Position numbers and translations under genes: made by a program
NCBI GenBank assembly: GCA_037720515.1
Contig: JBBJMM010000015.1
Span: 4,621-68,620, forward strand
From: Ferruginibacter sp.
GTDB lineage: Bacteria; Bacteroidota; Bacteroidia; Chitinophagales; Chitinophagaceae
Length of the DNA: 64,000 nt
Reading direction: 5' to 3'
Notes under the pieces: model-generated
Databases searched by the model: none
The model's input: only the letters and a program-made list of their open reading frames with translations
Told to the model about the DNA's origin: nothing
Shown: positions 1 to 64,000 of the stretch, piece after piece
How the letters are laid out: each line of letters starts with the position of its first letter
How positions within the stretch are numbered: the stretch's first letter is position 1

Positions 1-1
1 A

Positions 2-2002
2 AGTTTTGCGGTAACATTTCCTGTTGGCATCCCTGTTAGTTTTAATTCTGCACTCATGTACAGGATAAAAGCAGTAACAAAAGCCACCGCAGATGGCACC
101 ACTTTCAGTGATGGAGAAGAAGCTGCCCTGCCGGTACTTACCAACAGAATGCTTGTTACAGAAACTTTCCCTATCAACATGCGCAATACTGCTTCAAAGA
201 ATTTCCGTTTTGAAAAATTATTAGCTGCAAATAACAGCGGTTCCTTAACCCATCATGCACTAACGGTAGAGTATACCAGCAATCCCGCATGGTATGTTGT
301 ACAGGCCCTGCCCTACCTGGCAGAGTGCCCGTATGAATCAGCAGATCAGAGTTTCATAAAATATTATGCAAATACATTGGCGGGATTTATCGCAAATGCA
401 TCTCCCAAATTAAAAGCTGTATTTGATAAATGGAGAATAACAGATACGGCGGCCCTGCAAAGCAACCTGCAGAAAAATGAAGAACTAAAATCAATATTGT
501 TACAGGAGACACCCTGGGTAATGGAAGCAAAAAATGAAGCACAGCAAAAAAAGAATATTGCTCTGCTGTTTGACATGGTTCGCATTGCTAAAGAAAGTGA
601 ACAGTCATTAAATAAGCTAAAAGCAATGCAATCACCGAATGGTGGATTTGTATGGTTCAAAGGCGGACCGGATGACAGGTACATTACCCAATACATTATT
701 ACCGGAATTGGCCATTTAAAAAAATTAAATGCTATCCGTGGAGATGAATATGAAAAATTAAAACCTGTAATACAAAAAGCACTTCCTTATCTGGATGCAC
801 GCTTGAAAGAAGAATATGATAACCTCATAAAATATAAAGCAAATCTTAAGAACAATAATCTTTCCTACATGGCGATTCAGTACCTGTACATGCGGAGCTT
901 TTTTAAAGATGATAAGATATCCGGTAATGCACAGGTGGCATACAATTATTACAAAGATCAGGCTCAGAAATTCTGGTTATCCAATTCGAGGTATATGCAG
1001 GGAATGATCGCCTTGGCATTGTTCAGAACAGGGGACGAAAAAATACCACAGGCAATAATAAGATCACTTAAAGAAAATGCTATTTATAAAGAAGAAATGG
1101 GAATGTACTGGAAAGAATATACTACAGGAGGTTATTACTGGCACCAGGCCCCAATTGAAAGCCAGGCTTTACTGATAGAAGCCTTCAGCGATATTGACAA
1201 AGACGTTAAAATAGTTGATGACCTTAAGACGTGGTTGTTAAAACAAAAGCAAACACAGAACTGGCATACAACTAAAGCAACTGCAGAAGCCTGCTATGCA
1301 CTTTTATTGAACGGAAGCAACTGGCTTTCAGAAGAAAAAGAAGTAATTATAACCTTAGGTAATACCATCTTAAAGAGTTCTGACATTGCTAGTGAAGCAG
1401 GTACCGGGTATTTCAAAAAATACATTCCGGGAGACAAAGTGCAACAGGGTTTGGGAAATATAAATGTTGCAATTAAAGCAACTACTCAACAACCAAACAC
1501 CACAAGCACTAGCTGGGGAGCAGTATACTGGCAGTATTTTGAAGAACTTGATAAAATATCTTCTGCAGAAACTCCTTTAAAACTGGTAAAAAAATTATTT
1601 ATAGAAAAGAACTCTGATAAAGGTCCGGTTTTACAATCTTTAAATGAGGGAGATGATCTGCATATTGGCGACAAGGTGAAAGTAAGGATTGAATTAAGAG
1701 TTGACCGGGACATGGAATATCTGCACATGAAAGATATGCGTGCTTCTGCAATGGAACCCGTGAATGTGATAAGCCAGTACAAATACCAGGGCGGACTTGG
1801 TTATTACGAAAGCACAAAAGATGCAAGTACCAATTTCTTTTTTGGATGGCTGCCCCGGGGCACCTATGTTTTTGAATATCCCCTGTTTGTAACTCACAGC
1901 GGTAATTTCAGCAATGGAATAGCTACTATTCAATCTTTTTATGCACCCGAATTTTCCAGTCACAGCAATGGTATCCGCATTAATGTAGCGGGCAAAAAAT
2001 AG
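2..2002 (+). CDS. Alpha-2-macroglobulin family protein, C-terminal part (5' end outside window)
   Basis: Frame open from base 2 to TAG at 2002; LPVLTNRMLVTETFP, LPYLxExPYE, LKAMQSPNGGFVWFKGG, WLLKQKQTQNWHTTKATAEA and C-terminal GDKVKVRIELRVDRDMEYLHMKDMR / GTYVFEYPL...FYAPEF are typical bacterial A2M motifs. Confidence 0.9.
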   Translation, partial: SFAVTFPVGIPVSFNSALMYRIKAVTKATADGTTFSDGEEAALPVLTNRMLVTETFPINMRNTASKNFRFEKLLAANNSGSLTHHALTVEYTSNPAWYVVQALPYLAECPYESADQSFIKYYANTLAGFIANASPKLKAVFDKWRITDTAALQSNLQKNEELKSILLQETPWVMEAKNEAQQKKNIALLFDMVRIAKESEQSLNKLKAMQSPNGGFVWFKGGPDDRYITQYIITGIGHLKKLNAIRGDEYEKLKPVIQKALPYLDARLKEEYDNLIKYKANLKNNNLSYMAIQYLYMRSFFKDDKISGNAQVAYNYYKDQAQKFWLSNSRYMQGMIALALFRTGDEKIPQAIIRSLKENAIYKEEMGMYWKEYTTGGYYWHQAPIESQALLIEAFSDIDKDVKIVDDLKTWLLKQKQTQNWHTTKATAEACYALLLNGSNWLSEEKEVIITLGNTILKSSDIASEAGTGYFKKYIPGDKVQQGLGNINVAIKATTQQPNTTSTSWGAVYWQYFEELDKISSAETPLKLVKKLFIEKNSDKGPVLQSLNEGDDLHIGDKVKVRIELRVDRDMEYLHMKDMRASAMEPVNVISQYKYQGGLGYYESTKDASTNFFFGWLPRGTYVFEYPLFVTHSGNFSNGIATIQSFYAPEFSSHSNGIRINVAGKK

Positions 2003-2017
2003 TATTTAAAACTCCCT

Positions 2018-2046
2018 ATCCCTCCACTTTTGGAGGGATTTTTTTG
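2018..2046 (+). terminator. Rho-independent terminator
   Basis: ATCCCTCCA-CTTT-TGGAGGGAT stem-loop followed by a T tract, 16 bp after the A2M stop. Confidence 0.85.
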
Positions 2047-2145
2047 CTTTGTTGAAAATAAATACTGAATAATTATATAATCGCAAAGATGTTTATGAAA
2101 AATATTGATATTGCAGGTAATACTCACTCAACCAGCGATCACTAA

Positions 2146-2613
2146 ATGATAAACAGGTCAGATCTTATCACAGATGAATTTGAAATTACTTCGATGCCGG
2201 CAACACATGGTGCTGATAAGGAAAAGGTATTTACTATACCTCAACGCTATCGCCGGATGGAAAACCTGCATATATTATTCTGGCTTTTGAAAGACATAAG
2301 CTGGTGCATGGTGTGGCGGGAACTTGGACTGGCTATGATCATTCCTACACTTACTATTGCAATAGTGATCACGATCAGAACAAGAAAGTACATGAGTGAA
2401 TTCTGTCATAATCTTGCGGTTGTTTTCTGGATCATTGCAAATTCTTATTGGATGGTTAGTGAATTTTTTGTTTTTGACAGTTACCCGTTAAACTTTTATG
2501 ATTATAGTTTTAAAGACCTTTCTTTTGTACCCTTCAGTTTAGGAATATTGGTACTTGCTTTTTATTACCTGTGGTGGAAACCACGAAATAAAGCAGTTAT
2601 TGAAACAATGTAA
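2146..2613 (+). CDS. Hypothetical membrane protein (about 4 TM segments)
   Basis: 155 aa ORF, several hydrophobic helices, ENLHILFWLLKDISW motif. Confidence 0.75.
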   Translation: MINRSDLITDEFEITSMPATHGADKEKVFTIPQRYRRMENLHILFWLLKDISWCMVWRELGLAMIIPTLTIAIVITIRTRKYMSEFCHNLAVVFWIIANSYWMVSEFFVFDSYPLNFYDYSFKDLSFVPFSLGILVLAFYYLWWKPRNKAVIETM

Positions 2614-2659
2614 ATATTAAGTATCACTCGCCTCAAACTGCCTGGGGTTGATTACATTC

Positions 2660-2881
2660 CTAATACCTTTGCAGTCTTTGTGTATTCTTTGTGGTGCATT
2701 TCCTCTGTGAACTTTTTGGTTAAGTTTTTACCACAAAGGACACCAGGTTTTTCATTAAGGGTACAAAGAAATATTTGTTTTTAACCTAAAGGCTTATGTG
2801 GTTAACTTTTTACCACAAAGGGAACCAAGTTTTTCACTAAGGGCACAAAGAATAATTTGTTTTTAACCTAAAAGCCTTTGA
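2660..2881. repeat. CACAAAG-type intergenic repeat cluster with an 82-bp tandem duplication
   Basis: CTTTGTG...CTTTGTGGT (2676-2695) faces ACCACAAAGG copies; units 2718-2799 and 2800-2881 are near-identical. Confidence 0.75.
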
Positions 2882-2905
2882 GGTATATAAAAGAATTCCG
2901 GAGCG

Positions 2906-2913
2906 TATATTTG
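2906..2913 (+). promoter_or_regulatory. Bacteroidetes housekeeping -7 box for aspS
   Basis: TATATTTG matches TAnnTTTG, 21 bp upstream of the aspS ATG. Confidence 0.6.
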
Positions 2914-2934
2914 CCGCTAAATAGTTAACATCTA

Positions 2935-4767
2935 ATGTATAGAACACATACCTGTGGAGAGCTGAGAATTAGCGATGCAAAAAAGGAAGTTACCTTATCG
3001 GGATGGGTACAAACTGTTCGGAAATTCGGAAGCATAACTTTTGTGGATTTGAGAGACCGGTATGGAATCACCCAATTGCTTTTTTCTGAAAATTTAAATG
3101 GTGAGCTGGATGCTAATCCTTTGGGCCGTGAATTTGTTTTGCAGGTAACCGGTACCGTTAATGAGCGTTCCAGTAAAAATTCCAATATTCATACCGGGGA
3201 TATAGAGATCCTCGTATCAAAATTTAATATTTTAAACCGGTCGTCTACCCCACCTTTTACCATCCAGGATGATACTGATGGCGGAGATGATATCAGGATG
3301 AAGTACAGGTTTCTCGACCTTAGGAGAAATGCCGTTAAAAAAAATTTAGAATTGCGGTATGCTGTTAGTCGCAGTGCCAGGAACTATCTGCACGAGAAAC
3401 AGTTCATGGATATAGAAACTCCTTTCCTTATAAAATCCACACCGGAAGGTGCCAGGGATTTTGTAGTTCCCTCACGTATGAACCCCGGCCAGTTTTATGC
3501 TTTGCCACAATCACCTCAAACTTTTAAACAGTTGCTTATGGTAAGCGGGTATGACCGCTATTACCAGATCGTAAAATGTTTCAGGGATGAGGATCTGAGA
3601 GCTGACAGGCAGCCGGAATTTACACAGATAGATTGTGAGATGGCATTTGTAGAGCAGGAAGACATTTTAATTATGTTTGAAGGAATGCTGCGCCATATCT
3701 TCAAAGATGTAAAAAATATAGTTCTCCCGGAGAAGATCGAACGCATGAGCTGGGAGGAAGCCATGTGGCTTTATGGAAATGATAAACCTGATATACGTTT
3801 TGATATAAAGCTCTCCAATATTAAATTCCCTTTATATACCCATCCTTCCAGGGAGGAACATTCAGATCTCATAAATGGAACAGATTTTAAGGTTTTTAAT
3901 GAGGCTGAAACTATAATCGCAATAAATATTCCCGGGGGAAGCGAATACACACGCAAGCAAACAGATGAACTAACGGAGTGGGTTAAACGACCCCAGGTTG
4001 GCATGAACGGCCTTGTGTATATTAAAGTGAATAGGGATAAATCTTATAAAAGCAGTGTTGATAAATTTTATGATGCCGACAAACTCGGGGCTATTGCACG
4101 CTTTGTTAAAGCACAACCGGGTGATCTGATACTGTTACTCGCAGGTGCAGAAGAAAAAACTCGGAAAGCTGCCAGTGACCTGAGATTGTATATGGGTGAA
4201 AAATTAGGTTTGAGAAAACCGGAAGAATTTAAATTATTGTGGGTTTTGGATTTCCCTTTATTTGAATATGATGCGGAAGGAAACCGCTGGGTGGCACGTC
4301 ACCATCCTTTTACTTCTCCAAAACCGGATCATATAGAGAGGATGATCAGCAACGACCCTGTTATTAAAGATGCTGCAGGTTATCTTGCACACCCTTATGC
4401 TTCAATAAAAGCGAATGCATATGATATGGTGATTAATGGAAACGAAATTGGCGGCGGTTCCATACGTATCTATAAAAAAGAATTACAGGAAAAAATGTTT
4501 GCTGCCTTAGGAATGGATGCAGAAGAACAACAACATAAATTCGGATTTCTACTGGGCGCCTTTGAATATGGTGCACCTCCGCATGGTGGGCTTGCCTTTG
4601 GATTTGACCGCCTGTGTGCTATATTGGGTGGAAGTGAAAGTATCCGTGATTTTATTGCTTTTCCTAAAAACAACAGTGGCCGCGATGTTATGCTGGATGC
4701 TCCTTCGAGTATTGATGAAAAACAACTGGTTGAATTACAAATTAAGACCGACCTAAAACAAGCATAA
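2935..4767 (+). CDS. aspS: Aspartate--tRNA ligase
   Basis: [11 protein letters not shown] start, [56 protein letters not shown]. Confidence 0.98.
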
Positions 4768-4806
4768 ATATATTTCCTTACTGTACCTTAGCTATTATAT
4801 TCAATT

Positions 4807-5670
4807 ATGAAAAACTTTATCTCACTCATAGCATTGTATTCGTTGTTTCTTGCATCATGTACCAAAGAAGAAACTTCTCAACCACCACAGGTAATTGTAT
4901 CTGAAAAAACGATGTTGAATGTTTCTTACGGTACAGCTGTTTCTCAGAATATGGATGTTTACCTGCCAGCCAACAGAACTACTGCTACCACAAAAGTTGT
5001 GATCATGATCCATGGAGGAGGATGGAGTACAGGGGATAAAGCAGATTTTACTTCTTATGTGGATACATTAAAGAACAGGTTACCCTCTTATGCCATAATT
5101 AATATAAACTACCGCCTGGCTTCCACCGGGGTTAATCTTTTTCCCACCCAGGAAAATGATGTAAAGTCTGCCATTGATTTTATTTATTCAAAAAGGGGAG
5201 AATATGGCATCAGTGATAAATTTGTTTTATTAGGTGCAAGTGCTGGCGCACACCTGGCTATGTTGCATGCATATAAATACACAACTCCAGTTAAAATAAA
5301 AGCAGTGATAGATTTTTTCGGGCCGGCAGATATGACTGCCATGTATAACAATCCTGCTTCCATTTACGCGCCACCTGCTGCAATAGCCGCAGTTGTTGGC
5401 GGAACACCTGCAAGTAATCCACTCATATACCAGCAATCAAGCCCTATAAATTATGTAACGGCACAAACTCCGCCCACTTTGATCTTACAGGGAGGTGTGG
5501 ATATTTTGGTAGCTCCTTCTCAATCATCCGCACTTCAATTTAAATTAGAGAGTATGGGTGTTATACATGAATATGTTTTTTATCCTACAGAAAACCATGG
5601 TTGGACAGGTGCAAACCTGGTACATTCTTTTCAAAAGATTCAGTTTTTTCTTGCAGCCAATGTGCAGTAA
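4807..5670 (+). CDS. Alpha/beta hydrolase (esterase/lipase) lipoprotein
   Basis: Lipobox LASC, HGGGW oxyanion motif, GASAG nucleophile elbow, Asp (GGVDILV) and His (NHGW). Confidence 0.9.
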   Translation: MKNFISLIALYSLFLASCTKEETSQPPQVIVSEKTMLNVSYGTAVSQNMDVYLPANRTTATTKVVIMIHGGGWSTGDKADFTSYVDTLKNRLPSYAIININYRLASTGVNLFPTQENDVKSAIDFIYSKRGEYGISDKFVLLGASAGAHLAMLHAYKYTTPVKIKAVIDFFGPADMTAMYNNPASIYAPPAAIAAVVGGTPASNPLIYQQSSPINYVTAQTPPTLILQGGVDILVAPSQSSALQFKLESMGVIHEYVFYPTENHGWTGANLVHSFQKIQFFLAANVQ

Positions 5671-5718
5671 TGACTTTTTTTATAACCGTTTTCACAACTA
5701 TAATTTTAAATTGCTGTA

Positions 5719-6987
5719 ATGAAATGGTTATGGTTGCTTTTTTCGCTGATCGTATCTTCCACCCTGAAGGCGCAATCCACCTTACCGGTATATAAAGATG
5801 CGCTTACCTCACAAAGAGCAAAGCTTTATAATTCCCTTTTAAATAATACGATAAGAAAAAACTTATTTGTTCAACTTACCGATAGTACGGAAGATATTTG
5901 GGAAGATGCTTTTTATGCTTTAGAACTTATCCAGCATAAAACTCCCTGGATAGATCAGAAAATAAGTGTTGCTGTTAAAGATATACAAAACAGGAGCATA
6001 CATTTCCAGAGATCATTGCTTGAATTATTGTATTCAAATTACACGGGGATGTTTCTGCGGCAGGTACAAAGCCTCCTTGTTACAACCAATGATCCTAAAA
6101 TATTTACCATGTCGGGCGAATATCTTCTGAGGGAAATTGCAACTACTTCAGAAAAAGATCTTTTATTCTCTATTGCAAAAAAAAGGGAGCGTGAAAACTT
6201 ATCCGGTCCGCATGTAGAACAGTTCATTCAAAATATAAAGAATACCGGTAAAGAATTTATTACACCCCGGTTCCATAGTTTATTAAAAAAAGATTTCCTG
6301 CCCGGAAATGTGCTGATGATCAGTTTTCAGAGAAAGAACAGGGATTACCCGGGATTGGTTATGGTGCGCGATACAAGTGGAAATTTTATAAAAGACAGTT
6401 CAGTTTTTTTTTCTGTTCCACAATTAGCCCGAAGTATTAATAATTTGCCTGGTTATCTTACTAATGGCAATACGCCTGAAGGATTGTTTAGGATGGATGG
6501 CTTTGATGTTTCGCGGATCGGTATGATCGGGCCTACAACAAATGTGCAGCTTACTATGCCTTTTGAATTCCATGCGAAACACTTTTACAAAGATTCATCC
6601 ATAACAGATACGATTGGAAATATATCCATGTATAAAAAATTGTTACCGGAAGATCTAAAAGATCATTATCCCCTGTTGCAATCTTTTTACGCAGGTATGG
6701 CAGGCCGCACCGAGATCATTGCACATGGAACAACTGTGGATCCTTCTTATTATGAAAAACGGCCTTATTTTCCTCTTACGCCTACCATGGGTTGTTTATG
6801 TACAAAGGAGATCTGGAGTAAGGATAATGGAGAGCGCCTTCAAAGTGATCAGCAACTGCTTATCAATGCGATCAATGAGGCCGGGGGTGCTGATGGTTAT
6901 GTTATAGTTATAAATATTGATGATAAACCTGCCCCGGTAACACTGAATGATATCATTCCTTTTTTAAAATTAGCCGGGCAAAAATAA
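5719..6987 (+). CDS. Secreted hypothetical protein, possible L,D-transpeptidase-like C-terminal domain
   Basis: Signal peptide; TPEGLF, IIAHG and TMGC motifs in YkuD-like order. Confidence 0.6.
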   Translation: MKWLWLLFSLIVSSTLKAQSTLPVYKDALTSQRAKLYNSLLNNTIRKNLFVQLTDSTEDIWEDAFYALELIQHKTPWIDQKISVAVKDIQNRSIHFQRSLLELLYSNYTGMFLRQVQSLLVTTNDPKIFTMSGEYLLREIATTSEKDLLFSIAKKRERENLSGPHVEQFIQNIKNTGKEFITPRFHSLLKKDFLPGNVLMISFQRKNRDYPGLVMVRDTSGNFIKDSSVFFSVPQLARSINNLPGYLTNGNTPEGLFRMDGFDVSRIGMIGPTTNVQLTMPFEFHAKHFYKDSSITDTIGNISMYKKLLPEDLKDHYPLLQSFYAGMAGRTEIIAHGTTVDPSYYEKRPYFPLTPTMGCLCTKEIWSKDNGERLQSDQQLLINAINEAGGADGYVIVINIDDKPAPVTLNDIIPFLKLAGQK

Positions 6988-7015
6988 TTGTCTTGGAAAG
7001 TATGTGGGTATGCTT

Positions 7016-7271
7016 ACGCAAAGGAAGGAACGAAGCTGCACAAAGAATTTTAACCGCTGAGGCGGGGAGACGCAGAGTAATTTTATTTAACCGATAAGAC
7101 AGGAAGGAATTAAGCTTCGCAAGGAAAAAATTTTAGTAGAACCTCACCGTCTTGTGCCTCAGCGGTTAAAATTTTAGAATAAATTATAGCGAAACCTTTG
7201 TCTCTTTGCACCTCCGCGGTTAAACAAACCGAAATGTAGCCGCGCATTAAAAAGGGGGTATATTAGCGTAT
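7016..7271. repeat. GCGGTTAAA/CGCAAAG-type inverted-repeat cluster
   Basis: Perfect 16-bp IR TTTTAACCGCTGAGGC (7048-7063) / GCCTCAGCGGTTAAAA (7156-7171); a further CCTCCGCGGTTAAAC copy near 7211; the tail is shared with 10231-10340. Confidence 0.8.
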
Positions 7272-7319
7272 AAACAAATAAAGTGAAACCTTACTCTGAC
7301 TTAATAACAAATTTGAATC

Positions 7320-8065
7320 ATGAAACCAAAGCTTACTTTATTACTAGCACTCTTCTTAATACATCAACATATTTCCGCTCAAACTAATATTCCCACAAAA
7401 CATTTTGATTCACTATGGAATGAAACGACAAAAGACTCTGCCTTTTACATTACTAACTATGAAAAACTCGATTTAAATTTTCAAGCAAAAACATACAGGG
7501 CTAAATCAGGAAAGATATATTCAAATTCATATTTTCCAGACACTTCCTTTAGTGAACAAGTAGGGTTATACAGAAAATATTATGAAACAGGTCAAATAGA
7601 AGATTCAAGCTTTTACGATGAGGATGGAAAGATGCTAAAATCTCATTATTATTATCCAACTGGAAAGATTTGGGTGAACTACTCTAATGATTCCAAAACC
7701 GGCAAAGAAACAACGATTGCTTTTGATACAGATGGAAAGCAATTAAACGATTTCATATATTTTCGAGAAGCTGATTTCTCAGGCGGAAATAAAGAATGGC
7801 AGGCTTTCTTGGCATAAATATTAAAAGCAAAGTACCAATTAAAAAAGAAGCTCCCAATGGCACTTATAAGGTTATTATAAGATTTATAATTGATGCTAAA
7901 GGCAAAATATCCGGGATTCGACCCGAGACAAGTCTTGGCTACGGAATGGAAGATGAAGTAATGCGGGTGATTAAAAAATCTCCCAAATGGATTCCTGCGA
8001 TTTGGCTTAATAAGCCTGTTAATGCATATCGTCGTCAACCATTAACTTTTGTTGTGTCAGAATAA
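7320..8065 (+). pseudogene. TonB C-terminal domain protein with MORN/YwqK-like repeats, frameshifted
   Basis: ORF 7320-7817 ends EADFSGGNKEWQAFLA; the -1 frame continues INIKSKVP...VIIRFIIDAKG...WIPA...PLTF (TonB_C). Break near 7812. Confidence 0.75.
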
Positions 8066-8097
8066 TGAACTAATCTCCTTTAAATTCATTAAGGAAT

Positions 8098-8150
8098 TCA
8101 GCTAATAAAAGCATTAGCTAAACTGCACCAATGCTTTTATTATCGGTCAA
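8098..8150. other. attC-like hairpin between two accessory genes
   Basis: Perfect 13-bp IR TAATAAAAGCATT (8103-8115) / AATGCTTTTATTA (8130-8142) with GCTAAT and ATTATCGG ends. Confidence 0.45.
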
Positions 8151-8189
8151 TATAAAGACACTCTACTACCATTTAACAGCCTTAAAATT

Positions 8190-8654
8190 ATGACAGAAGT
8201 AGAAAAAATAATTAGCCTTTTTGAAAAACTTTATAATGGCGAACCTTGGATTGATGTTAATATTAAATCTATTTTAGAAAACATTACAGCAAAACAGGCA
8301 GATAGTAAACCTTTTCCAAATTGCAATTCTATTTGGGAAATAGTGAATCATTTAATAGAATGGAGAACAAATGTTTTGCAAAGGCTTCAAGGTGTTGTTA
8401 TAGTAACTCCTGGCAATAATTACTTTGAACCTATAGAAGATAAGTCTAACCAGGCTTGGAAAGACATACTAAAAAAATTTGAAGATTCACAAACCCAATG
8501 GATCGTTTTCTTGAAACAATTTAATCCTGAATCATTTGACTCACGATACCCTTCCAATAAAATGACTTACTATGAACACATTCAAGGTATATTACAACAC
8601 GATTCCTATCATTTAGGACAAATAGTGTTACTAATTAAAGTATTAGAGATATAA
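8190..8654 (+). CDS. DinB family protein
   Basis: G.PW N-terminus, SIWEIVNHLIEW and HDSYHLGQI metal-binding histidines. Confidence 0.9.
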   Translation: MTEVEKIISLFEKLYNGEPWIDVNIKSILENITAKQADSKPFPNCNSIWEIVNHLIEWRTNVLQRLQGVVIVTPGNNYFEPIEDKSNQAWKDILKKFEDSQTQWIVFLKQFNPESFDSRYPSNKMTYYEHIQGILQHDSYHLGQIVLLIKVLEI

Positions 8655-8879
8655 AAGATTTGCAACTTTCAATTTAGATTTTGACTTCTACTTCATTTGG
8701 CAAATTAACACCAGGCCGACAAAAAGATTATTTGTTATATTTTACATCAGCCAAACAACCCAAACAATAAACGAATGAATAGAAAAGTATATACCAAAAA
8801 TACCAGACGGAAAAGGTTAAACGTTTAATACAGAATACCAGCCCACCCCAAGCCTGCCGTTGTATTCAATACTTGACAC

Positions 8880-9472
8880 ATGCGATATAAACATTTAATT
8901 TCGTTTCTCTTACTTTTTTGTACTGCTTGCAGAAATACAAAAACCAACAAGTCAATAAGTTTGGTTGATGGGTATGGTTACTATAAACAAAATTCGCCAT
9001 CACTTTCAATACAACTTTTTGGAGACTATAAATATCAGCCACTTAAAAAAAAATACTTTCGGGACATTGACAAAAATTTTATAAAATATTCAACTCTAAA
9101 CTTAAGTTGGAAAAACCAAAATTCCTTTATACAGCTCATACAATTGTTCAACCTTACTATTCAACAATTTGCCTCCAATACCATAAAATTTCGTTAGACA
9201 GTTCTTTTATTAGTTTTATCAAAGAGCAATTAAAAGACAAATTGAATTCATCGTTTAATAATTATACAGAAATAAAACTTGATTCGAAAACTGTCTATAA
9301 AATTTCATATCAAGTAACAAATCCTGTAAATGAAATTGCTACAAGCAACACAAAATATTTTTTAAAAAAGGGAGACTATTTATATAGGCTATTATTTTGG
9401 ACAACAGACAATAATGACAAGGTTATTTCGGAAGAAGCAGAATATATAATTACTTACATTCGGTTTGATTAA
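8880..9472 (+). pseudogene. Hypothetical lipoprotein split by a frameshift
   Basis: Lipobox CTAC in ORF 8880-9197; overlapping -1 frame (open from 9071) gives ORF 9107-9472. Confidence 0.55.
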
Positions 9473-9686
9473 TACTGCATAAAACATAAGAATGCAAAAG
9501 CAGGGCTGGTTATTGTCAAATCATCAAAGTAGAGTATCAGGGCGGTTCAGGCTTCCTCCGATTATCAGCTTTATACATAACTTCAGGGTATTTTCAATTG
9601 GGCATTAGCACCAAACTGGGAACAACGAATTTCCTGACTTCAAAGACTCAAGCATTATATACTACTCAACAACCCAACATCACATT

Positions 9687-10121
9687 ATGAATCTAACTTT
9701 CAAACTTTTTTTTGTTTTAACTATTTCATTTTGCTTTTACAACTGCTCTAATACCCTTACAAAAAGCAAAAAGGCAACCGCAACCGGGCAACCCGAATTT
9801 ATAGACAATGGCAAAGCCATAGACAGTTTACTAAAAGCATATAATTGCGAAAGCGTTGAATATGACAATTGGAAAGATAACGATGCAACTGATTCTTGCC
9901 TGACAGTTTGCTTAATAAACAGCAATAAAGTTCTTGCAGGTGATAACCCTGACGAAAATGGGAACCAATTAGAAGGAATTGCTTTGTCAATAAAAAGATC
10001 TTTAGCAAAGCCGCAAAAATATAATTCCTTCTATATCATTTTTGTTAAAAAAGAAAAAGTGAACGGTGAAGATATTAGAGTTCATTCTGCAGGTATGGAA
10101 ATTAGAAGTTCAGCATTATAA
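9687..10121 (+). CDS. Hypothetical lipoprotein
   Basis: 144 aa, hydrophobic N-terminus ending FYNCS. Confidence 0.7.
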   Translation: MNLTFKLFFVLTISFCFYNCSNTLTKSKKATATGQPEFIDNGKAIDSLLKAYNCESVEYDNWKDNDATDSCLTVCLINSNKVLAGDNPDENGNQLEGIALSIKRSLAKPQKYNSFYIIFVKKEKVNGEDIRVHSAGMEIRSSAL

Positions 10122-10159
10122 ACAGCACATAACCTGCGTCTTTACCCCTCCGCTATTAT

Positions 10160-10340
10160 ACTTCACCGCAAAAACAGGAAGGCACGAAGCTTTGCAATGA
10201 TAGTTTATTAGCCCTTTGCGTTTCAGCGCCGCGGTTAAACAAACCGAAAAGTAGCCGCGTATATATTTATACTAACCTGGTAATAAGTTTTTTTTAAAAA
10301 ATATACGTCTATTAGAAAGGGGCGTATATTAGCATAAATA
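10160..10340. repeat. Copy of the GCGGTTAAA repeat composite
   Basis: CTTCACCGC..AAGGCACGAAG..GCAATGA matches 11024-11060; GCGGTTAAACAAACCGAAA(A/T)GTAGCCGCG matches 7217-7245. Confidence 0.75.
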
Positions 10341-10509
10341 CAGATGTTATAGGCAATTTAATGATACAATTAATTTTTATACTGCTAATTGGGACAATAA
10401 CAAAGATGTGTTTCTTCTTTGCCAAGCGCCAAAACATTGTAATTGTAAACGCAATCACGTATCGATAAAATGAAACTTGAAAAATTTATCAATAAATAAC
10501 TAATAAAAT

Positions 10510-10932
10510 ATGGCTACAAATATCTCAACAATTTGGCTTGATGCAACAAAAGGTAAAGTGTGGGACACCTTGACAAAACCTGAACTTATAAAACTTTGGC
10601 AATATGGTAGCGACCTTATTACGAATTGGGAAGTTGGTAGCAACATTAAATTTAGAACTGAATGGGAGGGAAAAATATTTGAACAATGGGGACAAGTTTT
10701 AGAAGTTCGACCAGGCGAATTATTGAAGTACAGTTTGTTTGCACCACGACCAGACCTTGAAGACAAACCTGAAAATTATTTCATAATGTCTTATGTATTG
10801 ACGACAGAAAATGGGCAGACTAAACTTGAAATTATACAAGAAGATAACAGATCTAATGCAGTTCAGGAAGAACCACAAGGTGATGAAAATCCAATTTTGC
10901 AATCATTAAAAAAAGTTGCAGAAACTGAGTAA
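10510..10932 (+). CDS. SRPBCC/AHSA1 domain protein
   Basis: KVWDTLTKPELIKLWQYGSDLITNWEVGSNI; typical Aha1-like layout. Confidence 0.9.
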   Translation: MATNISTIWLDATKGKVWDTLTKPELIKLWQYGSDLITNWEVGSNIKFRTEWEGKIFEQWGQVLEVRPGELLKYSLFAPRPDLEDKPENYFIMSYVLTTENGQTKLEIIQEDNRSNAVQEEPQGDENPILQSLKKVAETE

Positions 10933-10990
10933 CGAACAACCAAGAATAGGTGATAATTAGCTGACTGATGAAAAAAAATCGACTATAAAC

Positions 10991-11302
10991 AAACCTTAGC
11001 GTCTCCGCGCCTTCGCGGTTAAACTTCACCGCTACAAGAAGGCACGAAGTTTCGCAATGAAATAATCATAATTAAACCTCTGCGTCTCTCCACCTCCGCG
11101 GTTAAACTTTCAATGCAAAATCTTAGCGAAACCTTTGCGTCTTTCCACCTTCGCGGTTAAACTTCACCGCTAAGATAAGAAGGCACGAAACTTCGCAATG
11201 AAATAATCATAATTAAACCTCTGCGTCTCTCCACCTCCGCGGTTAAACTTTCATTGCAAAATCTTAGCGAAACCTTTGCGTACATACGCCTACGCGGTTA
11301 AA
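10991..11302. repeat. Tandem array of five 33-bp AAACC-N3-GCG...CGCGGTTAAA motifs (about 141-bp higher-order unit)
   Basis: Copies at 10991, 11074, 11129, 11215, 11270; the spacers also recur with 141-bp period. Confidence 0.85.
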
Positions 11303-11529
11303 TCCATTAAGCAGTACCCTTAAAAGTAAATCACACCTAATTGTTAAAAATTAAATCCGCCGGCAAAATATATCCGTATTTTTTCAGCATGCTGTCCACA
11401 TCCAAAGATTAACCACCTCAATTCAACCCCGAATTCACTTGTTAGTATTACCTGTATTTAAAACAGGTACTACGTTTCATAATTGGTACAACCACCTGGA
11501 AAATTTAGTCATCATTAAATAAAAAATTT

Positions 11530-13626
11530 ATGAAAAAAAAAATCTATGCATCCATCATGCTGTTAGCCATGATACTAAACACGTTCCCGGTCTGGGCTTC
11601 CAGCCACAGGGAAGCTCCATTGATTGCAGATGATCCAACTGCTGATAATACCGACGTGTATGCTTTTAAAAGTCCAAACGATCCCAATAAAATCGTATTA
11701 ATCGCAAACTACATCCCTTTTCAATTACCCCAGGGCGGACCTAACTTTTATCATTTCAGTGAAAATGTACGCTATGAGATCCATGTTGATAATAACATTG
11801 CTACTAAAGGTGATGATATTGTTTACCGGTTCACATTTGAAAGGGTGAATGAAGATCCAACTACATTCTTCAACATCCGTTTAGGAAAAGAGAATTTAAA
11901 AACTACTTATGACCTTGAAAGAAGTATGGACGGTGGAAAAAAATTCAATACAATTTTAAATAATGCCCCCGTACCTCCACCCAATATAGGACCACGCTCT
12001 ATCAGTTCGCCTGTAGGATTAAATGCTCCGAGTTATGAATCTTTAATGACAGGTGCAATTCGAACTGCCAGCACCGGCGAAAAAGTTTTTGCAGGGCCCG
12101 TTGATGATCCGTTCTTTGTTGACCTGGGTGGAGTATTTGACCTGGGTGATGCACCCCGCCAGGGACCTACACGCCCTGAAGATGGTTTAAAATGTATAAA
12201 TGTTTCAACCATTGCAATCGAGGTTGACATCAGCACTTTACAAAAAGATCGTAAACCATTAAGCCAGGCAGCAAATATCCTTGATCCCAATTATGTGATT
12301 GGTGTATGGGCTTCTGCCAGCCGCCAGAAGATCACGGTCTTAAATGAAGTTTCTGATATGAAAGACAACAAGGATGATAAAGAATTAGAAAAGCATTCCG
12401 GCCCGTGGGTACAAGTATCAAGGTTAGGTATGCCATTAACGAATGAAGTTATCAATCCAATTGGAGATAAGGATCTATGGAACAGGCTTACACCTTACCA
12501 GGATCTTTCCAGGATAGCCCAGTTCGGAAATTATTTTTACAATCCTGAGCTGGCATTGTATATGGATGAAGCTAAATTCGGACCGGCAATACCTGCATTT
12601 GCAGCATTGCGTATACAAAAAAATTCGCTCCAGATGTATGGATTTGGAAATGGCCAGAACGGTTTATTTCCTTTAAAAGGAACTCCTGCATTAAATGGAA
12701 CTGCACTGAGTGAAGCAAATTTTGGTGGTTTGTTATTACCCGGACCCGGCAAACCAAGGTCCGTAGATCTTTATCCAATTTTTAATACAGGCGTACCTAA
12801 CCTTCGCCCCTACCAGCTTGCTGTGATGAAACAGGGCGGTAATCCTTTAGCAGAAGGAAAGCCTTTCGTCAATAATTTTCTTCCTAACGGCGGAGATATG
12901 TTGAGATTGAATATGGCAGTTCCGGTAACGCAGAGGAATGATCCTGCATTTAGTTCTGAAGGTTTGGTTAGAGCTGCAGTGTTGGGTTTAACAGTAGCAC
13001 CTTATAATACAAATAAAAATCTTCAGTTCATTCCGAATATGGATGGCTTCCCGAATGGCAGAAGACTGGAAGATGATGTAACCCGTATTGAACTACAGGC
13101 AGTGAGCGGAATTGTATTAGCAGCTATCGGTTTCTGGTATGATGATTATATTGCTGGTAGCCCTAACCCGGTTACGCCTGATTTGTTAGATGTATTAAAT
13201 TATACAACTAAAGTAGAAGCAAATGATACATCATTCAGAACATCTTTTCCTTTTGAACAAACCCCATGGGCAGGCACGCATAATTGTGATTGCGATCCTC
13301 CACCATTGGCCAATCGTCAAAATATAAATAACATCAGCAACAGCACAAATACTATATTGGGTTCGCCCGAACTGGTAATGAAAACATCTCCTAATCCATT
13401 CAATGATAACACTACCATTGATTACCAGTTGAAATCAACAGCTAACATTAGTGTGGTTGTATATGATGTGAAAGGGAATGAAATGCAGGTGTTGGTAAAT
13501 AAAAAACAAACCCCGGGAACGTACACCAGGCAATTTAATTCGCAAGGCCTTGTTTCTGGAATTTACTTTGTAAAGATTTACCAGGATGGTGTGGTGAAGC
13601 AAACACTTAAAATAGTTAAAAGATAA
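11530..13626 (+). CDS. DUF4331 family protein with T9SS type A C-terminal sorting domain
   Basis: Signal peptide then ASSHREAPLIADDPTADNTDVYAF, GPVDDPFFVDL, QVSRLGMPLTNE, GFPNGRRLEDDV; C-terminal SPNPF...SGIYFVKI...KIVKR. Confidence 0.9.
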   Translation: MKKKIYASIMLLAMILNTFPVWASSHREAPLIADDPTADNTDVYAFKSPNDPNKIVLIANYIPFQLPQGGPNFYHFSENVRYEIHVDNNIATKGDDIVYRFTFERVNEDPTTFFNIRLGKENLKTTYDLERSMDGGKKFNTILNNAPVPPPNIGPRSISSPVGLNAPSYESLMTGAIRTASTGEKVFAGPVDDPFFVDLGGVFDLGDAPRQGPTRPEDGLKCINVSTIAIEVDISTLQKDRKPLSQAANILDPNYVIGVWASASRQKITVLNEVSDMKDNKDDKELEKHSGPWVQVSRLGMPLTNEVINPIGDKDLWNRLTPYQDLSRIAQFGNYFYNPELALYMDEAKFGPAIPAFAALRIQKNSLQMYGFGNGQNGLFPLKGTPALNGTALSEANFGGLLLPGPGKPRSVDLYPIFNTGVPNLRPYQLAVMKQGGNPLAEGKPFVNNFLPNGGDMLRLNMAVPVTQRNDPAFSSEGLVRAAVLGLTVAPYNTNKNLQFIPNMDGFPNGRRLEDDVTRIELQAVSGIVLAAIGFWYDDYIAGSPNPVTPDLLDVLNYTTKVEANDTSFRTSFPFEQTPWAGTHNCDCDPPPLANRQNINNISNSTNTILGSPELVMKTSPNPFNDNTTIDYQLKSTANISVVVYDVKGNEMQVLVNKKQTPGTYTRQFNSQGLVSGIYFVKIYQDGVVKQTLKIVKR

Positions 13627-13631
13627 ATTAC

Positions 13632-13678
13632 AAAAGGGGTTGTATTGATAATCATGCAATCAATACAATCCCTTTTTT
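13632..13678 (+). terminator. Intra-operon 18-bp stem-loop (terminator or mRNA stabiliser)
   Basis: AAAAGGGGTTGTATTGAT-9 nt-ATCAATACAATCCCTTTT followed by TT. Confidence 0.7.
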
Positions 13679-13699
13679 AACTTTTTTTAAAACAGTAAC

Positions 13700-15043
13700 A
13701 TGAAAAAAAATATACTATACCTATTACTAATAATTTTCTTTGTTGGGGCCGTAAGCTTTGTGGTAGTAAAATATAAACACAAAAAAGAAAGCGAAAGTAA
13801 AATTGAATATTTCTTACTTCCCCGCGCTGGAAACAACAGCAAAGAAGAATGGGCATTTGCAAAAAAATATACTGACAGCCTGATCACACGGATTGCCGCA
13901 AAGCCTGGTGACAGCAAATCAAAAATTGCACTGGTTAATGCATATATAATAGAATCACGCATAAGTGGCAACATGGCTTATTATGATAGAGCCGCAATGA
14001 AAACGGTGGAAAGTATTTTAGCTAAAGAGCCGGAACATGCTGACGCCCTGATGTTGAAATCCTTAGTGCAATTATCACAACATCATTTTGCTGAGGGATT
14101 AACAACTGCAACAACGGTTGTAAATTTAAAACCCAATAATGCATTTGGATATGGGTTGCTTGTTGATGCGAATATAGAAATGGGTAATTATAAGGCGGCA
14201 CTGGAGGCTGCTGAAAAAATGATAAGCATACGTCCGGATATGCGTTCCTATTCACGTATTTCTTATTTGCGTGAAATACATGGAGATTATCCCGGTGCAA
14301 TTAGTGCAATGAAGCTTGCTGTTGCAGCAGGAGTGCCGGCAGAAGAACCAACCGAATGGAGCAGAACACAGTTGGGGCGTTTGTATGAGCAGTTAGGCAG
14401 AGTGTCAGAGGCACGTTACCAATACCAGTTATCATTGGCTGCCCGTCCGGATTACAGCAATGCCTTGGCAGGGTTAGGGAGATTAGCAGCGCATGAAAAA
14501 AAATATGACAGCACTGTTTATTATTTTCAGCAGGCGTCGGGCTTTACCAACGATCTTGATGTAAGGCAAAACCTGGCAACTGCATTACAAAATGCAGGGC
14601 AATCTCAAAAAGCAATTGAATTAAGAAAAGATATCATCAACGATATGAATAAAAATGTAAATAATGCTGATGACCCTGAACTCGGCCATTATTCAGATAA
14701 AGAATTAGCGATAGTTTACCTGGAAAATAACAATACTGATAAAGCCCTGCAACATGCAATGGCAGAATATAACCGTCGGCCGCAAAACATAGAAGTTAAT
14801 GAAACCATGGCCCTGGTGTATTATAAAAGGAATGAGGCAGCAAAAGCACTTCCTTATCTTAAAACCGCATTATCAACCAACAGCAAAAAACCAGCTTTAT
14901 TAACCATTGCCGCATTAATTTATTTAAAGTCGGGCAATGCGGAAACTGCTAAACAGTTATTGAGCGAAATTTCCTACCACCCGGTAATGCCGCAACAAAT
15001 GCTGGCTGATGCTAATGAGGCTTATAAAATTGCTCAGCGGTGA
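13700..15043 (+). CDS. Tetratricopeptide repeat protein with N-terminal membrane anchor
   Basis: N-terminal TM segment, multiple TPR-like helical pairs (e.g. FGYGLLVDANIEMGNYKAALEAAEKMISIRP). Confidence 0.88.
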   Translation: MKKNILYLLLIIFFVGAVSFVVVKYKHKKESESKIEYFLLPRAGNNSKEEWAFAKKYTDSLITRIAAKPGDSKSKIALVNAYIIESRISGNMAYYDRAAMKTVESILAKEPEHADALMLKSLVQLSQHHFAEGLTTATTVVNLKPNNAFGYGLLVDANIEMGNYKAALEAAEKMISIRPDMRSYSRISYLREIHGDYPGAISAMKLAVAAGVPAEEPTEWSRTQLGRLYEQLGRVSEARYQYQLSLAARPDYSNALAGLGRLAAHEKKYDSTVYYFQQASGFTNDLDVRQNLATALQNAGQSQKAIELRKDIINDMNKNVNNADDPELGHYSDKELAIVYLENNNTDKALQHAMAEYNRRPQNIEVNETMALVYYKRNEAAKALPYLKTALSTNSKKPALLTIAALIYLKSGNAETAKQLLSEISYHPVMPQQMLADANEAYKIAQR

Positions 15044-15699
15044 AATTGAAGGTGCAAATTTTATGTTTGTTGTTGTTATGTTTTTATCAGCCTTTATTTG
15101 CCCATACAATAAATTACGCACTTGAGCATGCACCCACGGGACATGTATTTTGGTATTATTTTAAATTGGGACTGCAGCATATTGTTCCTTACGGGCTTGA
15201 CCATATTCTTTTTGTGATAGGCTTATGCCTTTTAAACAACAAAATAAAAACAATGCTTTGGCAAGCAACTGCTTTTACTGTAGCCCATTCTTTAACCCTG
15301 GCTTTATCAATGAAAAATATTGTCGTAGCCCCACCCGCAATAGTAGAACCTATCATAGCACTCTCCATATTTTTCATCGCCATTGAAAATTTGTTCACCA
15401 AAGAGTTAAAACCGTGGAGAATAGGTCTGGTATTCGCTTTCGGGCTCATACATGGTTTGGGTTTTGCGAGTGCTTTAAATGAGATCGGCCTGCCCAGGGA
15501 TAATTTCCTTACCTCTATACTTGCCTTTAATGTGGGTGTAGAAGCCGGTCAGATTTTAATAATAGCTGCTGTTTTTGCGATACTCATTTATCCCTTAGGC
15601 AAACAACCCTGGTTTAAAAAACGAATTGTTTATCCTGTTTCCATACTCATTGCATTAATGGCTTTGTATTGGAGTGTGAAAAGAATTGCGTCTATATGA
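15040..15699 (+). CDS. HupE/UreJ family membrane protein
   Basis: GLQHI..GLDHILF, TAFTVAHSLTL, FGLIHGLGFA, FNVGVEAGQ; 4-bp GTGA overlap with the TPR gene. Confidence 0.9.
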   Translation: MKLKVQILCLLLLCFYQPLFAHTINYALEHAPTGHVFWYYFKLGLQHIVPYGLDHILFVIGLCLLNNKIKTMLWQATAFTVAHSLTLALSMKNIVVAPPAIVEPIIALSIFFIAIENLFTKELKPWRIGLVFAFGLIHGLGFASALNEIGLPRDNFLTSILAFNVGVEAGQILIIAAVFAILIYPLGKQPWFKKRIVYPVSILIALMALYWSVKRIASI

Positions 15700-15869
15700 T
15701 GCTGGTGGTTATACTTTACCGGTAAGAAAGGAAGGCGGTAAGTTTCGTAAGGAAAATAAATTTAGTGAAATATTTGCACGGTTATACTTACTGATTAAGT
15801 TTCTCTTGATTAATTTAAGAAATAGATTTTTTATAAGATGGGTCAATTTTAATTTTCAGATTATTTTTA

Positions 15870-16328
15870 GTGATGCCGGAAAATAAATTTATCGTTAGAG
15901 AATCCGTTTTTTTTAATCTTCTTTTAGGTCTTATTTGCCTTTCAATATTTATTGGTGTTATTTTCACAATAAAAGGGCAGCAAAGATTTACAACATTAGA
16001 TTATATAAAATTTGTCGCATTGCTGTTTATACCCAGCATTATTGTCTTTAGAAAAGCAACAAGGAGAAGTCTGGTATTTCAAATTGACAAAAACGGCATT
16101 TACTACATTGGCGTTCTAATTACGAATTGGGATAGATTTATACAAGCATATGTTCTCGAGGACAATCCCGAAAAAGGTTTAGACATTAGGTTTTCGCTTT
16201 ATGTAGAGTATTATGATCTTGAAACAAATGTTCCATTTAAAATTAAAATTCCATTATCCGGAACTTTGGACAAGTCAACCGAGCAAATTGAATTTGCAAT
16301 AAAAGAATACAGTCTGACTTCAAGATAA
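15870..16328 (+). CDS. Hypothetical membrane protein (2 TM segments plus soluble domain)
   Basis: 152 aa ORF with two hydrophobic helices. Confidence 0.65.
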   Translation: MMPENKFIVRESVFFNLLLGLICLSIFIGVIFTIKGQQRFTTLDYIKFVALLFIPSIIVFRKATRRSLVFQIDKNGIYYIGVLITNWDRFIQAYVLEDNPEKGLDIRFSLYVEYYDLETNVPFKIKIPLSGTLDKSTEQIEFAIKEYSLTSR

Positions 16329-16388
16329 AATGCTATGTATATTGCACACAGTAGGTTAAAGGGTAAGTGATGTTTTTTTATTTGACAT

Positions 16389-17113
16389 ATGTTTATGAGT
16401 ATAATAAAGAGTTTTTTTTCCTCTAGATTCAAAAGTAACATTAAAGAGAGGTTAGGTGTTCCTTCATTACATTGGAGTTTGCAAAACTTAAAAAAGGCGG
16501 GCTTAACACCTAATTTTGCTATAGATGGCGGAGCCTATATAGGTGAATGGACGAAGGATTTCTTAGAAGTGTTTCCCGATTCTAAAGTATTGATGATCGA
16601 GGCCCAATCGGCCAAAGAACCAACATTAAAAAGTGTATGTGAAAAGTTTTCAAATGTTCACTATCACATGGCATTGATGGCAGCAAAAGACAATCAAGAG
16701 CTTTCGTTTGTAGAGAATGAAACGATAAGTTATACCAGTTTTAACCCCTTGATTCAAACAAAGGAAAAGAAACTTTCTACAACCTTAGATTCTATTATTG
16801 AAATGAATAATTACCAATATCCTGATTTTATTAAATTAGATGTTCAAGGTTATGAGATTGAAGTTTTGAGAAGGGTGCATCTAAGTGTTTAGAAATATCG
16901 GAGATATGCTTGCTTGAAGTTTCCATTTTCGATTGGGGAGATAGATTTGTGCCACTTATCCCCGAAACATTAAACTTTATGAATGAACATAACTTTATGG
17001 CTTATGATATTTCACATATTTCAAGGAGACCGTATGACCATGCATTAAATCAAATAGATATGTTTTTTGTCAAAAAGAATTCAAAATTAATTGCTTTAAA
17101 AGAGTGGTCGTAG
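16389..17113 (+). pseudogene. FkbM family methyltransferase, frameshifted
   Basis: IDGGAYIGEW and FIKLDVQGYEIEVL; the shifted frame after about 16870 reads KGASKCLEISEICLLEVS...QIDMFF. Confidence 0.8.
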
Positions 17114-17190
17114 ATTCTTCCTATTACCTAAGCTAAGGGGTTGAATTCTTTACGATTCTTTCAATCTTTCATGATCAAAACTGAAGTATA

Positions 17191-17579
17191 TTGAAATTGC
17201 GAGATAATTCGATAATCTCGCAATTATCAAAGAATTGTGAACCAGAAGAATTGTGGAAAGCAATTAAATTTCAGCGCTATTTAAAGAGTAATACTTTTCG
17301 TTTCAGCAAATATAATTTTCATTATATAATCACGGATTATCTTCAACGTATTTTTCATCGCTTGATCTTCACATTGGTGGTAAGTTGAGCAGCAATATTG
17401 GAATTGCTGAAACTGATAAAACCAAATTCATTATAAGTTCTATTATAGAAGAAGCAATTTCCAGTAGTCAAATGGAAGGAGCTAATACTACTCGAAAAAA
17501 AGCGAAAGAGATGATTCAAAATTTTATTAAATCCAAAGTGTTTAATAAAGTTTTGGCTAAATATAAAATCATAGTTTAA
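17191..17579 (+). pseudogene. Fic family protein N-terminal remnant
   Basis: DLHIGGKL and IEEAISSSQMEGANTTRKKAKEM in shifted frames; truncated well before any Fic HPFxxGNGR motif. Confidence 0.7.
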
Positions 17580-17675
17580 GGTACCGATTGCCAACATAAG
17601 TTTTTGCAAAAATAGAACTGGACAATATTCTAATTTCAGCTTTTGTTTTCAACCTCAATTTTATAATTTAAATTA

Positions 17676-18059
17676 CTATTGTCCGGTTAAAATGCTGTTC
17701 CTCGGCCTCATAAAAAATCCGTTAAGAAAATTGAAGCGGAAGGCGTTAGAAGAAATACAGATGTTACTACAGTTGAGTTATATTTATAGTCGGTAAGTAG
17801 CACCTGGCTTGGCTTTTATATGAAGATGGAACTTGTTTTTTTTTAGCCTGCAACTTAGATTTTTAGGATTTTTTATGCAGCCTTGATTTTTGCTCCACTT
17901 TTAGCTTATTCTGTTATTTAAATTTATCGCTGAATCTCCTGCGTCGATTTGTATCAAGAAAAAGTGGAATGAAATAAAACCTATCCTAAAACAAATTTCT
18001 TTTTAAAGGGCTCTGGTATTGTATTTTAAAGAAAGAATATAATTTCTACCGGACAGTAG
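17676..18059 (-). mobile_element. MITE-like non-autonomous element, copy 1
   Basis: Imperfect TIRs CTATTGTCCGGTTAAAAT / ATTTCTACCGGACAGTAG flanked by TA; reverse-complement homolog of 37519-37858; no internal ORF recognised. Confidence 0.75.
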
Positions 18060-18244
18060 TAAATTTAAATAGAAAATATAAACCAGGTTAAACGAGCAAT
18101 GAATTTCTTGCCTTCGCAAACACTCGAACTTAATATGGAATACTTCTGCATGTGGAGAAATACCAGCCGACTATGGGCGAAAATAATTTACGTTATATTG
18201 CGTTAAGTCAACTAATATATCGTACATAGTTTAAATTTCAGATA

Positions 18245-20416
18245 TTGAATCAAACCCAAACAGATTTAAGCAATTTGAATGATAAACAGCGGGAAGCCGT
18301 TATCAGCAAAGATAAACGGCTTTTAGTTTTGGCAGGTGCAGGTTCGGGAAAGACAAAAACACTTTTACAAAAAATCATTTATTTAATTGAGGAGAAAGGT
18401 GTAAGCCCGTCAAGTATTCTTGCAATTACATTTACCAAGAATGCTACAAACGAAATGATTGACCGTTTAATTATTTCGGCAGACACAACAGGAATCTATG
18501 AAACCATTATGTCTGATAAGCATTTGAGCAAAGCAGATAAAGACAAAGAAAGATATAGCCAACAAAAAATTTATAAATGGATTGATGGTTTAACCGTTAA
18601 AACATTTCACGGTTTTTGTTTCAGCATCTTACGTAACTCTGGTGTAAATGAGTTTGACAATAAGTTCAGAATTATCGGAGATGAAAAACGAGACGAAGAA
18701 GATGAACTTTCAAAACATGTTGCACCAGAAACAGTTTTTGAAGTAGTGCACAAACTTTTAATTGAACAATGCCACAACACAGAATTTTTACTTCAACTCA
18801 AACGCTACATTTTAGATTACCTCATTGACAAAATCCATCTAAAGAAAAACGACAAGTATTTACCTAAAGATGGTAAGTATTTTACTACACTTGACGGAAC
18901 AAAAGTCCGTTCAAAATCCGAACAATTTATTTCGGACTGGCTTTACCGACACAGTATCAAGTATGAATACGAACCTTTACTCAATGTAAAAGACTTTGCT
19001 TTTCATCCCGACTTTTTTATTCCTGATGCTAATCTTTACATTGAGCATGTAAGCGACAAAAGTTATTCAACCAAAAACAAAGAAGAACAATTTCAAAAAG
19101 GAAATTTACTTTTAGTTAAGACCTATGAAAGCATGACTAAAGATTCTGCATTGTTTAATCATACTTTAGACAAGGTGGTAAAAAACCGTTTGCCAGTAAA
19201 TTATCACAAAAAAGTCTCAATTACATACAAAGAAGAGTTTAACGGCTACCATGAAAATATAAAAGACTTCGTTACTCAAATCATGCGAATTACCGACATG
19301 ATAAAAGTTGAGAACACCAACTTTAAAAAAGTCTTGCACAAAGCAAGACAAGACCAACACGAAAGAGTTAGAAGTTTTTACGAGTTAGCAATTCCAATAG
19401 TTGAAAAATATATTCACTACTGCACGGACAAATCTTTTCTTGACTTCAATGATTTGATTTCAAGAAGCTTTTCCCTATTTCAAAACCATAATGACATAGC
19501 AAACAAATACAAAAGAAAATACCAATACATTTTAGTTGACGAGTTTCAAGATGTAAATAATTTGCAAGTTGAGTTAATCAAACTTTTATTAACGGACCAA
19601 ACACAACTCTTTTGTGTTGGCGATGATTGGCAAAGCATTTATGGTTTCCGAGGTTCTAATGTAAGTTACATAGTTGACTTTGAAAACTACTTTCCAAATG
19701 CAAAAGTTGTCAAACTAAATTTAAATTATCGCAGCACTCAAAACATTGTGGGAGCAAGTAATGAAGTAATTAAACACAACAAATTTAAGGTTGAGAAAGA
19801 AATACACTCTTCAAAGCAATCAGAACACAAAATTGTTGTGTATTCTGGCAATAGCGAAAAAGAAAATATTCAATTTTGTGTTGACAAAGTGCAAGAATTA
19901 TTTAAGGGTGGAATGACTAACGATGATATTTTGTTTCTCTACCGTAGAAGCAAAATGTTTACTCCTTACTTCTTCCGATTTAAAGACGAAGGAATTAAAG
20001 TTCAAGGAAAAACTATTCATGCAGCCAAAGGACTTGAAGCGAAAGTTGTTTTCATACTAGGTTTATCAGAGGGAAGCGGTGGCTTTCCCGACATCTGGTT
20101 AGAGGACAGAATTTTTCAATTCATCAAAAAAGCAAATCACGATTTGCTTTTAGAGGAAGAAAGACGATTGTTTTATGTAGCAATTACAAGAGCCAAAGAC
20201 AAACTTTTTCTAATCACCGAAAAAGGTAATGAATCAAGTTTCTTAAAAGAAATTCCCGATATATTCACAGTTAGAACAAGCATACCAATAAAGTCAGTAG
20301 TTGAAAAAGTAATTACTTGCAAAAAGTGTTTCAGCCAACTTGAAAAACTTTGGGTTGCCTGTCCTTATTGCATGGAGAAAGTACCAGACAAAGCTACCGA
20401 ACAAGAAATAAAATGA
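18245..20416 (+). CDS. UvrD/helicase IV-like SF1 helicase with inserted nuclease-like domain and C-terminal Zn ribbon
   Basis: LAGAGSGKT, ITFTKNA, ILVDEFQD, VGDDWQSIYGFRG, NYRS, TIHAAKGLE, EERRLFYVAITRAK; insert RSKSE...PDF...IEH; CKKC...CPYC. TTG start. Confidence 0.9.
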   Translation: MNQTQTDLSNLNDKQREAVISKDKRLLVLAGAGSGKTKTLLQKIIYLIEEKGVSPSSILAITFTKNATNEMIDRLIISADTTGIYETIMSDKHLSKADKDKERYSQQKIYKWIDGLTVKTFHGFCFSILRNSGVNEFDNKFRIIGDEKRDEEDELSKHVAPETVFEVVHKLLIEQCHNTEFLLQLKRYILDYLIDKIHLKKNDKYLPKDGKYFTTLDGTKVRSKSEQFISDWLYRHSIKYEYEPLLNVKDFAFHPDFFIPDANLYIEHVSDKSYSTKNKEEQFQKGNLLLVKTYESMTKDSALFNHTLDKVVKNRLPVNYHKKVSITYKEEFNGYHENIKDFVTQIMRITDMIKVENTNFKKVLHKARQDQHERVRSFYELAIPIVEKYIHYCTDKSFLDFNDLISRSFSLFQNHNDIANKYKRKYQYILVDEFQDVNNLQVELIKLLLTDQTQLFCVGDDWQSIYGFRGSNVSYIVDFENYFPNAKVVKLNLNYRSTQNIVGASNEVIKHNKFKVEKEIHSSKQSEHKIVVYSGNSEKENIQFCVDKVQELFKGGMTNDDILFLYRRSKMFTPYFFRFKDEGIKVQGKTIHAAKGLEAKVVFILGLSEGSGGFPDIWLEDRIFQFIKKANHDLLLEEERRLFYVAITRAKDKLFLITEKGNESSFLKEIPDIFTVRTSIPIKSVVEKVITCKKCFSQLEKLWVACPYCMEKVPDKATEQEIK

Positions 20417-20541
20417 GTGCAATATTTGCAACAGCAGGCCTTATTAGAGAGTAGTTTGAACGGCTGCCTGGCTGCTACAATTCTCTGTTTTGGTTTATTT
20501 TATTTTATTGCCATTTAAACTCCCTTTTAACTTGAAATTAA

Positions 20542-20572
20542 TTTGACTTAATACCAATTATTGGTATATTTA
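20542..20572 (+). promoter_or_regulatory. TA operon promoter with palindromic operator
   Basis: TTTG (20542) - 19 nt - TATATTTA (20565); perfect IR ATACCAAT-T-ATTGGTAT (20551-20567) overlaps the spacer. Confidence 0.65.
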
Positions 20573-20588
20573 ATGATCAAATAATTTT

Positions 20589-20831
20589 ATGGCAAAGAAT
20601 ACCTCTATCCTTCTTGGTGAACATTTCGAAAAATTTATAAGTGGAGAGGTTTCCTCGGGCAAATACGGATCGGCTAGTGAAGTAGTTCGAACAGCTTTAA
20701 GGATATTAGAATCCGAAGAAGAAAAAAAAGCAGCTTTGATTAAAGCCTTAATCAAAGGCGAAAAGTCAAAACGATTTGAAAATTTTGATCCAAAAACTCA
20801 CTTAGCTCAACTCCATAAAAAATATTTATGA
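20589..20831 (+). CDS. parD: ParD-family (RHH) antitoxin
   Basis: NTSILLGEHFEKFI...SGKYGSASEVVRTALRIL, typical of ParD1-type antitoxins; overlaps toxin start. Confidence 0.85.
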   Translation: MAKNTSILLGEHFEKFISGEVSSGKYGSASEVVRTALRILESEEEKKAALIKALIKGEKSKRFENFDPKTHLAQLHKKYL

Positions 20832-21124
20832 GGAAACTCAAAATAGTTATTCTGGATGAAGCAATTCAAGATCTTGAAGAAATTTGGTTTTACACTTTTA
20901 GCACCTGGTCACAGGAACAGGCAGACAGGTATCATTCACTAATTACCAAAGAAATTGAGTTTTTAGCCAAAAAACCTGAATCAGAAAAAATATTGAACCA
21001 TCTTCGAAAGGGATACAGGTCATCCAAAGTGAAATTGCATTATCTTTTTTATCGTTTTACCTTAAAAGAAATTGAAATTGTAAGGATTTTGCACGAGAAC
21101 ATGGATATTCCAAACCGGCTTTAG
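20828..21124 (+). CDS. parE: ParE/RelE-family toxin
   Basis: AIQDLEEIWFYT...WSQEQADRY, HYLFYR, IVRILHENMD. Confidence 0.88.
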   Translation: MRKLKIVILDEAIQDLEEIWFYTFSTWSQEQADRYHSLITKEIEFLAKKPESEKILNHLRKGYRSSKVKLHYLFYRFTLKEIEIVRILHENMDIPNRL

Positions 21125-21226
21125 CAGCAGAAGATATGGAATATAAAAAATGGAAATTAAGTATTTGCTTTAGTTCTTACATTCAACAGCAATTAAAAAC
21201 CGAACAGAAGTTTCAGGAAACAACAT

Positions 21227-21264
21227 ACTAATACACTACTTGCATTATGCCTGTCCGTTAGTGG
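21227..21264. other. Short attC-like site
   Basis: ACTAAT ... GTTAGTGG complementary ends around a small GCA-TTA-TGC hairpin, between TA pair and patatin. Confidence 0.35.
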
Positions 21265-21285
21265 TATTTTAAAATTAATTATATC

Positions 21286-22302
21286 GTGAAGAAAATACTT
21301 GCACTAATAATATTTTCATTTACTCTAAATAATTGCTATTCTCAAATTCAAAAATATGAAAACTTAGTTTTTGAAGGCGCTGGAATAAGAGGGATTGCTT
21401 ATTCTGGAGTATTAAAAGAATTGGAAAGCTCCGGAATTATAAAAGGCATATCAAAAGTTGGTGGAACTTCTGCAGGTGCTATAACTGCTTTGATGGTTTC
21501 TCTGGGTTATAACTCAAATGAAATTTATGATATAATTTCGGAGACTAAGTTTCAAAAGTTTAATGATGGTGAATTTATTTTCTTTGGTGGCTTTGCAAGA
21601 TTAACCGGAAAATATGGATGGTATAAGGGAAATAAATTTACCAATTGGTTAGAAGAAATAATAAAAAATAAAACTGGAAATTCTGAAATTACTTTTAAAG
21701 AGCTTCAAGAAAATAGGTATAAGCAGTTATATGTTACAGCTACTTGTATGAATAAACAAAAACTTTTAATTTTTTCAGCAGAATCATATCCAAAAATGAA
21801 AGTGAAAGACGCAATAAGAATTTCAATGTCTGTTCCACTATATTTTGAAGCTGTATTTATTGACAGTTTAGGTAAAGTATATAAAAATTATAAAAAAACT
21901 AAAAACCTGGATATTGTAGTGGATGGTGGAATTATCGGAAATTTTCCAATTTTTCTTTTTGATAGTATTGCAATTGCTTCATCTAATCATAAAATGAGAA
22001 TACCTAATTTTAAAACAATTGGAGTGCGAATTGATTCTGACCTACAAATTAAAAGCGATTCAATTGACAAAGAACTAGTACCTATAGAAATTAATAATAT
22101 AAGCGATTATTTAGGGGCATTTTATAATATAATCCTGGAAAATTTAAATAGGAACCTATTAATTCCTGAAGACTGGGACCGGACTATTTCTGTTTCATCA
22201 GTTGGAATTGGTCCAAAAATAAAAAAACTAAGTAGTGACCAAAAAATGGCTTTAATTAAAAGCGGAGAAAAACATGCACTAAACTTCTTAAAACATAAAT
22301 AA
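21286..22302 (+). CDS. Patatin-like phospholipase, secreted
   Basis: Signal peptide, EGAGIRG, GTSAG, DGG motifs; GTG start. Confidence 0.9.
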   Translation: MKKILALIIFSFTLNNCYSQIQKYENLVFEGAGIRGIAYSGVLKELESSGIIKGISKVGGTSAGAITALMVSLGYNSNEIYDIISETKFQKFNDGEFIFFGGFARLTGKYGWYKGNKFTNWLEEIIKNKTGNSEITFKELQENRYKQLYVTATCMNKQKLLIFSAESYPKMKVKDAIRISMSVPLYFEAVFIDSLGKVYKNYKKTKNLDIVVDGGIIGNFPIFLFDSIAIASSNHKMRIPNFKTIGVRIDSDLQIKSDSIDKELVPIEINNISDYLGAFYNIILENLNRNLLIPEDWDRTISVSSVGIGPKIKKLSSDQKMALIKSGEKHALNFLKHK

Positions 22303-22611
22303 AAAGTCTCTGGTTTTAGGTAGCAGGCCGATCTATATATTCTCAATTTTTTGTGTAAGCTATTGGGCTTCAGTTCAAGCCAAAGAATAACCTAGGCAGT
22401 AGAATAAACAATGAACTTTTATTTATAAATTTAGTCCCGCAATCGGGACTAAAGGCTAGCGATTTAAAATACCGCCACATCGCCAAAGCGTTCTTTTGTA
22501 CACTACTTTTTATGAAACATTCCAACCGTTATCGGCAACTTCAAAATTTACCTGCATTCTTAGAAGGTAAGAATTAATCAGAATTTATCAATGATTAATA
22601 AATGAAATAAA

Positions 22612-23070
22612 ATGAATAACGCAAGCAACAAAGCTTCAATACAAAACCCTTTCCTTAAAACTTTAGAGACTTTATTCGGTGAATGGAAAACGGTCGGGAC
22701 ACATCCTCAATTTAACGACACAATTCTTCATGGACACGCTTCTTTTAAATGGATTGAGGGGGGCGCATTCCTGATAATACACTCAGAAATTTATCATAAC
22801 AAATTCCCCGACACCATATCATTCTTTGGAAGTGACAATTCACTCGGAGAATATTTTATGCTTTCTTTTGACGAGCGTGAAGTTTCAAGAAAACACGTTG
22901 TTTTTTTTCAAGATAACGTTTTGAAATGGTGGAGAAATACAACTGGATTTTCACAACTATATACTTTTACATTTACTGATAATGGAAATACTATCATCAG
23001 TAAAGGAGAGCTATCAAAAAAGTGACACAAACTGGGAAAAAGATTTAGACTTAACCTACACACGTGTTGG
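22612..23070 (+). pseudogene. DUF1579-like hypothetical protein with frameshift near C-terminus
   Basis: GEWKTVGTHP...WIEGGAFL...SFDEREVSR; after the A6 run at 23016-23021 the +1 frame gives the expected-looking end SDTNWEKDLDLTYTR. Confidence 0.55.
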
Positions 23071-23182
23071 TCTAATCGATCATAAAATTAAAAACTCCTT
23101 AAAATTGGATGACCCAGCAACCGATAACAAGGGTATTGCTGTAAGTATGGCCGGTCAAACAAACTTCAGATACCTTTACCCA

Positions 23183-24442
23183 ATGAATCTTCCTCCATTA
23201 GCAGAACGTTTGCGGCCGCAGGCTCTTGACCAGTTATACGGACAGGCACACCTCACAGGAAAGGGCAGTATTTTACGCACGGCTATTGATAATGGTAAGC
23301 TGCCTTCCATGATCTTATGGGGACCACCTGGCGTTGGAAAAACAACTGTGGCAACCATAATTTCCCAATCTCTTTCTCTTCCTTTTTATACGTTAAGCGC
23401 TATCTCTTCAGGTGTTAAAGAAATAAGAGAGATCATTGAACAATCCCGAACAAAAACAGGCGCTATACTTTTTATTGATGAGATACACCGCTTCAATAAA
23501 GGCCAGCAGGATGCCTTATTGGGTGCTGTGGAAAAAGGTACTATCACGCTTATCGGGGCAACAACAGAAAATCCTTCTTTTGAAGTTAACAGTGCCTTGC
23601 TCAGCCGTTGCCAGGTATATATTTTAAAGCCCTTAGATGAGACCGTATTAAATGATCTTTTGAGATCTGCTGTTCAAAATGATACACTCTTAAGTAAAAA
23701 AAATATCCAGCTAAAAGAAACGGCTGCGCTCATAACCATCTCCGGCGGCGATGCAAGAAAACTCCTGAACCTGCTGGAACTGGTAACGGATGTACTGGGA
23801 GAAAATGCGATCATCACTGATGACCAGGTAATGGAAATTGCCCAGCAGCGTGTTGCCCTCTACGACAAAAAAGGGGAACAGCATTACGATATCATATCAG
23901 CCTTTATAAAAAGTATGCGGGGCAGCGACCCTAACGGTGCCGTGTACTGGCTGGCAAGAATGATTGAAGGCGGGGAAGATGTAAAATTCATCGCCCGCAG
24001 GATGCTGATCTTTGCAAGTGAAGACATTGGAAATGCCAACCCCAATGCTTTGTTGCTTGCCAATAATACTTTCCAGGCGGTTAACGTTATTGGAAACCCG
24101 GAAAGCCGGATCATACTTTCTCAATGTGCTGTTTATTTAGCTACCTCCACCAAAAGCAATGCTTCTTACAATGCTATAAATCTTGCCATCGATGCGGTAA
24201 GGAAACATGGCGACTTACCGGTACCGCTTCATTTAAGAAACTCTCCCACCAGGCTCATGAAGCAAATGAATTATGGAAAAGATTATAAGTATGCGCACAA
24301 TTATGAAAACAACTTTATCATTCAACAGTTTTTACCCGATGCCATAGAAGGATTGAAATTGTATTCGCCACAGCCTAACCCACGCGAAGAAGAAATAAGA
24401 AAATTTTTAAAAGAAAGGTGGAAAGAAAAATATGGTTATTAA
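23183..24442 (+). CDS. rarA: Replication-associated recombination protein A (AAA+ ATPase, MgsA/RarA)
   Basis: PLAERLRP, WGPPGVGKT, FIDEIHRFNKGQQDALL, GATTENPSF, SAFIKSMRGSDP, ASEDIGNA; start taken at MNLPP. Confidence 0.93.
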   Translation: MNLPPLAERLRPQALDQLYGQAHLTGKGSILRTAIDNGKLPSMILWGPPGVGKTTVATIISQSLSLPFYTLSAISSGVKEIREIIEQSRTKTGAILFIDEIHRFNKGQQDALLGAVEKGTITLIGATTENPSFEVNSALLSRCQVYILKPLDETVLNDLLRSAVQNDTLLSKKNIQLKETAALITISGGDARKLLNLLELVTDVLGENAIITDDQVMEIAQQRVALYDKKGEQHYDIISAFIKSMRGSDPNGAVYWLARMIEGGEDVKFIARRMLIFASEDIGNANPNALLLANNTFQAVNVIGNPESRIILSQCAVYLATSTKSNASYNAINLAIDAVRKHGDLPVPLHLRNSPTRLMKQMNYGKDYKYAHNYENNFIIQQFLPDAIEGLKLYSPQPNPREEEIRKFLKERWKEKYGY

Positions 24443-24812
24443 AGACATCAGTTCACGCGCAGATATACAATTACTGGTAGATCAATTCTACGAACGTGTG
24501 ATAGCAGACCCAACTATTGGAATAATATTTACCGAAATAATTCCTATGAACTGGCAACATCATATTCCACTGATCGTGGATTTCTGGGAAACGATATTAT
24601 TGGATAATCCTTTATACAAGAACAATGCTATGGAAAAACATTTTGAGGTGAACCAGAAATTCCCTTTAAAAAAAGAACATTTTGAGGCCTGGCTAAGCCT
24701 GTTTTATCTTACATTAAATGAAAATTTTTCAGGTCCTGTTGTGGAACTGGCGAAAAAAAGGGCTGCTTCCATAGCAGGATTAATACAATTCAAATTAAAT
24801 CTTTTGCAATAA
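24432..24812 (+). CDS. Group III truncated hemoglobin
   Basis: DISSRADIQLLVDQFY, WQHHIPLIVDFWETIL, KH, HFEAWL. Confidence 0.85.
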   Translation: MVIKDISSRADIQLLVDQFYERVIADPTIGIIFTEIIPMNWQHHIPLIVDFWETILLDNPLYKNNAMEKHFEVNQKFPLKKEHFEAWLSLFYLTLNENFSGPVVELAKKRAASIAGLIQFKLNLLQ

Positions 24813-24814
24813 AT

Positions 24815-25267
24815 ATGAGCGCGATAACCTGGGAATACAAACATTTTAATGAGCTTGATACGCATGAGCTTTACTCCATTTTAAAGATCAGGAATGAAGT
24901 ATTTATAGTGGAACAAAATTGTGCTTACCTGGATGAGGATGACAAAGACCTGGATGCCTGGCATCTTTTTGCCCTTAAAAATGAATTGATTATTGCATAT
25001 GCCCGGATACTCGCCCCGGGAGTTGCCTTCGCTGAAGCAAGTATCGGCCGCGTTCTTACTATTAAGAATTACCGGAAAAATGGAGCCGGCCGCACCCTTA
25101 TGCTGCACGCCATTGAAAAAACCCTCGCGCAATACCAGGTAAACAAAATAAAGATCGGCGCACAGGTATACCTGCAGGATTTTTATACTTCTCTGGGTTT
25201 TACCGCTACCAGTGCTCAATACATGGAAGATGGGATCCCGCATATGGAGATGTTACTAACAAAATAA
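24815..25267 (+). CDS. elaA: ElaA-like GNAT acetyltransferase
   Basis: LYSILKIRNEVFIVEQNCAYLDED, IGRV, IGAQVYLQDFY, EDGIPHMEM. Confidence 0.88.
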   Translation: MSAITWEYKHFNELDTHELYSILKIRNEVFIVEQNCAYLDEDDKDLDAWHLFALKNELIIAYARILAPGVAFAEASIGRVLTIKNYRKNGAGRTLMLHAIEKTLAQYQVNKIKIGAQVYLQDFYTSLGFTATSAQYMEDGIPHMEMLLTK

Positions 25268-25366
25268 TTATTTTCTATATACAATATTTAAGTATGGGTT
25301 TCGTTTTTTAGTCGTGGTTCAGAGTCGTGTTTGTACCCTATCTGATGAAAGACTAAAAATTACCGG

Positions 25367-26356
25367 ATGAAACTTTATTTACCCAGGTTTGTTGGGAAAT
25401 TACTGCTTGTCATGTTCCCTTTCCTGCTGACAAATGATTCTTACTCACAACATTTAATGTTTGGCGAAAAAGTAAAATGGGAAGTTGGATTGAACTTCGG
25501 CCCCACTTTCTTTTTAGGCGACCTTGGAGGTAATAGTGGCAAAGGTTCAACTTTTGTAAAAGATGTTAACCTTGAACTTACTAAATTCATGAAAGGTGCA
25601 TTTATTTCCATGTACCCCACTGATTGGATCGGTCTTCGCTTTGCTGCACAATACACGTATGTAAAAGGGGAAGATTATATCATCGATACCAAAGGGATCC
25701 ATGAATTATGGAGAAAGCAGAGAAACCTTGATTTTAGAAGTAATATGTGGGAAGCCTACGCTGCCATAGAAATACTTCCTACCATGATCTTTAATAAATA
25801 CGATGATTATGATCCGTTCATAAAGCCTTATGGATTTTTTGGTATAGGTATATTTCATTTTGATCCTCAAGGATCCATCACCGCTGCTAACGGAGAAAAA
25901 ACATGGCATAAACTTCATCCGCTGCGCACAGAAGGACAGGGAATGTCAGAGTATCCGGATAAAAAACCCTACAATCTTACCCAGATCAATATCCCCATGG
26001 GAGCCGGTATCAAAATAGCCTTGACAGACAGGATAAAAACAAGTCTTGAACTTTTATACCGCAAAACTTTTACTGATTATATCGATGATGTTAGTACAAC
26101 ATATATTGATCCGGCACTGTTTGATAAATACCTGGAGCCCCAGGATGCTTTGATCGCACGAAAAGTTCATGATAAAACTTTTGGAATTATTACACCCGGT
26201 ATAAACCGCTATGCACCCGGAACCCAGCGTGGCAATTCTAAAAATATGGATGCCTACTTTTCAACTTTATTAAAAGTTGGTATCCAGCTAGGTCCTGGAG
26301 GAACTGCAGAAGAACGCAGAGCAGCCAGGCAAACCAAATGCCCTCATTTTTATTAA
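25367..26356 (+). CDS. Outer-membrane beta-barrel protein (DUF6089/PorT-like)
   Basis: Signal peptide, EVGLNFG...FLGDLGG, NLDFRS, RKTFTDYIDDVS, alternating beta strands. Confidence 0.7.
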   Translation: MKLYLPRFVGKLLLVMFPFLLTNDSYSQHLMFGEKVKWEVGLNFGPTFFLGDLGGNSGKGSTFVKDVNLELTKFMKGAFISMYPTDWIGLRFAAQYTYVKGEDYIIDTKGIHELWRKQRNLDFRSNMWEAYAAIEILPTMIFNKYDDYDPFIKPYGFFGIGIFHFDPQGSITAANGEKTWHKLHPLRTEGQGMSEYPDKKPYNLTQINIPMGAGIKIALTDRIKTSLELLYRKTFTDYIDDVSTTYIDPALFDKYLEPQDALIARKVHDKTFGIITPGINRYAPGTQRGNSKNMDAYFSTLLKVGIQLGPGGTAEERRAARQTKCPHFY

Positions 26357-26376
26357 TATTAATACTTCAATATAAA

Positions 26377-26727
26377 ATGAGAAACAGCTTCAACATTACC
26401 TCAGCAACTTATAAAGCGATTGCATTAATAATTTGTTTCCTGCTTGTACTTATCTACAATAAATCAAAGGCTAACAATAACGCGGAGTCGAAAAAGATTC
26501 ATGTAAAATTTATACAGTTAACCAACAATGCCGTTTCTGTTGAAATAAGATCCGGCAAGAACACTGTGGATCTTTACCTCTTCTCCTCCGAAGGTCGATT
26601 AGAAAAAAATATAAAAATCATCAACACGGAAAAAAAGATCATTTCTAATTTAGAGAAAGGAACCTATCTCTACCAGTGTTTTGAAAATGATCTTCAATTA
26701 CAAAGTGGAAAACTGATCTTAAAATAA
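26377..26727 (+). CDS. Small secreted protein resembling a stand-alone T9SS CTD/Ig fold
   Basis: Hydrophobic N-terminus; LYLFSSEGRL, LEKGTYLY, GKLILK C-terminus. Confidence 0.55.
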   Translation: MRNSFNITSATYKAIALIICFLLVLIYNKSKANNNAESKKIHVKFIQLTNNAVSVEIRSGKNTVDLYLFSSEGRLEKNIKIINTEKKIISNLEKGTYLYQCFENDLQLQSGKLILK

Positions 26728-26753
26728 TTATACATTATGATTGATAGGTAAGT

Positions 26754-26853
26754 GCAAAGCATACAACAGAAGTAACCCCCCGGAAGACAACGTATATTCT
26801 TGTACGATAGATACCCCTGAAACCACAATTTTAACTTCGTTATTATGCTTTGC
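26754..26853. other. 100-nt imperfect stem-loop between convergent genes
   Basis: GCAAAGCATA-CAACAGAAGT ... ACTTCGTTAT-TATGCTTTGC. Confidence 0.45.
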
Positions 26854-26895
26854 CTTATTTTTAAATGATTCTGCTCCCGGTTAACTCCGGGATCT

Positions 26896-29772
26896 TTATT
26901 TTAATTCATCTTTAAGATAGAGAGCAGTAAAACTTTCTTTTACATGTACCAGGTCTTCCGGTAATCCCTGGAATAAGAGCCTGCCTCCTTCTCCTCCACC
27001 CTCCGGGCCTATGTCGATGATGTTGTCTGCAACTTTGATCATATCAAGATTGTGTTCAATTATTAAAACTGTATTTCCGCGGTCCACCAGTTTATTCAAT
27101 ACATCAAGCAAATGCTGGATATCCTGGAAGTGCAGACCTGTTGTAGGTTCATCCAGAATATAAAATGTTTTACCTGTATCTCTTTTACCTAACTCAGTGG
27201 CAAGTTTAACGCGCTGTGCTTCTCCGCCGCTTAAGGTAACAGCGCTTTGTCCTAATGTAATGTAACCGAGACCTACCTCCTGCAACACTTTTATCTTACG
27301 GTAAATAAAAGGCACGGCATTAAAAAATTCAACAGCCTCATCAACGGTCATATTTAAAACATCGCTGATAGATTTTCCTTTATAGCGTATCTCCAGTGTT
27401 TCACGGTTGTATCTTTTTCCATTGCATTTTTCACAATGAACATACACATCTGGCAGAAAATTCATTTCAATAACCCGCATTCCGCCACCTTCACAAACAT
27501 CACATCTTCCACTTTTTACATTAAAAGAAAACCGGCCTGCTGCATATCCCCTGATCTTAGCTTCAGGCACAGCCGAAAACAAGGTACGGATGTCAGTAAA
27601 AAAACCGCAGTAGGTAGCCGGGTTGCTCCGGGGAGTTCTCCCGATCGGGCTCTGATCTATCTCAATAACTTTATCAATATTTTCCAGCCCTTTAATAGAT
27701 TTATAGGCAAGAGGCAAACCTTTTGAACCATAACAATGCGTGGCCAGCAAAGGATACAATGTTTCATTGATGAGCGTAGACTTACCACTTCCACTTACAC
27801 CGGTAACAAGAATTAATTGTCCTAACGGAAATTTTACTGCAACGTCTTTAAGATTATTTCCTTTGGCTCCTTTAAGCTCAATACTTTTTCCATTGCCTTT
27901 TCTTCTTTCAGTTGGAATGGAAATATTTTTTCTTCCGCTGAGATATTGGGAAGTTTCAGAACCGGACATTAAAACAAATTCCGGTGTTCCGGCGGCCACT
28001 ATCTTACCTCCATGGATACCCGCTTTCGGGCCTATATCGATCAGGTGATCAGAAGCAAGCATTATATCTTTGTCGTGCTCCACTACCAAAACGCTGTTAC
28101 CTATATCCCTTAAATTTTGTAAAGCTTTTATGAGGCGTTTATTATCTCTTTGATGCAGGCCAATACTGGGTTCATCCAGGATATAAGTAATACCCTGGAG
28201 CTGTGAACCTATTTGTGTTGCCAGTCTTATACGCTGATACTCGCCACCACTCAGGCTTTTGGATGGCCTGTACAAAGTAAGATAGGTAAGCCCTACGTCT
28301 AACAAAAACTGGAGGCGTTCCCTTATCTCCTTTAAAACATCTTTAGCAATGAGGTTTTGTTTTTTACTTAACCTGTCCTCAACATCTGAAAACCATGCAG
28401 CCAGTTTATCAAGATCCATTGCACTCAACTCTGCAATATTTTTTTCATCCACTTTAAACCAGAGACTGTCTTTTTTCAAGCGGGTTCCGTTACACACTTC
28501 ACAAGATTTCAATTGCATGAATTGTTCGGCCCAATCGCGTATGGATTCACTTGTTGTAGTGGAAGAGAACCACCGCTTTACCATATTAACCACCCCTTCA
28601 TATTCTGTGGTATAATAAGTTCCTTCCTGGTTTTCCAAATTCATATCCACATCTGCATTCATGGTATCATCAATCTCTTCTTTACCAAACAATAGTACGT
28701 TCACTGCTTTATCTGAAAGATCTTTAAAGGGTTTATCTAAATTGATCTTGAATTTTTTAGCAACCTGTTGCACTTGTTTGTATACATACGCTTCCCTTTC
28801 TTCTCCCAGCGGAACAATTGCTCCGTCTTTGATGCTTAATTTTTTATCGGGCAGTATTGCCTCCATATTTACCTGGTACATTGTACCCAAACCCTTACAG
28901 ACTGGACAAGCACCGTACGGCGAATTAAAGGAAAAAGCATTAGGGGAAGGTTCTTCGTAACTCAGGCCTGTATCAATACACATCAATTGCTTACTGTACT
29001 GAACTATTTTATCATCATCATTTATCAACAGGAATAAAAGATCTTTTCCAAGCTGCAGGGTCTTCTGCACACTCTGGCTAAGCCTCACCTTCATATCATC
29101 GGTAGCCGGTAACCTGTCTACTACAACTTCTATATCATGAACTTTATACCTGTCTACCTGCATACGCGGTGTGAGGTCCATAACGGTACCATCTACACGA
29201 ACTTTTAAAAATCCTTTCTTCCTGATATCTTCAAAGAGTTCCCTGTAATGTCCTTTGCGCCCCCGTACCAAGGGAGCCAGCAAGCTGATCTTTTTATTTT
29301 TAAATTTGGAAAAAATAGAAGAGATGATTTCTTCCTCACTGAACTTCACCATTTTCTTTCCGGTATTATAACTGTAGGCATCAGCTGCGCGGGCAAATAA
29401 TAACCGCAGGAAATCATATATCTCTGTTATAGTTCCTACTGTACTCCTGGGATTTTTATTGGTGGTCTTTTGTTCAATTGAAATTACCGGTGAGAGGCCG
29501 GTTATCTTATCAACATCCGGACGTTCCATATCTCCAACGAACTGCCTGGCATAAGCAGAAAAACTTTCCATGTACCTGCGCTGGCCTTCGTTGTAAATGG
29601 TATCAAATGCAAGGGAAGATTTTCCGCTTCCGCTAACACCCGTAAAAACCACCAGCTTATTCTTGGGGATCTTTATATCAATATTCTTAAGGTTGTGTTC
29701 CCTGGCTCCGTAAACCTCTATAAATTCTTCAACCTTTTCCGGAACCTTATCTTTTGTTTTTTTCAATGCCAT
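26896..29772 (-). CDS. uvrA: Excinuclease ABC subunit A
   Basis: GAREHNLKN, two TGVSGSGKS Walker A motifs, Zn fingers, LSGGE, ILDEP. Confidence 0.98.
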   Translation of the reverse strand: MALKKTKDKVPEKVEEFIEVYGAREHNLKNIDIKIPKNKLVVFTGVSGSGKSSLAFDTIYNEGQRRYMESFSAYARQFVGDMERPDVDKITGLSPVISIEQKTTNKNPRSTVGTITEIYDFLRLLFARAADAYSYNTGKKMVKFSEEEIISSIFSKFKNKKISLLAPLVRGRKGHYRELFEDIRKKGFLKVRVDGTVMDLTPRMQVDRYKVHDIEVVVDRLPATDDMKVRLSQSVQKTLQLGKDLLFLLINDDDKIVQYSKQLMCIDTGLSYEEPSPNAFSFNSPYGACPVCKGLGTMYQVNMEAILPDKKLSIKDGAIVPLGEEREAYVYKQVQQVAKKFKINLDKPFKDLSDKAVNVLLFGKEEIDDTMNADVDMNLENQEGTYYTTEYEGVVNMVKRWFSSTTTSESIRDWAEQFMQLKSCEVCNGTRLKKDSLWFKVDEKNIAELSAMDLDKLAAWFSDVEDRLSKKQNLIAKDVLKEIRERLQFLLDVGLTYLTLYRPSKSLSGGEYQRIRLATQIGSQLQGITYILDEPSIGLHQRDNKRLIKALQNLRDIGNSVLVVEHDKDIMLASDHLIDIGPKAGIHGGKIVAAGTPEFVLMSGSETSQYLSGRKNISIPTERRKGNGKSIELKGAKGNNLKDVAVKFPLGQLILVTGVSGSGKSTLINETLYPLLATHCYGSKGLPLAYKSIKGLENIDKVIEIDQSPIGRTPRSNPATYCGFFTDIRTLFSAVPEAKIRGYAAGRFSFNVKSGRCDVCEGGGMRVIEMNFLPDVYVHCEKCNGKRYNRETLEIRYKGKSISDVLNMTVDEAVEFFNAVPFIYRKIKVLQEVGLGYITLGQSAVTLSGGEAQRVKLATELGKRDTGKTFYILDEPTTGLHFQDIQHLLDVLNKLVDRGNTVLIIEHNLDMIKVADNIIDIGPEGGGEGGRLLFQGLPEDLVHVKESFTALYLKDELK

Positions 29773-30011
29773 TTTATTGCTTCCTGCTTATCAAAGATAC
29801 GTACAATGCAGAGGCCATGATTATTAAATACTAAATTTTTGAGTATACGGGTTGCTGTTAGATACAATAAAGTAAATGTCGCTTTTTAATACAGATCGAT
29901 ATACTGTTGTAAACCAGTTAGTAAAAATATATTACTTGCAATTGGCGCAGTTGTTGAATATATTGCATTGATCATTTTGAACAGTATTTATTAACATCAA
30001 AAACAACTACA

Positions 30012-30308
30012 ATGAAACAATCAACGAGTATGGTTTATTTAAGGCAATCTGTGTTAGTAGTGCTTTTAGCGTTCTGCCAGGTATTGGTATGGGCCCAGGA
30101 CAGCACTAGTTCTGCTGTATCAACCACAACAACTTCAACTACAACAGAAGAAACCTGGTATACACAACCTTGGGTTTGGATAGTAGGAGGAGCAGCGCTA
30201 TTATTATTAATAGTTGCTTTAATGAGAGGAAATAAAACAACTGATACTACCGGACGTACAGATAGAGTTACAGTTACAAAAAGTGTAAAAACCGATACTG
30301 ATATTTAA
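30012..30308 (+). CDS. QPW-motif small membrane protein, paralog 1
   Basis: Signal peptide ending AQD, Thr/Ser linker, WYTQPWVWIVGGA TM segment. Confidence 0.75.
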   Translation: MKQSTSMVYLRQSVLVVLLAFCQVLVWAQDSTSSAVSTTTTSTTTEETWYTQPWVWIVGGAALLLLIVALMRGNKTTDTTGRTDRVTVTKSVKTDTDI

Positions 30309-30333
30309 TAATTACTTCTACAATTTCTTTTAT

Positions 30334-30364
30334 AAAAAAAGGCCTGCAATAGCGGGCCTTTTTT
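30334..30364. terminator. Bidirectional Rho-independent terminator
   Basis: A7-GGCCTGC-AATA-GCGGGCC-T6 between convergent genes. Confidence 0.85.
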
Positions 30365-30387
30365 ATTAAGAACGATATGAATTTGTA

Positions 30388-30627
30388 TTAATTTTTAGAG
30401 CTATTATTTCTTAAGAGGGCTACCAATAATAAAAGAAATACAGCACCTCCTACTATCCATACCCAGGGCTGAGTAAAAAAGCCGCTTCCACTATCTGATT
30501 TGGTAGTGATGTCAACATCCACTTTTTTATCCTGCGCAAATGCATAAACAGAAAAGAAAAAAGAAGCAACGATTAAAGTTATCTTTTGGATAAATGAACG
30601 GGCAGGAACTAAGATTAAATTTTTCAT
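30388..30627 (-). CDS. QPW-motif small membrane protein, paralog 2
   Basis: Signal ending AFAQD, FFTQPWVWIVGGAVFLLLLVALLR. Confidence 0.75.
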   Translation of the reverse strand: MKNLILVPARSFIQKITLIVASFFFSVYAFAQDKKVDVDITTKSDSGSGFFTQPWVWIVGGAVFLLLLVALLRNNSSKN

Positions 30628-30862
30628 GTTTTTTAATTTGTTTTTAATAAGTAATATAATATGATGCCATTAATTTTTAAAACCCCTATTTATAAGTGAA
30701 AATTTAAGATGTAGATATATTTCCACAATTCCTTAATAAACACTCACATCCAACTGGTAATCTTTTAAAACATGACCAATGCTGAAGTAAATCATTTTTT
30801 AATAATTAATTACTTTAACAAGTTATGTTGGCGCAGTAGTTGTTTTAATTATCTGAGACATT

Positions 30863-31144
30863 ATGAAATTATATAAAAATAATCGCATTCACTTATTGTT
30901 TTTATTAGTATTTGTGGGCTTACAAAATATTTTGTTTGCCCAGGATACTTCCTATACCTCAACCACAACTTTAGAATCTGAAAGTTTATGGTATTCACAA
31001 CCCTGGATATGGATACTAGGTGCCCTGGTTCTGCTGTTGTTATTGTTTTCTTTATTCAGCAGAAGTTCAAAAAATAAAAATGTACGCACCGATCAGATTA
31101 TAATCAATAAAACAGTTACTTCAGAACCTGAACAAAAAATTTAA
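30863..31144 (+). CDS. QPW-motif small membrane protein, paralog 3
   Basis: Signal ending FAQD, WYSQPWIWILGALVLLLL. Confidence 0.75.
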   Translation: MKLYKNNRIHLLFLLVFVGLQNILFAQDTSYTSTTTLESESLWYSQPWIWILGALVLLLLLFSLFSRSSKNKNVRTDQIIINKTVTSEPEQKI

Positions 31145-31173
31145 AACATTTATCAATTATAAAATATACAATT

Positions 31174-31644
31174 ATGACTACGAATGAAAATTTAGCCGAA
31201 GTATTGAATGACCTTATTGAGATCAACAATGACCGTATCACTGGATATGAAAAAGCAGCAGATGAAACTAAAGATACCGATGTGGATCTTCAGGCGATAT
31301 TTCATAAAATGGCTGATGAAAGCAGGAAATATAAAACTGAATTAACACAAGCAGTTACACGCTTAGGTGCAACACCTGCAACAGGCACTACCAATTCCGG
31401 TAAAATCTATCGTATCTGGATGGATGTTAAAGCAACATTCAGCGGCCACGATCGCCAGGCTGTTTTAGAAAACTGTGAATTCGGAGAAGATGCAGCTCAA
31501 AAAGCATACAAGATGGCACTTGCTTCTGATGCAGAAATAGATGCTGAAACAAGACAATTAATAACTTCACAGCAGGCCTCTCTTAAAAATTCTCATGATA
31601 TTATAAAGAAGGCAAGAGATACCCAGAAGACAGTCAATAATTAA
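31174..31644 (+). CDS. PA2169-family ferritin-like four-helix-bundle protein (DUF2383)
   Basis: LNDLIEINNDRITGYEKAA, GKIYRIWMDVKA, CEFGEDAA..AYK.AL. Confidence 0.88.
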   Translation: MTTNENLAEVLNDLIEINNDRITGYEKAADETKDTDVDLQAIFHKMADESRKYKTELTQAVTRLGATPATGTTNSGKIYRIWMDVKATFSGHDRQAVLENCEFGEDAAQKAYKMALASDAEIDAETRQLITSQQASLKNSHDIIKKARDTQKTVNN

Positions 31645-31660
31645 TTATTACGGTAACACT

Positions 31661-31692
31661 AAAAAAGCCCATCAAATGATGGGCTTTTTTTT
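31661..31692. terminator. Bidirectional Rho-independent terminator
   Basis: A6-GCCCATCA-AA-TGATGGGC-T8. Confidence 0.85.
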
Positions 31693-31963
31693 ATTCAGGA
31701 AGTGTTTCTTCGAGTTTATTATCTTTTACAAATTTATCTCTTACTTCTGTAAACTCGGTTTGTAAAGTTGTAAGTTCTTGTACTCCATCATCTACTTTAC
31801 CGTGAATATCAGGTAATCTCTTTTCCAATAAAGAATTATTGAGATTAATATTCTCGGCTTCCAACTGAGATATCTTTTTTAATAATGAGGTTTGGGAATT
31901 TAAAATGTCCTGCAATTCACGGTTCATTTTGTCCATCAAATGCATTTTTTCAATTTTATCCAT
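31691..31963 (-). CDS. Hypothetical coiled-coil protein
   Basis: 90 aa helical, charged ORF ending at the shared terminator. Confidence 0.7.
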   Translation of the reverse strand: MDKIEKMHLMDKMNRELQDILNSQTSLLKKISQLEAENINLNNSLLEKRLPDIHGKVDDGVQELTTLQTEFTEVRDKFVKDNKLEETLPE

Positions 31964-32051
31964 GTTTATTTATTTATGTAAAAGAATTACTTTTTAAAAA
32001 AATATGAAATTCAAAGGTCTTTTATTATTTGTAAAATTGAGAGTATAAAAT

Positions 32052-32759
32052 TTATAAAATAAAATATTTTATTACGGGTACTAAAAGCCCTGCCCACCTT
32101 TTATATTGTTTTGCGGATGGATGCAGCCCATCCACGGCAAGTAATGAAGGGTCAGTACTTCCTTCCCGCGATATGGGAGTGATATCTATATAATTTACTC
32201 CCAGCGAAACTGAGATCTCTTTATTAGCTGAATTAAACTGGTCTATTTCTTCGGCAATACGTTTAGTATCAGATCCGGCAGCAAAAGGTGTTACACTATA
32301 ATCAGGGATAGATAATACGACTACATTTTTATTGATACCACCTGCATACCCGATTGCTCTTATAACAAGAGCTGAAAAATTAGTACGGTATTCTGCAAGG
32401 CTTTTACCCTGGTACTGATCATTCACTCCTATCAGTAATGTAACAATAGAATATTTTTTTGCCGGCTTTTGTATCTCTAAAGCATTTAAAAGATCCTGGG
32501 TGGTCCAACCTGTTTTAGCAATGATTTCGGGATCCTCAATATTTTTTCCCTGGGCTCTGAGCATTTGAGCTGCAATGTTTGGGAACCGGTTTATTTCCAA
32601 CTCTGATTCTCCAATAGTATAGGAATCTCCCAGGGCAAGATAATTTTTTGAGTCGTCGTTATTTGAATATTTCAACCCGCTTTTTTTACAAGAGCTAAAA
32701 ATAATGATTCCGGTAATCAAACAAATAATTAAAAAGAAAAATGGTAAACTGTTTTTCAT
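32052..32759 (-). CDS. SGNH/GDSL hydrolase lipoprotein
   Basis: LALGDSYTIG, AKTGWTT, LIGVNDQY, DGLHPS; lipobox FSSC. Confidence 0.92.
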   Translation of the reverse strand: MKNSLPFFFLIICLITGIIIFSSCKKSGLKYSNNDDSKNYLALGDSYTIGESELEINRFPNIAAQMLRAQGKNIEDPEIIAKTGWTTQDLLNALEIQKPAKKYSIVTLLIGVNDQYQGKSLAEYRTNFSALVIRAIGYAGGINKNVVVLSIPDYSVTPFAAGSDTKRIAEEIDQFNSANKEISVSLGVNYIDITPISREGSTDPSLLAVDGLHPSAKQYKRWAGLLVPVIKYFIL

Positions 32760-32816
32760 GATCCTGAATATTTATATACTTACGAGAATAGTTCAAAATA
32801 AATCTGTAAAAAAAAT

Positions 32817-33539
32817 CTAAATATTTTCTTTTACCTGGGTCTCGTCTTTAATATCCAATGCAAAATTAACAGCAGCCCTGGCATGGATCCGGGTTGTATC
32901 AAACAAGGGTAAAGGGCAATCTGCCGGTTTTATTAAAAGCGGAATTTCTGTACACCCCAGTATTACACCATCGGCACCTAAACCAGCTAATTTATCGATC
33001 TCATCTATGAATATTTTTTTAGTTGGATCAAGAAGCAAGCCTTTTGCCAATTCTTCATATATCGCTGTATTTATCTTTTCTATGCCTTCATCAGAAGGTA
33101 TCAGCGTTTCAATTTTATAAGTCTTTAAAATATCCCTGAAAAACTGTAGTTGCATTGTGTATTTTGTTCCAAGCAAAGCAATGGTATCTATTCCCAGCTT
33201 AGCTATTTCCTTTGCTGTTTCTTTGGCAATATGTATCAAAGGTATACTAACAGCTTTTTCAACATCGTCAGCCACATTGTGCATGGTGTTGGCTCCTAAT
33301 AAAATACAATCTGCTCCTGCGGCTTCTATATTTTTAGCAGCTGTGCACATGATCCTGGAAATACTTTTCCAGTCTCCCTGGTGAGTTAGTTTTTTTATCT
33401 CTACATAGTTAACAGAATTAATGATCACCTTTGCTCCTTCCTCTTCTCCTTTAATTTCATCTACCATTTCATTGAAATAGCGATAATAATCAAGGGTTGA
33501 ATACCATGTGGTTCCTCCTACTAGTCCGATTGTTTTCAT
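32817..33539 (-). CDS. Aspartate/glutamate racemase family protein (YgeA/RacX-like)
   Basis: MKTIGLVGG..W.ST..YY, ANTMH, LLGTKYTM, ILGCTEIPLL, FDTTRIHA. Confidence 0.9.
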   Translation of the reverse strand: MKTIGLVGGTTWYSTLDYYRYFNEMVDEIKGEEEGAKVIINSVNYVEIKKLTHQGDWKSISRIMCTAAKNIEAAGADCILLGANTMHNVADDVEKAVSIPLIHIAKETAKEIAKLGIDTIALLGTKYTMQLQFFRDILKTYKIETLIPSDEGIEKINTAIYEELAKGLLLDPTKKIFIDEIDKLAGLGADGVILGCTEIPLLIKPADCPLPLFDTTRIHARAAVNFALDIKDETQVKENI

Positions 33540-33621
33540 ACTGTTTAATTTTTACACCTAATTCAAACCGTTGTTTAAAGAAGAGAGGCTTAATGTATTT
33601 TGTTTTCCTTTTATTGTGTTT

Positions 33622-33985
33622 CCGCTTCGTCCTTCGCCTTGGTTCGTGTCACTCGAACCAATGATCCTTTCGCCTTGGTTCGTGTCACACGAACCAATAA
33701 TCCTTTTAAAAAAATTTTCTTATGGACTCGGATCATATTGATTTCGTTTACTTTTTATCATGCTCATTCGCCTTGGTTCGTGTCACTCGAACCAATGATC
33801 CTTTTAAAAAAATTTTCTTACGGACTCGGATCATATTGATTTCGTTTACTTTTTATCATGCTCTCGCTTCGTCCTTCGATAAACTCAGGATGACAGCATT
33901 TTGACCTCGCTCCTACTCCTCTTTCATTTCGTTTTCTTTTTATTTTGCTTTCGCTTCGTCCTTCGATAAACTCAGGTTGACAGGA
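33622..33985. repeat. Composite REP-like cluster (TTGGTTCG hairpins, CCTTCGATAAACTCAGGATGAC motifs, 98-bp tandem duplication)
   Basis: Hairpins at 33639-33661, 33675-33697, 33773-33795; CTTCGTCCTTCGATAAACTCAGG near 33867 and 33954. Confidence 0.85.
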
Positions 33986-34080
33986 TTTTTCTTATTCATA
34001 AAGCATGCCCTTATTCTCAATGATGAATATTTATAATTCTTAGGGCTTACTAAATACAACTTATTTCAGTAATTTTAAGC

Positions 34081-34515
34081 ATGTATAAAAAATATTTATT
34101 GCCCCTGTCTTTTCTTTTCCTGGTTGTGTTTTCTATTTCATGTGGGTCTGCAAGACGTACATTAGCCATTGAAGAAGGATGGGAACTCCTGGGTGAACTT
34201 ACTGTAGATTTTGCAAGGGATAGTGATAAACTGGACATTAACAGTACTACAAGATATTCAGCTTTACGTTTTAAAGTGGAGAACCGGGAAGTAAAAATAA
34301 GAGATCTGAAAATTGTATTTGCCAACCTCGACAAGCTGGAACCTTCCATTGATGAAGTGATTCCCGCAGATCAATACAGTAAGATCATTGAGCTGGGACC
34401 GGAAGGAAAGGATGTACGTTCAATTGAATTTAAATACCGTACAACTGGTAATTTATTGAAAGGAAGAGCTAAGGTTCTTGTATTCGGAAAGCGTTACAAC
34501 CAGTTAAAAAATTAG
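34081..34515 (+). CDS. Hypothetical lipoprotein (DUF2541-like beta-sandwich)
   Basis: Lipobox SISC; WELLGELTVDFARDSD, LRFKVENREVKIRDLKIVF. Confidence 0.65.
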   Translation: MYKKYLLPLSFLFLVVFSISCGSARRTLAIEEGWELLGELTVDFARDSDKLDINSTTRYSALRFKVENREVKIRDLKIVFANLDKLEPSIDEVIPADQYSKIIELGPEGKDVRSIEFKYRTTGNLLKGRAKVLVFGKRYNQLKN

Positions 34516-34534
34516 TATCAAAAAATTTATCCGG

Positions 34535-35059
34535 TTATTTATTCCATTCATTTTCCAAAATACTTAATTCTACCAGGCTCCACCATTCTCCTTTAAAATT
34601 CAATACATCTCTTTGTGTTCCTTCTACTACCATGCCCGTACTTTTGTAGCACTTTATTGCTGATGTATTAAAATTATATACACCCAGGCTTATCCTGTGC
34701 AATTTTAATTCTTCAAAACCAAACTTTAAAACAGCCTTTACCATCTGGTAACAAAATCCTTTACCCCTTTCTGTAGAGTCTACAAACACCCGGCTTATCC
34801 TTCCTGAACTGTTCTTTTTACTTATCCCTCCTAAAGAAATATGCCCCACCACTTTATTCGTTTCTGTATCAATTGCTTTATAAATAAATGCAGTTGAACG
34901 TGGCACTTCATTTACGCCTTCAATATACCAATCGAGACTTGCCTCTGTCAAAGGAAATGTAAACAGGGCACCTGACCAGTTCATCAATAATTCATCATCG
35001 CATATCCATTCCATTAACTGGAAAAAATCTGAACGTTCAAAATATTCTAATCTGATCAT
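34535..35059 (-). CDS. GNAT acetyltransferase (RimJ/RimL-like)
   Basis: ISRVFVDSTERGKGF, LKLHRISLGVYNFNTSAIKCY. Confidence 0.9.
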   Translation of the reverse strand: MIRLEYFERSDFFQLMEWICDDELLMNWSGALFTFPLTEASLDWYIEGVNEVPRSTAFIYKAIDTETNKVVGHISLGGISKKNSSGRISRVFVDSTERGKGFCYQMVKAVLKFGFEELKLHRISLGVYNFNTSAIKCYKSTGMVVEGTQRDVLNFKGEWWSLVELSILENEWNK

Positions 35060-35166
35060 ACACTATTTTTCAAAAGTTGATTAACATCCTTTTGTAATAG
35101 AAAAATATAAAAAATCCGCACACTTAGAAATGGAATTATTATACTCATGAATTACAAATAAAAAAT

Positions 35167-35526
35167 TTAATTGTAACCACCTGCCATGGTCATAGATTCC
35201 ATAGCCATTTTCTGATTGTGTTCAAATGTTAGGCGTTTGTGATTGATAACATCATAAATGGTTCCTACCAGGCAAAGACCCCCGGTAAAAAAATACAATA
35301 TCCCCATGCCTAATTGTCCCAAAACAAAACGCTGTACCCCTGCCACACCAACAAAGCCCAATAAGGTACACACTAAAATAGTTTCTGCTTTTTTTCGCCT
35401 GCCATTATAAATACTGATGAACAATTTCAATTTATCTTCTGACAGATCATTTGTAAAGGCTTGTAAATATGCCAGTTCATCAGGTTCCACAGAAGGGATC
35501 GTCAATAAAAGATTTTCATTTCTCAT
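35167..35526 (-). CDS. TM2 domain protein
   Basis: LLGFVGVAGVQRFVLGQLGMGILYFFTGGLCLVG. Confidence 0.88.
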   Translation of the reverse strand: MRNENLLLTIPSVEPDELAYLQAFTNDLSEDKLKLFISIYNGRRKKAETILVCTLLGFVGVAGVQRFVLGQLGMGILYFFTGGLCLVGTIYDVINHKRLTFEHNQKMAMESMTMAGGYN

Positions 35527-35833
35527 AATAAAGTTTGTGGGTTTTATCTGAAATTAATTGCCATACTCTGTTCATCATTATAATTATTGCTGGAATGCCA
35601 AAAGGATGCTCATTAAAGGACTGAATGAATTTTAAATGTAAAGCTGAATGTATGGAATGGCCTATACCACAACCCGGGCAAGTTTCTATACCTATAAATT
35701 TAAAAAAACAAAGTGATGTCATACCAGGTTTGAAATCTATAATAAATAGTACGATAAGAGCCACTATCCAAAATAATGATTCCAGAGGCAGATTAATGTA
35801 TATTTTTTTTTGAAAAATAGATTGTGGCATCAT
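35516..35833 (-). CDS. DUF2752 domain protein
   Basis: LCFFKFIG...CPGCGIGHSIHSALH; overlaps TM2 gene start; start codon uncertain. Confidence 0.82.
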   Translation of the reverse strand: MMPQSIFQKKIYINLPLESLFWIVALIVLFIIDFKPGMTSLCFFKFIGIETCPGCGIGHSIHSALHLKFIQSFNEHPFGIPAIIIMMNRVWQLISDKTHKLYYEK

Positions 35834-35959
35834 TAAACCGGTGAACACGAATGTACTTTAATTCCGGCTGAGTTTATAATTGAATCGTTAAGTTAGCCTG
35901 TTTCAATAAAATACAATACCAGAACCGTTTAAAATTAAATTTCTTGCGGATTGGGTTTA

Positions 35960-36185
35960 ATTGAATTTCGTTTACTTTTTTATTATGATCACGCTTCGTC
36001 CTTCGACGGGCTCAGGATGACAGCATTTTTTTGCCCTCGCCTTGGTTCGCGTCACACCAACCATTTAGTCCTTTTAAAAGAAATTTATTGCGAACGGGGA
36101 TCTTATAGTATTTCATTTTCTTTTTATTATGATCACGCTTCGTCCTTCGCCGGGCTCAGGGATGACAGCATTTTTTTGCCCTCAC
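35960..36185. repeat. Second composite REP-like cluster homologous to 33622-33985
   Basis: Two CGCTTCGTCCTTCG.CGGGCTCAGG(G)ATGACAGC copies (35992, 36136) around a degenerate TTGGTTCG hairpin. Confidence 0.8.
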
Positions 36186-36214
36186 CCCAAACCCAACTCC
36201 CCAATTCTTAATCA

Positions 36215-36784
36215 CTATTGTAGTGAATTGAACACCCTGATAACTTTTACAAACCTTGGTAAAAAATAACTATTTATAGATGATATCATTACGCCGCCTC
36301 CCTGCCCTGATGATGCATGTATAAATTGCAACCGCCCGCTGTCATTTCTTATAACAATCCCCATGTGTCCTACCACGCCATTATTAACATCACTACCGGT
36401 AAATAAAATAATATCCCCGCGTTTACTTTCCAGTGTAGATACTGCAATTCCAGCATTTGTAAAATCTTTAGAAATACGGGGAACCTTTATCTTATGTTTC
36501 ATAAATACATAATTGATAAAGCCGGAACAGTCAAACCCCTTTTCTTTTACTGCAGAACCGTATAGATAAGGTGTTCCCTGCAGTGTTTCTGCAAACTTCA
36601 CTACAGTTTCAGCTTGAATATTTTTTGTATCAATAACATAAGCAGGTACTTTTTCTTTTAAAATGATCTTACTCTTTATAGCGTAACCCGTATTATTCTT
36701 ACCTGCAGAAGTTGTACGCCTGGAAGTTGTACAGCTTGAAAAAACTAATAATAAAACAATAAAAATAAAAGAGCAGTTTTTCAT
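36215..36784 (-). CDS. NlpC/P60 (C40) peptidase lipoprotein
   Basis: Lipobox FSSC; GTPYLYG, GFDCSGF, GHMGI, FIHAS. Confidence 0.92.
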   Translation of the reverse strand: MKNCSFIFIVLLLVFSSCTTSRRTTSAGKNNTGYAIKSKIILKEKVPAYVIDTKNIQAETVVKFAETLQGTPYLYGSAVKEKGFDCSGFINYVFMKHKIKVPRISKDFTNAGIAVSTLESKRGDIILFTGSDVNNGVVGHMGIVIRNDSGRLQFIHASSGQGGGVMISSINSYFLPRFVKVIRVFNSLQ

Positions 36785-36876
36785 TTATTAAATATAAAAA
36801 CATTTATGGGGGATGAGGTCTAAATAAAATAAGCAGTGCTTATTTTAACAAGGTGTATTCAAATTAGATTTTATTG

Positions 36877-37458
36877 TTACTTTTTTTTGATGTTGCGGAT
36901 CGTGCAATTTTTTTTAAACCTGTCTCCAATAACAGGTTGGGCTTGTATCATTCTTACTATATCCATTCCTTTTATTACTTTACCAAATGCAGCCATTCCT
37001 AAACCATCTGCTGTTCCTCTTCTGCCATGATCGAGAGGAGATTGATCGCCGATACAAATAAAAAATTCTGTAGTAGCTGTGCCCGGGGCTGTGCGCGCGA
37101 GAGAAATAGTGCCATCTGTATGAGACAATCTTGAAGTGTGGGTTGATTCATGAGGTATGCCCTCCAATTTAACTGAGCCCGTGTTTGTTGTATACCTGCC
37201 ACCTTGTATTAAACCGGTATTATTATCATTTGGCAATTCATCTGCTTTTAAAACACGGTAAAAAGATCCATTCTTATAATATCCAGCTTCTACATAAGAT
37301 AAAAAGGCAGCTACTGATTTAGGAGCTTTATCCGGGTATAATTCTATTTCTATATTTCCAAAATCTGTGTCTATCACTAAACGGTTTTCGTTGCTGACAG
37401 ATTGTTTGCAGGAAATAAATAAAACGATTATTAATAAAATGATTCTCATCATATTCAA
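36877..37458 (-). CDS. Cyclophilin-type peptidyl-prolyl isomerase lipoprotein
   Basis: FISC lipobox; IELYPDKAP, GTISLAR..PGTATTEFFI, AFGKVIKGMD. Start may be 37452. Confidence 0.92.
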   Translation of the reverse strand: MNMMRIILLIIVLFISCKQSVSNENRLVIDTDFGNIEIELYPDKAPKSVAAFLSYVEAGYYKNGSFYRVLKADELPNDNNTGLIQGGRYTTNTGSVKLEGIPHESTHTSRLSHTDGTISLARTAPGTATTEFFICIGDQSPLDHGRRGTADGLGMAAFGKVIKGMDIVRMIQAQPVIGDRFKKNCTIRNIKKK

Positions 37459-37518
37459 ATGTAGAGAGATAAGTTTGTTATGTGTTACTTGAAATTTTAA
37501 ATTTTGAATTTTAAATTA

Positions 37519-37858
37519 CTACTGTCCGGTAAAAATTATACTCTTTCTTTAAAACACAATACCAGAGCCCTTTAAAAAGAAATTTGTTTTAGGATAGGTT
37601 CTATTTCATTCCACTTTTGTCTTGATACAAAAGTGGAGCAAAAAATCAAGGCTGCATAAAAAATCCTAAAAATTGAAGCTGCAGGCTAAAGAAAAACAAG
37701 TTCCATCTTCATATAAAAACCAAGCCAGGTGCGACTTACCGACTAAAAATATAACTCAACTGTAGTAACATCTGTTTTTCTTCTTAACGCCTTCCGCTTC
37801 AATTTTCTTAACGGATTTTTTATGAGGCCGAATCAACAGCATTTTAACCGGACAATAG
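37519..37858 (+). mobile_element. MITE-like element, copy 2
   Basis: TIRs CTACTGTCCGGTAAAAAT / ATTTTAACCGGACAATAG; inverted homolog of 17676-18059; internal 10-bp stem CCACTTTTGT/ACAAAAGTGG. Confidence 0.78.
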
Positions 37859-37871
37859 TGATTTTAAATTA

Positions 37872-38019
37872 CTACTGTTCGGTAAAAATTATACTCTTTC
37901 TTTAAAACACAATACCAGAGCCCTTTAAAAATAAATTTGTTTAGTATAGGTTCTATTTCATTCCACTTTTGTCTTGATACAAAAGTGGAGCAAAAAATCA
38001 AGGCTGCATAAAAAATTCC
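37872..38019 (+). mobile_element. Truncated tandem third copy of the MITE-like element
   Basis: Repeats the first ~148 bp of copy 2 directly downstream. Confidence 0.75.
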
Positions 38020-38044
38020 TTTAAGAATTGGAATGATGTAATCA

Positions 38045-38072
38045 CTCTCTTTTGGAGAGGGGTTGGGGGGAG
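38045..38072. repeat. CTCTC-N-GGAGAGGGGTTGGGG REP-like motif
   Basis: Single degenerate copy; related half-site CCCTCACCCC near 36179. Confidence 0.45.
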
Positions 38073-38088
38073 GTGCAAAGAAGAGAAT

Positions 38089-39009
38089 TTATTCCGAAAC
38101 GGTTTTTATTCCTACTTCTTTATATTCATAGTCCTGGGCATTGTGAATAGGAATTATGGGTTGCTCCAGATAAAGGCTCCACACCTTTGTAAAGGCTGCT
38201 CCGAAATAAAATATCAAAGAAGAATAAAAAACAAACAACAACAGCAATACAATAGATGCTGAAGCTCCATACAATTCACCGATATTACTTCCCGGTAAGA
38301 GCCATCCCAGGATGTATTTGCCAAAATGAAAAAGTATACTCGTTAACAACCCACCGGTGAATGCAACTCTCCAGGTTGGTTTTCCATCCGGTAAATAACG
38401 GAATATAGCCATGAACCACAAGGATACTATCATAATCGAAATTATGGCTGATACTACACCGTAAAATAAGAACCCGATCTGCGGAAACATTTCATGTAAG
38501 TAATTTCCAAACAATAATTTCATGCTTTCAGCAAATATGGTCATAAGAAAAAGCAAGCCTGCGAATAGTATGGCGAGAGTAGATTTTATCCTGTTGCGGT
38601 AAGCCATTTTAAATTTATGCATCCCCGTTCTCCTTATCATCCATATTTGATTAATAGAACTTTGTATTATTTTGAACAAGGTAGTTGCCACAAATAAAAG
38701 GAAAATAAATCCTGCAATAGCCAGGGGAAGATTATCTGCCAGCCCGGTAAAACCTTTTAGTGTACGGATCAATTGCCTCACACTGTCTCTTCCTATTACA
38801 TCTCCGAGTTGCTGGAATAATTGCCTGCTAATGGATTTTTTTTCAAATACAAGACTCAGCAGTTGAATCAAGATCAATAATATAGGAGGCAGTGCAAATG
38901 TTGTGAAAAATGCAGTAGCTCCTGCCAGGCGCATAGGATCATTTTTTACCAATAGCCTGAAAGCATTTCTCAAATGGGTTATAATATTTATTACATTCTT
39001 TATTGCCAT
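38089..39009 (-). CDS. YihY/virulence factor BrkB family membrane protein
   Basis: RLAGATAFFTTFALPPIL, YGASASIVLLLLFVFYSSLIFYFGA. Confidence 0.92.
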   Translation of the reverse strand: MAIKNVINIITHLRNAFRLLVKNDPMRLAGATAFFTTFALPPILLILIQLLSLVFEKKSISRQLFQQLGDVIGRDSVRQLIRTLKGFTGLADNLPLAIAGFIFLLFVATTLFKIIQSSINQIWMIRRTGMHKFKMAYRNRIKSTLAILFAGLLFLMTIFAESMKLLFGNYLHEMFPQIGFLFYGVVSAIISIMIVSLWFMAIFRYLPDGKPTWRVAFTGGLLTSILFHFGKYILGWLLPGSNIGELYGASASIVLLLLFVFYSSLIFYFGAAFTKVWSLYLEQPIIPIHNAQDYEYKEVGIKTVSE

Positions 39010-39067
39010 TCAATTATAAATATAACTGCTTAAGGCAAAAAAAAAGGTATTATTTAAAATATAATTA

Positions 39068-40336
39068 TTAATGGTCATTCAGGGGAAGCCCTTGTTCCTG
39101 GAAGTCTTTCCAGTTCATGTATTCAGGAGCCACGCGTGATTCCACCATAGTAATGCAGTCTTCTACCGGGCACATGAGTTTACACAAATTACAACCAACG
39201 CATTCCTCTTCTTTTATTGTATAAATATTATAAGGGTCGCCGTATTGTAAAGCAATGGCCTGGTGAGAGGTATCTTCACAACCAATGAAACACAACCCGC
39301 AGTGTATGCATTTATCCTGATCAATTTTTGCAATGTGATGGTAGTTGATGTCGAGTTCTTCCCAATGCGTTATTGTTTCAACCGATCTTCCTATAAAATC
39401 GTTTACAGTGGCAAAACCTTTTTCATCCATCCAGTTGGCCATACCTTCACACATATCCTCGATAATGCGAAAACCATGTTTCATTGCTGCCGTACAAACC
39501 TGTACGTTAGAGGCACCCAGTAACATAAATTCAACCGCATCTTTCCAGGTACTGATCCCTCCTATACCGGAAACCGGAACTTTATTAGTGGTGGCATCCT
39601 GCGCAATGGTTGTAAGAAATTTTAAAGCGATCGGTTTAACCGCCGGTCCACAATAACCTCCAAAAACGGATTTACCGGCTACATAAGGATTGGGAACAAG
39701 TGTATCAAGGTCCACACCTGTGATCGATTGTATGGTATTGATTAGGGAAAGGCCATTCGTACCGGCTTTTACTACCGCTCTTCCGGCCGGAACAACTGAG
39801 TGAACATTAGGTGTAAGCTTTGTTATAACGGGAATGGTTGCACGCTCCATAACCCAACCCACTACCATTGCTGCAATTTCCGGATCCTGTCCCACTGCCG
39901 CTCCCATACCTCTTTCCGTCATCCCATGCGGACAACCAAAATTCAATTCCAATCCATGCGCACCGGTATCTTCCACTTTTTTAATAAGTTCATGCCAGCT
40001 GCTCTTGTCATTATCCGCCATTAATGAAACTATCATCGCCCGATCCGGGAATAACCGGATACATTCTTTTATTTCTTTAAGATTAATATTAAGTGGCCTG
40101 TCGCTGATAAGTTCAATATTATTAAAGCCCATTACTTTTTGCCCGCCAAAATCCACTGCTGAATAGCGGGAAGACACATTTTTTACCTGTGAACCCAATG
40201 TTTTCCAGACAACACCTCCCCAGCCTGCTTCAAATGCACGCAATACATTTATTTGTTTGTCAGTAGGGGGTGCACTGGCAAGCCAGAATGGGTTGGGGGA
40301 TTGTATGCCGAGGAAAGTACTCTGTAAATTTGCCAT
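39068..40336 (-). CDS. preA: Dihydropyrimidine dehydrogenase subunit PreA
   Basis: NPFWLASAPPT, GFNNIELI, LELNFGCPHG, KLTPNV, GGYCGPAVKPIAL, two CxxCxxC ferredoxin motifs. Confidence 0.96.
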   Translation of the reverse strand: MANLQSTFLGIQSPNPFWLASAPPTDKQINVLRAFEAGWGGVVWKTLGSQVKNVSSRYSAVDFGGQKVMGFNNIELISDRPLNINLKEIKECIRLFPDRAMIVSLMADNDKSSWHELIKKVEDTGAHGLELNFGCPHGMTERGMGAAVGQDPEIAAMVVGWVMERATIPVITKLTPNVHSVVPAGRAVVKAGTNGLSLINTIQSITGVDLDTLVPNPYVAGKSVFGGYCGPAVKPIALKFLTTIAQDATTNKVPVSGIGGISTWKDAVEFMLLGASNVQVCTAAMKHGFRIIEDMCEGMANWMDEKGFATVNDFIGRSVETITHWEELDINYHHIAKIDQDKCIHCGLCFIGCEDTSHQAIALQYGDPYNIYTIKEEECVGCNLCKLMCPVEDCITMVESRVAPEYMNWKDFQEQGLPLNDH

Positions 40337-40341
40337 TATGT

Positions 40342-40377
40342 TTCGCGCAAAGGCGCCAAGTTAAACAAGACGCCAAG
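40342..40377. repeat. Left arm of CGCAAAG inverted repeat bracketing the GxxExxY gene
   Basis: TTCGCGCAAAGGCGCCAAG (40342-40360) plus CAAGACGCCAAG. Confidence 0.75.
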
Positions 40378-40378
40378 T

Positions 40379-40759
40379 TTATAAATTATTTACTATTCTG
40401 TGAATCCCATCTTTAATAAGGTGCACATTAAAATTAACAAGTAAACCCAATCTTAAGTTAGTCAATTTTAAGTAAGTCTGTAGTTGCCTGTAATGGATAG
40501 GAGCCAACACTTCTATTGATTTTAGTTCTACAATCAATTTTCCATCGACAATAAAGTCCACTCTAAATCCTATTTCAAGTTTTATCTTTTCATGTATTAG
40601 TGGAATTGCATGCTGCCTTTCGAAAGTAAGTTCCGTTTTATGCAACTCGTAAGCAATTAATTCTTCATAAACGGATTCAAATAATCCCGGGCCATATTTT
40701 TTATGCAAACGAAAGCAAATATTCACCACTTGTTTTGCTATTTCGTTTTCAGAATACAT
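40379..40759 (-). CDS. GxxExxY family protein (PD-(D/E)xK nuclease-like)
   Basis: GPGLFESVYE, FRVDFIVDGKLIVELKS, QLQTYLKLTNLRLGLLVNF. Confidence 0.93.
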   Translation of the reverse strand: MYSENEIAKQVVNICFRLHKKYGPGLFESVYEELIAYELHKTELTFERQHAIPLIHEKIKLEIGFRVDFIVDGKLIVELKSIEVLAPIHYRQLQTYLKLTNLRLGLLVNFNVHLIKDGIHRIVNNL

Positions 40760-40850
40760 ACTGTTTCAATTCTATGATCCAAATATGCATTATAAATCCA
40801 ATAAACTTATATAGTAATCAACATCAATTGCTGCCTTTTTTCTTTCTTTG

Positions 40851-42206
40851 CTACTTTGCGTCTTTGCGTGAAATCAAAAAATCCATAATAGCAGCCGCCC
40901 CTTCTTTCCCCGCCTGCACTGCATCCACCACTTCCTTTCCCCCATTCACTGCATCTCCGCCGGCAAAAACGCCATCGAAGTTGGTAGTTACCTGTTCATC
41001 AATTACAATTCTGCCATGAGAATTATTGATCCCTTCATTATTTACAAGATCTTCAAAAGGTTCTTGTCCTGCTGCCTTTATGATCATATCTACTTCCATA
41101 ATAAATTGCTCACCTGTTTTCACGGGTGATCTTCGCCCACTTTCATCTGCCTCACCCAGTTGCATAACATCACATTTTAATGCTGCAACTCTTTTGTCAA
41201 TCCCCAGAACTTCTGCAGGTGCTGCCAGCCATTTTATATTACAACCATCCAGCATTGCGATTTCCAATTCCACATCCGTACAGGGCATCTCTTCCTTTGT
41301 TCGTCTATACAATATCGTGACTTCCTTTGCACCCAGCCTTTTTGCCTGGGTGGCGGCATCAATTGCCGTCATACCCATTCCGATAACAGCAACTTTTTCG
41401 CCTACTTCAACTTTATTAAAACCTTTACTCCGGATTTCATAAATAAAACTGATAGCATCCACTACACCTTGCATTTCCTCACCGGGTATGTTTAAACGAC
41501 GTGCCAGGCCAACACCAAATGCGAGGTAGACCGCATCATATTTTTTTTGCAATTCAGGGAGGTCTGTATTTCTTCCCAGTTCATGTTCATATTTTATGTT
41601 GATCCCCCCTATTGATAAAATATAATCTACTTCATTTTCACAAAATTCCGGCGTTACTTTATAAGCTGCAATACCGTACGTCATTAACCCGCCACCTTTT
41701 TTTTCCTTTTCATATATGGTAACGTCTATCCCTTCCCGTGATAAAACATGTGCACAACTTAAACCTGCAGGGCCAGCTCCTACGATAGCCACTTTTTTAT
41801 TAATGCCCGGCTTTCTTTTAAATAGCGGCCATTTTTTTTCCATAGCTATTTCTGTACTATAGCGTTGTAATTTAGCAATGGGTATGGGCGGCTCCTTCAT
41901 CAGGTTGAATACGCAACTGCCTTCACATAATTTTTCAACCGGACATACTTTGCCGCAACCTGCACCCATGATATTAGACAGAAATATTGTATGTGCACTG
42001 CCTTTGATATTATCAGTAGTGATCTGCTTTATAAATTTTGGAACATTGATGCTGGTTGGGCAGGCTTTGATACACGGCGCATCATAACAGAACAAGCACC
42101 TGTTGGCTTCTACCAGTGCGGCACCATAGGAGTCAAAAGGAGGATGGATATCGCTGAAATTTTCAGCATATTCCTTTTCCGAAAGGTTGTTATTTTGAAT
42201 TGCCAT
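40851..42206 (-). CDS. preT: Dihydropyrimidine dehydrogenase subunit PreT
   Basis: EANRCLFCYDAPCIKACPT, CGKVCPVEKLCEGSC, GAGPAGL, TAIDAA, VFAGGD. Confidence 0.93.
   Translation of the reverse strand: MAIQNNNLSEKEYAENFSDIHPPFDSYGAALVEANRCLFCYDAPCIKACPTSINVPKFIKQITTDNIKGSAHTIFLSNIMGAGCGKVCPVEKLCEGSCVFNLMKEPPIPIAKLQRYSTEIAMEKKWPLFKRKPGINKKVAIVGAGPAGLSCAHVLSREGIDVTIYEKEKKGGGLMTYGIAAYKVTPEFCENEVDYILSIGGINIKYEHELGRNTDLPELQKKYDAVYLAFGVGLARRLNIPGEEMQGVVDAISFIYEIRSKGFNKVEVGEKVAVIGMGMTAIDAATQAKRLGAKEVTILYRRTKEEMPCTDVELEIAMLDGCNIKWLAAPAEVLGIDKRVAALKCDVMQLGEADESGRRSPVKTGEQFIMEVDMIIKAAGQEPFEDLVNNEGINNSHGRIVIDEQVTTNFDGVFAGGDAVNGGKEVVDAVQAGKEGAAAIMDFLISRKDAK
40854..40873. repeat. Right arm of CGCAAAG inverted repeat, inside the preT 3' end
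   Basis: CTTTGCGTCTTTGCGTGAAA; its reverse complement TTTCACGCAAAGACGCAAAG matches the left arm. Confidence 0.75.
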
Positions 42207-42216
42207 ATTTTACATT

Positions 42217-42291
42217 TTCACGCAAAGGCGCTAAGAATAAAAAGCCGGAAAGATTTTTTGCGTCTTAAATCACTTTGCATCTTTGCGTGGA
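42217..42291. repeat. Empty CGCAAAG inverted-repeat element
   Basis: TTCACGCAAAGGCGCTAAG (42217) and CTTTGCATCTTTGCGTGGA (42273). Confidence 0.8.
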
Positions 42292-42297
42292 ATTACT

Positions 42298-43164
42298 TTA
42301 AAGTTCTACCAATTTACCATAAGTTTCCGGCCTTCTATCTCTAAAAAACTGCCACGTATTTCTTACTTCATCGATCATATCAAGGTCGAAATCGGCGATC
42401 AATAATTCGTCTTTGTCTTCACTTGCCTGGGAAAAAATTTGTCCGCGCGGATCAACAAAATAAGAGCTGCCATAAAACTTTCCAAGATTCCAGGGTTTCT
42501 CTTCACCCACCCGGTTAATGCAACCCATGAAATAACCATTTGCTGCGGCATGTGCCGGTTGCTCCAGTTTCCACAAATATTGCGACAAACCTGCAACTGT
42601 TGCCGAAGGATTGTATACGATCTCTGCACCGTTCAATCCCAGTACTCTTGCACCATCAGGGAAATGCCTGTCATAACAAATGTAAACACCCACTTTTGCG
42701 TACTTCGTTTGAAATACAGGGTAGCCAAGGTTTCCAGGTTTAAAGAAAAACTTTTCCCAAAACCCAGAGGTATGTGGTATATGATTCTTTCTGTATTTAC
42801 CCAGGTAAGTTCCATCTGCATCTATCACGGCAGCCGTATTGTATAATACTCCTGATTGTTCTTTTTCATAGATGGGAACGATAATTACCATATTGTATTT
42901 TTTTGCATACACCGCCATTCGTTCTGTAGTAGGCCCTGGTACAGCTTCTGCTGATGCATACCATTTCTTATCCTGCCCTGGGCAGAAATAAGGAGTATTA
43001 AAAATCTCCTGCAGGCAGAGTATCTGCACACCTTTTTCTCCTGCCTCTTCTATTAATGGAATGTGTTTTTGTATCATTGCTTCAATGATCTCGGGTATCG
43101 TTCCTTCACCTTCTGTTTTTGGGAGGCTCATTTGTATGAGGCCTGATTTTATTATCCTTGCCAT
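42298..43164 (-). CDS. Beta-ureidopropionase (N-carbamoyl-beta-alanine amidohydrolase), nitrilase superfamily
   Basis: Glu (LQEIF), Lys (YRKNHIP), Cys (ICYDRHF) triad; WQFFRDRRPE; operon context. Confidence 0.88.
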   Translation of the reverse strand: MARIIKSGLIQMSLPKTEGEGTIPEIIEAMIQKHIPLIEEAGEKGVQILCLQEIFNTPYFCPGQDKKWYASAEAVPGPTTERMAVYAKKYNMVIIVPIYEKEQSGVLYNTAAVIDADGTYLGKYRKNHIPHTSGFWEKFFFKPGNLGYPVFQTKYAKVGVYICYDRHFPDGARVLGLNGAEIVYNPSATVAGLSQYLWKLEQPAHAAANGYFMGCINRVGEEKPWNLGKFYGSSYFVDPRGQIFSQASEDKDELLIADFDLDMIDEVRNTWQFFRDRRPETYGKLVEL

Positions 43165-43184
43165 GTTATATTTTTTATATTTTT

Positions 43185-43249
43185 TTCACGCAAAGGTCTT
43201 TAGGAAATCTCCTTTTTGCGTCTTTGCATCTTATTTTCTTTGCGAGAAA
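43185..43249. repeat. Empty CGCAAAG inverted-repeat element (degenerate)
   Basis: TTCACGCAAAGG (43185), TTTTGCGTCTTTGC (43214), CTTTGCGAGAAA (43238). Confidence 0.7.
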
Positions 43250-43411
43250 TTAAATCGCCTAATACACTTTTCCCCGTTTAATAAATTTACTATTTACTTT
43301 TTGCAATTTGCATTCATTGTTATCGATAAACCTTATTGCGAAGTTGCAACGGCAGTAATAAAAGAATAAAATATTTCATAACTAACGTTTTGAAAACTTT
43401 ACGCACATCAA

Positions 43412-44794
43412 TCAAATTATTCCACTCACTTTTTTCCTTCTTATAAATTTACCATACCCTTTTTCCAGTAAACAGTTGTTATTTTCTATAGCCACCTGGC
43501 CTCTTAATAAAACTGTTTTTACTTTCCCTGTTACTTCCCATCCTTCATAACCACTGTAATCAACATTCATGTGATGTGTTTTTGCAGAGAGGATATGCTT
43601 TTCATTGGGATCAAAAATAACTATATCAGCATCAGATCCTGTAGCAATAGTTCCTTTGCGGGGAAACATTCCAAAGATCTTTGCCGGGTTGGTACAGGCA
43701 ACTTCAACATATTTATTTACGGAGATCCTGTTTTTTACAACACCTTCACTAAACAATAACTCCATCCTGTTTTCAATTGCAGGATGACCATTAGGAATTT
43801 TTGAAAAATCATCTTTGCCCATTAGTTTCTGCTCCCACATAAAAGGGCAATGATCAGTAGCAACAACATTTACGGTTCCCTGGTTGATACCTGCCCACAA
43901 TGTAGACTGGTCTTTCATTTCACGCAATGGCGGGCTCATCACCCACTTCGCTCCTTCGAAATTATTTTCATATAAGGAAGCATCCAGGATCAGGTATTGA
44001 ATGCAGGTTTCTACAAAAACCTTTTGATTTCTTTTAGTTGCATTTCGCACCGCATTCAATGCACCTTCGCAGGTAAGATGAACAATATATCCCGGGCAAC
44101 CGGTGAAATTAGCCATATCTACAAACCTTTCGCTGGCTTCTGCTTCAGTTACTTCCGGCTGCGACAGGTAATGATACAACGGAGATAATTTTCCTTCTGT
44201 CCTGTGTTTTTGAATAAGGTAATCAATCATGTCTCCGTTAGTAGCATGAACATTTATCAGTCCACCTTGTTTTTTTACCTCTTCCATTAATCCTATCATC
44301 TGTCGATCATCGATCATCAATGCGCCTTTGTAAGCCATAAAAGTTTTAAAGGATGTTATTCCTTCCTTTTCTATGATGTCTTTTATTTCATTTTTAGTTA
44401 CCTCATTAAAGTCTGTTACAGCCATATGAAAACTATAGTCACCTACACAATTATTATCGGCACGGCTGCGCCAGTCATTCAATGCTGCGTACAAAGAGCG
44501 ACCCTGCGTTTGCAGAATAAAATCAATTACCATAGTTGTGCCTCCATACAAGGCAGCCCGCGTACCGGTTTCATAATTATCACTTGAAAATGTTCCCATA
44601 AAAGGCATATCCAGGTGAACATGAGGATCAATTCCACCGGGAAAAACCAGTTTCCCGGCAGCATTAATAATTGTATCAGCCTGCATCGACAAATTCTTTC
44701 CTATCGTATGTACCAACTCACCTTCGATATAAATATCTGCTTCATAATCATCTGTAGCGGTAACAATTCTTCCGTTCTTAATTAAAATAGACAT
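43412..44794 (-). CDS. hydA: Dihydropyrimidinase
   Basis: PGGIDPHVHL, SFKTFMAYK, VHATNG, IVHLT, ATDHCPF, KIPNG. Confidence 0.95.
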   Translation of the reverse strand: MSILIKNGRIVTATDDYEADIYIEGELVHTIGKNLSMQADTIINAAGKLVFPGGIDPHVHLDMPFMGTFSSDNYETGTRAALYGGTTMVIDFILQTQGRSLYAALNDWRSRADNNCVGDYSFHMAVTDFNEVTKNEIKDIIEKEGITSFKTFMAYKGALMIDDRQMIGLMEEVKKQGGLINVHATNGDMIDYLIQKHRTEGKLSPLYHYLSQPEVTEAEASERFVDMANFTGCPGYIVHLTCEGALNAVRNATKRNQKVFVETCIQYLILDASLYENNFEGAKWVMSPPLREMKDQSTLWAGINQGTVNVVATDHCPFMWEQKLMGKDDFSKIPNGHPAIENRMELLFSEGVVKNRISVNKYVEVACTNPAKIFGMFPRKGTIATGSDADIVIFDPNEKHILSAKTHHMNVDYSGYEGWEVTGKVKTVLLRGQVAIENNNCLLEKGYGKFIRRKKVSGII

Positions 44795-44803
44795 ATTGAA
44801 TTA

Positions 44804-44917
44804 TTTTGAATTTTGAATTTTAAATGAGAACAATAGAACATAGAGTATCTTATAACAAGAATACCTGCTAACTCTTTCATGCCTTTTAATTTAAAATCTA
44901 TAATTTAAAATTTAAAA
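44804..44917. repeat. Inverted heptad repeats (TTTTGAA)n ... (TTTAAAA)n
   Basis: Three heptads at 44804-44824 and four at 44890-44917 in the hydA/aminotransferase gap. Confidence 0.55.
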
Positions 44918-46255
44918 TACATCACTGTCTGCAATCTCGATCGCTTTTGAAATAATAGCCAGGCCTTCATCTATTTGTTCCTTCGTTATACAAAGCGGTG
45001 GTGCAATAAATACATAGCTCCAGCGAACAAAAGTATACATGCCCAGTTCCCTGATCTTTGCAGCCACTTTATTCATAACCGTCATTTCATCCGGCTTTGC
45101 ATTGAAGGGCGCCATTGGTTGCTTTGTTTTTTTATTCTTAACCAGTTCAATACAACCCAACAAACCTGTAGTTCTGAAATCCCCAATGGATGGATGTTTC
45201 ACTTTTAATTCCTCCATCCTTGCTGATATATAATTACCCATTGCCTGTGCATTTTCTATCAGGTTTTCTTCTTCATAAATTTTTATTGTTTCCAGTGCTG
45301 CTGCACAACTTACCGGGTGCGCGGAATAAGTTAATCCAAGGGGCAGTACAGCATCATCATACTTAGCAGCAATTTTATCCGACACCATCAGGCATCCAAA
45401 CGGAAGGTAACCGCAGGTGAGCCCTTTTGCCATACAGATCATATCCGGAATGATATCGTGGTTCTGAAAGCCAAACCATTTGCCGGTTCGTCCAAAGCCG
45501 CTCATTACTTCATCCATGATCAGGAGTATACCATTCACATCACATATTTTTCTTACCCGCGCCAGGTAGCCTTTGGGATATTGCAAACATCCCGAAGATC
45601 CGGATTCACCTTCCAATAGAATAGCAGCTATGTTGCCGGCTCCTTCATATGCGATCATTCTTTCCAGTGCTGCTACAGATTCGGATAAAAGGTTTTCTTC
45701 ACCATACTCCCAGCGGTAGTTGTAAGGCAGGTCAAAATGAATAAAGTTTGGAGCCTGCTGCGAGTCAACACTGATCCGCCGCGGATCTCCACTTGCCGAG
45801 ATCGCTGCAATAGATGCACCATGATAGGATTGATAGCGGGATAATATTTTATGACGCCCTGTATAATGACGCGCAAGTTTTATTGCATTTTCAATAGAAG
45901 TTGCGCCGCATAAGGTAAAGAAGGCTTTGTTGAGATCGCCCGGACAAATTTCTGCAAGTTTTTTACCAAGCTCACCCCGCACTTCTGTAACACAACCCGG
46001 GGTTACATAACTTACCTGTTGCATTTGTTTTATAACGGCTTCGGTTATACGCTGATTACCATGACCAATGTTCACATTCATCAATCCTGAAGAAAAATCA
46101 ATATACTTTTTATCATCAAAATCATACAGGTAAACTCCTTCGGCATATTTCACTGCAATTGGATCAATTCCTTTCTGTTTACTCCAACTAAATAAGGTAT
46201 AGTTTAGATTATTTTCAACAATCTCTTTCGTTTGGCTTTTTGTTTTGAATTCCAT
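44912..46255 (-). CDS. Class III PLP aminotransferase, probable beta-alanine aminotransferase (PydD-like)
   Basis: DFSSGLMNVNIGH, SYHG, DEVMSGFGRTG, MAKGLT, TYSAHP; start taken at MEFKTK. Confidence 0.88.
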   Translation of the reverse strand: MEFKTKSQTKEIVENNLNYTLFSWSKQKGIDPIAVKYAEGVYLYDFDDKKYIDFSSGLMNVNIGHGNQRITEAVIKQMQQVSYVTPGCVTEVRGELGKKLAEICPGDLNKAFFTLCGATSIENAIKLARHYTGRHKILSRYQSYHGASIAAISASGDPRRISVDSQQAPNFIHFDLPYNYRWEYGEENLLSESVAALERMIAYEGAGNIAAILLEGESGSSGCLQYPKGYLARVRKICDVNGILLIMDEVMSGFGRTGKWFGFQNHDIIPDMICMAKGLTCGYLPFGCLMVSDKIAAKYDDAVLPLGLTYSAHPVSCAAALETIKIYEEENLIENAQAMGNYISARMEELKVKHPSIGDFRTTGLLGCIELVKNKKTKQPMAPFNAKPDEMTVMNKVAAKIRELGMYTFVRWSYVFIAPPLCITKEQIDEGLAIISKAIEIADSDVF

Positions 46256-46273
46256 ACTTTGTATTTTTTTATG

Positions 46274-46345
46274 TTTCACGTAAAGGCGCAAAGAAATACA
46301 GAAGGAAAATTAGCGCCTTTGCTTACTTACCTACTTTGCGTGAAA
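46274..46345. repeat. Empty CGCAAAG inverted-repeat element
   Basis: TTTCACGTAAAGGCGCAAAG (46274) and TTAGCGCCTTTGC...CTTTGCGTGAAA (46310-46345). Confidence 0.8.
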
Positions 46346-47803
46346 TTAACTCATCCAGTTCACCCCAGCTTCCGGGTTCCATTTAGTTGTTGTCTTTTTT
46401 AATTTGGTCCAGAATTCTATTGAACTTTTTCCGGTGATATCGCCTACACCAAATTTGCTTTCATTCCAGCCCCCAAAAGAAAAGGGTTCTCTTGGAACGG
46501 GCACCCCTACATTAACGCCGATCATTCCTGCGCTGGCATTATCAATTATATATCTTGCCATTCCACCGTTCTGAGTAAATACACTGGCCGCATTGCCATA
46601 AGGATTTGCATTTTCAATTGCAAGGGCTTCATCCACTGTTTTTGTACGCATGATACTTACTACAGGGCCGAATATTTCTTCAGTTGCCACACTCATCCCG
46701 GGTGTAACATGATCAATAACAGTTGGACCTACATAAGTTCCGTTTTCTTTTCCCTTCACACGGGCATTCCTTCCGTCTACCAGTATTTTAGCGCCCTGTT
46801 CTTCTGCTTCAGTTATATATCTTTCAATACGCACCTGCGATTCTTTATTTATAACAGCGCCAAGATTTTCGCCGGGTGTGATCTTTCTTGCTTCCTCACA
46901 AATCTTATCAATGATGTGATCCACATCTCCTACAGCGATCATTGCGGAAGCCGCCATGCATCGCTGGCCTGCACAACCACTCATTGAAGCCGCCACATTT
47001 TGTGCAGTCATGGAAGGGATCGCATCCGGCAAAACCATTAAATGATTTTTAGCCCCGCCTAAAGCCAGGCATCTTTTATAATTTGCAGTTGAACGCTGAT
47101 AAACAATTTTTGCAACTTTAGTAGATCCTACAAAACTTACAGCTTCAATATCCGGGTGATCACAGATGGCTTCAACGATCTCAACATCCCCATGAACTAT
47201 ACTGAAAACTCCATCAGGTAACCCGGCTTCTTTCAACAATTCTGCTAATCTTCCACAACTTAAAGGCACTTTTTCAGAAGGCTTCATGATCATGCAATTT
47301 CCCAGTGCAATTGCATTTGGTAATGTCCAGTTAGGAACCATGCTTGGAAAATTGAATGGTACAATAGACGCTACCACTCCTAACGAAACATGTTCAGTGC
47401 GGCACTCCACTCCTTTACTCACCTCCAGGATCTCTCCGGTTACCAACTGTGGCAGTGAGGTTGCAAATTCAGTAAGCTCTATGCTTTTTTCAATTTCCGC
47501 CATAGCTTCGCTGAATGTTTTTCCATTTTCCTCCTGCACAAGTTCTGCCAGCTCTTTACTGTGCTTCTCCAATAAACTTTTATACCGGAAAAATACCTGT
47601 ACTCTTTCTTTTATGGGTGTTTTGCTCCAGGTAATATGCGCTTTTTTTGCAGCACGTACGGCATTATTCAGATCTTCCAGATCCGAAAGGGGAACTGTTG
47701 ATAATAATTTTCCGTCAAGAGGAGAAATGATATCAATGGTTTTATTTCCGGATGGCTTTGCAAATACTCCATTAACAAAATTTTGAACAGGGCTATACTT
47801 CAT
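46346..47803 (-). CDS. mmsA: CoA-acylating (methyl)malonate-semialdehyde dehydrogenase
   Basis: PFNFP, KPSEKVP, FVGST, LGGAKNH, GCAGQRCMA, EEIFGP, GVNVGVPVP. Confidence 0.93.
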   Translation of the reverse strand: MKYSPVQNFVNGVFAKPSGNKTIDIISPLDGKLLSTVPLSDLEDLNNAVRAAKKAHITWSKTPIKERVQVFFRYKSLLEKHSKELAELVQEENGKTFSEAMAEIEKSIELTEFATSLPQLVTGEILEVSKGVECRTEHVSLGVVASIVPFNFPSMVPNWTLPNAIALGNCMIMKPSEKVPLSCGRLAELLKEAGLPDGVFSIVHGDVEIVEAICDHPDIEAVSFVGSTKVAKIVYQRSTANYKRCLALGGAKNHLMVLPDAIPSMTAQNVAASMSGCAGQRCMAASAMIAVGDVDHIIDKICEEARKITPGENLGAVINKESQVRIERYITEAEEQGAKILVDGRNARVKGKENGTYVGPTVIDHVTPGMSVATEEIFGPVVSIMRTKTVDEALAIENANPYGNAASVFTQNGGMARYIIDNASAGMIGVNVGVPVPREPFSFGGWNESKFGVGDITGKSSIEFWTKLKKTTTKWNPEAGVNWMS

Positions 47804-47834
47804 ATAATTAATTGAATCGATTGTTGAGATAGGG

Positions 47835-47842
47835 CAAACTTA
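47835..47842 (-). promoter_or_regulatory. -7 box for the pyrimidine catabolic operon
   Basis: Minus-strand TAAGTTTG matches TAnnTTTG, 31 bp upstream of mmsA. Confidence 0.55.
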
Positions 47843-47894
47843 ATTAACCAACTTTAAGTTATCCTTTTTTTCTATCACAATAAAATATTCAAAC

Positions 47895-47921
47895 AAAAAA
47901 GCCACTAATCCTAGTGGCTTT
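47895..47921 (-). terminator. Rho-independent terminator
   Basis: Minus strand AAAGCCACTA-GGAT-TAGTGGC-T6 just after the 47941 stop. Confidence 0.8.
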
Positions 47922-47940
47922 CCTGTGAGAATATTATTTC

Positions 47941-49353
47941 TTATTCTATAATTACAGGAATACTAATTGTTTTTATTGAACCTGAAAGCACAGCTTCATA
48001 TCTGCCGGCGGGATATCTGTCAATCGGAATAATATAATTTAAATTAATTCCTTTGTGCTGAACTGCATAGACCATTATTAACTGCCCGCTACTATTGTAA
48101 AGATTTAACTTATAATTTCCCTGGGGAATATTATTTAACCGTACAGTCATTACCGAACTACTTACCGGATTTGGGAATACTGTGATGCCGGGATCATTAT
48201 TAAAATTTACATAAACGATCTTACTGTATTTAAATTCCCCGTTAAGAGTTATATATCTTATCCTGTAAAAATTATCACCCGGCAAAGGATATGCATCGAT
48301 CAGATCATAAAACATATCACCCGTAGCTGATCTAGTATGTATCCTTTTAAAATCAATACCCTTACCTGATCTTTCAACTTCATAACTTTTAATACCTTCT
48401 TCATTTTCAATTTCCCACTCAACGATCACATCGTTTACTTTTGGATATGCTTTTATGTTTTTAAAAGTTAATGGTACCACTACAAAAGTTTCGCCGATTG
48501 CATATGAACCTAAAGTATTATAACCAGCGGCCCTGATGTTAGTAGAATTGCGGAAGGAAGTGCCTAACATTGTCCAGTTAGTACCATCATATAATCCAAC
48601 GCCAAACAGTGAGGTATTGGAACCGGCATCAACATCAGAAGATGCAAAATTAAATGTGGCCTGGTAACTATTAAAAACTGCATCACTATTGGTTATGGTC
48701 CAATACCGGTTCACACTTTTAGTTGGCCTTATTATGGAAATATTTAAATTAGGATGATCACCTGTAGTTGTTTTTGCTGCTATGTTTCCCGAGGTTAACA
48801 CATTGGGAAAATCAATTGAAACAGGAGCATATACAATAGCATCACCAATTTCAAATGATTTCGATACACTTCCTGTAATAAGATTTTTTTGTACTATTCC
48901 CTCTACCCAACCTGTATTCTGCGCAGCCCCTGTAATAATACCGGTTGAAAGAACAGAAACAGTATCGCTGCCAGTTTGAATATTTCCTGCAATAAAATTT
49001 AATGTATTCCTGATCAATGCATTAGTAGATAGAATAACTTTTCCGACAGTTTTGTTTATCGTAAGATTGGTGAATGCAGAAGTTGAAGAAAGGTTTTGAT
49101 CAATGGTTCCATTCATAAAAATTATTCCTGTTCCTCCCAGGTAAGGAACCTGTTCATTTACTAAATCCCCTTTTATAAAAACATTTCCATCATTCATCAA
49201 TTCAGCGGAAGAAGTATTTGTAAAATTTCCATTCATAAAAAAGGTATCAGTAGAACCAGTAAGTTTTACAATACCCCTGTTTGTGATATCTACCTGTGCA
49301 CTGGAAAGAAAACTAAAGGATAAAAATAATATGCAGCTAAAAAAAGTTTTCAT
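47941..49353 (-). CDS. T9SS type A sorting domain protein (beta-rich, adhesin-like)
   Basis: Signal peptide, VNRYWTI motif, VPLTF..IKAYP...VEWE, VFPNP C-terminal domain. Confidence 0.85.
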   Translation of the reverse strand: MKTFFSCILFLSFSFLSSAQVDITNRGIVKLTGSTDTFFMNGNFTNTSSAELMNDGNVFIKGDLVNEQVPYLGGTGIIFMNGTIDQNLSSTSAFTNLTINKTVGKVILSTNALIRNTLNFIAGNIQTGSDTVSVLSTGIITGAAQNTGWVEGIVQKNLITGSVSKSFEIGDAIVYAPVSIDFPNVLTSGNIAAKTTTGDHPNLNISIIRPTKSVNRYWTITNSDAVFNSYQATFNFASSDVDAGSNTSLFGVGLYDGTNWTMLGTSFRNSTNIRAAGYNTLGSYAIGETFVVVPLTFKNIKAYPKVNDVIVEWEIENEEGIKSYEVERSGKGIDFKRIHTRSATGDMFYDLIDAYPLPGDNFYRIRYITLNGEFKYSKIVYVNFNNDPGITVFPNPVSSSVMTVRLNNIPQGNYKLNLYNSSGQLIMVYAVQHKGINLNYIIPIDRYPAGRYEAVLSGSIKTISIPVIIE

Positions 49354-49385
49354 ACAATATTGGGATAGAGTACCGGTTAATAAAA

Positions 49386-50922
49386 TTATTTAATACCTAA
49401 ATTCAATGTTTCAATTGAAATACTATTGCTGCCTGTATTGTTCTCCACCCACACTTCCAGGTAATCATTGGTTGATAATGGAGCTGTACATGAAATAGTT
49501 ACCGATACCTGATCGGTGTTTTTTTCCAAACGGATCTTTTGTCTCGATTCGGGCATCTTTACACCATTTCTGTAAATATAAAACGAGTAATCAATGGTAT
49601 TAAATGCATGTGCAGCGGTGAGTGAACAAAGTACCTGGAAACGCCGTGTTTTTGTACCGGTATACATTAACCTGTTGTTTACAGGGGAAGTGATCCTGAA
49701 TAATGATACAGGTGTAGTTGTACCCAGGATCTTGCTTGGTGTATTAACGGCGGTAAATGTTGTAGGAACAGTTGTGGAAATAAATAAATTTGCAGATGCA
49801 ACATCATCTTTTTCCGTTGTAATACCAGGAACTTCTACTTCCCATTTATTTGAAAATGAACCCAGAACACGAGTGCCTGTTCCCATCATCGCAGTATTTT
49901 TAAAATTAGCTGCTTCGTTAATTGTTGTTATACCGGAAACATCTAAACTTACAGCAGACATGGTGCTTAATGAGTGACTAAATCCGCCTAATTTTTCTAT
50001 CATTCCAAATGTTCCAATCATTTTTTCAAATGTGTTGGAGTTGGTGGAGAACCATGCAGTATTGTCAAGTAGCAGGTTTGTTACATCCTGGAATGTAATT
50101 CCATTAAGATTTCCTGCATAATTAATAACACTAAAAAAAATAATATAACCACCTTGTACCAGGCCAACTTCCTTGCTATTTGCTATTACATTATCCCGGA
50201 CAATAAGGTTCTCTGTTGCTCCAAGGGCAAGATTAAATAGTTTAGATCCTGTAGTAATTGCTGCAAGCGTAAGTGTTTTTATAGTGCCGCCTTTTGTACC
50301 TGTGAATAATTCTCCCGAACCTGGAATGTAAATCAATTTATCGTTATTGGCATCCATTCCTACCAGGTAACAACCATTCAGGTTGATCTTACTGGTCATA
50401 TATATCGTACCGTTAACTTCATAGGTCACTCCGGCTGCAAGGGTGATCACACCGGCGACCGGTACAGGAAAATCTGCAGCTGTTTGTACTATAACATAAT
50501 TAGAACGGGTCTTAACCGGGCTGGAACCTTTAATATTCCAGCCAATGCCATTGCTTATTATAGATATTGATTCGTTTTGTTCATCCAGCAACCAGTTTGT
50601 TTTGTTATCTATTGTTTGAGCTGATGTTGTTGCAATAGTAACTACAGGCACGGAAAGTGTTGTACTTGTATTTTTTAATAATATACTCTCTTCCGGTACA
50701 GGTTGCTGCATCAGGAAGTGTAAGTGTAGCTGCTGCGGTTCCCGTAAACATCAGAGTATTATCGGTAGAAGCAGCAGTATTGGAAGCAGTAAATGCCCGG
50801 TAATTCAATGCCAGCGAGCCTCTTATATCAAGGGTTGAAGTAGGTGTGGTAGTACCAATACCCATCTGCCCTTGTACACTTGCAGCAACTAAAAGGATCA
50901 GAATTGTAATGCAGGTTTTCAT
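49386..50922 (-). pseudogene. Secreted fibre/adhesin-like protein split by +1 frameshift in an A6 run
   Basis: ORF 50922-50605 (signal peptide, GIGTTTPTSTLDIRG, LTLPDAATCTGREYIIK) joins ORF 50711-49386 (NTSTTL...) if one A is removed at 50671-50676. Confidence 0.75.
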
Positions 50923-51238
50923 GGATAAGATTTAAAATAAATTAAAAACTTCAATAGCAATAAATATTAGTTGGGGTAAAGGGATGGATATTTATAAGAT
51001 GATTAGCTATGTGTAAACGCAACACTTTTTATTAAAGTACTATTACTTAGGAAAAAGTAAAATTTAGTTGTTTTAACTAGCAAAGGGTAGTAAATAAATT
51101 ACAATTATAACTTAGCATAAGTATTCCCTTATATATGATATTGTTTAAATGCAGTATTGGTGGAGCCCTGTAGAATCAAAAACCCAAATTGGTGATTAAT
51201 TGATATAATGGGTTAATAGAGTTCTTAAACTGTTTTAA

Positions 51239-53944
51239 TTATTTTACCATATTTGCGCTGAGTATAAAACGGAGATTCTCTACAATATCTCCATCTCTTT
51301 TTGCGGATATCTTAAATGGCAAAAGAGGAGATGAAAACATGTTTAATTTATTTAACTGGAAGCTATCAACACTTGCAGTGTACAAACCCGGCGCCAGACC
51401 AACAAAGCTGAAGTAGCCATCAGCTTCTGTAAGCACTTTTGCCACAAGGATAGATTCGGCATTGTAAATATTAACGATAATACGGCCCAATCCATTCTCT
51501 TCAACATTTTTTTTGAGTGACACGGTACCGGAAACTTCTCCTACAACAGCTACAGGAACTTCTATCAATTTAAAACTGTTAGGATCAATAACAACTTTGA
51601 TAGTAGGCTTTTTTATCTGCCAGGCAATATTATCGAAACTGCTGGGATCCAGTTCAAGATAATAACTGGTATAAGCTTCTAATCCTGATATACGTATAGA
51701 AGTATCGCCGTTATTTTTTTCATTTTCAATTCGCCCACCGTTAACCTGTATTTTCATTCCGGAAACGCCAGGTTCTTTGAGTTCTCGTTTTCCATTACAG
51801 TTCATATCTAGAAAGGGTATAACAATTACTCCACCTTTCCCTGCCTGCGACTGATTACTTAAGGCGATATAATTAGTTTTTGCGTCACATAACAAACTTC
51901 CGTGTGCTGATTGGGTAGTTGTTACAGACTTACTGTTCCTGCTGGTGGAAAAAAATGTTTGAGCAAATGAAAAATTATACCTCATCCCAATCGTCATTGT
52001 ACTGTTACTGTTATTTATCAGATCTTTTTGATATGATAAATTCACAAACCCTTTCCTTCCTAGATTTTTTTCTAATTCTGCCTTTAGCATACTAAACTTA
52101 TTTTGCCTGTACTCATACTGCGACTGTGGTGAAAATCTAAAGCCCTTTGGCAGGCGGATGGCCAGTGAAAGGTTGCTGTACAGCAATGGATTTTTGGGAG
52201 TGTTGAATAGGGCATAGGTTGTAAGATTGGAAATCACCCCTGCAACACTGCTGGAAAACAGCAATTCTGCCGAAGTAGTTTTCAATTGGCTTTTTCCATA
52301 AGAGTTTGGTAGTATAGGAAATGTAAACTGGTTGAAAGTAAGTCTTGAGAAAGCATTGAATTTTATGCTTTTAACCGGCATGGATATTACGAGTTTTTTC
52401 TCCTCACCCTGGTTCACCTGGATCGCTGTTTGCCCTTTTGCATATTTTGTATAGACCAGGTCAAATTGTAAGTTTGATGGCAAACGGTAATTAATAGATG
52501 TTTTGGAACGAACGCCCGCAGCATGCTCGGCAGAGATCAGTAAATGTGAGCCCAATACAAGAGAAGTTTGTACAAATGGCATGAATCTGCCTGAGGTTAG
52601 CGTGGAAAGATATTCCATACCTCCACCTAGGGTAAGGCGCCGGCCAAGGCCATAATTAAAATTAGCCCGCGTAAAACGTCCCTTGCTGTTGTCTTCCACA
52701 ATACCGGAAGACACAGTATATTCCAATTGGTGCAAGGGAATAAAATTAAATGGCACAGTAATATATTTTTCGCTTACCTGTTCTTCACCAAATGGGCCAT
52801 AAAAACGAAGTTTCACAAATGAATTGCCATAGACCATAGGCACTTCGAAAGTAAAAAATCCGGAAGCATCAGCTTTTGTATAATTTATAAGCACATTGTT
52901 TACATAAAGCTCAACAGTCCATCCGGGTTCTGTATTGTTACTAAGTGTATAGGTTCCGAATGATTTCCGGTAAGTACTTGGAGCATTGGTAAATTGCATC
53001 CCGATGACCGGGGCAAACAGCGATGAAATAGAATGGGTAAATATCTTGCCGGCAGTTACCTGGCGTAAAGCTCTGTGCTCGTTATTTACAAAACGCCACT
53101 GGTATGATTGCTGCCTTAGTTTCAATGACTGATTACTGTAATAATTCATAGAAAGGTTCAATTCTCCGCCGGCTACAATACCTCCCAGGCCAAGATTCAA
53201 CCTTGTATTCGTTGTTCCACTGGATACCTGGGTAGAAACCACGGACCAATCGGCCATGCCAAAATGAAACAATGGAAAACTTCTGCCAATAGTTGTATCA
53301 GCTTTCTTTTCGCCTTTGAGTTTGCTGATATTCCGGCGCATCAATTCCTGCTGCATTTCCCGGATCACCGGCAAGTCAATTTTTGTATTTAAAGTAACAG
53401 AAAGGTTGCGAAAATCAAAAACACATTCCAACCCAAACACTTGTCCGAAAAATCCAGACCTCAGGTAAAGATTATTTTCTGTCCGGATCAAATCATGCTT
53501 GTCTAACGAAAATGTTTTATCCAGGTAAACGATCCGGTTATTTGTTTTATCAATTAAATAGGTATTTTTTGGATTGATAACAAAGCCTTGCATCAACTCA
53601 AGATTAGCGGAGAGCGTATTTTTTATTTTCAGGAAGTCAAAAAGCTCTTTAATCGGTAAAAATAATTCCTGATTTTGAATAATACCTTGTATTTCCAGTC
53701 CGCCAATACGGGGAACATTCATTGTTATAGAAACTTCATCAAAAAGCTCATCTTCCGGGGTTACAAAACCTGTGTCTCCGACTGCATAGTTAAATACTAA
53801 CGGCAAGGAAGAGCCGCCGAGCTGGCTAAATGCCTGACCGGGGATTAATGCCAGTAGTAACAAGACAAGGCAAAGCCTGCCCCACTTAAAAAAGCAGCAA
53901 TAACGGAAGCCTTTTGTGTATCGATATTTAGAGTTATTAATCAA
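51239..53944 (-). CDS. Usher-like outer-membrane protein with C-terminal carboxypeptidase-regulatory/SdrD-B-like domains
   Basis: Signal peptide, FLPIKELFDFL N-domain, WTVELYVNNVL, YGNSFVKLRFYGPFGE plug-like segment, long beta-strand region, FLDMNCNG, GEVSGTV. TTG start. Confidence 0.7.
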   Translation of the reverse strand: MINNSKYRYTKGFRYCCFFKWGRLCLVLLLLALIPGQAFSQLGGSSLPLVFNYAVGDTGFVTPEDELFDEVSITMNVPRIGGLEIQGIIQNQELFLPIKELFDFLKIKNTLSANLELMQGFVINPKNTYLIDKTNNRIVYLDKTFSLDKHDLIRTENNLYLRSGFFGQVFGLECVFDFRNLSVTLNTKIDLPVIREMQQELMRRNISKLKGEKKADTTIGRSFPLFHFGMADWSVVSTQVSSGTTNTRLNLGLGGIVAGGELNLSMNYYSNQSLKLRQQSYQWRFVNNEHRALRQVTAGKIFTHSISSLFAPVIGMQFTNAPSTYRKSFGTYTLSNNTEPGWTVELYVNNVLINYTKADASGFFTFEVPMVYGNSFVKLRFYGPFGEEQVSEKYITVPFNFIPLHQLEYTVSSGIVEDNSKGRFTRANFNYGLGRRLTLGGGMEYLSTLTSGRFMPFVQTSLVLGSHLLISAEHAAGVRSKTSINYRLPSNLQFDLVYTKYAKGQTAIQVNQGEEKKLVISMPVKSIKFNAFSRLTFNQFTFPILPNSYGKSQLKTTSAELLFSSSVAGVISNLTTYALFNTPKNPLLYSNLSLAIRLPKGFRFSPQSQYEYRQNKFSMLKAELEKNLGRKGFVNLSYQKDLINNSNSTMTIGMRYNFSFAQTFFSTSRNSKSVTTTQSAHGSLLCDAKTNYIALSNQSQAGKGGVIVIPFLDMNCNGKRELKEPGVSGMKIQVNGGRIENEKNNGDTSIRISGLEAYTSYYLELDPSSFDNIAWQIKKPTIKVVIDPNSFKLIEVPVAVVGEVSGTVSLKKNVEENGLGRIIVNIYNAESILVAKVLTEADGYFSFVGLAPGLYTASVDSFQLNKLNMFSSPLLPFKISAKRDGDIVENLRFILSANMVK

Positions 53945-53959
53945 TTTTTTTTATGGTGG

Positions 53960-54493
53960 CTATTCCAGGTTAAAGGTTACATAGAATGTTCCGGTGTAAG
54001 TCCCGGGAGGATTAGCAGCAGCGTTACCAACTGTAATAGTTCCTCCAAAGTTCACAGGTGTTCGTGCTGGCTGGGGCACAACTGTCACAAAAGGGGAGGA
54101 AGGATTTGAATTGCCGATATGCAGGTTAATAGAACCGCCGTTACTACCGGTAAGGGAAACATCGGACCCATTTAATATGGAAATTACAGATCCCGCAGGA
54201 GCATCAATTTCAAAGATCGAATTAAAGTAGCTCACCCCCATGTTGAGAAGAATCAGATCGCCCGTAACTGACCTTACACCGCTGTTGGAGATCGTTACTG
54301 TTCCACCGGAATTACCATGACTGAATGCACCAAAGCTCATATTTTGAATAGTATAAACAGAGATCGCACCCGGATCATCGGGTAGTGAATCCGTGGGATC
54401 CTGGCCAAATGAAACAATAGAACAGCAATCTAGTATAATTATAAACAGGGTTTTACTTATCAATTGCCGGGTTTTCATAGTTATTTTTTTCAT
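53960..54493 (-). CDS. DUF4402 domain protein (pilin-like)
   Basis: Signal peptide, MSFGAF, GGTVTIS.SG.RS.TG, C-terminal FGGTITV...NPPGTYTGTFYVTFNLE. Confidence 0.8.
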   Translation of the reverse strand: MKKITMKTRQLISKTLFIIILDCCSIVSFGQDPTDSLPDDPGAISVYTIQNMSFGAFSHGNSGGTVTISNSGVRSVTGDLILLNMGVSYFNSIFEIDAPAGSVISILNGSDVSLTGSNGGSINLHIGNSNPSSPFVTVVPQPARTPVNFGGTITVGNAAANPPGTYTGTFYVTFNLE

Positions 54494-54503
54494 TGGATAT
54501 TCG

Positions 54504-57500
54504 TTATTCTATCATGACCGACTGAATATACCGTTGGTTTTGGTTAGATACCTCCATATAATACACGCCTGATGGCAGCATTTTATTAACATAGATGACC
54601 TGGCGCATTGAGCCACCAGTATGATCGATCAGTTGCTTAATGATCTGGACCCCCTTTAAATCAAATATCTTCACTGTGTATTGTCCCTTTTCTTTTGAAT
54701 TAATATAAAGATGGATCTGCTTGTTTTTTATTGGGTTTGGATACACACTGATCTCTGCACCGCTTGATTCAATTTTAACGAGCACTGTTTGACTCAGGAA
54801 ATAATTGCCCGCCAACTCTATCGCCCTGATACGATAATAATTATTCCCTGCAACTGGTTGTCTATCTAGCCACTCGTAACTTTGAACGGTATTATTTCCT
54901 CTTGAACTAACACTACCTACCGAACTGAAATTGATCCCGTCACCAGATCTTTCCACTTTGTAATCCCTGATCCCGCTTTCTTCGGCGATCTCCCATTTTA
55001 CCAAAATATCTTTATTGATTTTTGTTGCCATTACAGAAATGAACTTAACAGGTAATACAATTGCTGATTTGAACAGGATCCTGAACCGGTTTGTATCAAA
55101 AGAAGCAGGTACGGAAAGACTTACATTAAAATCTATCCGGTTAGTATCTGTAACTGACAAAAGTTGAAGTGTATTAAGGTATTTATCCTGCAGGTAAGGT
55201 TGAACAATACTTCCTTCCATTCCCTTTGCAAATATTTGCAGTGTGTACACCGGTTTTGTAAGCTTAGCTACATTTAAAAATAAAGTGTCATTATGTTGAG
55301 GAACTTTCCTGGCATCAATACTCAAAAGTTCGCCCCTATTGGCTATTGCAATCATCTCTGTGGCCGCATTTATCATTTTTGAAGCGTCTTCATTTCCAAC
55401 CAGGTTGGAAAATGCTTCATCAAAAACGGTAACAACACCATCGGTGAGTATTTTTGAAGCACCACTATTATACAGCAGGTTTATTGCAAGCAACGGAAGT
55501 TCATTAGTTAATCCACGAAACACAATAGGATTAAAATCGGCAACTTTATCCTGTTCCCGGATAGTCAATGCAGGTGATGATCCGATAGTTTTTACAAAAA
55601 ATCCCTGTCCTGACTGAATGTATTGATTTAGCCCTGTGCTACCCGAATAAGGCGATGAGATGGTAACAGTACCAATGGTACTTACAGTTACATATCCCCC
55701 CGTACCGCTTAGGTTTGGATCCCAACCCCAATACGTATTTGAAACATTTGTTCTGGGCAATACTGACCAATCGATGGGAGAGGCAAATGGATTGCCCAGC
55801 ATCGTGTACCTGCCTGTTACTCCCGAAAGGGGAATCGCTGAAGCTGTACCATATACCTGGTCTCCCGTTTTTAATGTTCCCTTTGCAATGACTACCGTAC
55901 TGTTAGGGTTACTCGTAGTTATTGTATTGCGGCGGTCCCCATAAACGAACATATAATAAGCTATACCTGCTTTCAGTGGAGTATATTTTGTATTTTTTCC
56001 ATTGGCAGTAGTATAACCAACATATTTCCTGTTCACATCATCGTAAGTAAATAAAGAAGCGTTTGGAGTTTGGGTATCAAAACCATCAGCAGACAAACCT
56101 CCGGTAATAAAATTTCCAACATTTGCAGTTGTATTAATACCCTGGTTTTGCCAGTTGCCCCAGATTGAAAGAGCTTCCTGTCCTGCAGATAAAGTAGTGC
56201 TTGCACTTGTTGTAACTGGGCTTGTAATTAATCGGTATTTACGACGACCCGGTACATAGCGTTCTGCTGTAACATTTCCGCTTATTGGTGTAGAAGAAAG
56301 AGAAGTAATGGGAGCTACTCTTGCAGTTGCGGTTGCTGATGATTTTAAAATAAGATATCCTTCCGCAGCAAGACTGCCTTTTGATACTGTTATTACATCA
56401 GTCAGGTTTAATAAGCCTCCCAATGTTACTCCCGCATTATTATTTATAGTAAGACCTTTCACTGTATTTCCCGCGAAAGCTGCGGCAGGTATTGTTTGTG
56501 CAGTAACTCCGTTCATTTCAATTGTTCCCCTACTGGCGATAAACGTTCCGCTGTTACTGATGGCGCCGCCGATCTTTAATGTAAGGCTGTCTATATCTAA
56601 CTTTCCTAAAGTAACAGTAACGTTATTACTTACCGTTAGTACCGGTGCCTGGAGAATAGCTGTTATGTTTGTGCTGTTTACAGTTAAATTATAAACAGGA
56701 TTGGTGGATTTAATTCCAAAAGTTTGCGAAGCGGTAGTTAATATATCTCCTGCCTGTAATACACCTCCTGTAAATCCGGTACCAGTATTAGCAAGATTAT
56801 TATAACCAAGATTCTGGCCCGCTGTTCCACCGGCATCCCTGATGACGATCGTTCCGCCAGACACATTGAATGTGCAACCCGGTACATCCATATTAAATGG
56901 CGCAATACCGGCAACAGTACTTCCTTTTGTATTTACCATAATGGTTCCGCCCTGCATGTTGAGTGCCCATGCTACACCGGGATTACTTATCCGTGATGCC
57001 AGGTTTAAGTTTCCAGCTGTTACAAGAAACCGGCTTGTACTCTGAGGTATTACCGCATTATCAATTACACTGCCCATATTCATGGTGCCGCCCGTTACCT
57101 TTACTGTTCCTGCCACCGTCCAATTCATAGCGGAAGAATTAATGGTGCCTGCATTTACCCAGAGGCCTGCTGTAGCCGGTATTAAAAAATTACCTGTAGC
57201 TATATCGGCGGTAAAAGGAGTGACGCTAACACCTGCACTGTTCAGATTAAATGATCCGTTGTTTAGCGTAAGGAAGCCATTGGGTGCAGAAAAATTAGCT
57301 GCTGTAACATCTAAGTAATTAGTATCTATTAAGCCCATGTTAGTGGTGATACGGTTGAAATTAGTGATGGCACCTGCACCGGCTATTGTTTGAATTCCGT
57401 TTTTATTAAATGTTATGTCGCCCAAACTATTAGCATCCGGTCTAAGGTTTAGTGTTCCATTGTTTATAATATTCCCGCTTACAGATAAAAGGTGAGTCGC

Positions 57501-60500
57501 ATTAGATGTGCTGTCAACATTGAACGTGGTTCCGCCGGCTACTGTTATATTTCCATTTATTGCAATGGTTCGTCCTATTTCATTGTTGCCAATACTGAGG
57601 GTTCCTGTTGTAACACTAAGGTTGTTGTTTACTGTTGCATCAAGGAGTGTAACCTTTCCGCCGGAATTCATAGCATCCAGGTTATAAAAAGTCATTGACG
57701 TTACAGTTTGATCGGTGGTGCCATCAAATGTAAAAGTGGAAGCACCACTGTTAACCGTTCCATTATTTATTATACTTCCGCCTATTAAATAATTACGATT
57801 ACCGGCATTAAAAACGGAGCCGTTATTTATGGTGAAATTATTTGCCATATCCCAGCCAGATACAGGCGTTATTCCCGTTGCATTTGTATTGGATATAACT
57901 ACATTATTGAAAGAGACAGAACTCCCCGCTAATGTAATGGCGCCTGTACCTCCAAATACCACACTACCTGTACTTGAAAAATCATTCCCAAGGTTTACTG
58001 TAACAGCTGATGATGGTATAAAATTCATAATGCCGTTGCTGGTAATTGTGCCATTGTTGGTAACACTGCCCAGTATATTATGGGTAGAGTTGCCGCCATT
58101 AAATGAAGCACCGCTTCCCACTGTTAACCCGTATGCGATGTTCCATCCAACGCTGGGATTCACTCCACCTGTATTATTAATATTCAGGTAGCCAAATTGG
58201 GGAGCTGAAGTTGAGATCATTTCAGGAGGAACAGAACCATTGAAGTTAACAGTAATGGCCACTGTTTGAACAGCATTTAGCAAACTCAATGTTTGTAAAA
58301 CATTACCGGTAAAAGTTGTTGTCCCCAGTGTATACAAAATACCGCTGTTGATTAAATCGCCATTCATGGTAACGATAATACCGGTACCGGCGGAAAGGGA
58401 TCCTGTGCTGTTAATTATAAGTAACCGGTCAAGAGTAATATTACTCAAAAAGGTATAACTCCCATAAACTGAAAAGCGGTTAAAGGTCGTATTACCAGAA
58501 ATGGTTTTAGTAATTCCTGTTGCAATAATGGTGCTGGTGGATGCGGTAAAAGTTCCGTTATTAACCCAGTTGCCATTTAAGGTAATTGTTTGGGAGCCGC
58601 CATCAAAATTTGACCCATTTTCAATGGTTAATGTGCCTTTCACTGTAATAGGTGAAACCAGTGTTTTAACCCCGGCATTTCTTAGAATAAGATTGCCAAA
58701 ACTTTCACTAAATATTGCCTGCGAGCCTGTGCCGTCAGCTATTACAGTACTTGAAGTTGAAAGTGACCTGGTAGTAAAATTGAATGGTGCATTATTGGCT
58801 CCGAGTATAAACGTAGCTGAATCAGATAAGATCAAATTGCCCCCCGCCACAATCCTGTCACAGCTAAATGATTTTATATTCAGCGTACCGGACGTAACAG
58901 TTAAATTTCCATTTATAACAACATTACCGGTAAGTTCTGCACTGGTACCAACCGGTTTATTGATCACAAGATTATTGAAAGTAGTTGATGAAATAGTTTG
59001 TGTTCCACTACCATTAAAGGCTACATATGCTCCAGTGCCAATGTAATTTCCAATCCTGATCCAGTTGCCGCCAACATTCAACCTGTAATTGTTATGAAGG
59101 GTTGCTCCAGCAGCAATCGTTACATTTCCTGTTATGTTTACGGTAGAAAAATTGTCAACTTCGCCGGAGGAAATCAAAAAATTGCCGGCAACATTTATTA
59201 GAGAATCTATAGCAGCTATTCCCGCAGTTTTATTAATGGTAAGATTGTTATAGTTAATTTGTGCTATAGCTTGATTTCCTGAACCGTTATATATCACGGT
59301 GCCGCTTCCTGCTGTGAACGTTCCGCTTTTGTAAGTAAAATTATTATCAATATTTAATATTCCTGCCCCGCTGAAATTTATACTGGCATCTCCAGCCTGG
59401 AATAATGAACCTAAAACGCTAACAGTTCCGGCACCAATGTTTAGATTAACAGACTGGCCATTGATTTCATCGCTCAATATCAAATCTCCGTTTACTACCA
59501 GGGTTTGATTATTTACATTAATTGTATGTATGGCATTTCCTGTCCAGTCTCCATCAATATTTCCTGAAACGGTAAGCGACCCTCCACTGGCAAGCGTAAG
59601 TGTTACAGCCTGGAAGTTATCAAGGTGAATACCACTTACTGATATATTAGCACTGATTGTTGGCTGATAAGTAAACCCTACTGTTCCTAAAGAAACAATG
59701 TCTGATGCTGAAGGTGGTATAGAGGGAGCTCCTTGTGTAGTGGTCCAGTTAGCAGCCGTATTCCAGTCGGTACTTACACTACCGTTCCATGTCACGATAT
59801 TCAAATTATCTGAAAGAGTATAGCGGTTCGACATATTGGTTAAACCACTTAGTTCCACGTAATTGTTGCTTGTATCATTCCCTGTTTTACCAATCAGGTT
59901 CCAGGTAGTTCCTACATAATTCCACAATCCCATCGATGATTCGTTAATTCCATTCAACTCATTATCTTCATAATGCAGGCGAAGTGTTGCATTATAAGTA
60001 CCGGTGGGTACGGTTACATTATATACCCTCCCCATGGATCCACCAAAAGGAAAATCGCTGATCAATCCCTTAACAACAGATACCGTTATACTGGATACAG
60101 CGGATACAGCCGAAAAGGTAATCGAGTTATTGGAGCTTTCAAAAGCATACGCAACCCCGGTTGTAAATGAATGGATGCGTTGAATATTGCCATATATACG
60201 ACCGTCGCCGGTTCTTGTGTTTGTAATGGTAAGTGTATCTGATCCGGTTGTTATTATACCATTGGTCATATTAACTATAGCAGCAGAAATATTATCATTT
60301 AGAATCAATTCATTTGAAGCGCTGCTTGTATTACTGCTAAGAATATTAAATGTCGTAAAGCCTGTCAGGTAAGCCGTAGCAGATCCTGCAAATTGTATTG
60401 TGGAAGTGCCTGCAACGAATGTTCCGTAATTATTCCAATTGCCATAAATGGAATGGGTATAGGAAGAAGCCGTAAAGGTTGTTCCGGTTTCAATGGTAAT

Positions 60501-63500
60501 ATCTTTATTGGTGGTAATGTCTCCGGTCGCAGTTTTTAAGTTGCCATTTGATAAAACAAGATTGTTATAAGTAATGGCATTTATATTCTGTGCCCCTGTT
60601 CCATTAAAATTTACGGTATTGGGTATTGATGAAGTTACATTTAATGTACCTGCGGTAATGGTAAGTGTATTGGCAATTCCCAAAATTGAATTAGCAGCTA
60701 ATTGCAACGATGTTCCGTTAATGGTGGTATTGAAAAGATTAGCTGTTCCACTTAAGGAAGAAGTTCCTGTAAAAGTTGCTGTGCCTGCAGATGCAGAAAA
60801 ACTTCCATTAACATTCAAACTGTTTGCTATGGAAAAACTGACAGCCGTTGTAATGGAACCTGATACTACTAATCCGGCAAAAGTCTTGTTACCTGTACCT
60901 GATATTGTTTTTGAAGTGCCGCTCATGGTAATATTACCGGTACTTGCAGTAAAGCTTCCACTTACTGATAAATTACCTGTAACATTAAAAGATGCGGCTG
61001 TAGTTACCGTGCCACTTGCAGTGAGGTTATCAATTGAAATTCCTGTGCCGCTTATGGTTTTGGCTGTGCCGGTCATCAGCATTGTTCCGCCCGAAGCCTG
61101 GATGAATGAACCTGATGATATAGTGGTAAGATTACCCGATATGCTGATGCTTTCGTTTGAAATTGTGATCAAGGACGCTGAAACAGTAAGGTTATTAAAA
61201 TTCTGTATGCCCGATCCGCTTACACCTTTTCCGGGGCCCGAAAAAGTAATAGTTCCCGTATTGCCATTAAAGGTTCCACTGTTGATCCAGTTTCCGGCAA
61301 CGCTGTGCGCAAAACTGCCGCCATTAAATGTAGTGGAAGCACCTATTGTAACATTTCCGGTAATGGTAAGAATAGCAGCAGCAGTAAAGTTAACTGAAGT
61401 GCCAGCACCCAATGTACTTGTAAGATTACCTACAATTGCAAAAGCCGTGGCAGCAAAGGTTTTAACGGCAGCTCCGCTTGCACTGCTTAGTGTAAGATTA
61501 CCATAAGTTCTGGCAGCTACGGTTTGATTGGTGCCATTGTATTCTACCGTACTGGTTACGTTCAAGGTATTAGTAGTAAAGTTGATCGGGAAAGTATTAG
61601 TTCCTCCTATCTTCAATATGGTATTACCGGATAAGCTAAGTGTACCACCTGCAGTTGCACGGTTGGCAGTATAAACGCCAATGTCAAATGTTTTTGCGGT
61701 TACGGAAAGGTTGCCGGTAATGCTGGTATTTACATTTAAAGTAACAGCACTCACTGTATTTGCAATCGTAAGATTGGTAAAAGTAGTAGCGAATGTTCCA
61801 CCGATCGTTTGAGCAGTTGTGCCATTGAAAATAACGGTGGCTGTTCCTGCTGTAAAAGCGGTTGTTGAAACATTATTGGCCCAGTTACCCTTAACCGATA
61901 AATTAAAATTATTTGTGTTCAGCGTTCCGGTTGTTATTATCAGGTTTCCGTTTACTGTTGTTACTACACCTTCTTTCACAGTGATGCCCGATCCGTTTAC
62001 GATAAGGTTATTATAAGTTGTATAAGCAGCAGGCAGGGTTATTGTAGATTGTAATTCTATTGTTCCTGCTCCCGGAGTAAATGTAAGGTTAGTGGAAGCC
62101 CATGTGCCCCTGATTACAAGGGTTCCTCCATTGGTCATACTAAGTGTGCTGACAGCTGCACCCGCACTTACGTTCGACACATTCAACCGGTTTGTACCGC
62201 TGGCAACCCAGTTAAGTGTACGGCCTGTAGCTGTTCCTATTGTTAATGAACCATAAGCAATATTATCCGTGCCCGCATTATTATCCACCGTACAGGCGCC
62301 ATCAATAACCAGGTTCTCACTTACAGTGGGTAAAGTACCGCCTGTCCACCTGGCCGCATCACTAAAGTTTCCGGTTCCTGTAAATGTTTTAGTAGCAATA
62401 ACGACTGTGATACCTGCAGTAGTTGTATAAACAGAACAACCGCCTGCTGCAGCCACTGTATAAGTAACTGTATAAGTACCCGGCGTGCTGGTGCTTAAAG
62501 TAATATCACCGGTTGTTGCATTAAGAGACAGACCTGCAGTTGAAGAATAAGTTCCGCCTGTTGTTCCGGAAAAAGTAACCGAAGCTGTTCCGGAATTTAT
62601 CATATAAGGTGACCCTGTATACGAAATAGTTGCGGTCGGAATGGCATTGATTGTTACTGAAGCAGTAGCTGTTTGTGCAGAACATCCGCCTGCTGCCGCC
62701 ATTGTATATGTAACAGTATAAGTACCGGCAGTACTTGTACCCGGAATAATATCGCCGGTAGTAACATCAATAGTTAATCCCGCTGTTGAAGAATAAACAC
62801 CACCTGTTGTTCCTGTTTGCGTAACAGATTGTGAAGTGCCTACTGATTTACAAAAAGGAGATCCGCTGTAGGATATTGTTGCTACTGGTAATGTTGTAAT
62901 TGTTACAGATGCAGTTGTTGTTTGTACCGCACATCCGCCTGTTGCAGCCATTGTATAAGTAACGGTGTATGTGCCAGCGGTGCTTGTGTTGGGTGTTATT
63001 GCTCCTGTTGATGCATTGATTGTTAATCCGGCAGTTGATGTATAAGTACCACCTGCAGTTCCAGTTTGTGTAACAGGTTGCGCCGTGGCCACTGAGTTAC
63101 AAAAAGGAGAACCGCTGTATGAAATTGTTGCTACCGGCAATGTTGTAATTGTTACAGATGCAGTTGTTGTTTGTACTGCACATCCGCCTGCAGCAGCCAT
63201 TGTATAAGTAACGGTGTATGTGCCAGCGGTGCTTGTGTTAGGTGTTATTGCTCCTGTTGATGCATTGATTGTTAATCCGGCTGTTGATGTATAAGTACCA
63301 CCTGTTGTTCCAGTTTGTGTAACAGATTGTGCAGTGCCTACTGATTTACAAAAAGGAGATCCGCTGTATGATATTGTTACTACCGGTAATGTTGTAATTG
63401 TTACAGATGCAGTTGTTGTTTGTACCGCACATCCGCCTGTTGCAGCCATTGTATAAGTAACGGTGTATGTGCCAGCGGTGCTTGTGTTGGGTGTTATTGC

Positions 63501-63998
63501 TCCTGTTGATGCATTGATAGTTAATCCGGCAGTTGATGTATAAGTACCGCCTGCAGTTCCAGTTTGTGTTACGTTAGCAATTCCTCCATCAGAACAATAA
63601 GGACTTGCGGTATAAGCAATAGTAGCAGCAGGCAATTGGGTAACTGTAACCTGTATAACAGTTGAAACATTTGTACATCCCCCTGATATAACCGTTCTTT
63701 TATACCAGGTAGTTTGCGTTAAAATACCGGGTGTATAATCTTTTGCATTGTTTGTGCCGTCTGCCGTTGAAAAACCTGTAGATGAATTGGTAATGCTTTG
63801 TTCCCACAAATAAGTAAAAGCAGCATTTCCGCCTGTTGGAGTAGTACCTGTGATAGTACCGGGCGCCGTTCCTGAACATATTGGTTGGGTGTAAGTGGCC
63901 TGTACATATAATTGTTTAAAAGTTCCCGAACAAGGATCTCCAAAGACTGAATTGGTTGCAGGTATCGTTCCCGTATTATTTCCAAGTAAATAGTTTTC
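54504..63998 (-). CDS. Giant T9SS-secreted adhesin (>3160 aa, N-terminus outside window)
   Basis: Frame stays open to the window edge; SUEL-like motif, five Ig/PKD-like repeats, long beta-helix-like region, [10 protein letters not shown] domain, LPVKF + YPNP CTD. Confidence 0.9.
62398..63650 (-). repeat. Five tandem ~83-aa (249-bp) Ig/PKD-like coding repeats
   Basis: GGC-coding anchors at 63430, 63181, 62932, 62683 (249 bp apart) and 62437. Confidence 0.92.
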
Positions 63999-64000
63999 TG

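Follow-up and report, generated by a model that had tools for sequence, protein, structure and literature searches.

Organization of the locus

The window, a 64,000-nucleotide stretch of a Ferruginibacter sp. genome, contains a trio of forward-strand genes, each of which was verified by ORF and profile checks as the initial annotation had described it. The first gene (11530-13626) encodes a DUF4331 protein of 698 amino acids with matches to PF14224 and to a T9SS C-terminal sorting domain (CTD), the second (13700-15043) encodes a 447-residue protein in which a single N-terminal hydrophobic anchor precedes TPR repeats, and the third (15040-15699) encodes a HupE/UreJ-2 permease of 219 amino acids matching PF13795 (HupE_UreJ_2). 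Within the sequence GTGA at 15040-15043, the GTG start of the permease gene overlaps the TPR stop codon; both this 4-bp overlap and the membrane anchor of the TPR protein had been noted at first reading and are evident in the sequence. The ORF and profile search of the window found no TonB-dependent receptor gene adjoining the trio.

Two features precede the operon on the forward strand. A predicted ECF-sigma-type promoter motif, AAATCC-N16-CGTA, lies at 11353-11378, approximately 150 nt 5' of the DUF4331 start, and the palindrome ACCTGT-N7-ACAGGT, seen in the sequence at 11450-11468 within the predicted 5' leader, may act as an operator or fold into a hairpin. Of 69 regions upstream of DUF4331 operons, 24 contain the promoter motif, whereas shuffled sequences gave an expectation of 2.2 and a maximum of 7.

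The DUF4331 and TPR genes are separated by an intrinsic-terminator-like hairpin on the forward strand (13632-13676), with arms at 13632-13649 and 13659-13676 and a T-rich tract extending to 13689. Its 18-bp perfect stem and 9-nt loop, the stem having been described earlier and now confirmed by folding as well as sequence, yield -23.3 kcal/mol (z = -5.5), a stability reached by 0 of 200 shuffles, and the stable stem-loop followed by a U tract is that of an intrinsic terminator. A simple terminator scanner missed the hairpin, probably because the 9-nt loop exceeds its 8-nt limit. In relatives, terminator-like hairpins recur, without sequence conservation, at 18 of the 41 junctions between DUF4331 and TPR that span at least 40 nt, compared with about 1 in shuffles. 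The earlier suggestion that the hairpin would give an excess of the secreted subunit fits this recurrence, and the cell would accordingly hold more surface protein than membrane components.

The DUF4331 protein

Residues 24-579 match PF14224 along its full length (E 8e-130; model positions 1-421) at 434 bits against a cut-off of 27, a score above gathering that places the protein in the family. A Sec signal peptide is predicted for residues 1-23 (11530-11598, forward strand), with cleavage between V-W-A and S-S-H-R-E-A-P; the mature N-terminus (11599-11619, forward strand) would therefore carry an X-X-His motif of the ATCUN type. The arrangement is a property of the family. Among 470 DUF4331 sequences starting with Met, 428 have the motif (S/A)-S-H-x-E-A-P at the cleavage site, and in all 428 the -3/-1 rule is satisfied directly before (S/A)-S-H, with histidine at position 3 and a residue other than proline at position 2 of the predicted mature chain. 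The remaining 42 sequences, which do not have the N-terminal motif, are apparently mostly fragments. In the family alignment, S25, H26, E28, A29, and P30 of this motif are invariant, and a divergent split subfamily retains X-X-His as A-D-H-I-D-A-P.

The ATCUN motif, NH2-X-X-His, is known from serum albumin, histatin 5, and hepcidin. DUF4331 resembles these proteins in the histidine at predicted mature position 3 and the absence of proline at position 2, but differs in that residues 4-7 (R-E-A-P) are also invariant. In the AF2 model of the mature chain (pLDDT 92.4, pTM 0.93), pLDDT averages 78 over the first ten residues; since R-E-A-P is invariant and the segment is ordered in the model, the DUF4331 site may be more than a free ATCUN tail.

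The body of approximately 555 amino acids (residues 24-579; 11599-13266, forward strand) consists of two halves, the first a beta-sandwich and the second helical, and includes the conserved motifs DDPFF, PNGRRLEDDV, and FPF...P. Identity is 68-86% among the closest relatives listed and 35-45% between phyla. The motifs first named for this protein are all in place: SSHREAP at residues 24-30, DDPFF at 193-197, GRRLEDD at 510-516, and THNCDCD at 582-588. About 30 residues are invariant in the family, mostly Asp, Asn, or Arg, including D35, D39, D42, D193, D198, D204, D515, and D516, and H26 is the only invariant histidine. The PDB offered no structural neighbour of the modelled body (best TMq 0.13) and no match to DUF4331 by sequence or profile, and a search for a known catalytic fold or motif in it yielded none.

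Just past the body, the T-H-N-C-D-C-D tail (residues 582-588; 13273-13293, forward strand) is a possible candidate for a second metal site, judging from its residues. In an alignment of 16 close relatives its CxC is invariant and its histidine is mostly kept, while in several other lineages a His-rich tail, for instance PHxGFxHxH, occupies that position, and in some there is no tail. Residues 588-612 are disordered and form a linker to the T9SS type A CTD (residues 616-698; 13375-13623, forward strand), which is modelled with high pLDDT. Matches to PF18962 (39.7 bits, cut-off 27) and TIGR04183 (41.5 bits, cut-off 23) over residues 621-698 bear out the original assignment of this domain.

The anchoring device differs by lineage and may be a T9SS CTD, an SLH domain, or a sortase signal, and DUF4331 operons outside Bacteroidota carry their own sortase gene. 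Forms without an anchor, found in Myxococcota and as CTD-less paralogs, are read as soluble periplasmic proteins. In each of the three tandem DUF4331 loci scanned, a CTD-less (periplasmic) copy lies beside a CTD-bearing (surface) copy. One representative of the family carries a fused cupredoxin domain (PF00127, above cut-off).

The TPR protein and the permease

In the window TPR protein, a membrane anchor at about residues 5-24 is followed by the TPR domain. The protein aligns colinearly with the DUF4331 partners of five other lineages, and together they constitute one family with a length of approximately 445 amino acids, in which H128, F130, D156, G162, Y164, P179, and R186 are invariant. 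Because the partners in other lineages are lipoproteins or secreted proteins, the TPR domain is placed outside the cytoplasm.

The permease belongs to PF13795 (E 9e-48; 162 bits, cut-off 24.5) and matches PF04955 weakly (E 5e-9); the profile search gave no match to PF03824 (NicO/RcnA). Its signal peptide ends in L-F-A, and the predicted mature chain starts at His22 (codon 15103-15105), a predicted His1 that stands some 20 residues ahead of the first transmembrane helix. His22 is invariant in an alignment of 13 permeases, as are H47, D54, H55, H83, H138, and E168, and is retained in at least 90% of 33 orthologs. The permease had been called His-rich, a description that does not suit the protein overall, its conserved histidines being His22, H47, H55, H83, and H138. 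The genome encodes a second TPR-HupE pair with neither a DUF4331 gene nor the promoter motif; therefore, such a pair does not need DUF4331 and can stand without it.

Conservation of the module across bacteria

The TPR family adjoins DUF4331 in approximately 88% of more than 90 Bacteroidota loci. The two genes are direct neighbours in 25 of 26 loci in a first set, and in 58 of the roughly 66 loci with enough flanking sequence in a second set of 80. The same adjacency was observed in 9 of 10 informative loci from other lineages and extends to loci of Eisenbacteria, Myxococcota, and Chloroflexota type. Among the Bacteroidota loci of the two sets, HupE_UreJ_2 comes next in 9 of 26 and 23 of 80. 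At genome level, it is present in 33 of 55 DUF4331-positive genomes, as opposed to 73 of the 346 DUF4331-negative genomes (odds ratio 5.6, p = 2e-8), leaving 22 of the 55 positive genomes without it. The trio is thus one copy of a module present in at least five bacterial lineages and not a chance neighbourhood. Co-occurrence of the three families, which the initial annotation had proposed to examine, is far above chance across phyla. The literature searched makes no mention of a DUF4331-TPR-permease module.

In five other loci, the gene following TPR encodes an RcnA/NicO-type Ni/Co permease; in each of these a His1 outer domain is predicted and a poly-His loop is present, and these partners are nearest to the RcnA efflux subfamily. 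Between HupE_UreJ_2 and the NicO-type partners, hhalign detected no similarity (probability 0.5%). Two permease families without detected similarity, both annotated as Ni/Co transporters, therefore fill one slot, which ties the module to metal. Additionally, a TonB receptor family is encoded in 31 of the 80 Bacteroidota loci, usually right after TPR or HupE.

Genome context and candidate metals

No urease or hydrogenase gene had been noticed in the window, and the genome search extends this to the whole 98%-complete genome, from which urease, NiFe hydrogenase, and CbiC are absent. NosZ is present; copper is therefore at least as likely a substrate as nickel, and the nickel/cobalt role first suggested appears doubtful in this genome. 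An ortholog of the TonB receptor is encoded on another contig in one operon with a small His-rich gene, c6. The operon has the AAATCC-N-CGTA motif of the DUF4331 operon 63 nt upstream (C28:25111) and is syntenic with DUF4331 in other genomes. The receptor matched no curated receptor subfamily and no known substrate class, which speaks against an uptake role. The operon lies directly beside a copper/heavy-metal efflux island encoding HMBD proteins, a CusA-like RND pump, and a CPH-type P1B ATPase.

A proposed metal-acquisition module and its alternatives

The strongest sequence clues, missed in the first reading, are the predicted mature N-termini, X-X-His for DUF4331 and His1 for the permease, together with the ECF-type promoter and the genomically separate TonB receptor partner. 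On balance, the three genes probably form an extracytoplasmic acquisition module for a transition metal of the Cu/Ni class. Following export of DUF4331 by Sec, signal peptidase is predicted to expose Ser-Ser-His, an ATCUN-type Cu(II)/Ni(II) site, and the T9SS domain would deliver the protein to the cell surface, where metal would be captured. Passage of the metal through the outer membrane would fall to the TonB-dependent receptor and the small His-rich membrane protein, encoded elsewhere behind the same ECF-type promoter motif. The TPR protein, tethered to the membrane, would serve in the periplasm as a docking or hand-over partner, perhaps by binding a conserved motif, FP(Y/F)...P, at the C-terminal end of the body of DUF4331, while the permease, translationally coupled to TPR, would import the metal with its predicted His1 as a short hook. 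The earlier interpretation, metal handling by a secreted protein, a TPR partner, and a Ni/Co-linked permease, is thus upheld in part: family co-occurrence, the link to metal, and hairpin recurrence speak for it, and the nickel/cobalt role is doubtful in this genome.

A bolder reading, which we regard as tentative, is that DUF4331 and its TPR partner represent a new multi-phylum class of metal-capture proteins with an unsolved fold and an X-X-His terminus, operating in Bacteroidota as a protein metallophore relay within one ECF sigma regulon. A T9SS-displayed copy would capture copper or nickel and pass it to a dedicated TonB-dependent receptor, then to a periplasmic copy or TPR, and finally to the His1-hooked permease; the pairing of CTD-less and CTD-bearing copies is what such a relay would need. 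Metal capture would give the DUF4331 family a testable role.

A rather unlikely alternative makes DUF4331 a metalloenzyme of the surface or periplasm, such as a copper-dependent oxidoreductase or a hydrolase, with TPR and the permease as maturation factors. The permease would export cytoplasmic metal, and the unfolded or apo enzyme would stay bound to TPR for metal loading ahead of its T9SS export. Several observations favour this reading and count against uptake. The large, highly conserved body, with its single invariant histidine and many invariant polar residues, suits an enzyme or a calcium-stabilised fold; its N-terminal motif is modelled within the ordered body, not as a free ATCUN tail; a surface-bound DUF4331 can meet the inner-membrane TPR protein only during transit through the periplasm; and the RcnA-efflux-like NicO partners bear on the direction of transport. 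Cupredoxin fusion is likewise in line with enzymes that have an electron donor. However, the TonB receptor linkage and common promoter motif indicate import, the outward-facing His1 hook of the permease agrees with published capture domains, and DUF4331 has yielded no catalytic signature. The TPR-HupE pair lacking DUF4331 argues against maturation factors, and also, like the DUF4331-positive genomes that have no HupE_UreJ_2, against the uptake proposal.

It is improbable that DUF4331 serves as a structural or adhesive protein of the cell surface, stabilised by calcium, with TPR as a dedicated assembly chaperone and the permease linked loosely through envelope-stress co-regulation. The many invariant Asp residues resemble calcium sites, the lineage-variable anchors recall surface-layer proteins and adhesins, the operon is apparently under ECF control, and most loci have no HupE; yet this reading sits poorly with two Ni/Co-annotated permease families without detectable similarity in one slot, the invariant X-X-His, the His- or Cys-rich tails, and the anchor-less periplasmic forms. 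Least probable is a response to metal excess rather than scarcity, in which DUF4331 would sequester toxic metal on the cell surface while the permease works with the copper efflux island: the proximity of that island and the RcnA-like NicO partners favour it, but substrates of TonB-dependent receptors are imported, the receptor operon and the island are convergent and not co-transcribed, and the efflux genes lack the promoter motif.

Comparison with known systems

In the Isd haem acquisition system of Gram-positive bacteria, sortase-anchored surface receptors feed a membrane transporter, and the operon has a dedicated sortase. DUF4331 operons likewise combine a putative surface-anchored capture protein, a lineage-specific anchor, and a membrane transporter, but the folds are unrelated, the Isd ligand is haem whereas a metal ion is proposed for DUF4331, and an ABC transporter and sortase take the places of the secondary permease and T9SS domain of the window. 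Copper acquisition offers a second parallel, with OprC and NosA as TonB-dependent copper receptors and CopC, PCuAC, and YcnI as periplasmic copper carriers. The likeness lies in an outer-membrane TonB receptor acting with carriers that bind metal at their N-termini, and these systems serve periplasmic copper enzymes such as NosZ, present in this genome; the three carriers, however, have no sequence or fold relation to DUF4331 or the TPR partner.

HupE/UreJ proteins are the nickel permeases of hydrogenase and urease clusters (PMC12537917, PMC4284471). Like them, the window permease is a secondary permease of small size whose membrane helices contain conserved His and Asp, but it belongs to the separate family PF13795, and the classical nickel clients are missing from the genome. 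Anglerase permeases combine Ang-1/Ang-2 domains with HupE/UreJ-2 (Franco Cairo et al., Nat Commun 2025, PMC12537917; PDB 9GCE), and the His1 domains fused to HupE/UreJ-2 bind Cu2+ with a Kd of 62-74 nM and Ni2+ with a Kd of 220 nM (PMC12537917). DUF4331 is not mentioned in that paper (PMC12537917). The window permease shares with anglerase permeases the PF13795 family and a predicted His1 after the signal peptide, on the extracytoplasmic side, but is without the beta-sandwich of approximately 170 residues that lies between His1 and the membrane domain in anglerases. With about 20 residues after His22 and 219 in total, it was rejected as an anglerase-permease fusion. The capture domain of anglerases is itself a His1 domain, whereas the window has a separate DUF4331 gene with X-X-His and a dedicated TPR partner; by analogy, the short His1 hook of the window permease may act in a similar manner to an anglerase.

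Conservation of the operon

The three genes noticed in the initial annotation lie on one strand, as it described, and every motif it quoted is found in the window's sequence. The first gene (11530-13626) encodes a 698-aa protein that matches Pfam DUF4331 from end to end (E 8e-130), with a sorting domain of T9SS type A in addition. The second (13700-15043) encodes a 447-aa protein in which TPR repeats come after a single hydrophobic anchor at the N-terminus. The third (15040-15699), whose GTG start codon and the stop codon of the TPR gene overlap as GTGA, encodes a 219-aa HupE_UreJ_2 permease (PF13795, E 9e-48). The genome, 3.16 Mb in size, is 98% complete, and its closest homologs mark the organism as Ferruginibacter-like, within the Chitinophagaceae. 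Just 3' of the operon, an FkbM-type methyltransferase gene (16389-17113) is apparently broken into two ORFs (167 aa and 67 aa).

DUF4331, a large family, had 2,709 matches at E <= 1e-10 in a search of cluster representatives and is present in 55 of 401 Bacteroidota genomes surveyed. Within 20-kb regions around the copies in these genomes, 26 full-length Bacteroidota loci were obtained; the window's TPR family directly adjoins DUF4331 in 25 of them, and HupE_UreJ_2 then follows in nine. A second set comprised 80 named loci, mostly from Bacteroidota, with a few labelled Calditrichaceae, Rubricoccaceae/Rubrivirga, Kapaibacterium and Rhodanobacter. Here the TPR gene occurs in 58 of about 66 loci with sufficient flank, and HupE in 23 of the 80. 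Exact-protein look-ups led to loci in other lineages: five from Chloroflexota-type or unassigned bacteria have the order DUF4331-(sortase)-TPR-NicO, Eisenbacteria have DUF4331-TPR with a TonB receptor nearby, and in two of three Polyangiaceae loci the TPR gene is one gene away from DUF4331. The trio is a conserved module, in Bacteroidota and in other lineages. A search of 8.4 million papers returned no mention of DUF4331 or of a DUF4331-TPR-permease module.

Across all these lineages the TPR proteins can be aligned colinearly for about 445 residues and have invariant positions in common, which, at the level of sequence, identifies them as one dedicated family and not generic TPR noise. Partners outside Bacteroidota are lipoproteins or secreted proteins, which argues that the TPR domain is extracytoplasmic. 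The Eisenbacteria partner (locus L152, 8931-10286) is secreted, its predicted mature N-terminus H-D-L-H-V-E-P-R-H-D-H consisting of His1 and a His-rich stretch, and a beta-carbonic anhydrase gene lies 3' of it.

Predicted histidine-bearing termini

A signal-peptidase site was predicted directly before S-S-H (424 sequences) or A-S-H (four) in all 428 motif-bearing DUF4331 sequences, with Ala at -1 in 96% and small residues at -3. Because this canonical site directly precedes the motif, mature DUF4331 is predicted to begin X-X-His, as in ATCUN sites, which are known to bind Cu(II) and Ni(II). A divergent subfamily split into two genes keeps A-D-H. This split is consistent in other Bacteroidota families (loci L059, 9714-10966, and L066, 9909-11149): the N-terminal half has the predicted mature start A-D-H-I-D-A-P, the last residues of the C-terminal half, a lipoprotein, are exactly FPYLAAPF, and TPR or HupE genes come next. 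The tail after the conserved FP(Y/F)...P end of DUF4331 is lineage-specific: the Chitinophagaceae clade has T-H-N-C-D-C, and several other lineages have His-rich sequences, for example PHxGFxHxH.

The window's permease is likewise predicted to begin its mature chain with a histidine, His22, which is invariant across its aligned orthologs. His1 domains fused to HupE/UreJ-2 were found experimentally to bind Cu2+ with a Kd of 62-74 nM and Ni2+ with a Kd of 220 nM, and Franco Cairo et al. proposed that they "fish" metal for the permease (PMC12537917). The window's permease lacks the beta-sandwich domain of these anglerase fusions and is therefore not one of them, while the predicted His1 hook is common to both.

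The permease slot

All five permease partners outside Bacteroidota score above the NicO cut-off, with the RcnA Ni/Co subfamily closest. They possess long cytoplasmic poly-His loops, and the predicted outer domain of each opens with His1, as H-P-L-G-N-F-T; this domain had no match in PDB or Pfam, PDB 9GCE from the published fusions included. Kinship between HupE_UreJ_2 and the NicO-type partners is not claimed, since hhalign detected no similarity; one slot is therefore filled by two different families annotated as Ni/Co permeases. This slot ties the module to a metal. HupE_UreJ_2 occurs in 33 of 55 DUF4331-positive genomes versus 73 of 346 negative ones (odds ratio 5.6, with the kinship of genomes ignored). 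Sequence and profile searches of PDB gave no solved relative of the permease.

A second TPR-HupE_UreJ_2 pair is encoded elsewhere in the same genome (G000:C39:57741-59772; locus L069, 9741-11772, minus strand). It is paralogous to the window's pair (phmmer E ~1e-107 to 1e-109) and has neither DUF4331 nor the ECF promoter motif described below; its permease has a His directly after the signal peptide, as in the window.

TonB receptor and a shared promoter motif

Of the 80 loci, 31 encode a TonB-dependent receptor (about 755 aa, with CarboxypepD_reg, plug and barrel domains), mostly right behind TPR or HupE. In eight loci, c6, a membrane protein rich in His and some 140 aa long, is encoded directly before the receptor or one gene off. 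The window has no receptor of this kind; in this genome the c6-receptor pair is on contig C28, beside a copper/heavy-metal efflux island. The receptor fits no curated substrate subfamily. The island (G000:C28:14165-25111) encodes two proteins with CPxxCxM heavy-metal-binding repeats, a CusA-like RND pump, a Cys-rich four-helix protein and a CPH-type P1B ATPase, and is convergent with the c6-receptor operon, which bears the DUF4331 promoter motif.

That motif, the ECF-type AAATCC-N15-17-CGTA, precedes 24 of 69 DUF4331 operons, where 2.2 would be expected. In the window's genome it is found at 11353-11378 of the window and again 63 nt ahead of c6; the genome has 24 other matches, most of which lack a comparable promoter position. 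Genes for ECF sigma and anti-sigma factors border 12 of the 80 loci. Given that the motif precedes both operons and that sigma/anti-sigma genes flank loci elsewhere, the DUF4331 and c6-receptor operons probably form one regulon. None of the genome's own sigma genes has the motif upstream, and the genome has no clear ortholog of the sigma/anti-sigma pair from other loci.

Further elements lie around the promoter motif. The predicted 5' leader of the DUF4331 mRNA contains a perfect 6-bp inverted repeat, ACCTGT-N7-ACAGGT (11450-11468). In the long gap before the promoter, two 126-nt units (10991-11302) contain a 51-nt direct repeat (AAACCTtTGCGTC...CGCGGTTAAACTT) in four full copies, followed by a possible degenerate fifth copy. 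The repeat resembles a genome-wide REP-like element, as the genome has 62 occurrences of its core GCGGTTAAA, grouped in clusters.

The intergenic hairpin

The hairpin reported between the DUF4331 and TPR genes was confirmed. Its perfect 18-bp stem (13632-13649 and 13659-13676) encloses a 9-nt loop, a T-rich tail comes after it, and it folds at -23.3 kcal/mol (z = -5.5). Of 41 DUF4331-to-TPR junctions that span at least 40 nt, 18 have a terminator-like hairpin, where shuffles give about one, and the sequence of these hairpins is not conserved. Spacers between TPR and HupE have a median of about 5 nt. Both observations support the suggestion of the initial annotation that expression would step down past the secreted subunit. 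An Rfam scan of 9000-18000 at E <= 1 yielded no riboswitch or other RNA element, its sole match being the hairpin as a chance miRNA.

Structure and domain variants of DUF4331

The full-length DUF4331 protein was modelled well (pLDDT 83), and the mature body very confidently (pLDDT 92.4, pTM 0.93), with a helical half after a beta-sandwich half. Foldseek searches of PDB with the two models gave only Ig-like/CTD fragments or noise (best TMq 0.13), and sequence and profile searches of PDB found no solved relative. The first ten mature residues average a pLDDT of 78, so in the model the invariant S-H-R-E-A-P segment is probably packed against the body instead of forming a free tail.

Many loci encode two DUF4331 copies. 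Each of the three tandem loci scanned pairs a first copy of 574-579 aa that lacks a sorting domain with a second copy of 686-690 aa that bears a T9SS domain; judged by this architecture, the first copy should remain periplasmic. Such pairs fit a surface-to-periplasm relay. The window's genome has the surface-type copy only. Additionally, a 1526-aa protein at locus L035 (9422-14002) joins DUF4331 to four CHRD domains and a T9SS CTD. In the metagenomic representative P0177, DUF4331 is fused to a C-terminal plastocyanin/azurin-type cupredoxin domain (PF00127, 26.4 bits versus a cut-off of 21.2) with the copper-site pattern C-x2-H-x4-M.

Function and metal

Metal capture and uptake is, by a modest preference, the favoured role of the module. 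Enzyme maturation, in which the TPR protein and the permease would serve DUF4331 as a metalloenzyme, is rather unlikely. The outline of surface metal handling in the initial annotation, with a TPR partner, a permease and hairpin-set stoichiometry, stands; its Ni/Co focus was too narrow, and it did not choose between capture and cofactor loading. Metal capture and uptake predicts a Ser-Ser-His N-terminus, a permease His1 hook, an ECF promoter and TPR docking of the C-terminal motif. If true, it would represent a new protein-based route by which trace metals are captured both on the cell surface and in the periplasm, common to Bacteroidota of soil and water, Myxococcota, Chloroflexota-type bacteria and others, and would give T9SS cargo and TonB receptors a part in metal nutrition. 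One possible client in this organism would be copper supply to nitrous-oxide reductase.

The genome has no urease alpha, NiFe hydrogenase or CbiC (a core step of B12 synthesis), and no Ni-SOD match in a search whose control was silent too. It does encode NosZ, a copper-rich periplasmic enzyme. Further points on the copper side are the cupredoxin fusion in one DUF4331 representative and the CxC in the local tail. Published His1 domains also prefer Cu2+ (PMC12537917). The lack of Ni/Co clients, NosZ, the Cu2+ preference, the fusion and the CxC together favour copper over nickel here. On our assessment, copper is tentatively the leading candidate, nickel a close second, and other metals are less likely. 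Across genomes, however, DUF4331 is only weakly associated with nosZ, which is present in 27 of 55 DUF4331-positive versus 108 of 346 other genomes (odds ratio 2.1, p = 0.013, kinship ignored).

Follow-up and report, generated by a model that had tools for sequence, protein, structure and literature searches.

The REPIN/RAYT systems combine doublets of REP sequences with a REP-associated tyrosine transposase (PMC3337134, PMC3116915). In the Ssn/NTS systems, GIY-YIG family nucleases that cleave single-stranded DNA at specific sites occur with dispersed hairpin repeats, and 42% of Ssn homologs are flanked on both sides (PMC11893778). Also close to the locus studied here are the ORF-bearing intervening sequences (IVSs) of the 23S rRNA in Coxiella and Leptospira, which carry an S23p/PF05635 ORF and whose ends form stems that are cut by RNase III (PMC4990558).

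Here, we analyze a 64,000-nucleotide stretch of Ferruginibacter sp. DNA (the window), in which a GxxExxY (PF13366) gene lies between inverted arrays of short words. PF13366/GxxExxY is among the larger prokaryotic protein families without an assigned function, with 15,629 clusters at 50% identity matching at E ≤ 0.001. A full-text literature search found no functional work on GxxExxY/PF13366, and biochemical activity is reported for no member.

Results

The 126-residue product of the GxxExxY gene matches PF13366 (124.8 bits against a cutoff of 22, E = 2.9e-36) and TIGR04256 (GxxExxY; 127.4 bits against a cutoff of 35, E = 3.2e-37) as whole-length profiles, and PF13366 is its only match in Pfam. 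The motif residues G25-E28-Y31 and the catalytic residues D68, E78, and K80 are present and are unvarying in 49 close and 8 diverse GxxExxY homologs. The gene is under strong purifying selection as judged by its dN/dS of 0.04 to 0.09, with the predicted catalytic residues kept. An AF2 model (pLDDT 88.9) has the order alpha-alpha-beta-beta-beta-alpha-beta-beta, and Foldseek returns weak nuclease matches (best E of 0.017, TM 0.43 to 0.56) of the PD-(D/E)XK fold, namely, tRNA splicing endonuclease, Cas4 SSO0001, CinB, lambda exonuclease, and Hjc. A sequence search of solved structures (PDB) found no meaningful relative, PADLOC gives no match, and PHROGs gives two matches only, at E of about 0.003 to 0.007.

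A first-pass annotation of the window had placed this gene between preT and preA with an inverted repeat on either side, and this arrangement stands. The gene is oriented with these pyrimidine breakdown genes in a cassette of about 533 bp (40341-40873) that consists of a 5′ arm, a spacer, the gene, and a 3′ arm (Table 1). Each arm is a direct array of two to four phased 7-nt words of the CGCAAAG type, and inversion exists only between the two arms. The upstream arm is composed of TTTCACGCAAAG ACGCAAAG TAGCAAAG AAAG and encodes the last seven codons and the stop codon of preT (..ISRKDAK*). The downstream arm, with about four inverted units (CTTGGCG/CTTTGCG on the gene strand), adjoins the GxxExxY stop codon and at its other end lies 4 nt from the preA ATG. 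Orthologous cassettes mostly have 40 nt between arm terminus and stop codon. Words in the arms are spaced at 8 nt 70 times, at 9 nt 37 times, and at 10 nt 13 times. Because the cassette has the same orientation as the operon, read-through transcription is the most likely source of its expression; cassettes are co-oriented with the upstream host gene at 31 of 32 loci (about 14 of 15 when grouped into independent contexts).

Table 1. Positions of the GxxExxY cassette, its neighbors, and related repeats and genes (window coordinates unless a contig handle is given).
Feature	Position	Strand	Remarks
preA	39068-40336	-	NF006183 PreA, E 2.6e-194; neighbor 3′ of the GxxExxY gene
Downstream (3′) arm	40341-40378	-	Reverse complement TTTCGCGCAAAGGCGCCAAGTTAAACAAGACGCCAAGTT; terminus ..CTTTGCGCGAAA
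GxxExxY/PF13366 (PDDEXK_3) gene	40379-40759	-	126 aa; assigned by profile matches and residues
Internal noncoding spacer	40760-40842	-	Upstream arm to start codon; unconserved across orthologous cassettes
Upstream (5′) arm	40843-40873	-	TTTCACGCAAAGACGCAAAGTAGCAAAGAAAG, gene strand
preT	40851-42206	-	Neighbor 5′ of the GxxExxY gene
Gene-less CGCAAAG hairpin	42216-42292	.	CN-hydrolase/preT gap; RNA fold -21.1 kcal/mol, z -2.5
Gene-less CGCAAAG hairpin	43184-43249	.	Dihydropyrimidinase/CN-hydrolase gap; RNA fold z -2.7
Gene-less CGCAAAG hairpin	46274-46345	.	MMSDH/aminotransferase gap; directly after MMSDH stop codon
Gene-less arrays, ACCACAAAG type (CACAAAG-type)	2660-2881	.	Match arms of broken GxxExxY paralog C36:81623
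Gene-less hairpin, AACCGCnGAGG / GACGCAGAG third family	7016-7225	.	Matches arms of paralog C10:69226
Further AACCGCnGAGG / CGCAGAG copies	10160-11302 (10160-10240, 10991-11302)	.	Match arms of paralog C10:69226
PF05635 gene	C25:9678-10064		nuoF/nuoG junction of this genome

The same arm pair recurs without a gene in three more operon gaps of the window, as had been noted before, and these three loci lie less than 6 kb from the gene-bearing copy (Poisson probability of about 2e-4, from about 28 loci). The 3.16-Mb genome contains 35 copies of TTCACGCAAAG, compared with about 1.3 estimated from composition and 0 for a reversed-pattern control, and 34 of the 35 are intergenic. Roughly 20 other gaps in the genome hold gene-less CGCAAAG arm pairs. 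A solo CGCAAAG arm adjoins the REP of the Y1 gene C18:4432 at two sites. The gene-less copies had been taken for MITE-like nonautonomous forms, but an all-against-all comparison of 39 arm loci gives matches of arm length only, 26 to 40 nt for gene-less loci, save for a few composites with other repeat families. The copies have only arms of 20 to 40 nt in common, with no loop or gene remnants, and are therefore not MITE-like deletion derivatives. A separate reading of the arms as transcription factor operators or terminators was rejected because a given gap has different arms in different species, arms also turn up at unrelated loci, and no T-run follows them in the direction of the operon.

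Six GxxExxY genes are present in the genome, each framed by its own inverted arrays, and all of these arrays are mutually different. The repeats at 2660 to 11302, previously listed as variants of the CGCAAAG arms, instead represent two separate arm families that match the arms of other paralogs (Table 1). A genome-wide inverted-repeat score with strict mismatch penalties under-scored array-type arms, and the six GxxExxY genes reached 19 to 37 against a genome 99th percentile of 30. The score was still useful because it pulled out PF05635 and Y1-transposase genes. PF05635 four-helix-bundle genes have the same kind of frame at the same two junctions, preT/preA and nuoF/nuoG; besides the copy in this genome, they are found in the preT/preA and dihydropyrimidinase/CN-hydrolase gaps of relatives. 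Since these genes have a non-nuclease fold and are framed alike, a nuclease is unnecessary for the architecture. The Y1-transposase-like genes of the genome (C20:6171 and C18:4432) are flanked by their own, unrelated REP sequences.

Orthologs at 58 to 83% identity retain TTCACGCAAAG-type arms at two unrelated junctions, preT/preA (8 genus genomes plus metagenome contigs) and nuoF/nuoG (about 9 genomes). The presence of the same arm word at two operon junctions of the genus and in other phyla bears out the earlier view that the gene and its arms are one unit. Similarly, filled and empty preT/preA junctions both exist, as expected: in other species, the junction measures only 2 to 8 bp or contains other hairpins or a framed PF05635 gene. 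In one relative (L026), gene-less arrays of up to 387 bp occupy the junction of the cassette, and many different hairpin families are found in the same operon gaps of relatives. The preT/preA and nuoF/nuoG contexts cluster in the GxxExxY protein tree, which gives no count of moves between junctions. An apparent 200-bp difference in L085/L086 proved to be only a later start call for preA.

No movement was seen among these relatives; contigs with a 79 to 83% identical protein all keep the preT/preA cassette with the same arms, and only one further contig encodes an identical protein; it belongs to another assembly of this strain, with 100% identical DNA and an unchanged layout. Further, no target-site duplication or footprint is recognizable between filled and empty preT/preA junctions, which are diverged and in which the preT end is replaced by the arm, and none of the genus genomes examined has the gene inside a second pair of these arms. 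The supposed link between repeat number and gene held in part. Gene-less arm copies have a median of 10 in genomes with a cognate ortholog versus 2 in those without (Mann-Whitney p = 0.0015, a statistic that ignores kinship). However, G015, G034, G061, and G084 have 5 to 7 arm copies and no GxxExxY gene at all, and arms reach at least 10 copies in 4 genomes that lack the cognate ortholog, 2 of which are incomplete. The first-pass annotation had cast GxxExxY as the mobilizer of the repeats. This proposal is weakened by arms in GxxExxY-free genomes, identically framed PF05635 genes, and the lack of visible movement or duplication, so that a mobilizing role is something that we infer at most; the data favor the reading that the protein reads its own arm units.

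To cover the family more widely, we surveyed 79 closest-relative loci from Bacteroidota, Acidobacteriota, Cyanobacteriota, Planctomycetota, and other phyla, with 152 displaced-flank controls. A flank inverted-repeat score of at least 24 is reached by 65 of the 79 loci (82%) versus 3 of the 152 controls (2%), giving the enrichment around GxxExxY homologs that was looked for. The unit core C[GA]C[AG][AG]AG is kept in the combined 103 loci, and 38 of 73 callable loci have exactly CGCAAAG. Arm similarity follows protein identity (Mantel rho = 0.59, p = 0.0005) and is far over background at 50 to 70% protein identity; the internal spacer decays. Complementarity between arms is 0.56 within an element versus 0.52 between elements (p = 0.13), and compensatory pairing between the two arms was looked for and not found. 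Because the arms within an element are no more complementary than those of different elements, it is the word array that is constrained and not the stem. Judged by sequence comparison, then, the gene is passed on and changes location along with its arms, every paralog has an arm word of its own, and this word persists as a sequence motif where the remaining noncoding DNA decays.

The second base of the unit (G/A) varies with residue 123 of the protein: V, A, or S is paired with CGC at 54 of 55 loci and I with CAC at 15 of 15. All 4 phylogenetically independent pairs agree, compared with 0.4 to 1.5 of 4 for control columns; the covariation rests on these 4 well-supported contrasts, with a sign test p of 0.125. 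An effect at the level of the DNA, close to where the gene ends (3′), could also produce it.

Discussion

Our preferred reading, to which we give not quite an even chance, is that the GxxExxY protein recognizes the units of its own arms, so that gene and arms form a nuclease-repeat partnership comparable to RAYT/REPIN or Ssn/NTS. The enzyme fold and the repeat design differ from those of both systems. Probably acting as a dimer or higher oligomer, the protein would bind its own arrays of 7-nt units 8 to 10 nt apart and would probably nick or cut the DNA there. The approximately 20 gene-less arm pairs would be additional cognate sites for it. Where host repair or replication follows its action at the arms, new arm pairs might occasionally be seeded and, more rarely, the whole cassette might be shifted to another stop/start junction; both of these later steps are more tentative than binding and cleavage.

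An unlikely alternative is an IVS-like hairpin cassette, in which the inverted arrays are the functional part. The arms would base-pair within the operon mRNA, as IVS ends do, and undergo processing by an enzyme such as RNase III, or host functions would move them; GxxExxY would be interchangeable cargo, like PF05635, that contributes nothing to the arms. The use of the same architecture by PF05635 genes at the same two junctions is consistent with this, as are the nearly constant operon orientation of the cassettes, the long gene-less arrays at the cassette's own junction in L026, and the known cleavage of IVS end stems by RNase III (PMC4990558). RNA folding points both ways. When the 544-nt RNA is folded to its minimum free energy, the arms pair and close the whole cassette, and two gene-less copies beat their shuffles (Table 1); yet the stem of the cassette is imperfect, its overall z is only -1.5, and Rfam gives no match. 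The arms of one element are also no more complementary than those of different elements, and the gene is under strong purifying selection. Moreover, each cassette has its own arm word, which follows the clade of the enclosed protein, and this is unexpected if the cargo is irrelevant to the arms.

It is less probable still that the CGCAAAG hairpins represent a common intergenic host repeat, REP-like or regulatory, that is spread or kept by, for example, RAYT-like Y1 transposases or selection for transcript stabilization, and that a GxxExxY gene landed in one of them. Arms do occur in genomes without any GxxExxY gene and are abundant in four without the cognate ortholog, the genome has two Y1-transposase-like genes with a solo arm beside the REP of one of them at two sites, and relatives have many different hairpin families in the same operon gaps. 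The Y1 genes, however, are flanked by their own unrelated REPs, and the CGCAAAG word is found again with members of this GxxExxY clade at the second junction and in other phyla. A different word is found on both sides of each paralog, and repeated chance landings in matching hairpins are implausible. Least probable of all is a homing cassette, in which the nuclease would cut gene-less hairpins and repair from the gene-bearing copy, with the arms as homology, would insert the gene. In favor of homing, some homing endonucleases are of the PD-(D/E)XK type, identical arms occur side by side with and without the gene, and the cassette is found at two junctions in the genus. Against homing, just 1 of about 20 CGCAAAG loci in the genome bears the gene, there is one GxxExxY gene per arm type, no genus genome examined has a second gene-bearing copy with the same arms, and the arms are imperfect and only 30 to 40 nt long.

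Under the partnership reading, the constant framing by cognate words gives a concrete hypothesis, testable by ordinary biochemistry, on what the protein binds or cuts. If true, it would account for one type of intergenic hairpin repeat found in Bacteroidota and other phyla. It would also bring a third enzyme fold into nuclease-repeat partnerships, beside HUH/Y1 RAYT and GIY-YIG Ssn, and might give small nucleases with specificities that can be read and varied. A broader proposition, which we regard as rather doubtful, is that the GxxExxY family of word-tuned nucleases or DNA readers, together with the PF05635 cassettes, is an undescribed, cross-phylum class of self-framed elements that seeds REP-like hairpins. 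With the same reserve, 7-nt words in phased arrays would flank the element's own gene, hairpins would be seeded at stop/start junctions, and single residues would track single bases, as residue 123 may track base 2 of the word. For annotation, the cassettes rewrite the C termini of host genes (PreT ends in the arm-encoded SRKDAK) and fill operon gaps that in some related species measure 0 to 23 bp.

Compared with insertion sequences and their MITEs, the GxxExxY system likewise has terminal inverted repeats around one gene, as well as shorter elements that have these ends but lack the gene. It differs in that there is no transposase fold, no target-site duplication seen, and no multiple identical copies, and in that the gene-bearing and gene-less copies have no sequence between the arms in common. 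The 23S rRNA IVSs resemble the cassette in size (about 0.45 to 0.55 kb), in terminal complementary sequences around one small ORF, in sitting in a transcribed region without destroying it, and in sporadic distribution, and their PF05635 ORF is carried by sister cassettes at the very same junctions. Unlike an IVS, which is inserted in a 23S rRNA helix and excised by RNase III, the GxxExxY cassette lies in an mRNA operon between protein-coding genes, has putative nuclease cargo, and has arms that are word arrays of imperfect complementarity.

Similar to Ssn/NTS, a small stand-alone nuclease gene is framed on both sides by the repeat that Ssn acts on and that GxxExxY would act on. Both systems have many scattered copies of the repeat, variants of which accompany variants of the nuclease, and repeat abundance goes with gene presence, here with four exceptions that have at least 10 arms without an ortholog. 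Framing is commoner for GxxExxY (82% of 79 loci versus 42%), the fold is probably PD-(D/E)XK (PF13366) rather than GIY-YIG cd10448, and the repeat is a phased word array rather than a hairpin motif. Activity has been shown for Ssn and is predicted for GxxExxY.

REPIN/RAYT shares the small gene between its own inverted repeats, in a single copy per repeat type, and paralogs in one genome that each have their own repeat type. Gene-less intergenic doublets with variable spacers are far more numerous than the gene in both systems, and both have long been inherited vertically, with recent movement visible little or not at all. The enzyme is HUH/Y1 (IS200-like) in RAYT and a 126-residue PF13366 protein here, probably of the PD-(D/E)XK fold and with no Y1_Tnp match, and the self-complementary REP of 20 to 35 nt contrasts with two to four direct 7-nt words at 8- to 10-nt spacing. 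Finally, the GxxExxY gene differs in lying inside an operon stop/start junction and in having moved among junctions and phyla together with its arms.

A GxxExxY cassette in a pyrimidine breakdown operon

The cassette, a GxxExxY/PF13366 gene between inverted arms of phased CGCAAAG-type units, lies within an operon that encodes reductive breakdown of pyrimidines and occupies the minus strand at 38 to 48 kb of the window. The window corresponds to C17:4621-68620 of the host genome, which has 3.16 Mb and 37% G+C, and homologues that bear names are from Chitinophagaceae (Ferruginibacter, Hanamia, and Lacibacter). As the first-pass annotation had described, the gene interrupts preT and preA between its arms, and gene-less arm pairs occupy three other gaps of the operon.

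Features of the operon and of its CGCAAAG arms, in window positions
Feature	Position	Strand	Remark
Methylmalonate-semialdehyde dehydrogenase (MMSDH)	46346-47803	-	operon gene 1
Gene-less CGCAAAG arm pair	46274-46345		operon gap
Class-III aminotransferase	about 44912-46258	-	operon gene 2
Dihydropyrimidinase	43412-44794	-	operon gene 3
Gene-less CGCAAAG arm pair	43184-43249		operon gap
Carbon-nitrogen hydrolase	42298-43164	-	operon gene 4
Gene-less CGCAAAG arm pair	42216-42292		operon gap
preT	40851-42206	-	operon gene 5
Upstream arm	40843-40873		TTTCACGCAAAG-ACGCAAAG-TAGCAAAG-AAAG (gene strand); includes final seven codons and stop of preT
GxxExxY/PF13366 ORF	40379-40759	-	between preT and preA; 126 aa, full-length; E 3e-36 to 3e-37
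Downstream arm	40341-40378		terminus CTTTGCGCGAAA; abuts GxxExxY stop codon; 4 nt short of preA ATG
preA	39068-40336	-	operon gene 6

The aminotransferase ORF as listed uses a TTG start at 46291, within a hairpin; the true start is likely the ATG near 46258, which places this hairpin wholly in the gap. The 117-bp gap between the aminotransferase and dihydropyrimidinase genes (44795-44911) retains arrays of the TTTAAAAT type at each of its ends. Fourteen relatives carry here a gene of about 1.4 kb that is absent from the Ferruginibacter genome of the window. In metagenome contig L082 the insert is a cytosine/purine permease (PF02133), and the window arrays resemble those in its aminotransferase/permease gap. 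The permease may have been lost from the window genome via recombination between hairpin elements.

Each GxxExxY gene has its own word

The genome contains 35 copies of TTCACGCAAAG, compared with none of the reversed control and about 1.3 expected from base composition; 34 of the 35 are intergenic, mostly a few bases from a stop or start codon. Four of about 28 CGCAAAG loci genome-wide fall within one 6-kb operon (chance about 2e-4 by a Poisson estimate). All six GxxExxY genes of the genome are bracketed by inverted arrays, every gene with a different word: CACAGAT, CGCAAAG, CGCAGAG, GCTGAT, CACGAAT, and CACAAAG/CACGAAG. The arrays at 2660-2881, 7016-7225, 10160-10240, and 10991-11302, previously taken for CGCAAAG variants, belong instead to two other families, ACCACAAAG (16 genomic copies) and AACCGCnGAGG/GACGCAGAG (26 copies), whose words also frame the paralogues at 81623 of contig C36 and 69226 of contig C10, respectively. 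In the C36 paralogue (81623-81972) the reading frame is interrupted by TAG/TAA stops, but the flanks retain long arrays of a ~22-nt unit, CCACAAAGAACACGAAGGAAAA, in three copies plus the inverse. Its word also survives in gene-less copies, among them that at 2660-2881.

Gene-less copies have only their 26- to 40-nt arms in common, with unrelated loops, and are therefore REP-like arm pairs. The suggestion that they are MITE-like, non-autonomous derivatives does not hold: a search of these copies for gene remnants found none, which together with the unrelated loops rules out deletion derivatives of the cassette. Cognate gene-less arm pairs are enriched together with the gene. Across 61 genus genomes, the median TTCACGCAAAG count is 10 with an orthologue versus 2 without (P = 0.0015, phylogeny-uncorrected); for genomes whose orthologue has CGCAAAG arms, P is 0.008 (own genome excluded, the gene's own two arms subtracted, phylogeny-uncorrected). 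Some genomes depart from this pattern: four without the orthologue have at least 10 arms, and four without any GxxExxY gene have 5 to 7.

Gene and arms are inherited and relocated as a unit

Outside the genus, we scored inverted repeats flanking 79 loci of the closest GxxExxY relatives (from Bacteroidota, Acidobacteriota, Cyanobacteriota, Planctomycetota, Verrucomicrobiota, Chloroflexota, and others), with 152 displaced flanks as controls. Scores of at least 24 were found at 65 of 79 loci versus 3 of 152 controls, and scores of at least 30 at 53 versus 1. In a combined set of 103 loci, arms have 2 to 4 units, the usual spacing being 8, 9, or 10 nt (70, 37, and 13 cases, respectively).

Both filled and empty preT/preA junctions occur among 26 relatives; the genomes of some relatives are 71 to 88% complete. 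Five species have a GxxExxY orthologue with CGCAAAG-type arms, four have a gene for a four-helix-bundle protein (PF05635) framed by TGAATGTTGA-type arrays, several have gene-less hairpins or arrays of other words (up to 387 bp), and in three the gap is just 2 to 8 bp. Further preT/preA GxxExxY cassettes are present at loci L039, L040, and L047 and on metagenome contigs L082 to L087. The 387-bp gap (L026, genome G030) is one very long hairpin with no ORF, made up entirely of some 20 units of the GAGTTAAG type and, after them, some 20 in inverted orientation.

At a second site, nuoF/nuoG, nine other species of the genus carry GxxExxY orthologues (55 to 70% identity), mostly with TTCACGCAAAG arms, the word having drifted to CACAAAG in the two most diverged. 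In every case an arm begins at or a few bases from the upstream stop codon and terminates just before the downstream ATG. In 31 of 32 loci, grouped as about 14 of 15 independent contexts, the cassette runs in the direction of the upstream host gene. The two contexts cluster in the protein tree, which is too short to count moves. Gene plus arms is a self-framed unit, inherited and relocated whole.

The remaining operon gaps measure 0 to 23 bp in three species and elsewhere are filled by a varying mixture of PF05635 genes, hairpins of different families, and a single IS200-like gene. The latter encodes a 153-aa Y1 transposase in the MMSDH/aminotransferase gap of L081 (G064); an unrelated 274-aa ORF lies in the carbon-nitrogen hydrolase/preT gap of L074 (G016). 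Various small inserts accumulate at the junctions of this operon. A closer relative, at 79% protein identity, shares the window's CGCAAAG hairpins in two gaps and has a different family in the third; set beside unchanged strain-level layouts, this indicates turnover at the species scale and stasis at the strain scale.

A second cargo family, PF05635, is framed alike

The genome has nine PF05635 loci, six of them framed by their own inverted arrays, with a design and junctions like those of GxxExxY cassettes. Its own nuoF/nuoG junction carries a PF05635 gene (9678-10064 of contig C25) with AAAGTCAAAAGT-type arrays where the nine relatives have GxxExxY. At preT/preA and nuoF/nuoG, either cargo family can take the place of the other.

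The architecture therefore needs no nuclease, which weakens the earlier proposal of GxxExxY as mobiliser. A hairpin like that of 23S rRNA intervening sequences (IVS), carrying the gene as passenger cargo, would suit such frames, and the arms do close the cassette in an RNA fold, so that pairing is possible; two gene-less copies also fold better than shuffles. In both families, however, the word is peculiar to each cassette, which argues that the specificity factor lies inside the cassette, in the enclosed protein. We regard the passenger reading as unlikely.

Two IS200/RAYT-like Y1 transposase genes (C20:6171-6689 and C18:4432-4983) are flanked by their own REPs, TGCCGCGTGGTGTTATCACCAGCGGC and GGTTCGTGTCCCCACGAA, unrelated to the cassette words. 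The GGTTCGTGTCCCCACGAA REP directly adjoins solo CGCAAAG arms at C18:8114 and C33:14741.

The words are constrained as sequence

Right-arm similarity tracks protein identity (Mantel rho 0.59, P = 0.0005). At 50 to 70% protein identity, arms score 11 to 15 (background, 5.9 ± 1.3), whereas the spacer upstream of the GxxExxY ATG falls to 8 to 9. Past the shared terminus, arms within one cassette are no more alike than arms from different cassettes (0.56 versus 0.52, permutation P = 0.13). The conserved feature is therefore word plus phasing, which suggests that a protein recognises the arms, not that base pairing is selected. Words are protein-clade-specific and constrained as sequence.

The GxxExxY protein itself is under selection (dN/dS among orthologues, 0.04 to 0.09), with E28, Y31, D68, E78, and K80 invariant. 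Its confident AlphaFold model (pLDDT 88.9) matches solved nucleases of the PD-(D/E)XK fold, all weakly: tRNA splicing endonuclease, Cas4 SSO0001, CinB, lambda exonuclease, and Hjc. By these predictions it is a nuclease-fold protein with intact catalytic residues. A defence-system profile search and an Rfam search gave no match, and PHROGs gave two marginal matches only. The family comprises 15,629 clusters at 50% identity (E ≤ 0.001). Some members of about 275 aa (265 to 295 aa; P0121 to P0124 and others) have two tandem GxxExxY domains, which hints that single-domain proteins may work as dimers.

Word base 2 (CGC or CAC) covaries with residue 123 across 70 loci with a callable unit: V, A, or S accompanies CGC in 54 of 55 loci and I accompanies CAC in 15 of 15 (mutual information, 0.67 of 0.75 bit). 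On a tree built without the last eight residues, such trees being short and weakly supported, the word type changes at least four times on well-supported branches; the best tree has eight such changes. In 4 of 4 independent pairs residue 123 is concordant (next-best columns, 0.4 to 1.5 of 4), although four pairs give P = 0.125, which puts significance out of reach. A DNA-level effect close to the 3' end of the gene is an alternative, although no unit can be seen at codon 123. Residue 123 is a possible specificity contact for base 2, and a lead.

Proposed activity and comparison with known systems

We somewhat favor a model in which the GxxExxY protein reads its own word arrays and probably cuts them. 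That this activity would seed new arm pairs or move the cassette is a more tentative proposal. Two other readings are less likely still. Independent host repeats with secondary insertion of the gene would suit the arms in genomes lacking GxxExxY, but each paralogue has a different word on both sides, and we consider this improbable. Homing into empty hairpins seems very improbable to us.

A full-text literature search found no paper linking GxxExxY/PF13366 to repeats. In its workings, the cassette of gene and word arrays most resembles RAYT/REPIN (PMC3337134) and Ssn/NTS (PMC11893778), and in construction the ORF-bearing 23S rRNA IVS (PMC4990558); from each it differs in a defining feature of enzyme or location.
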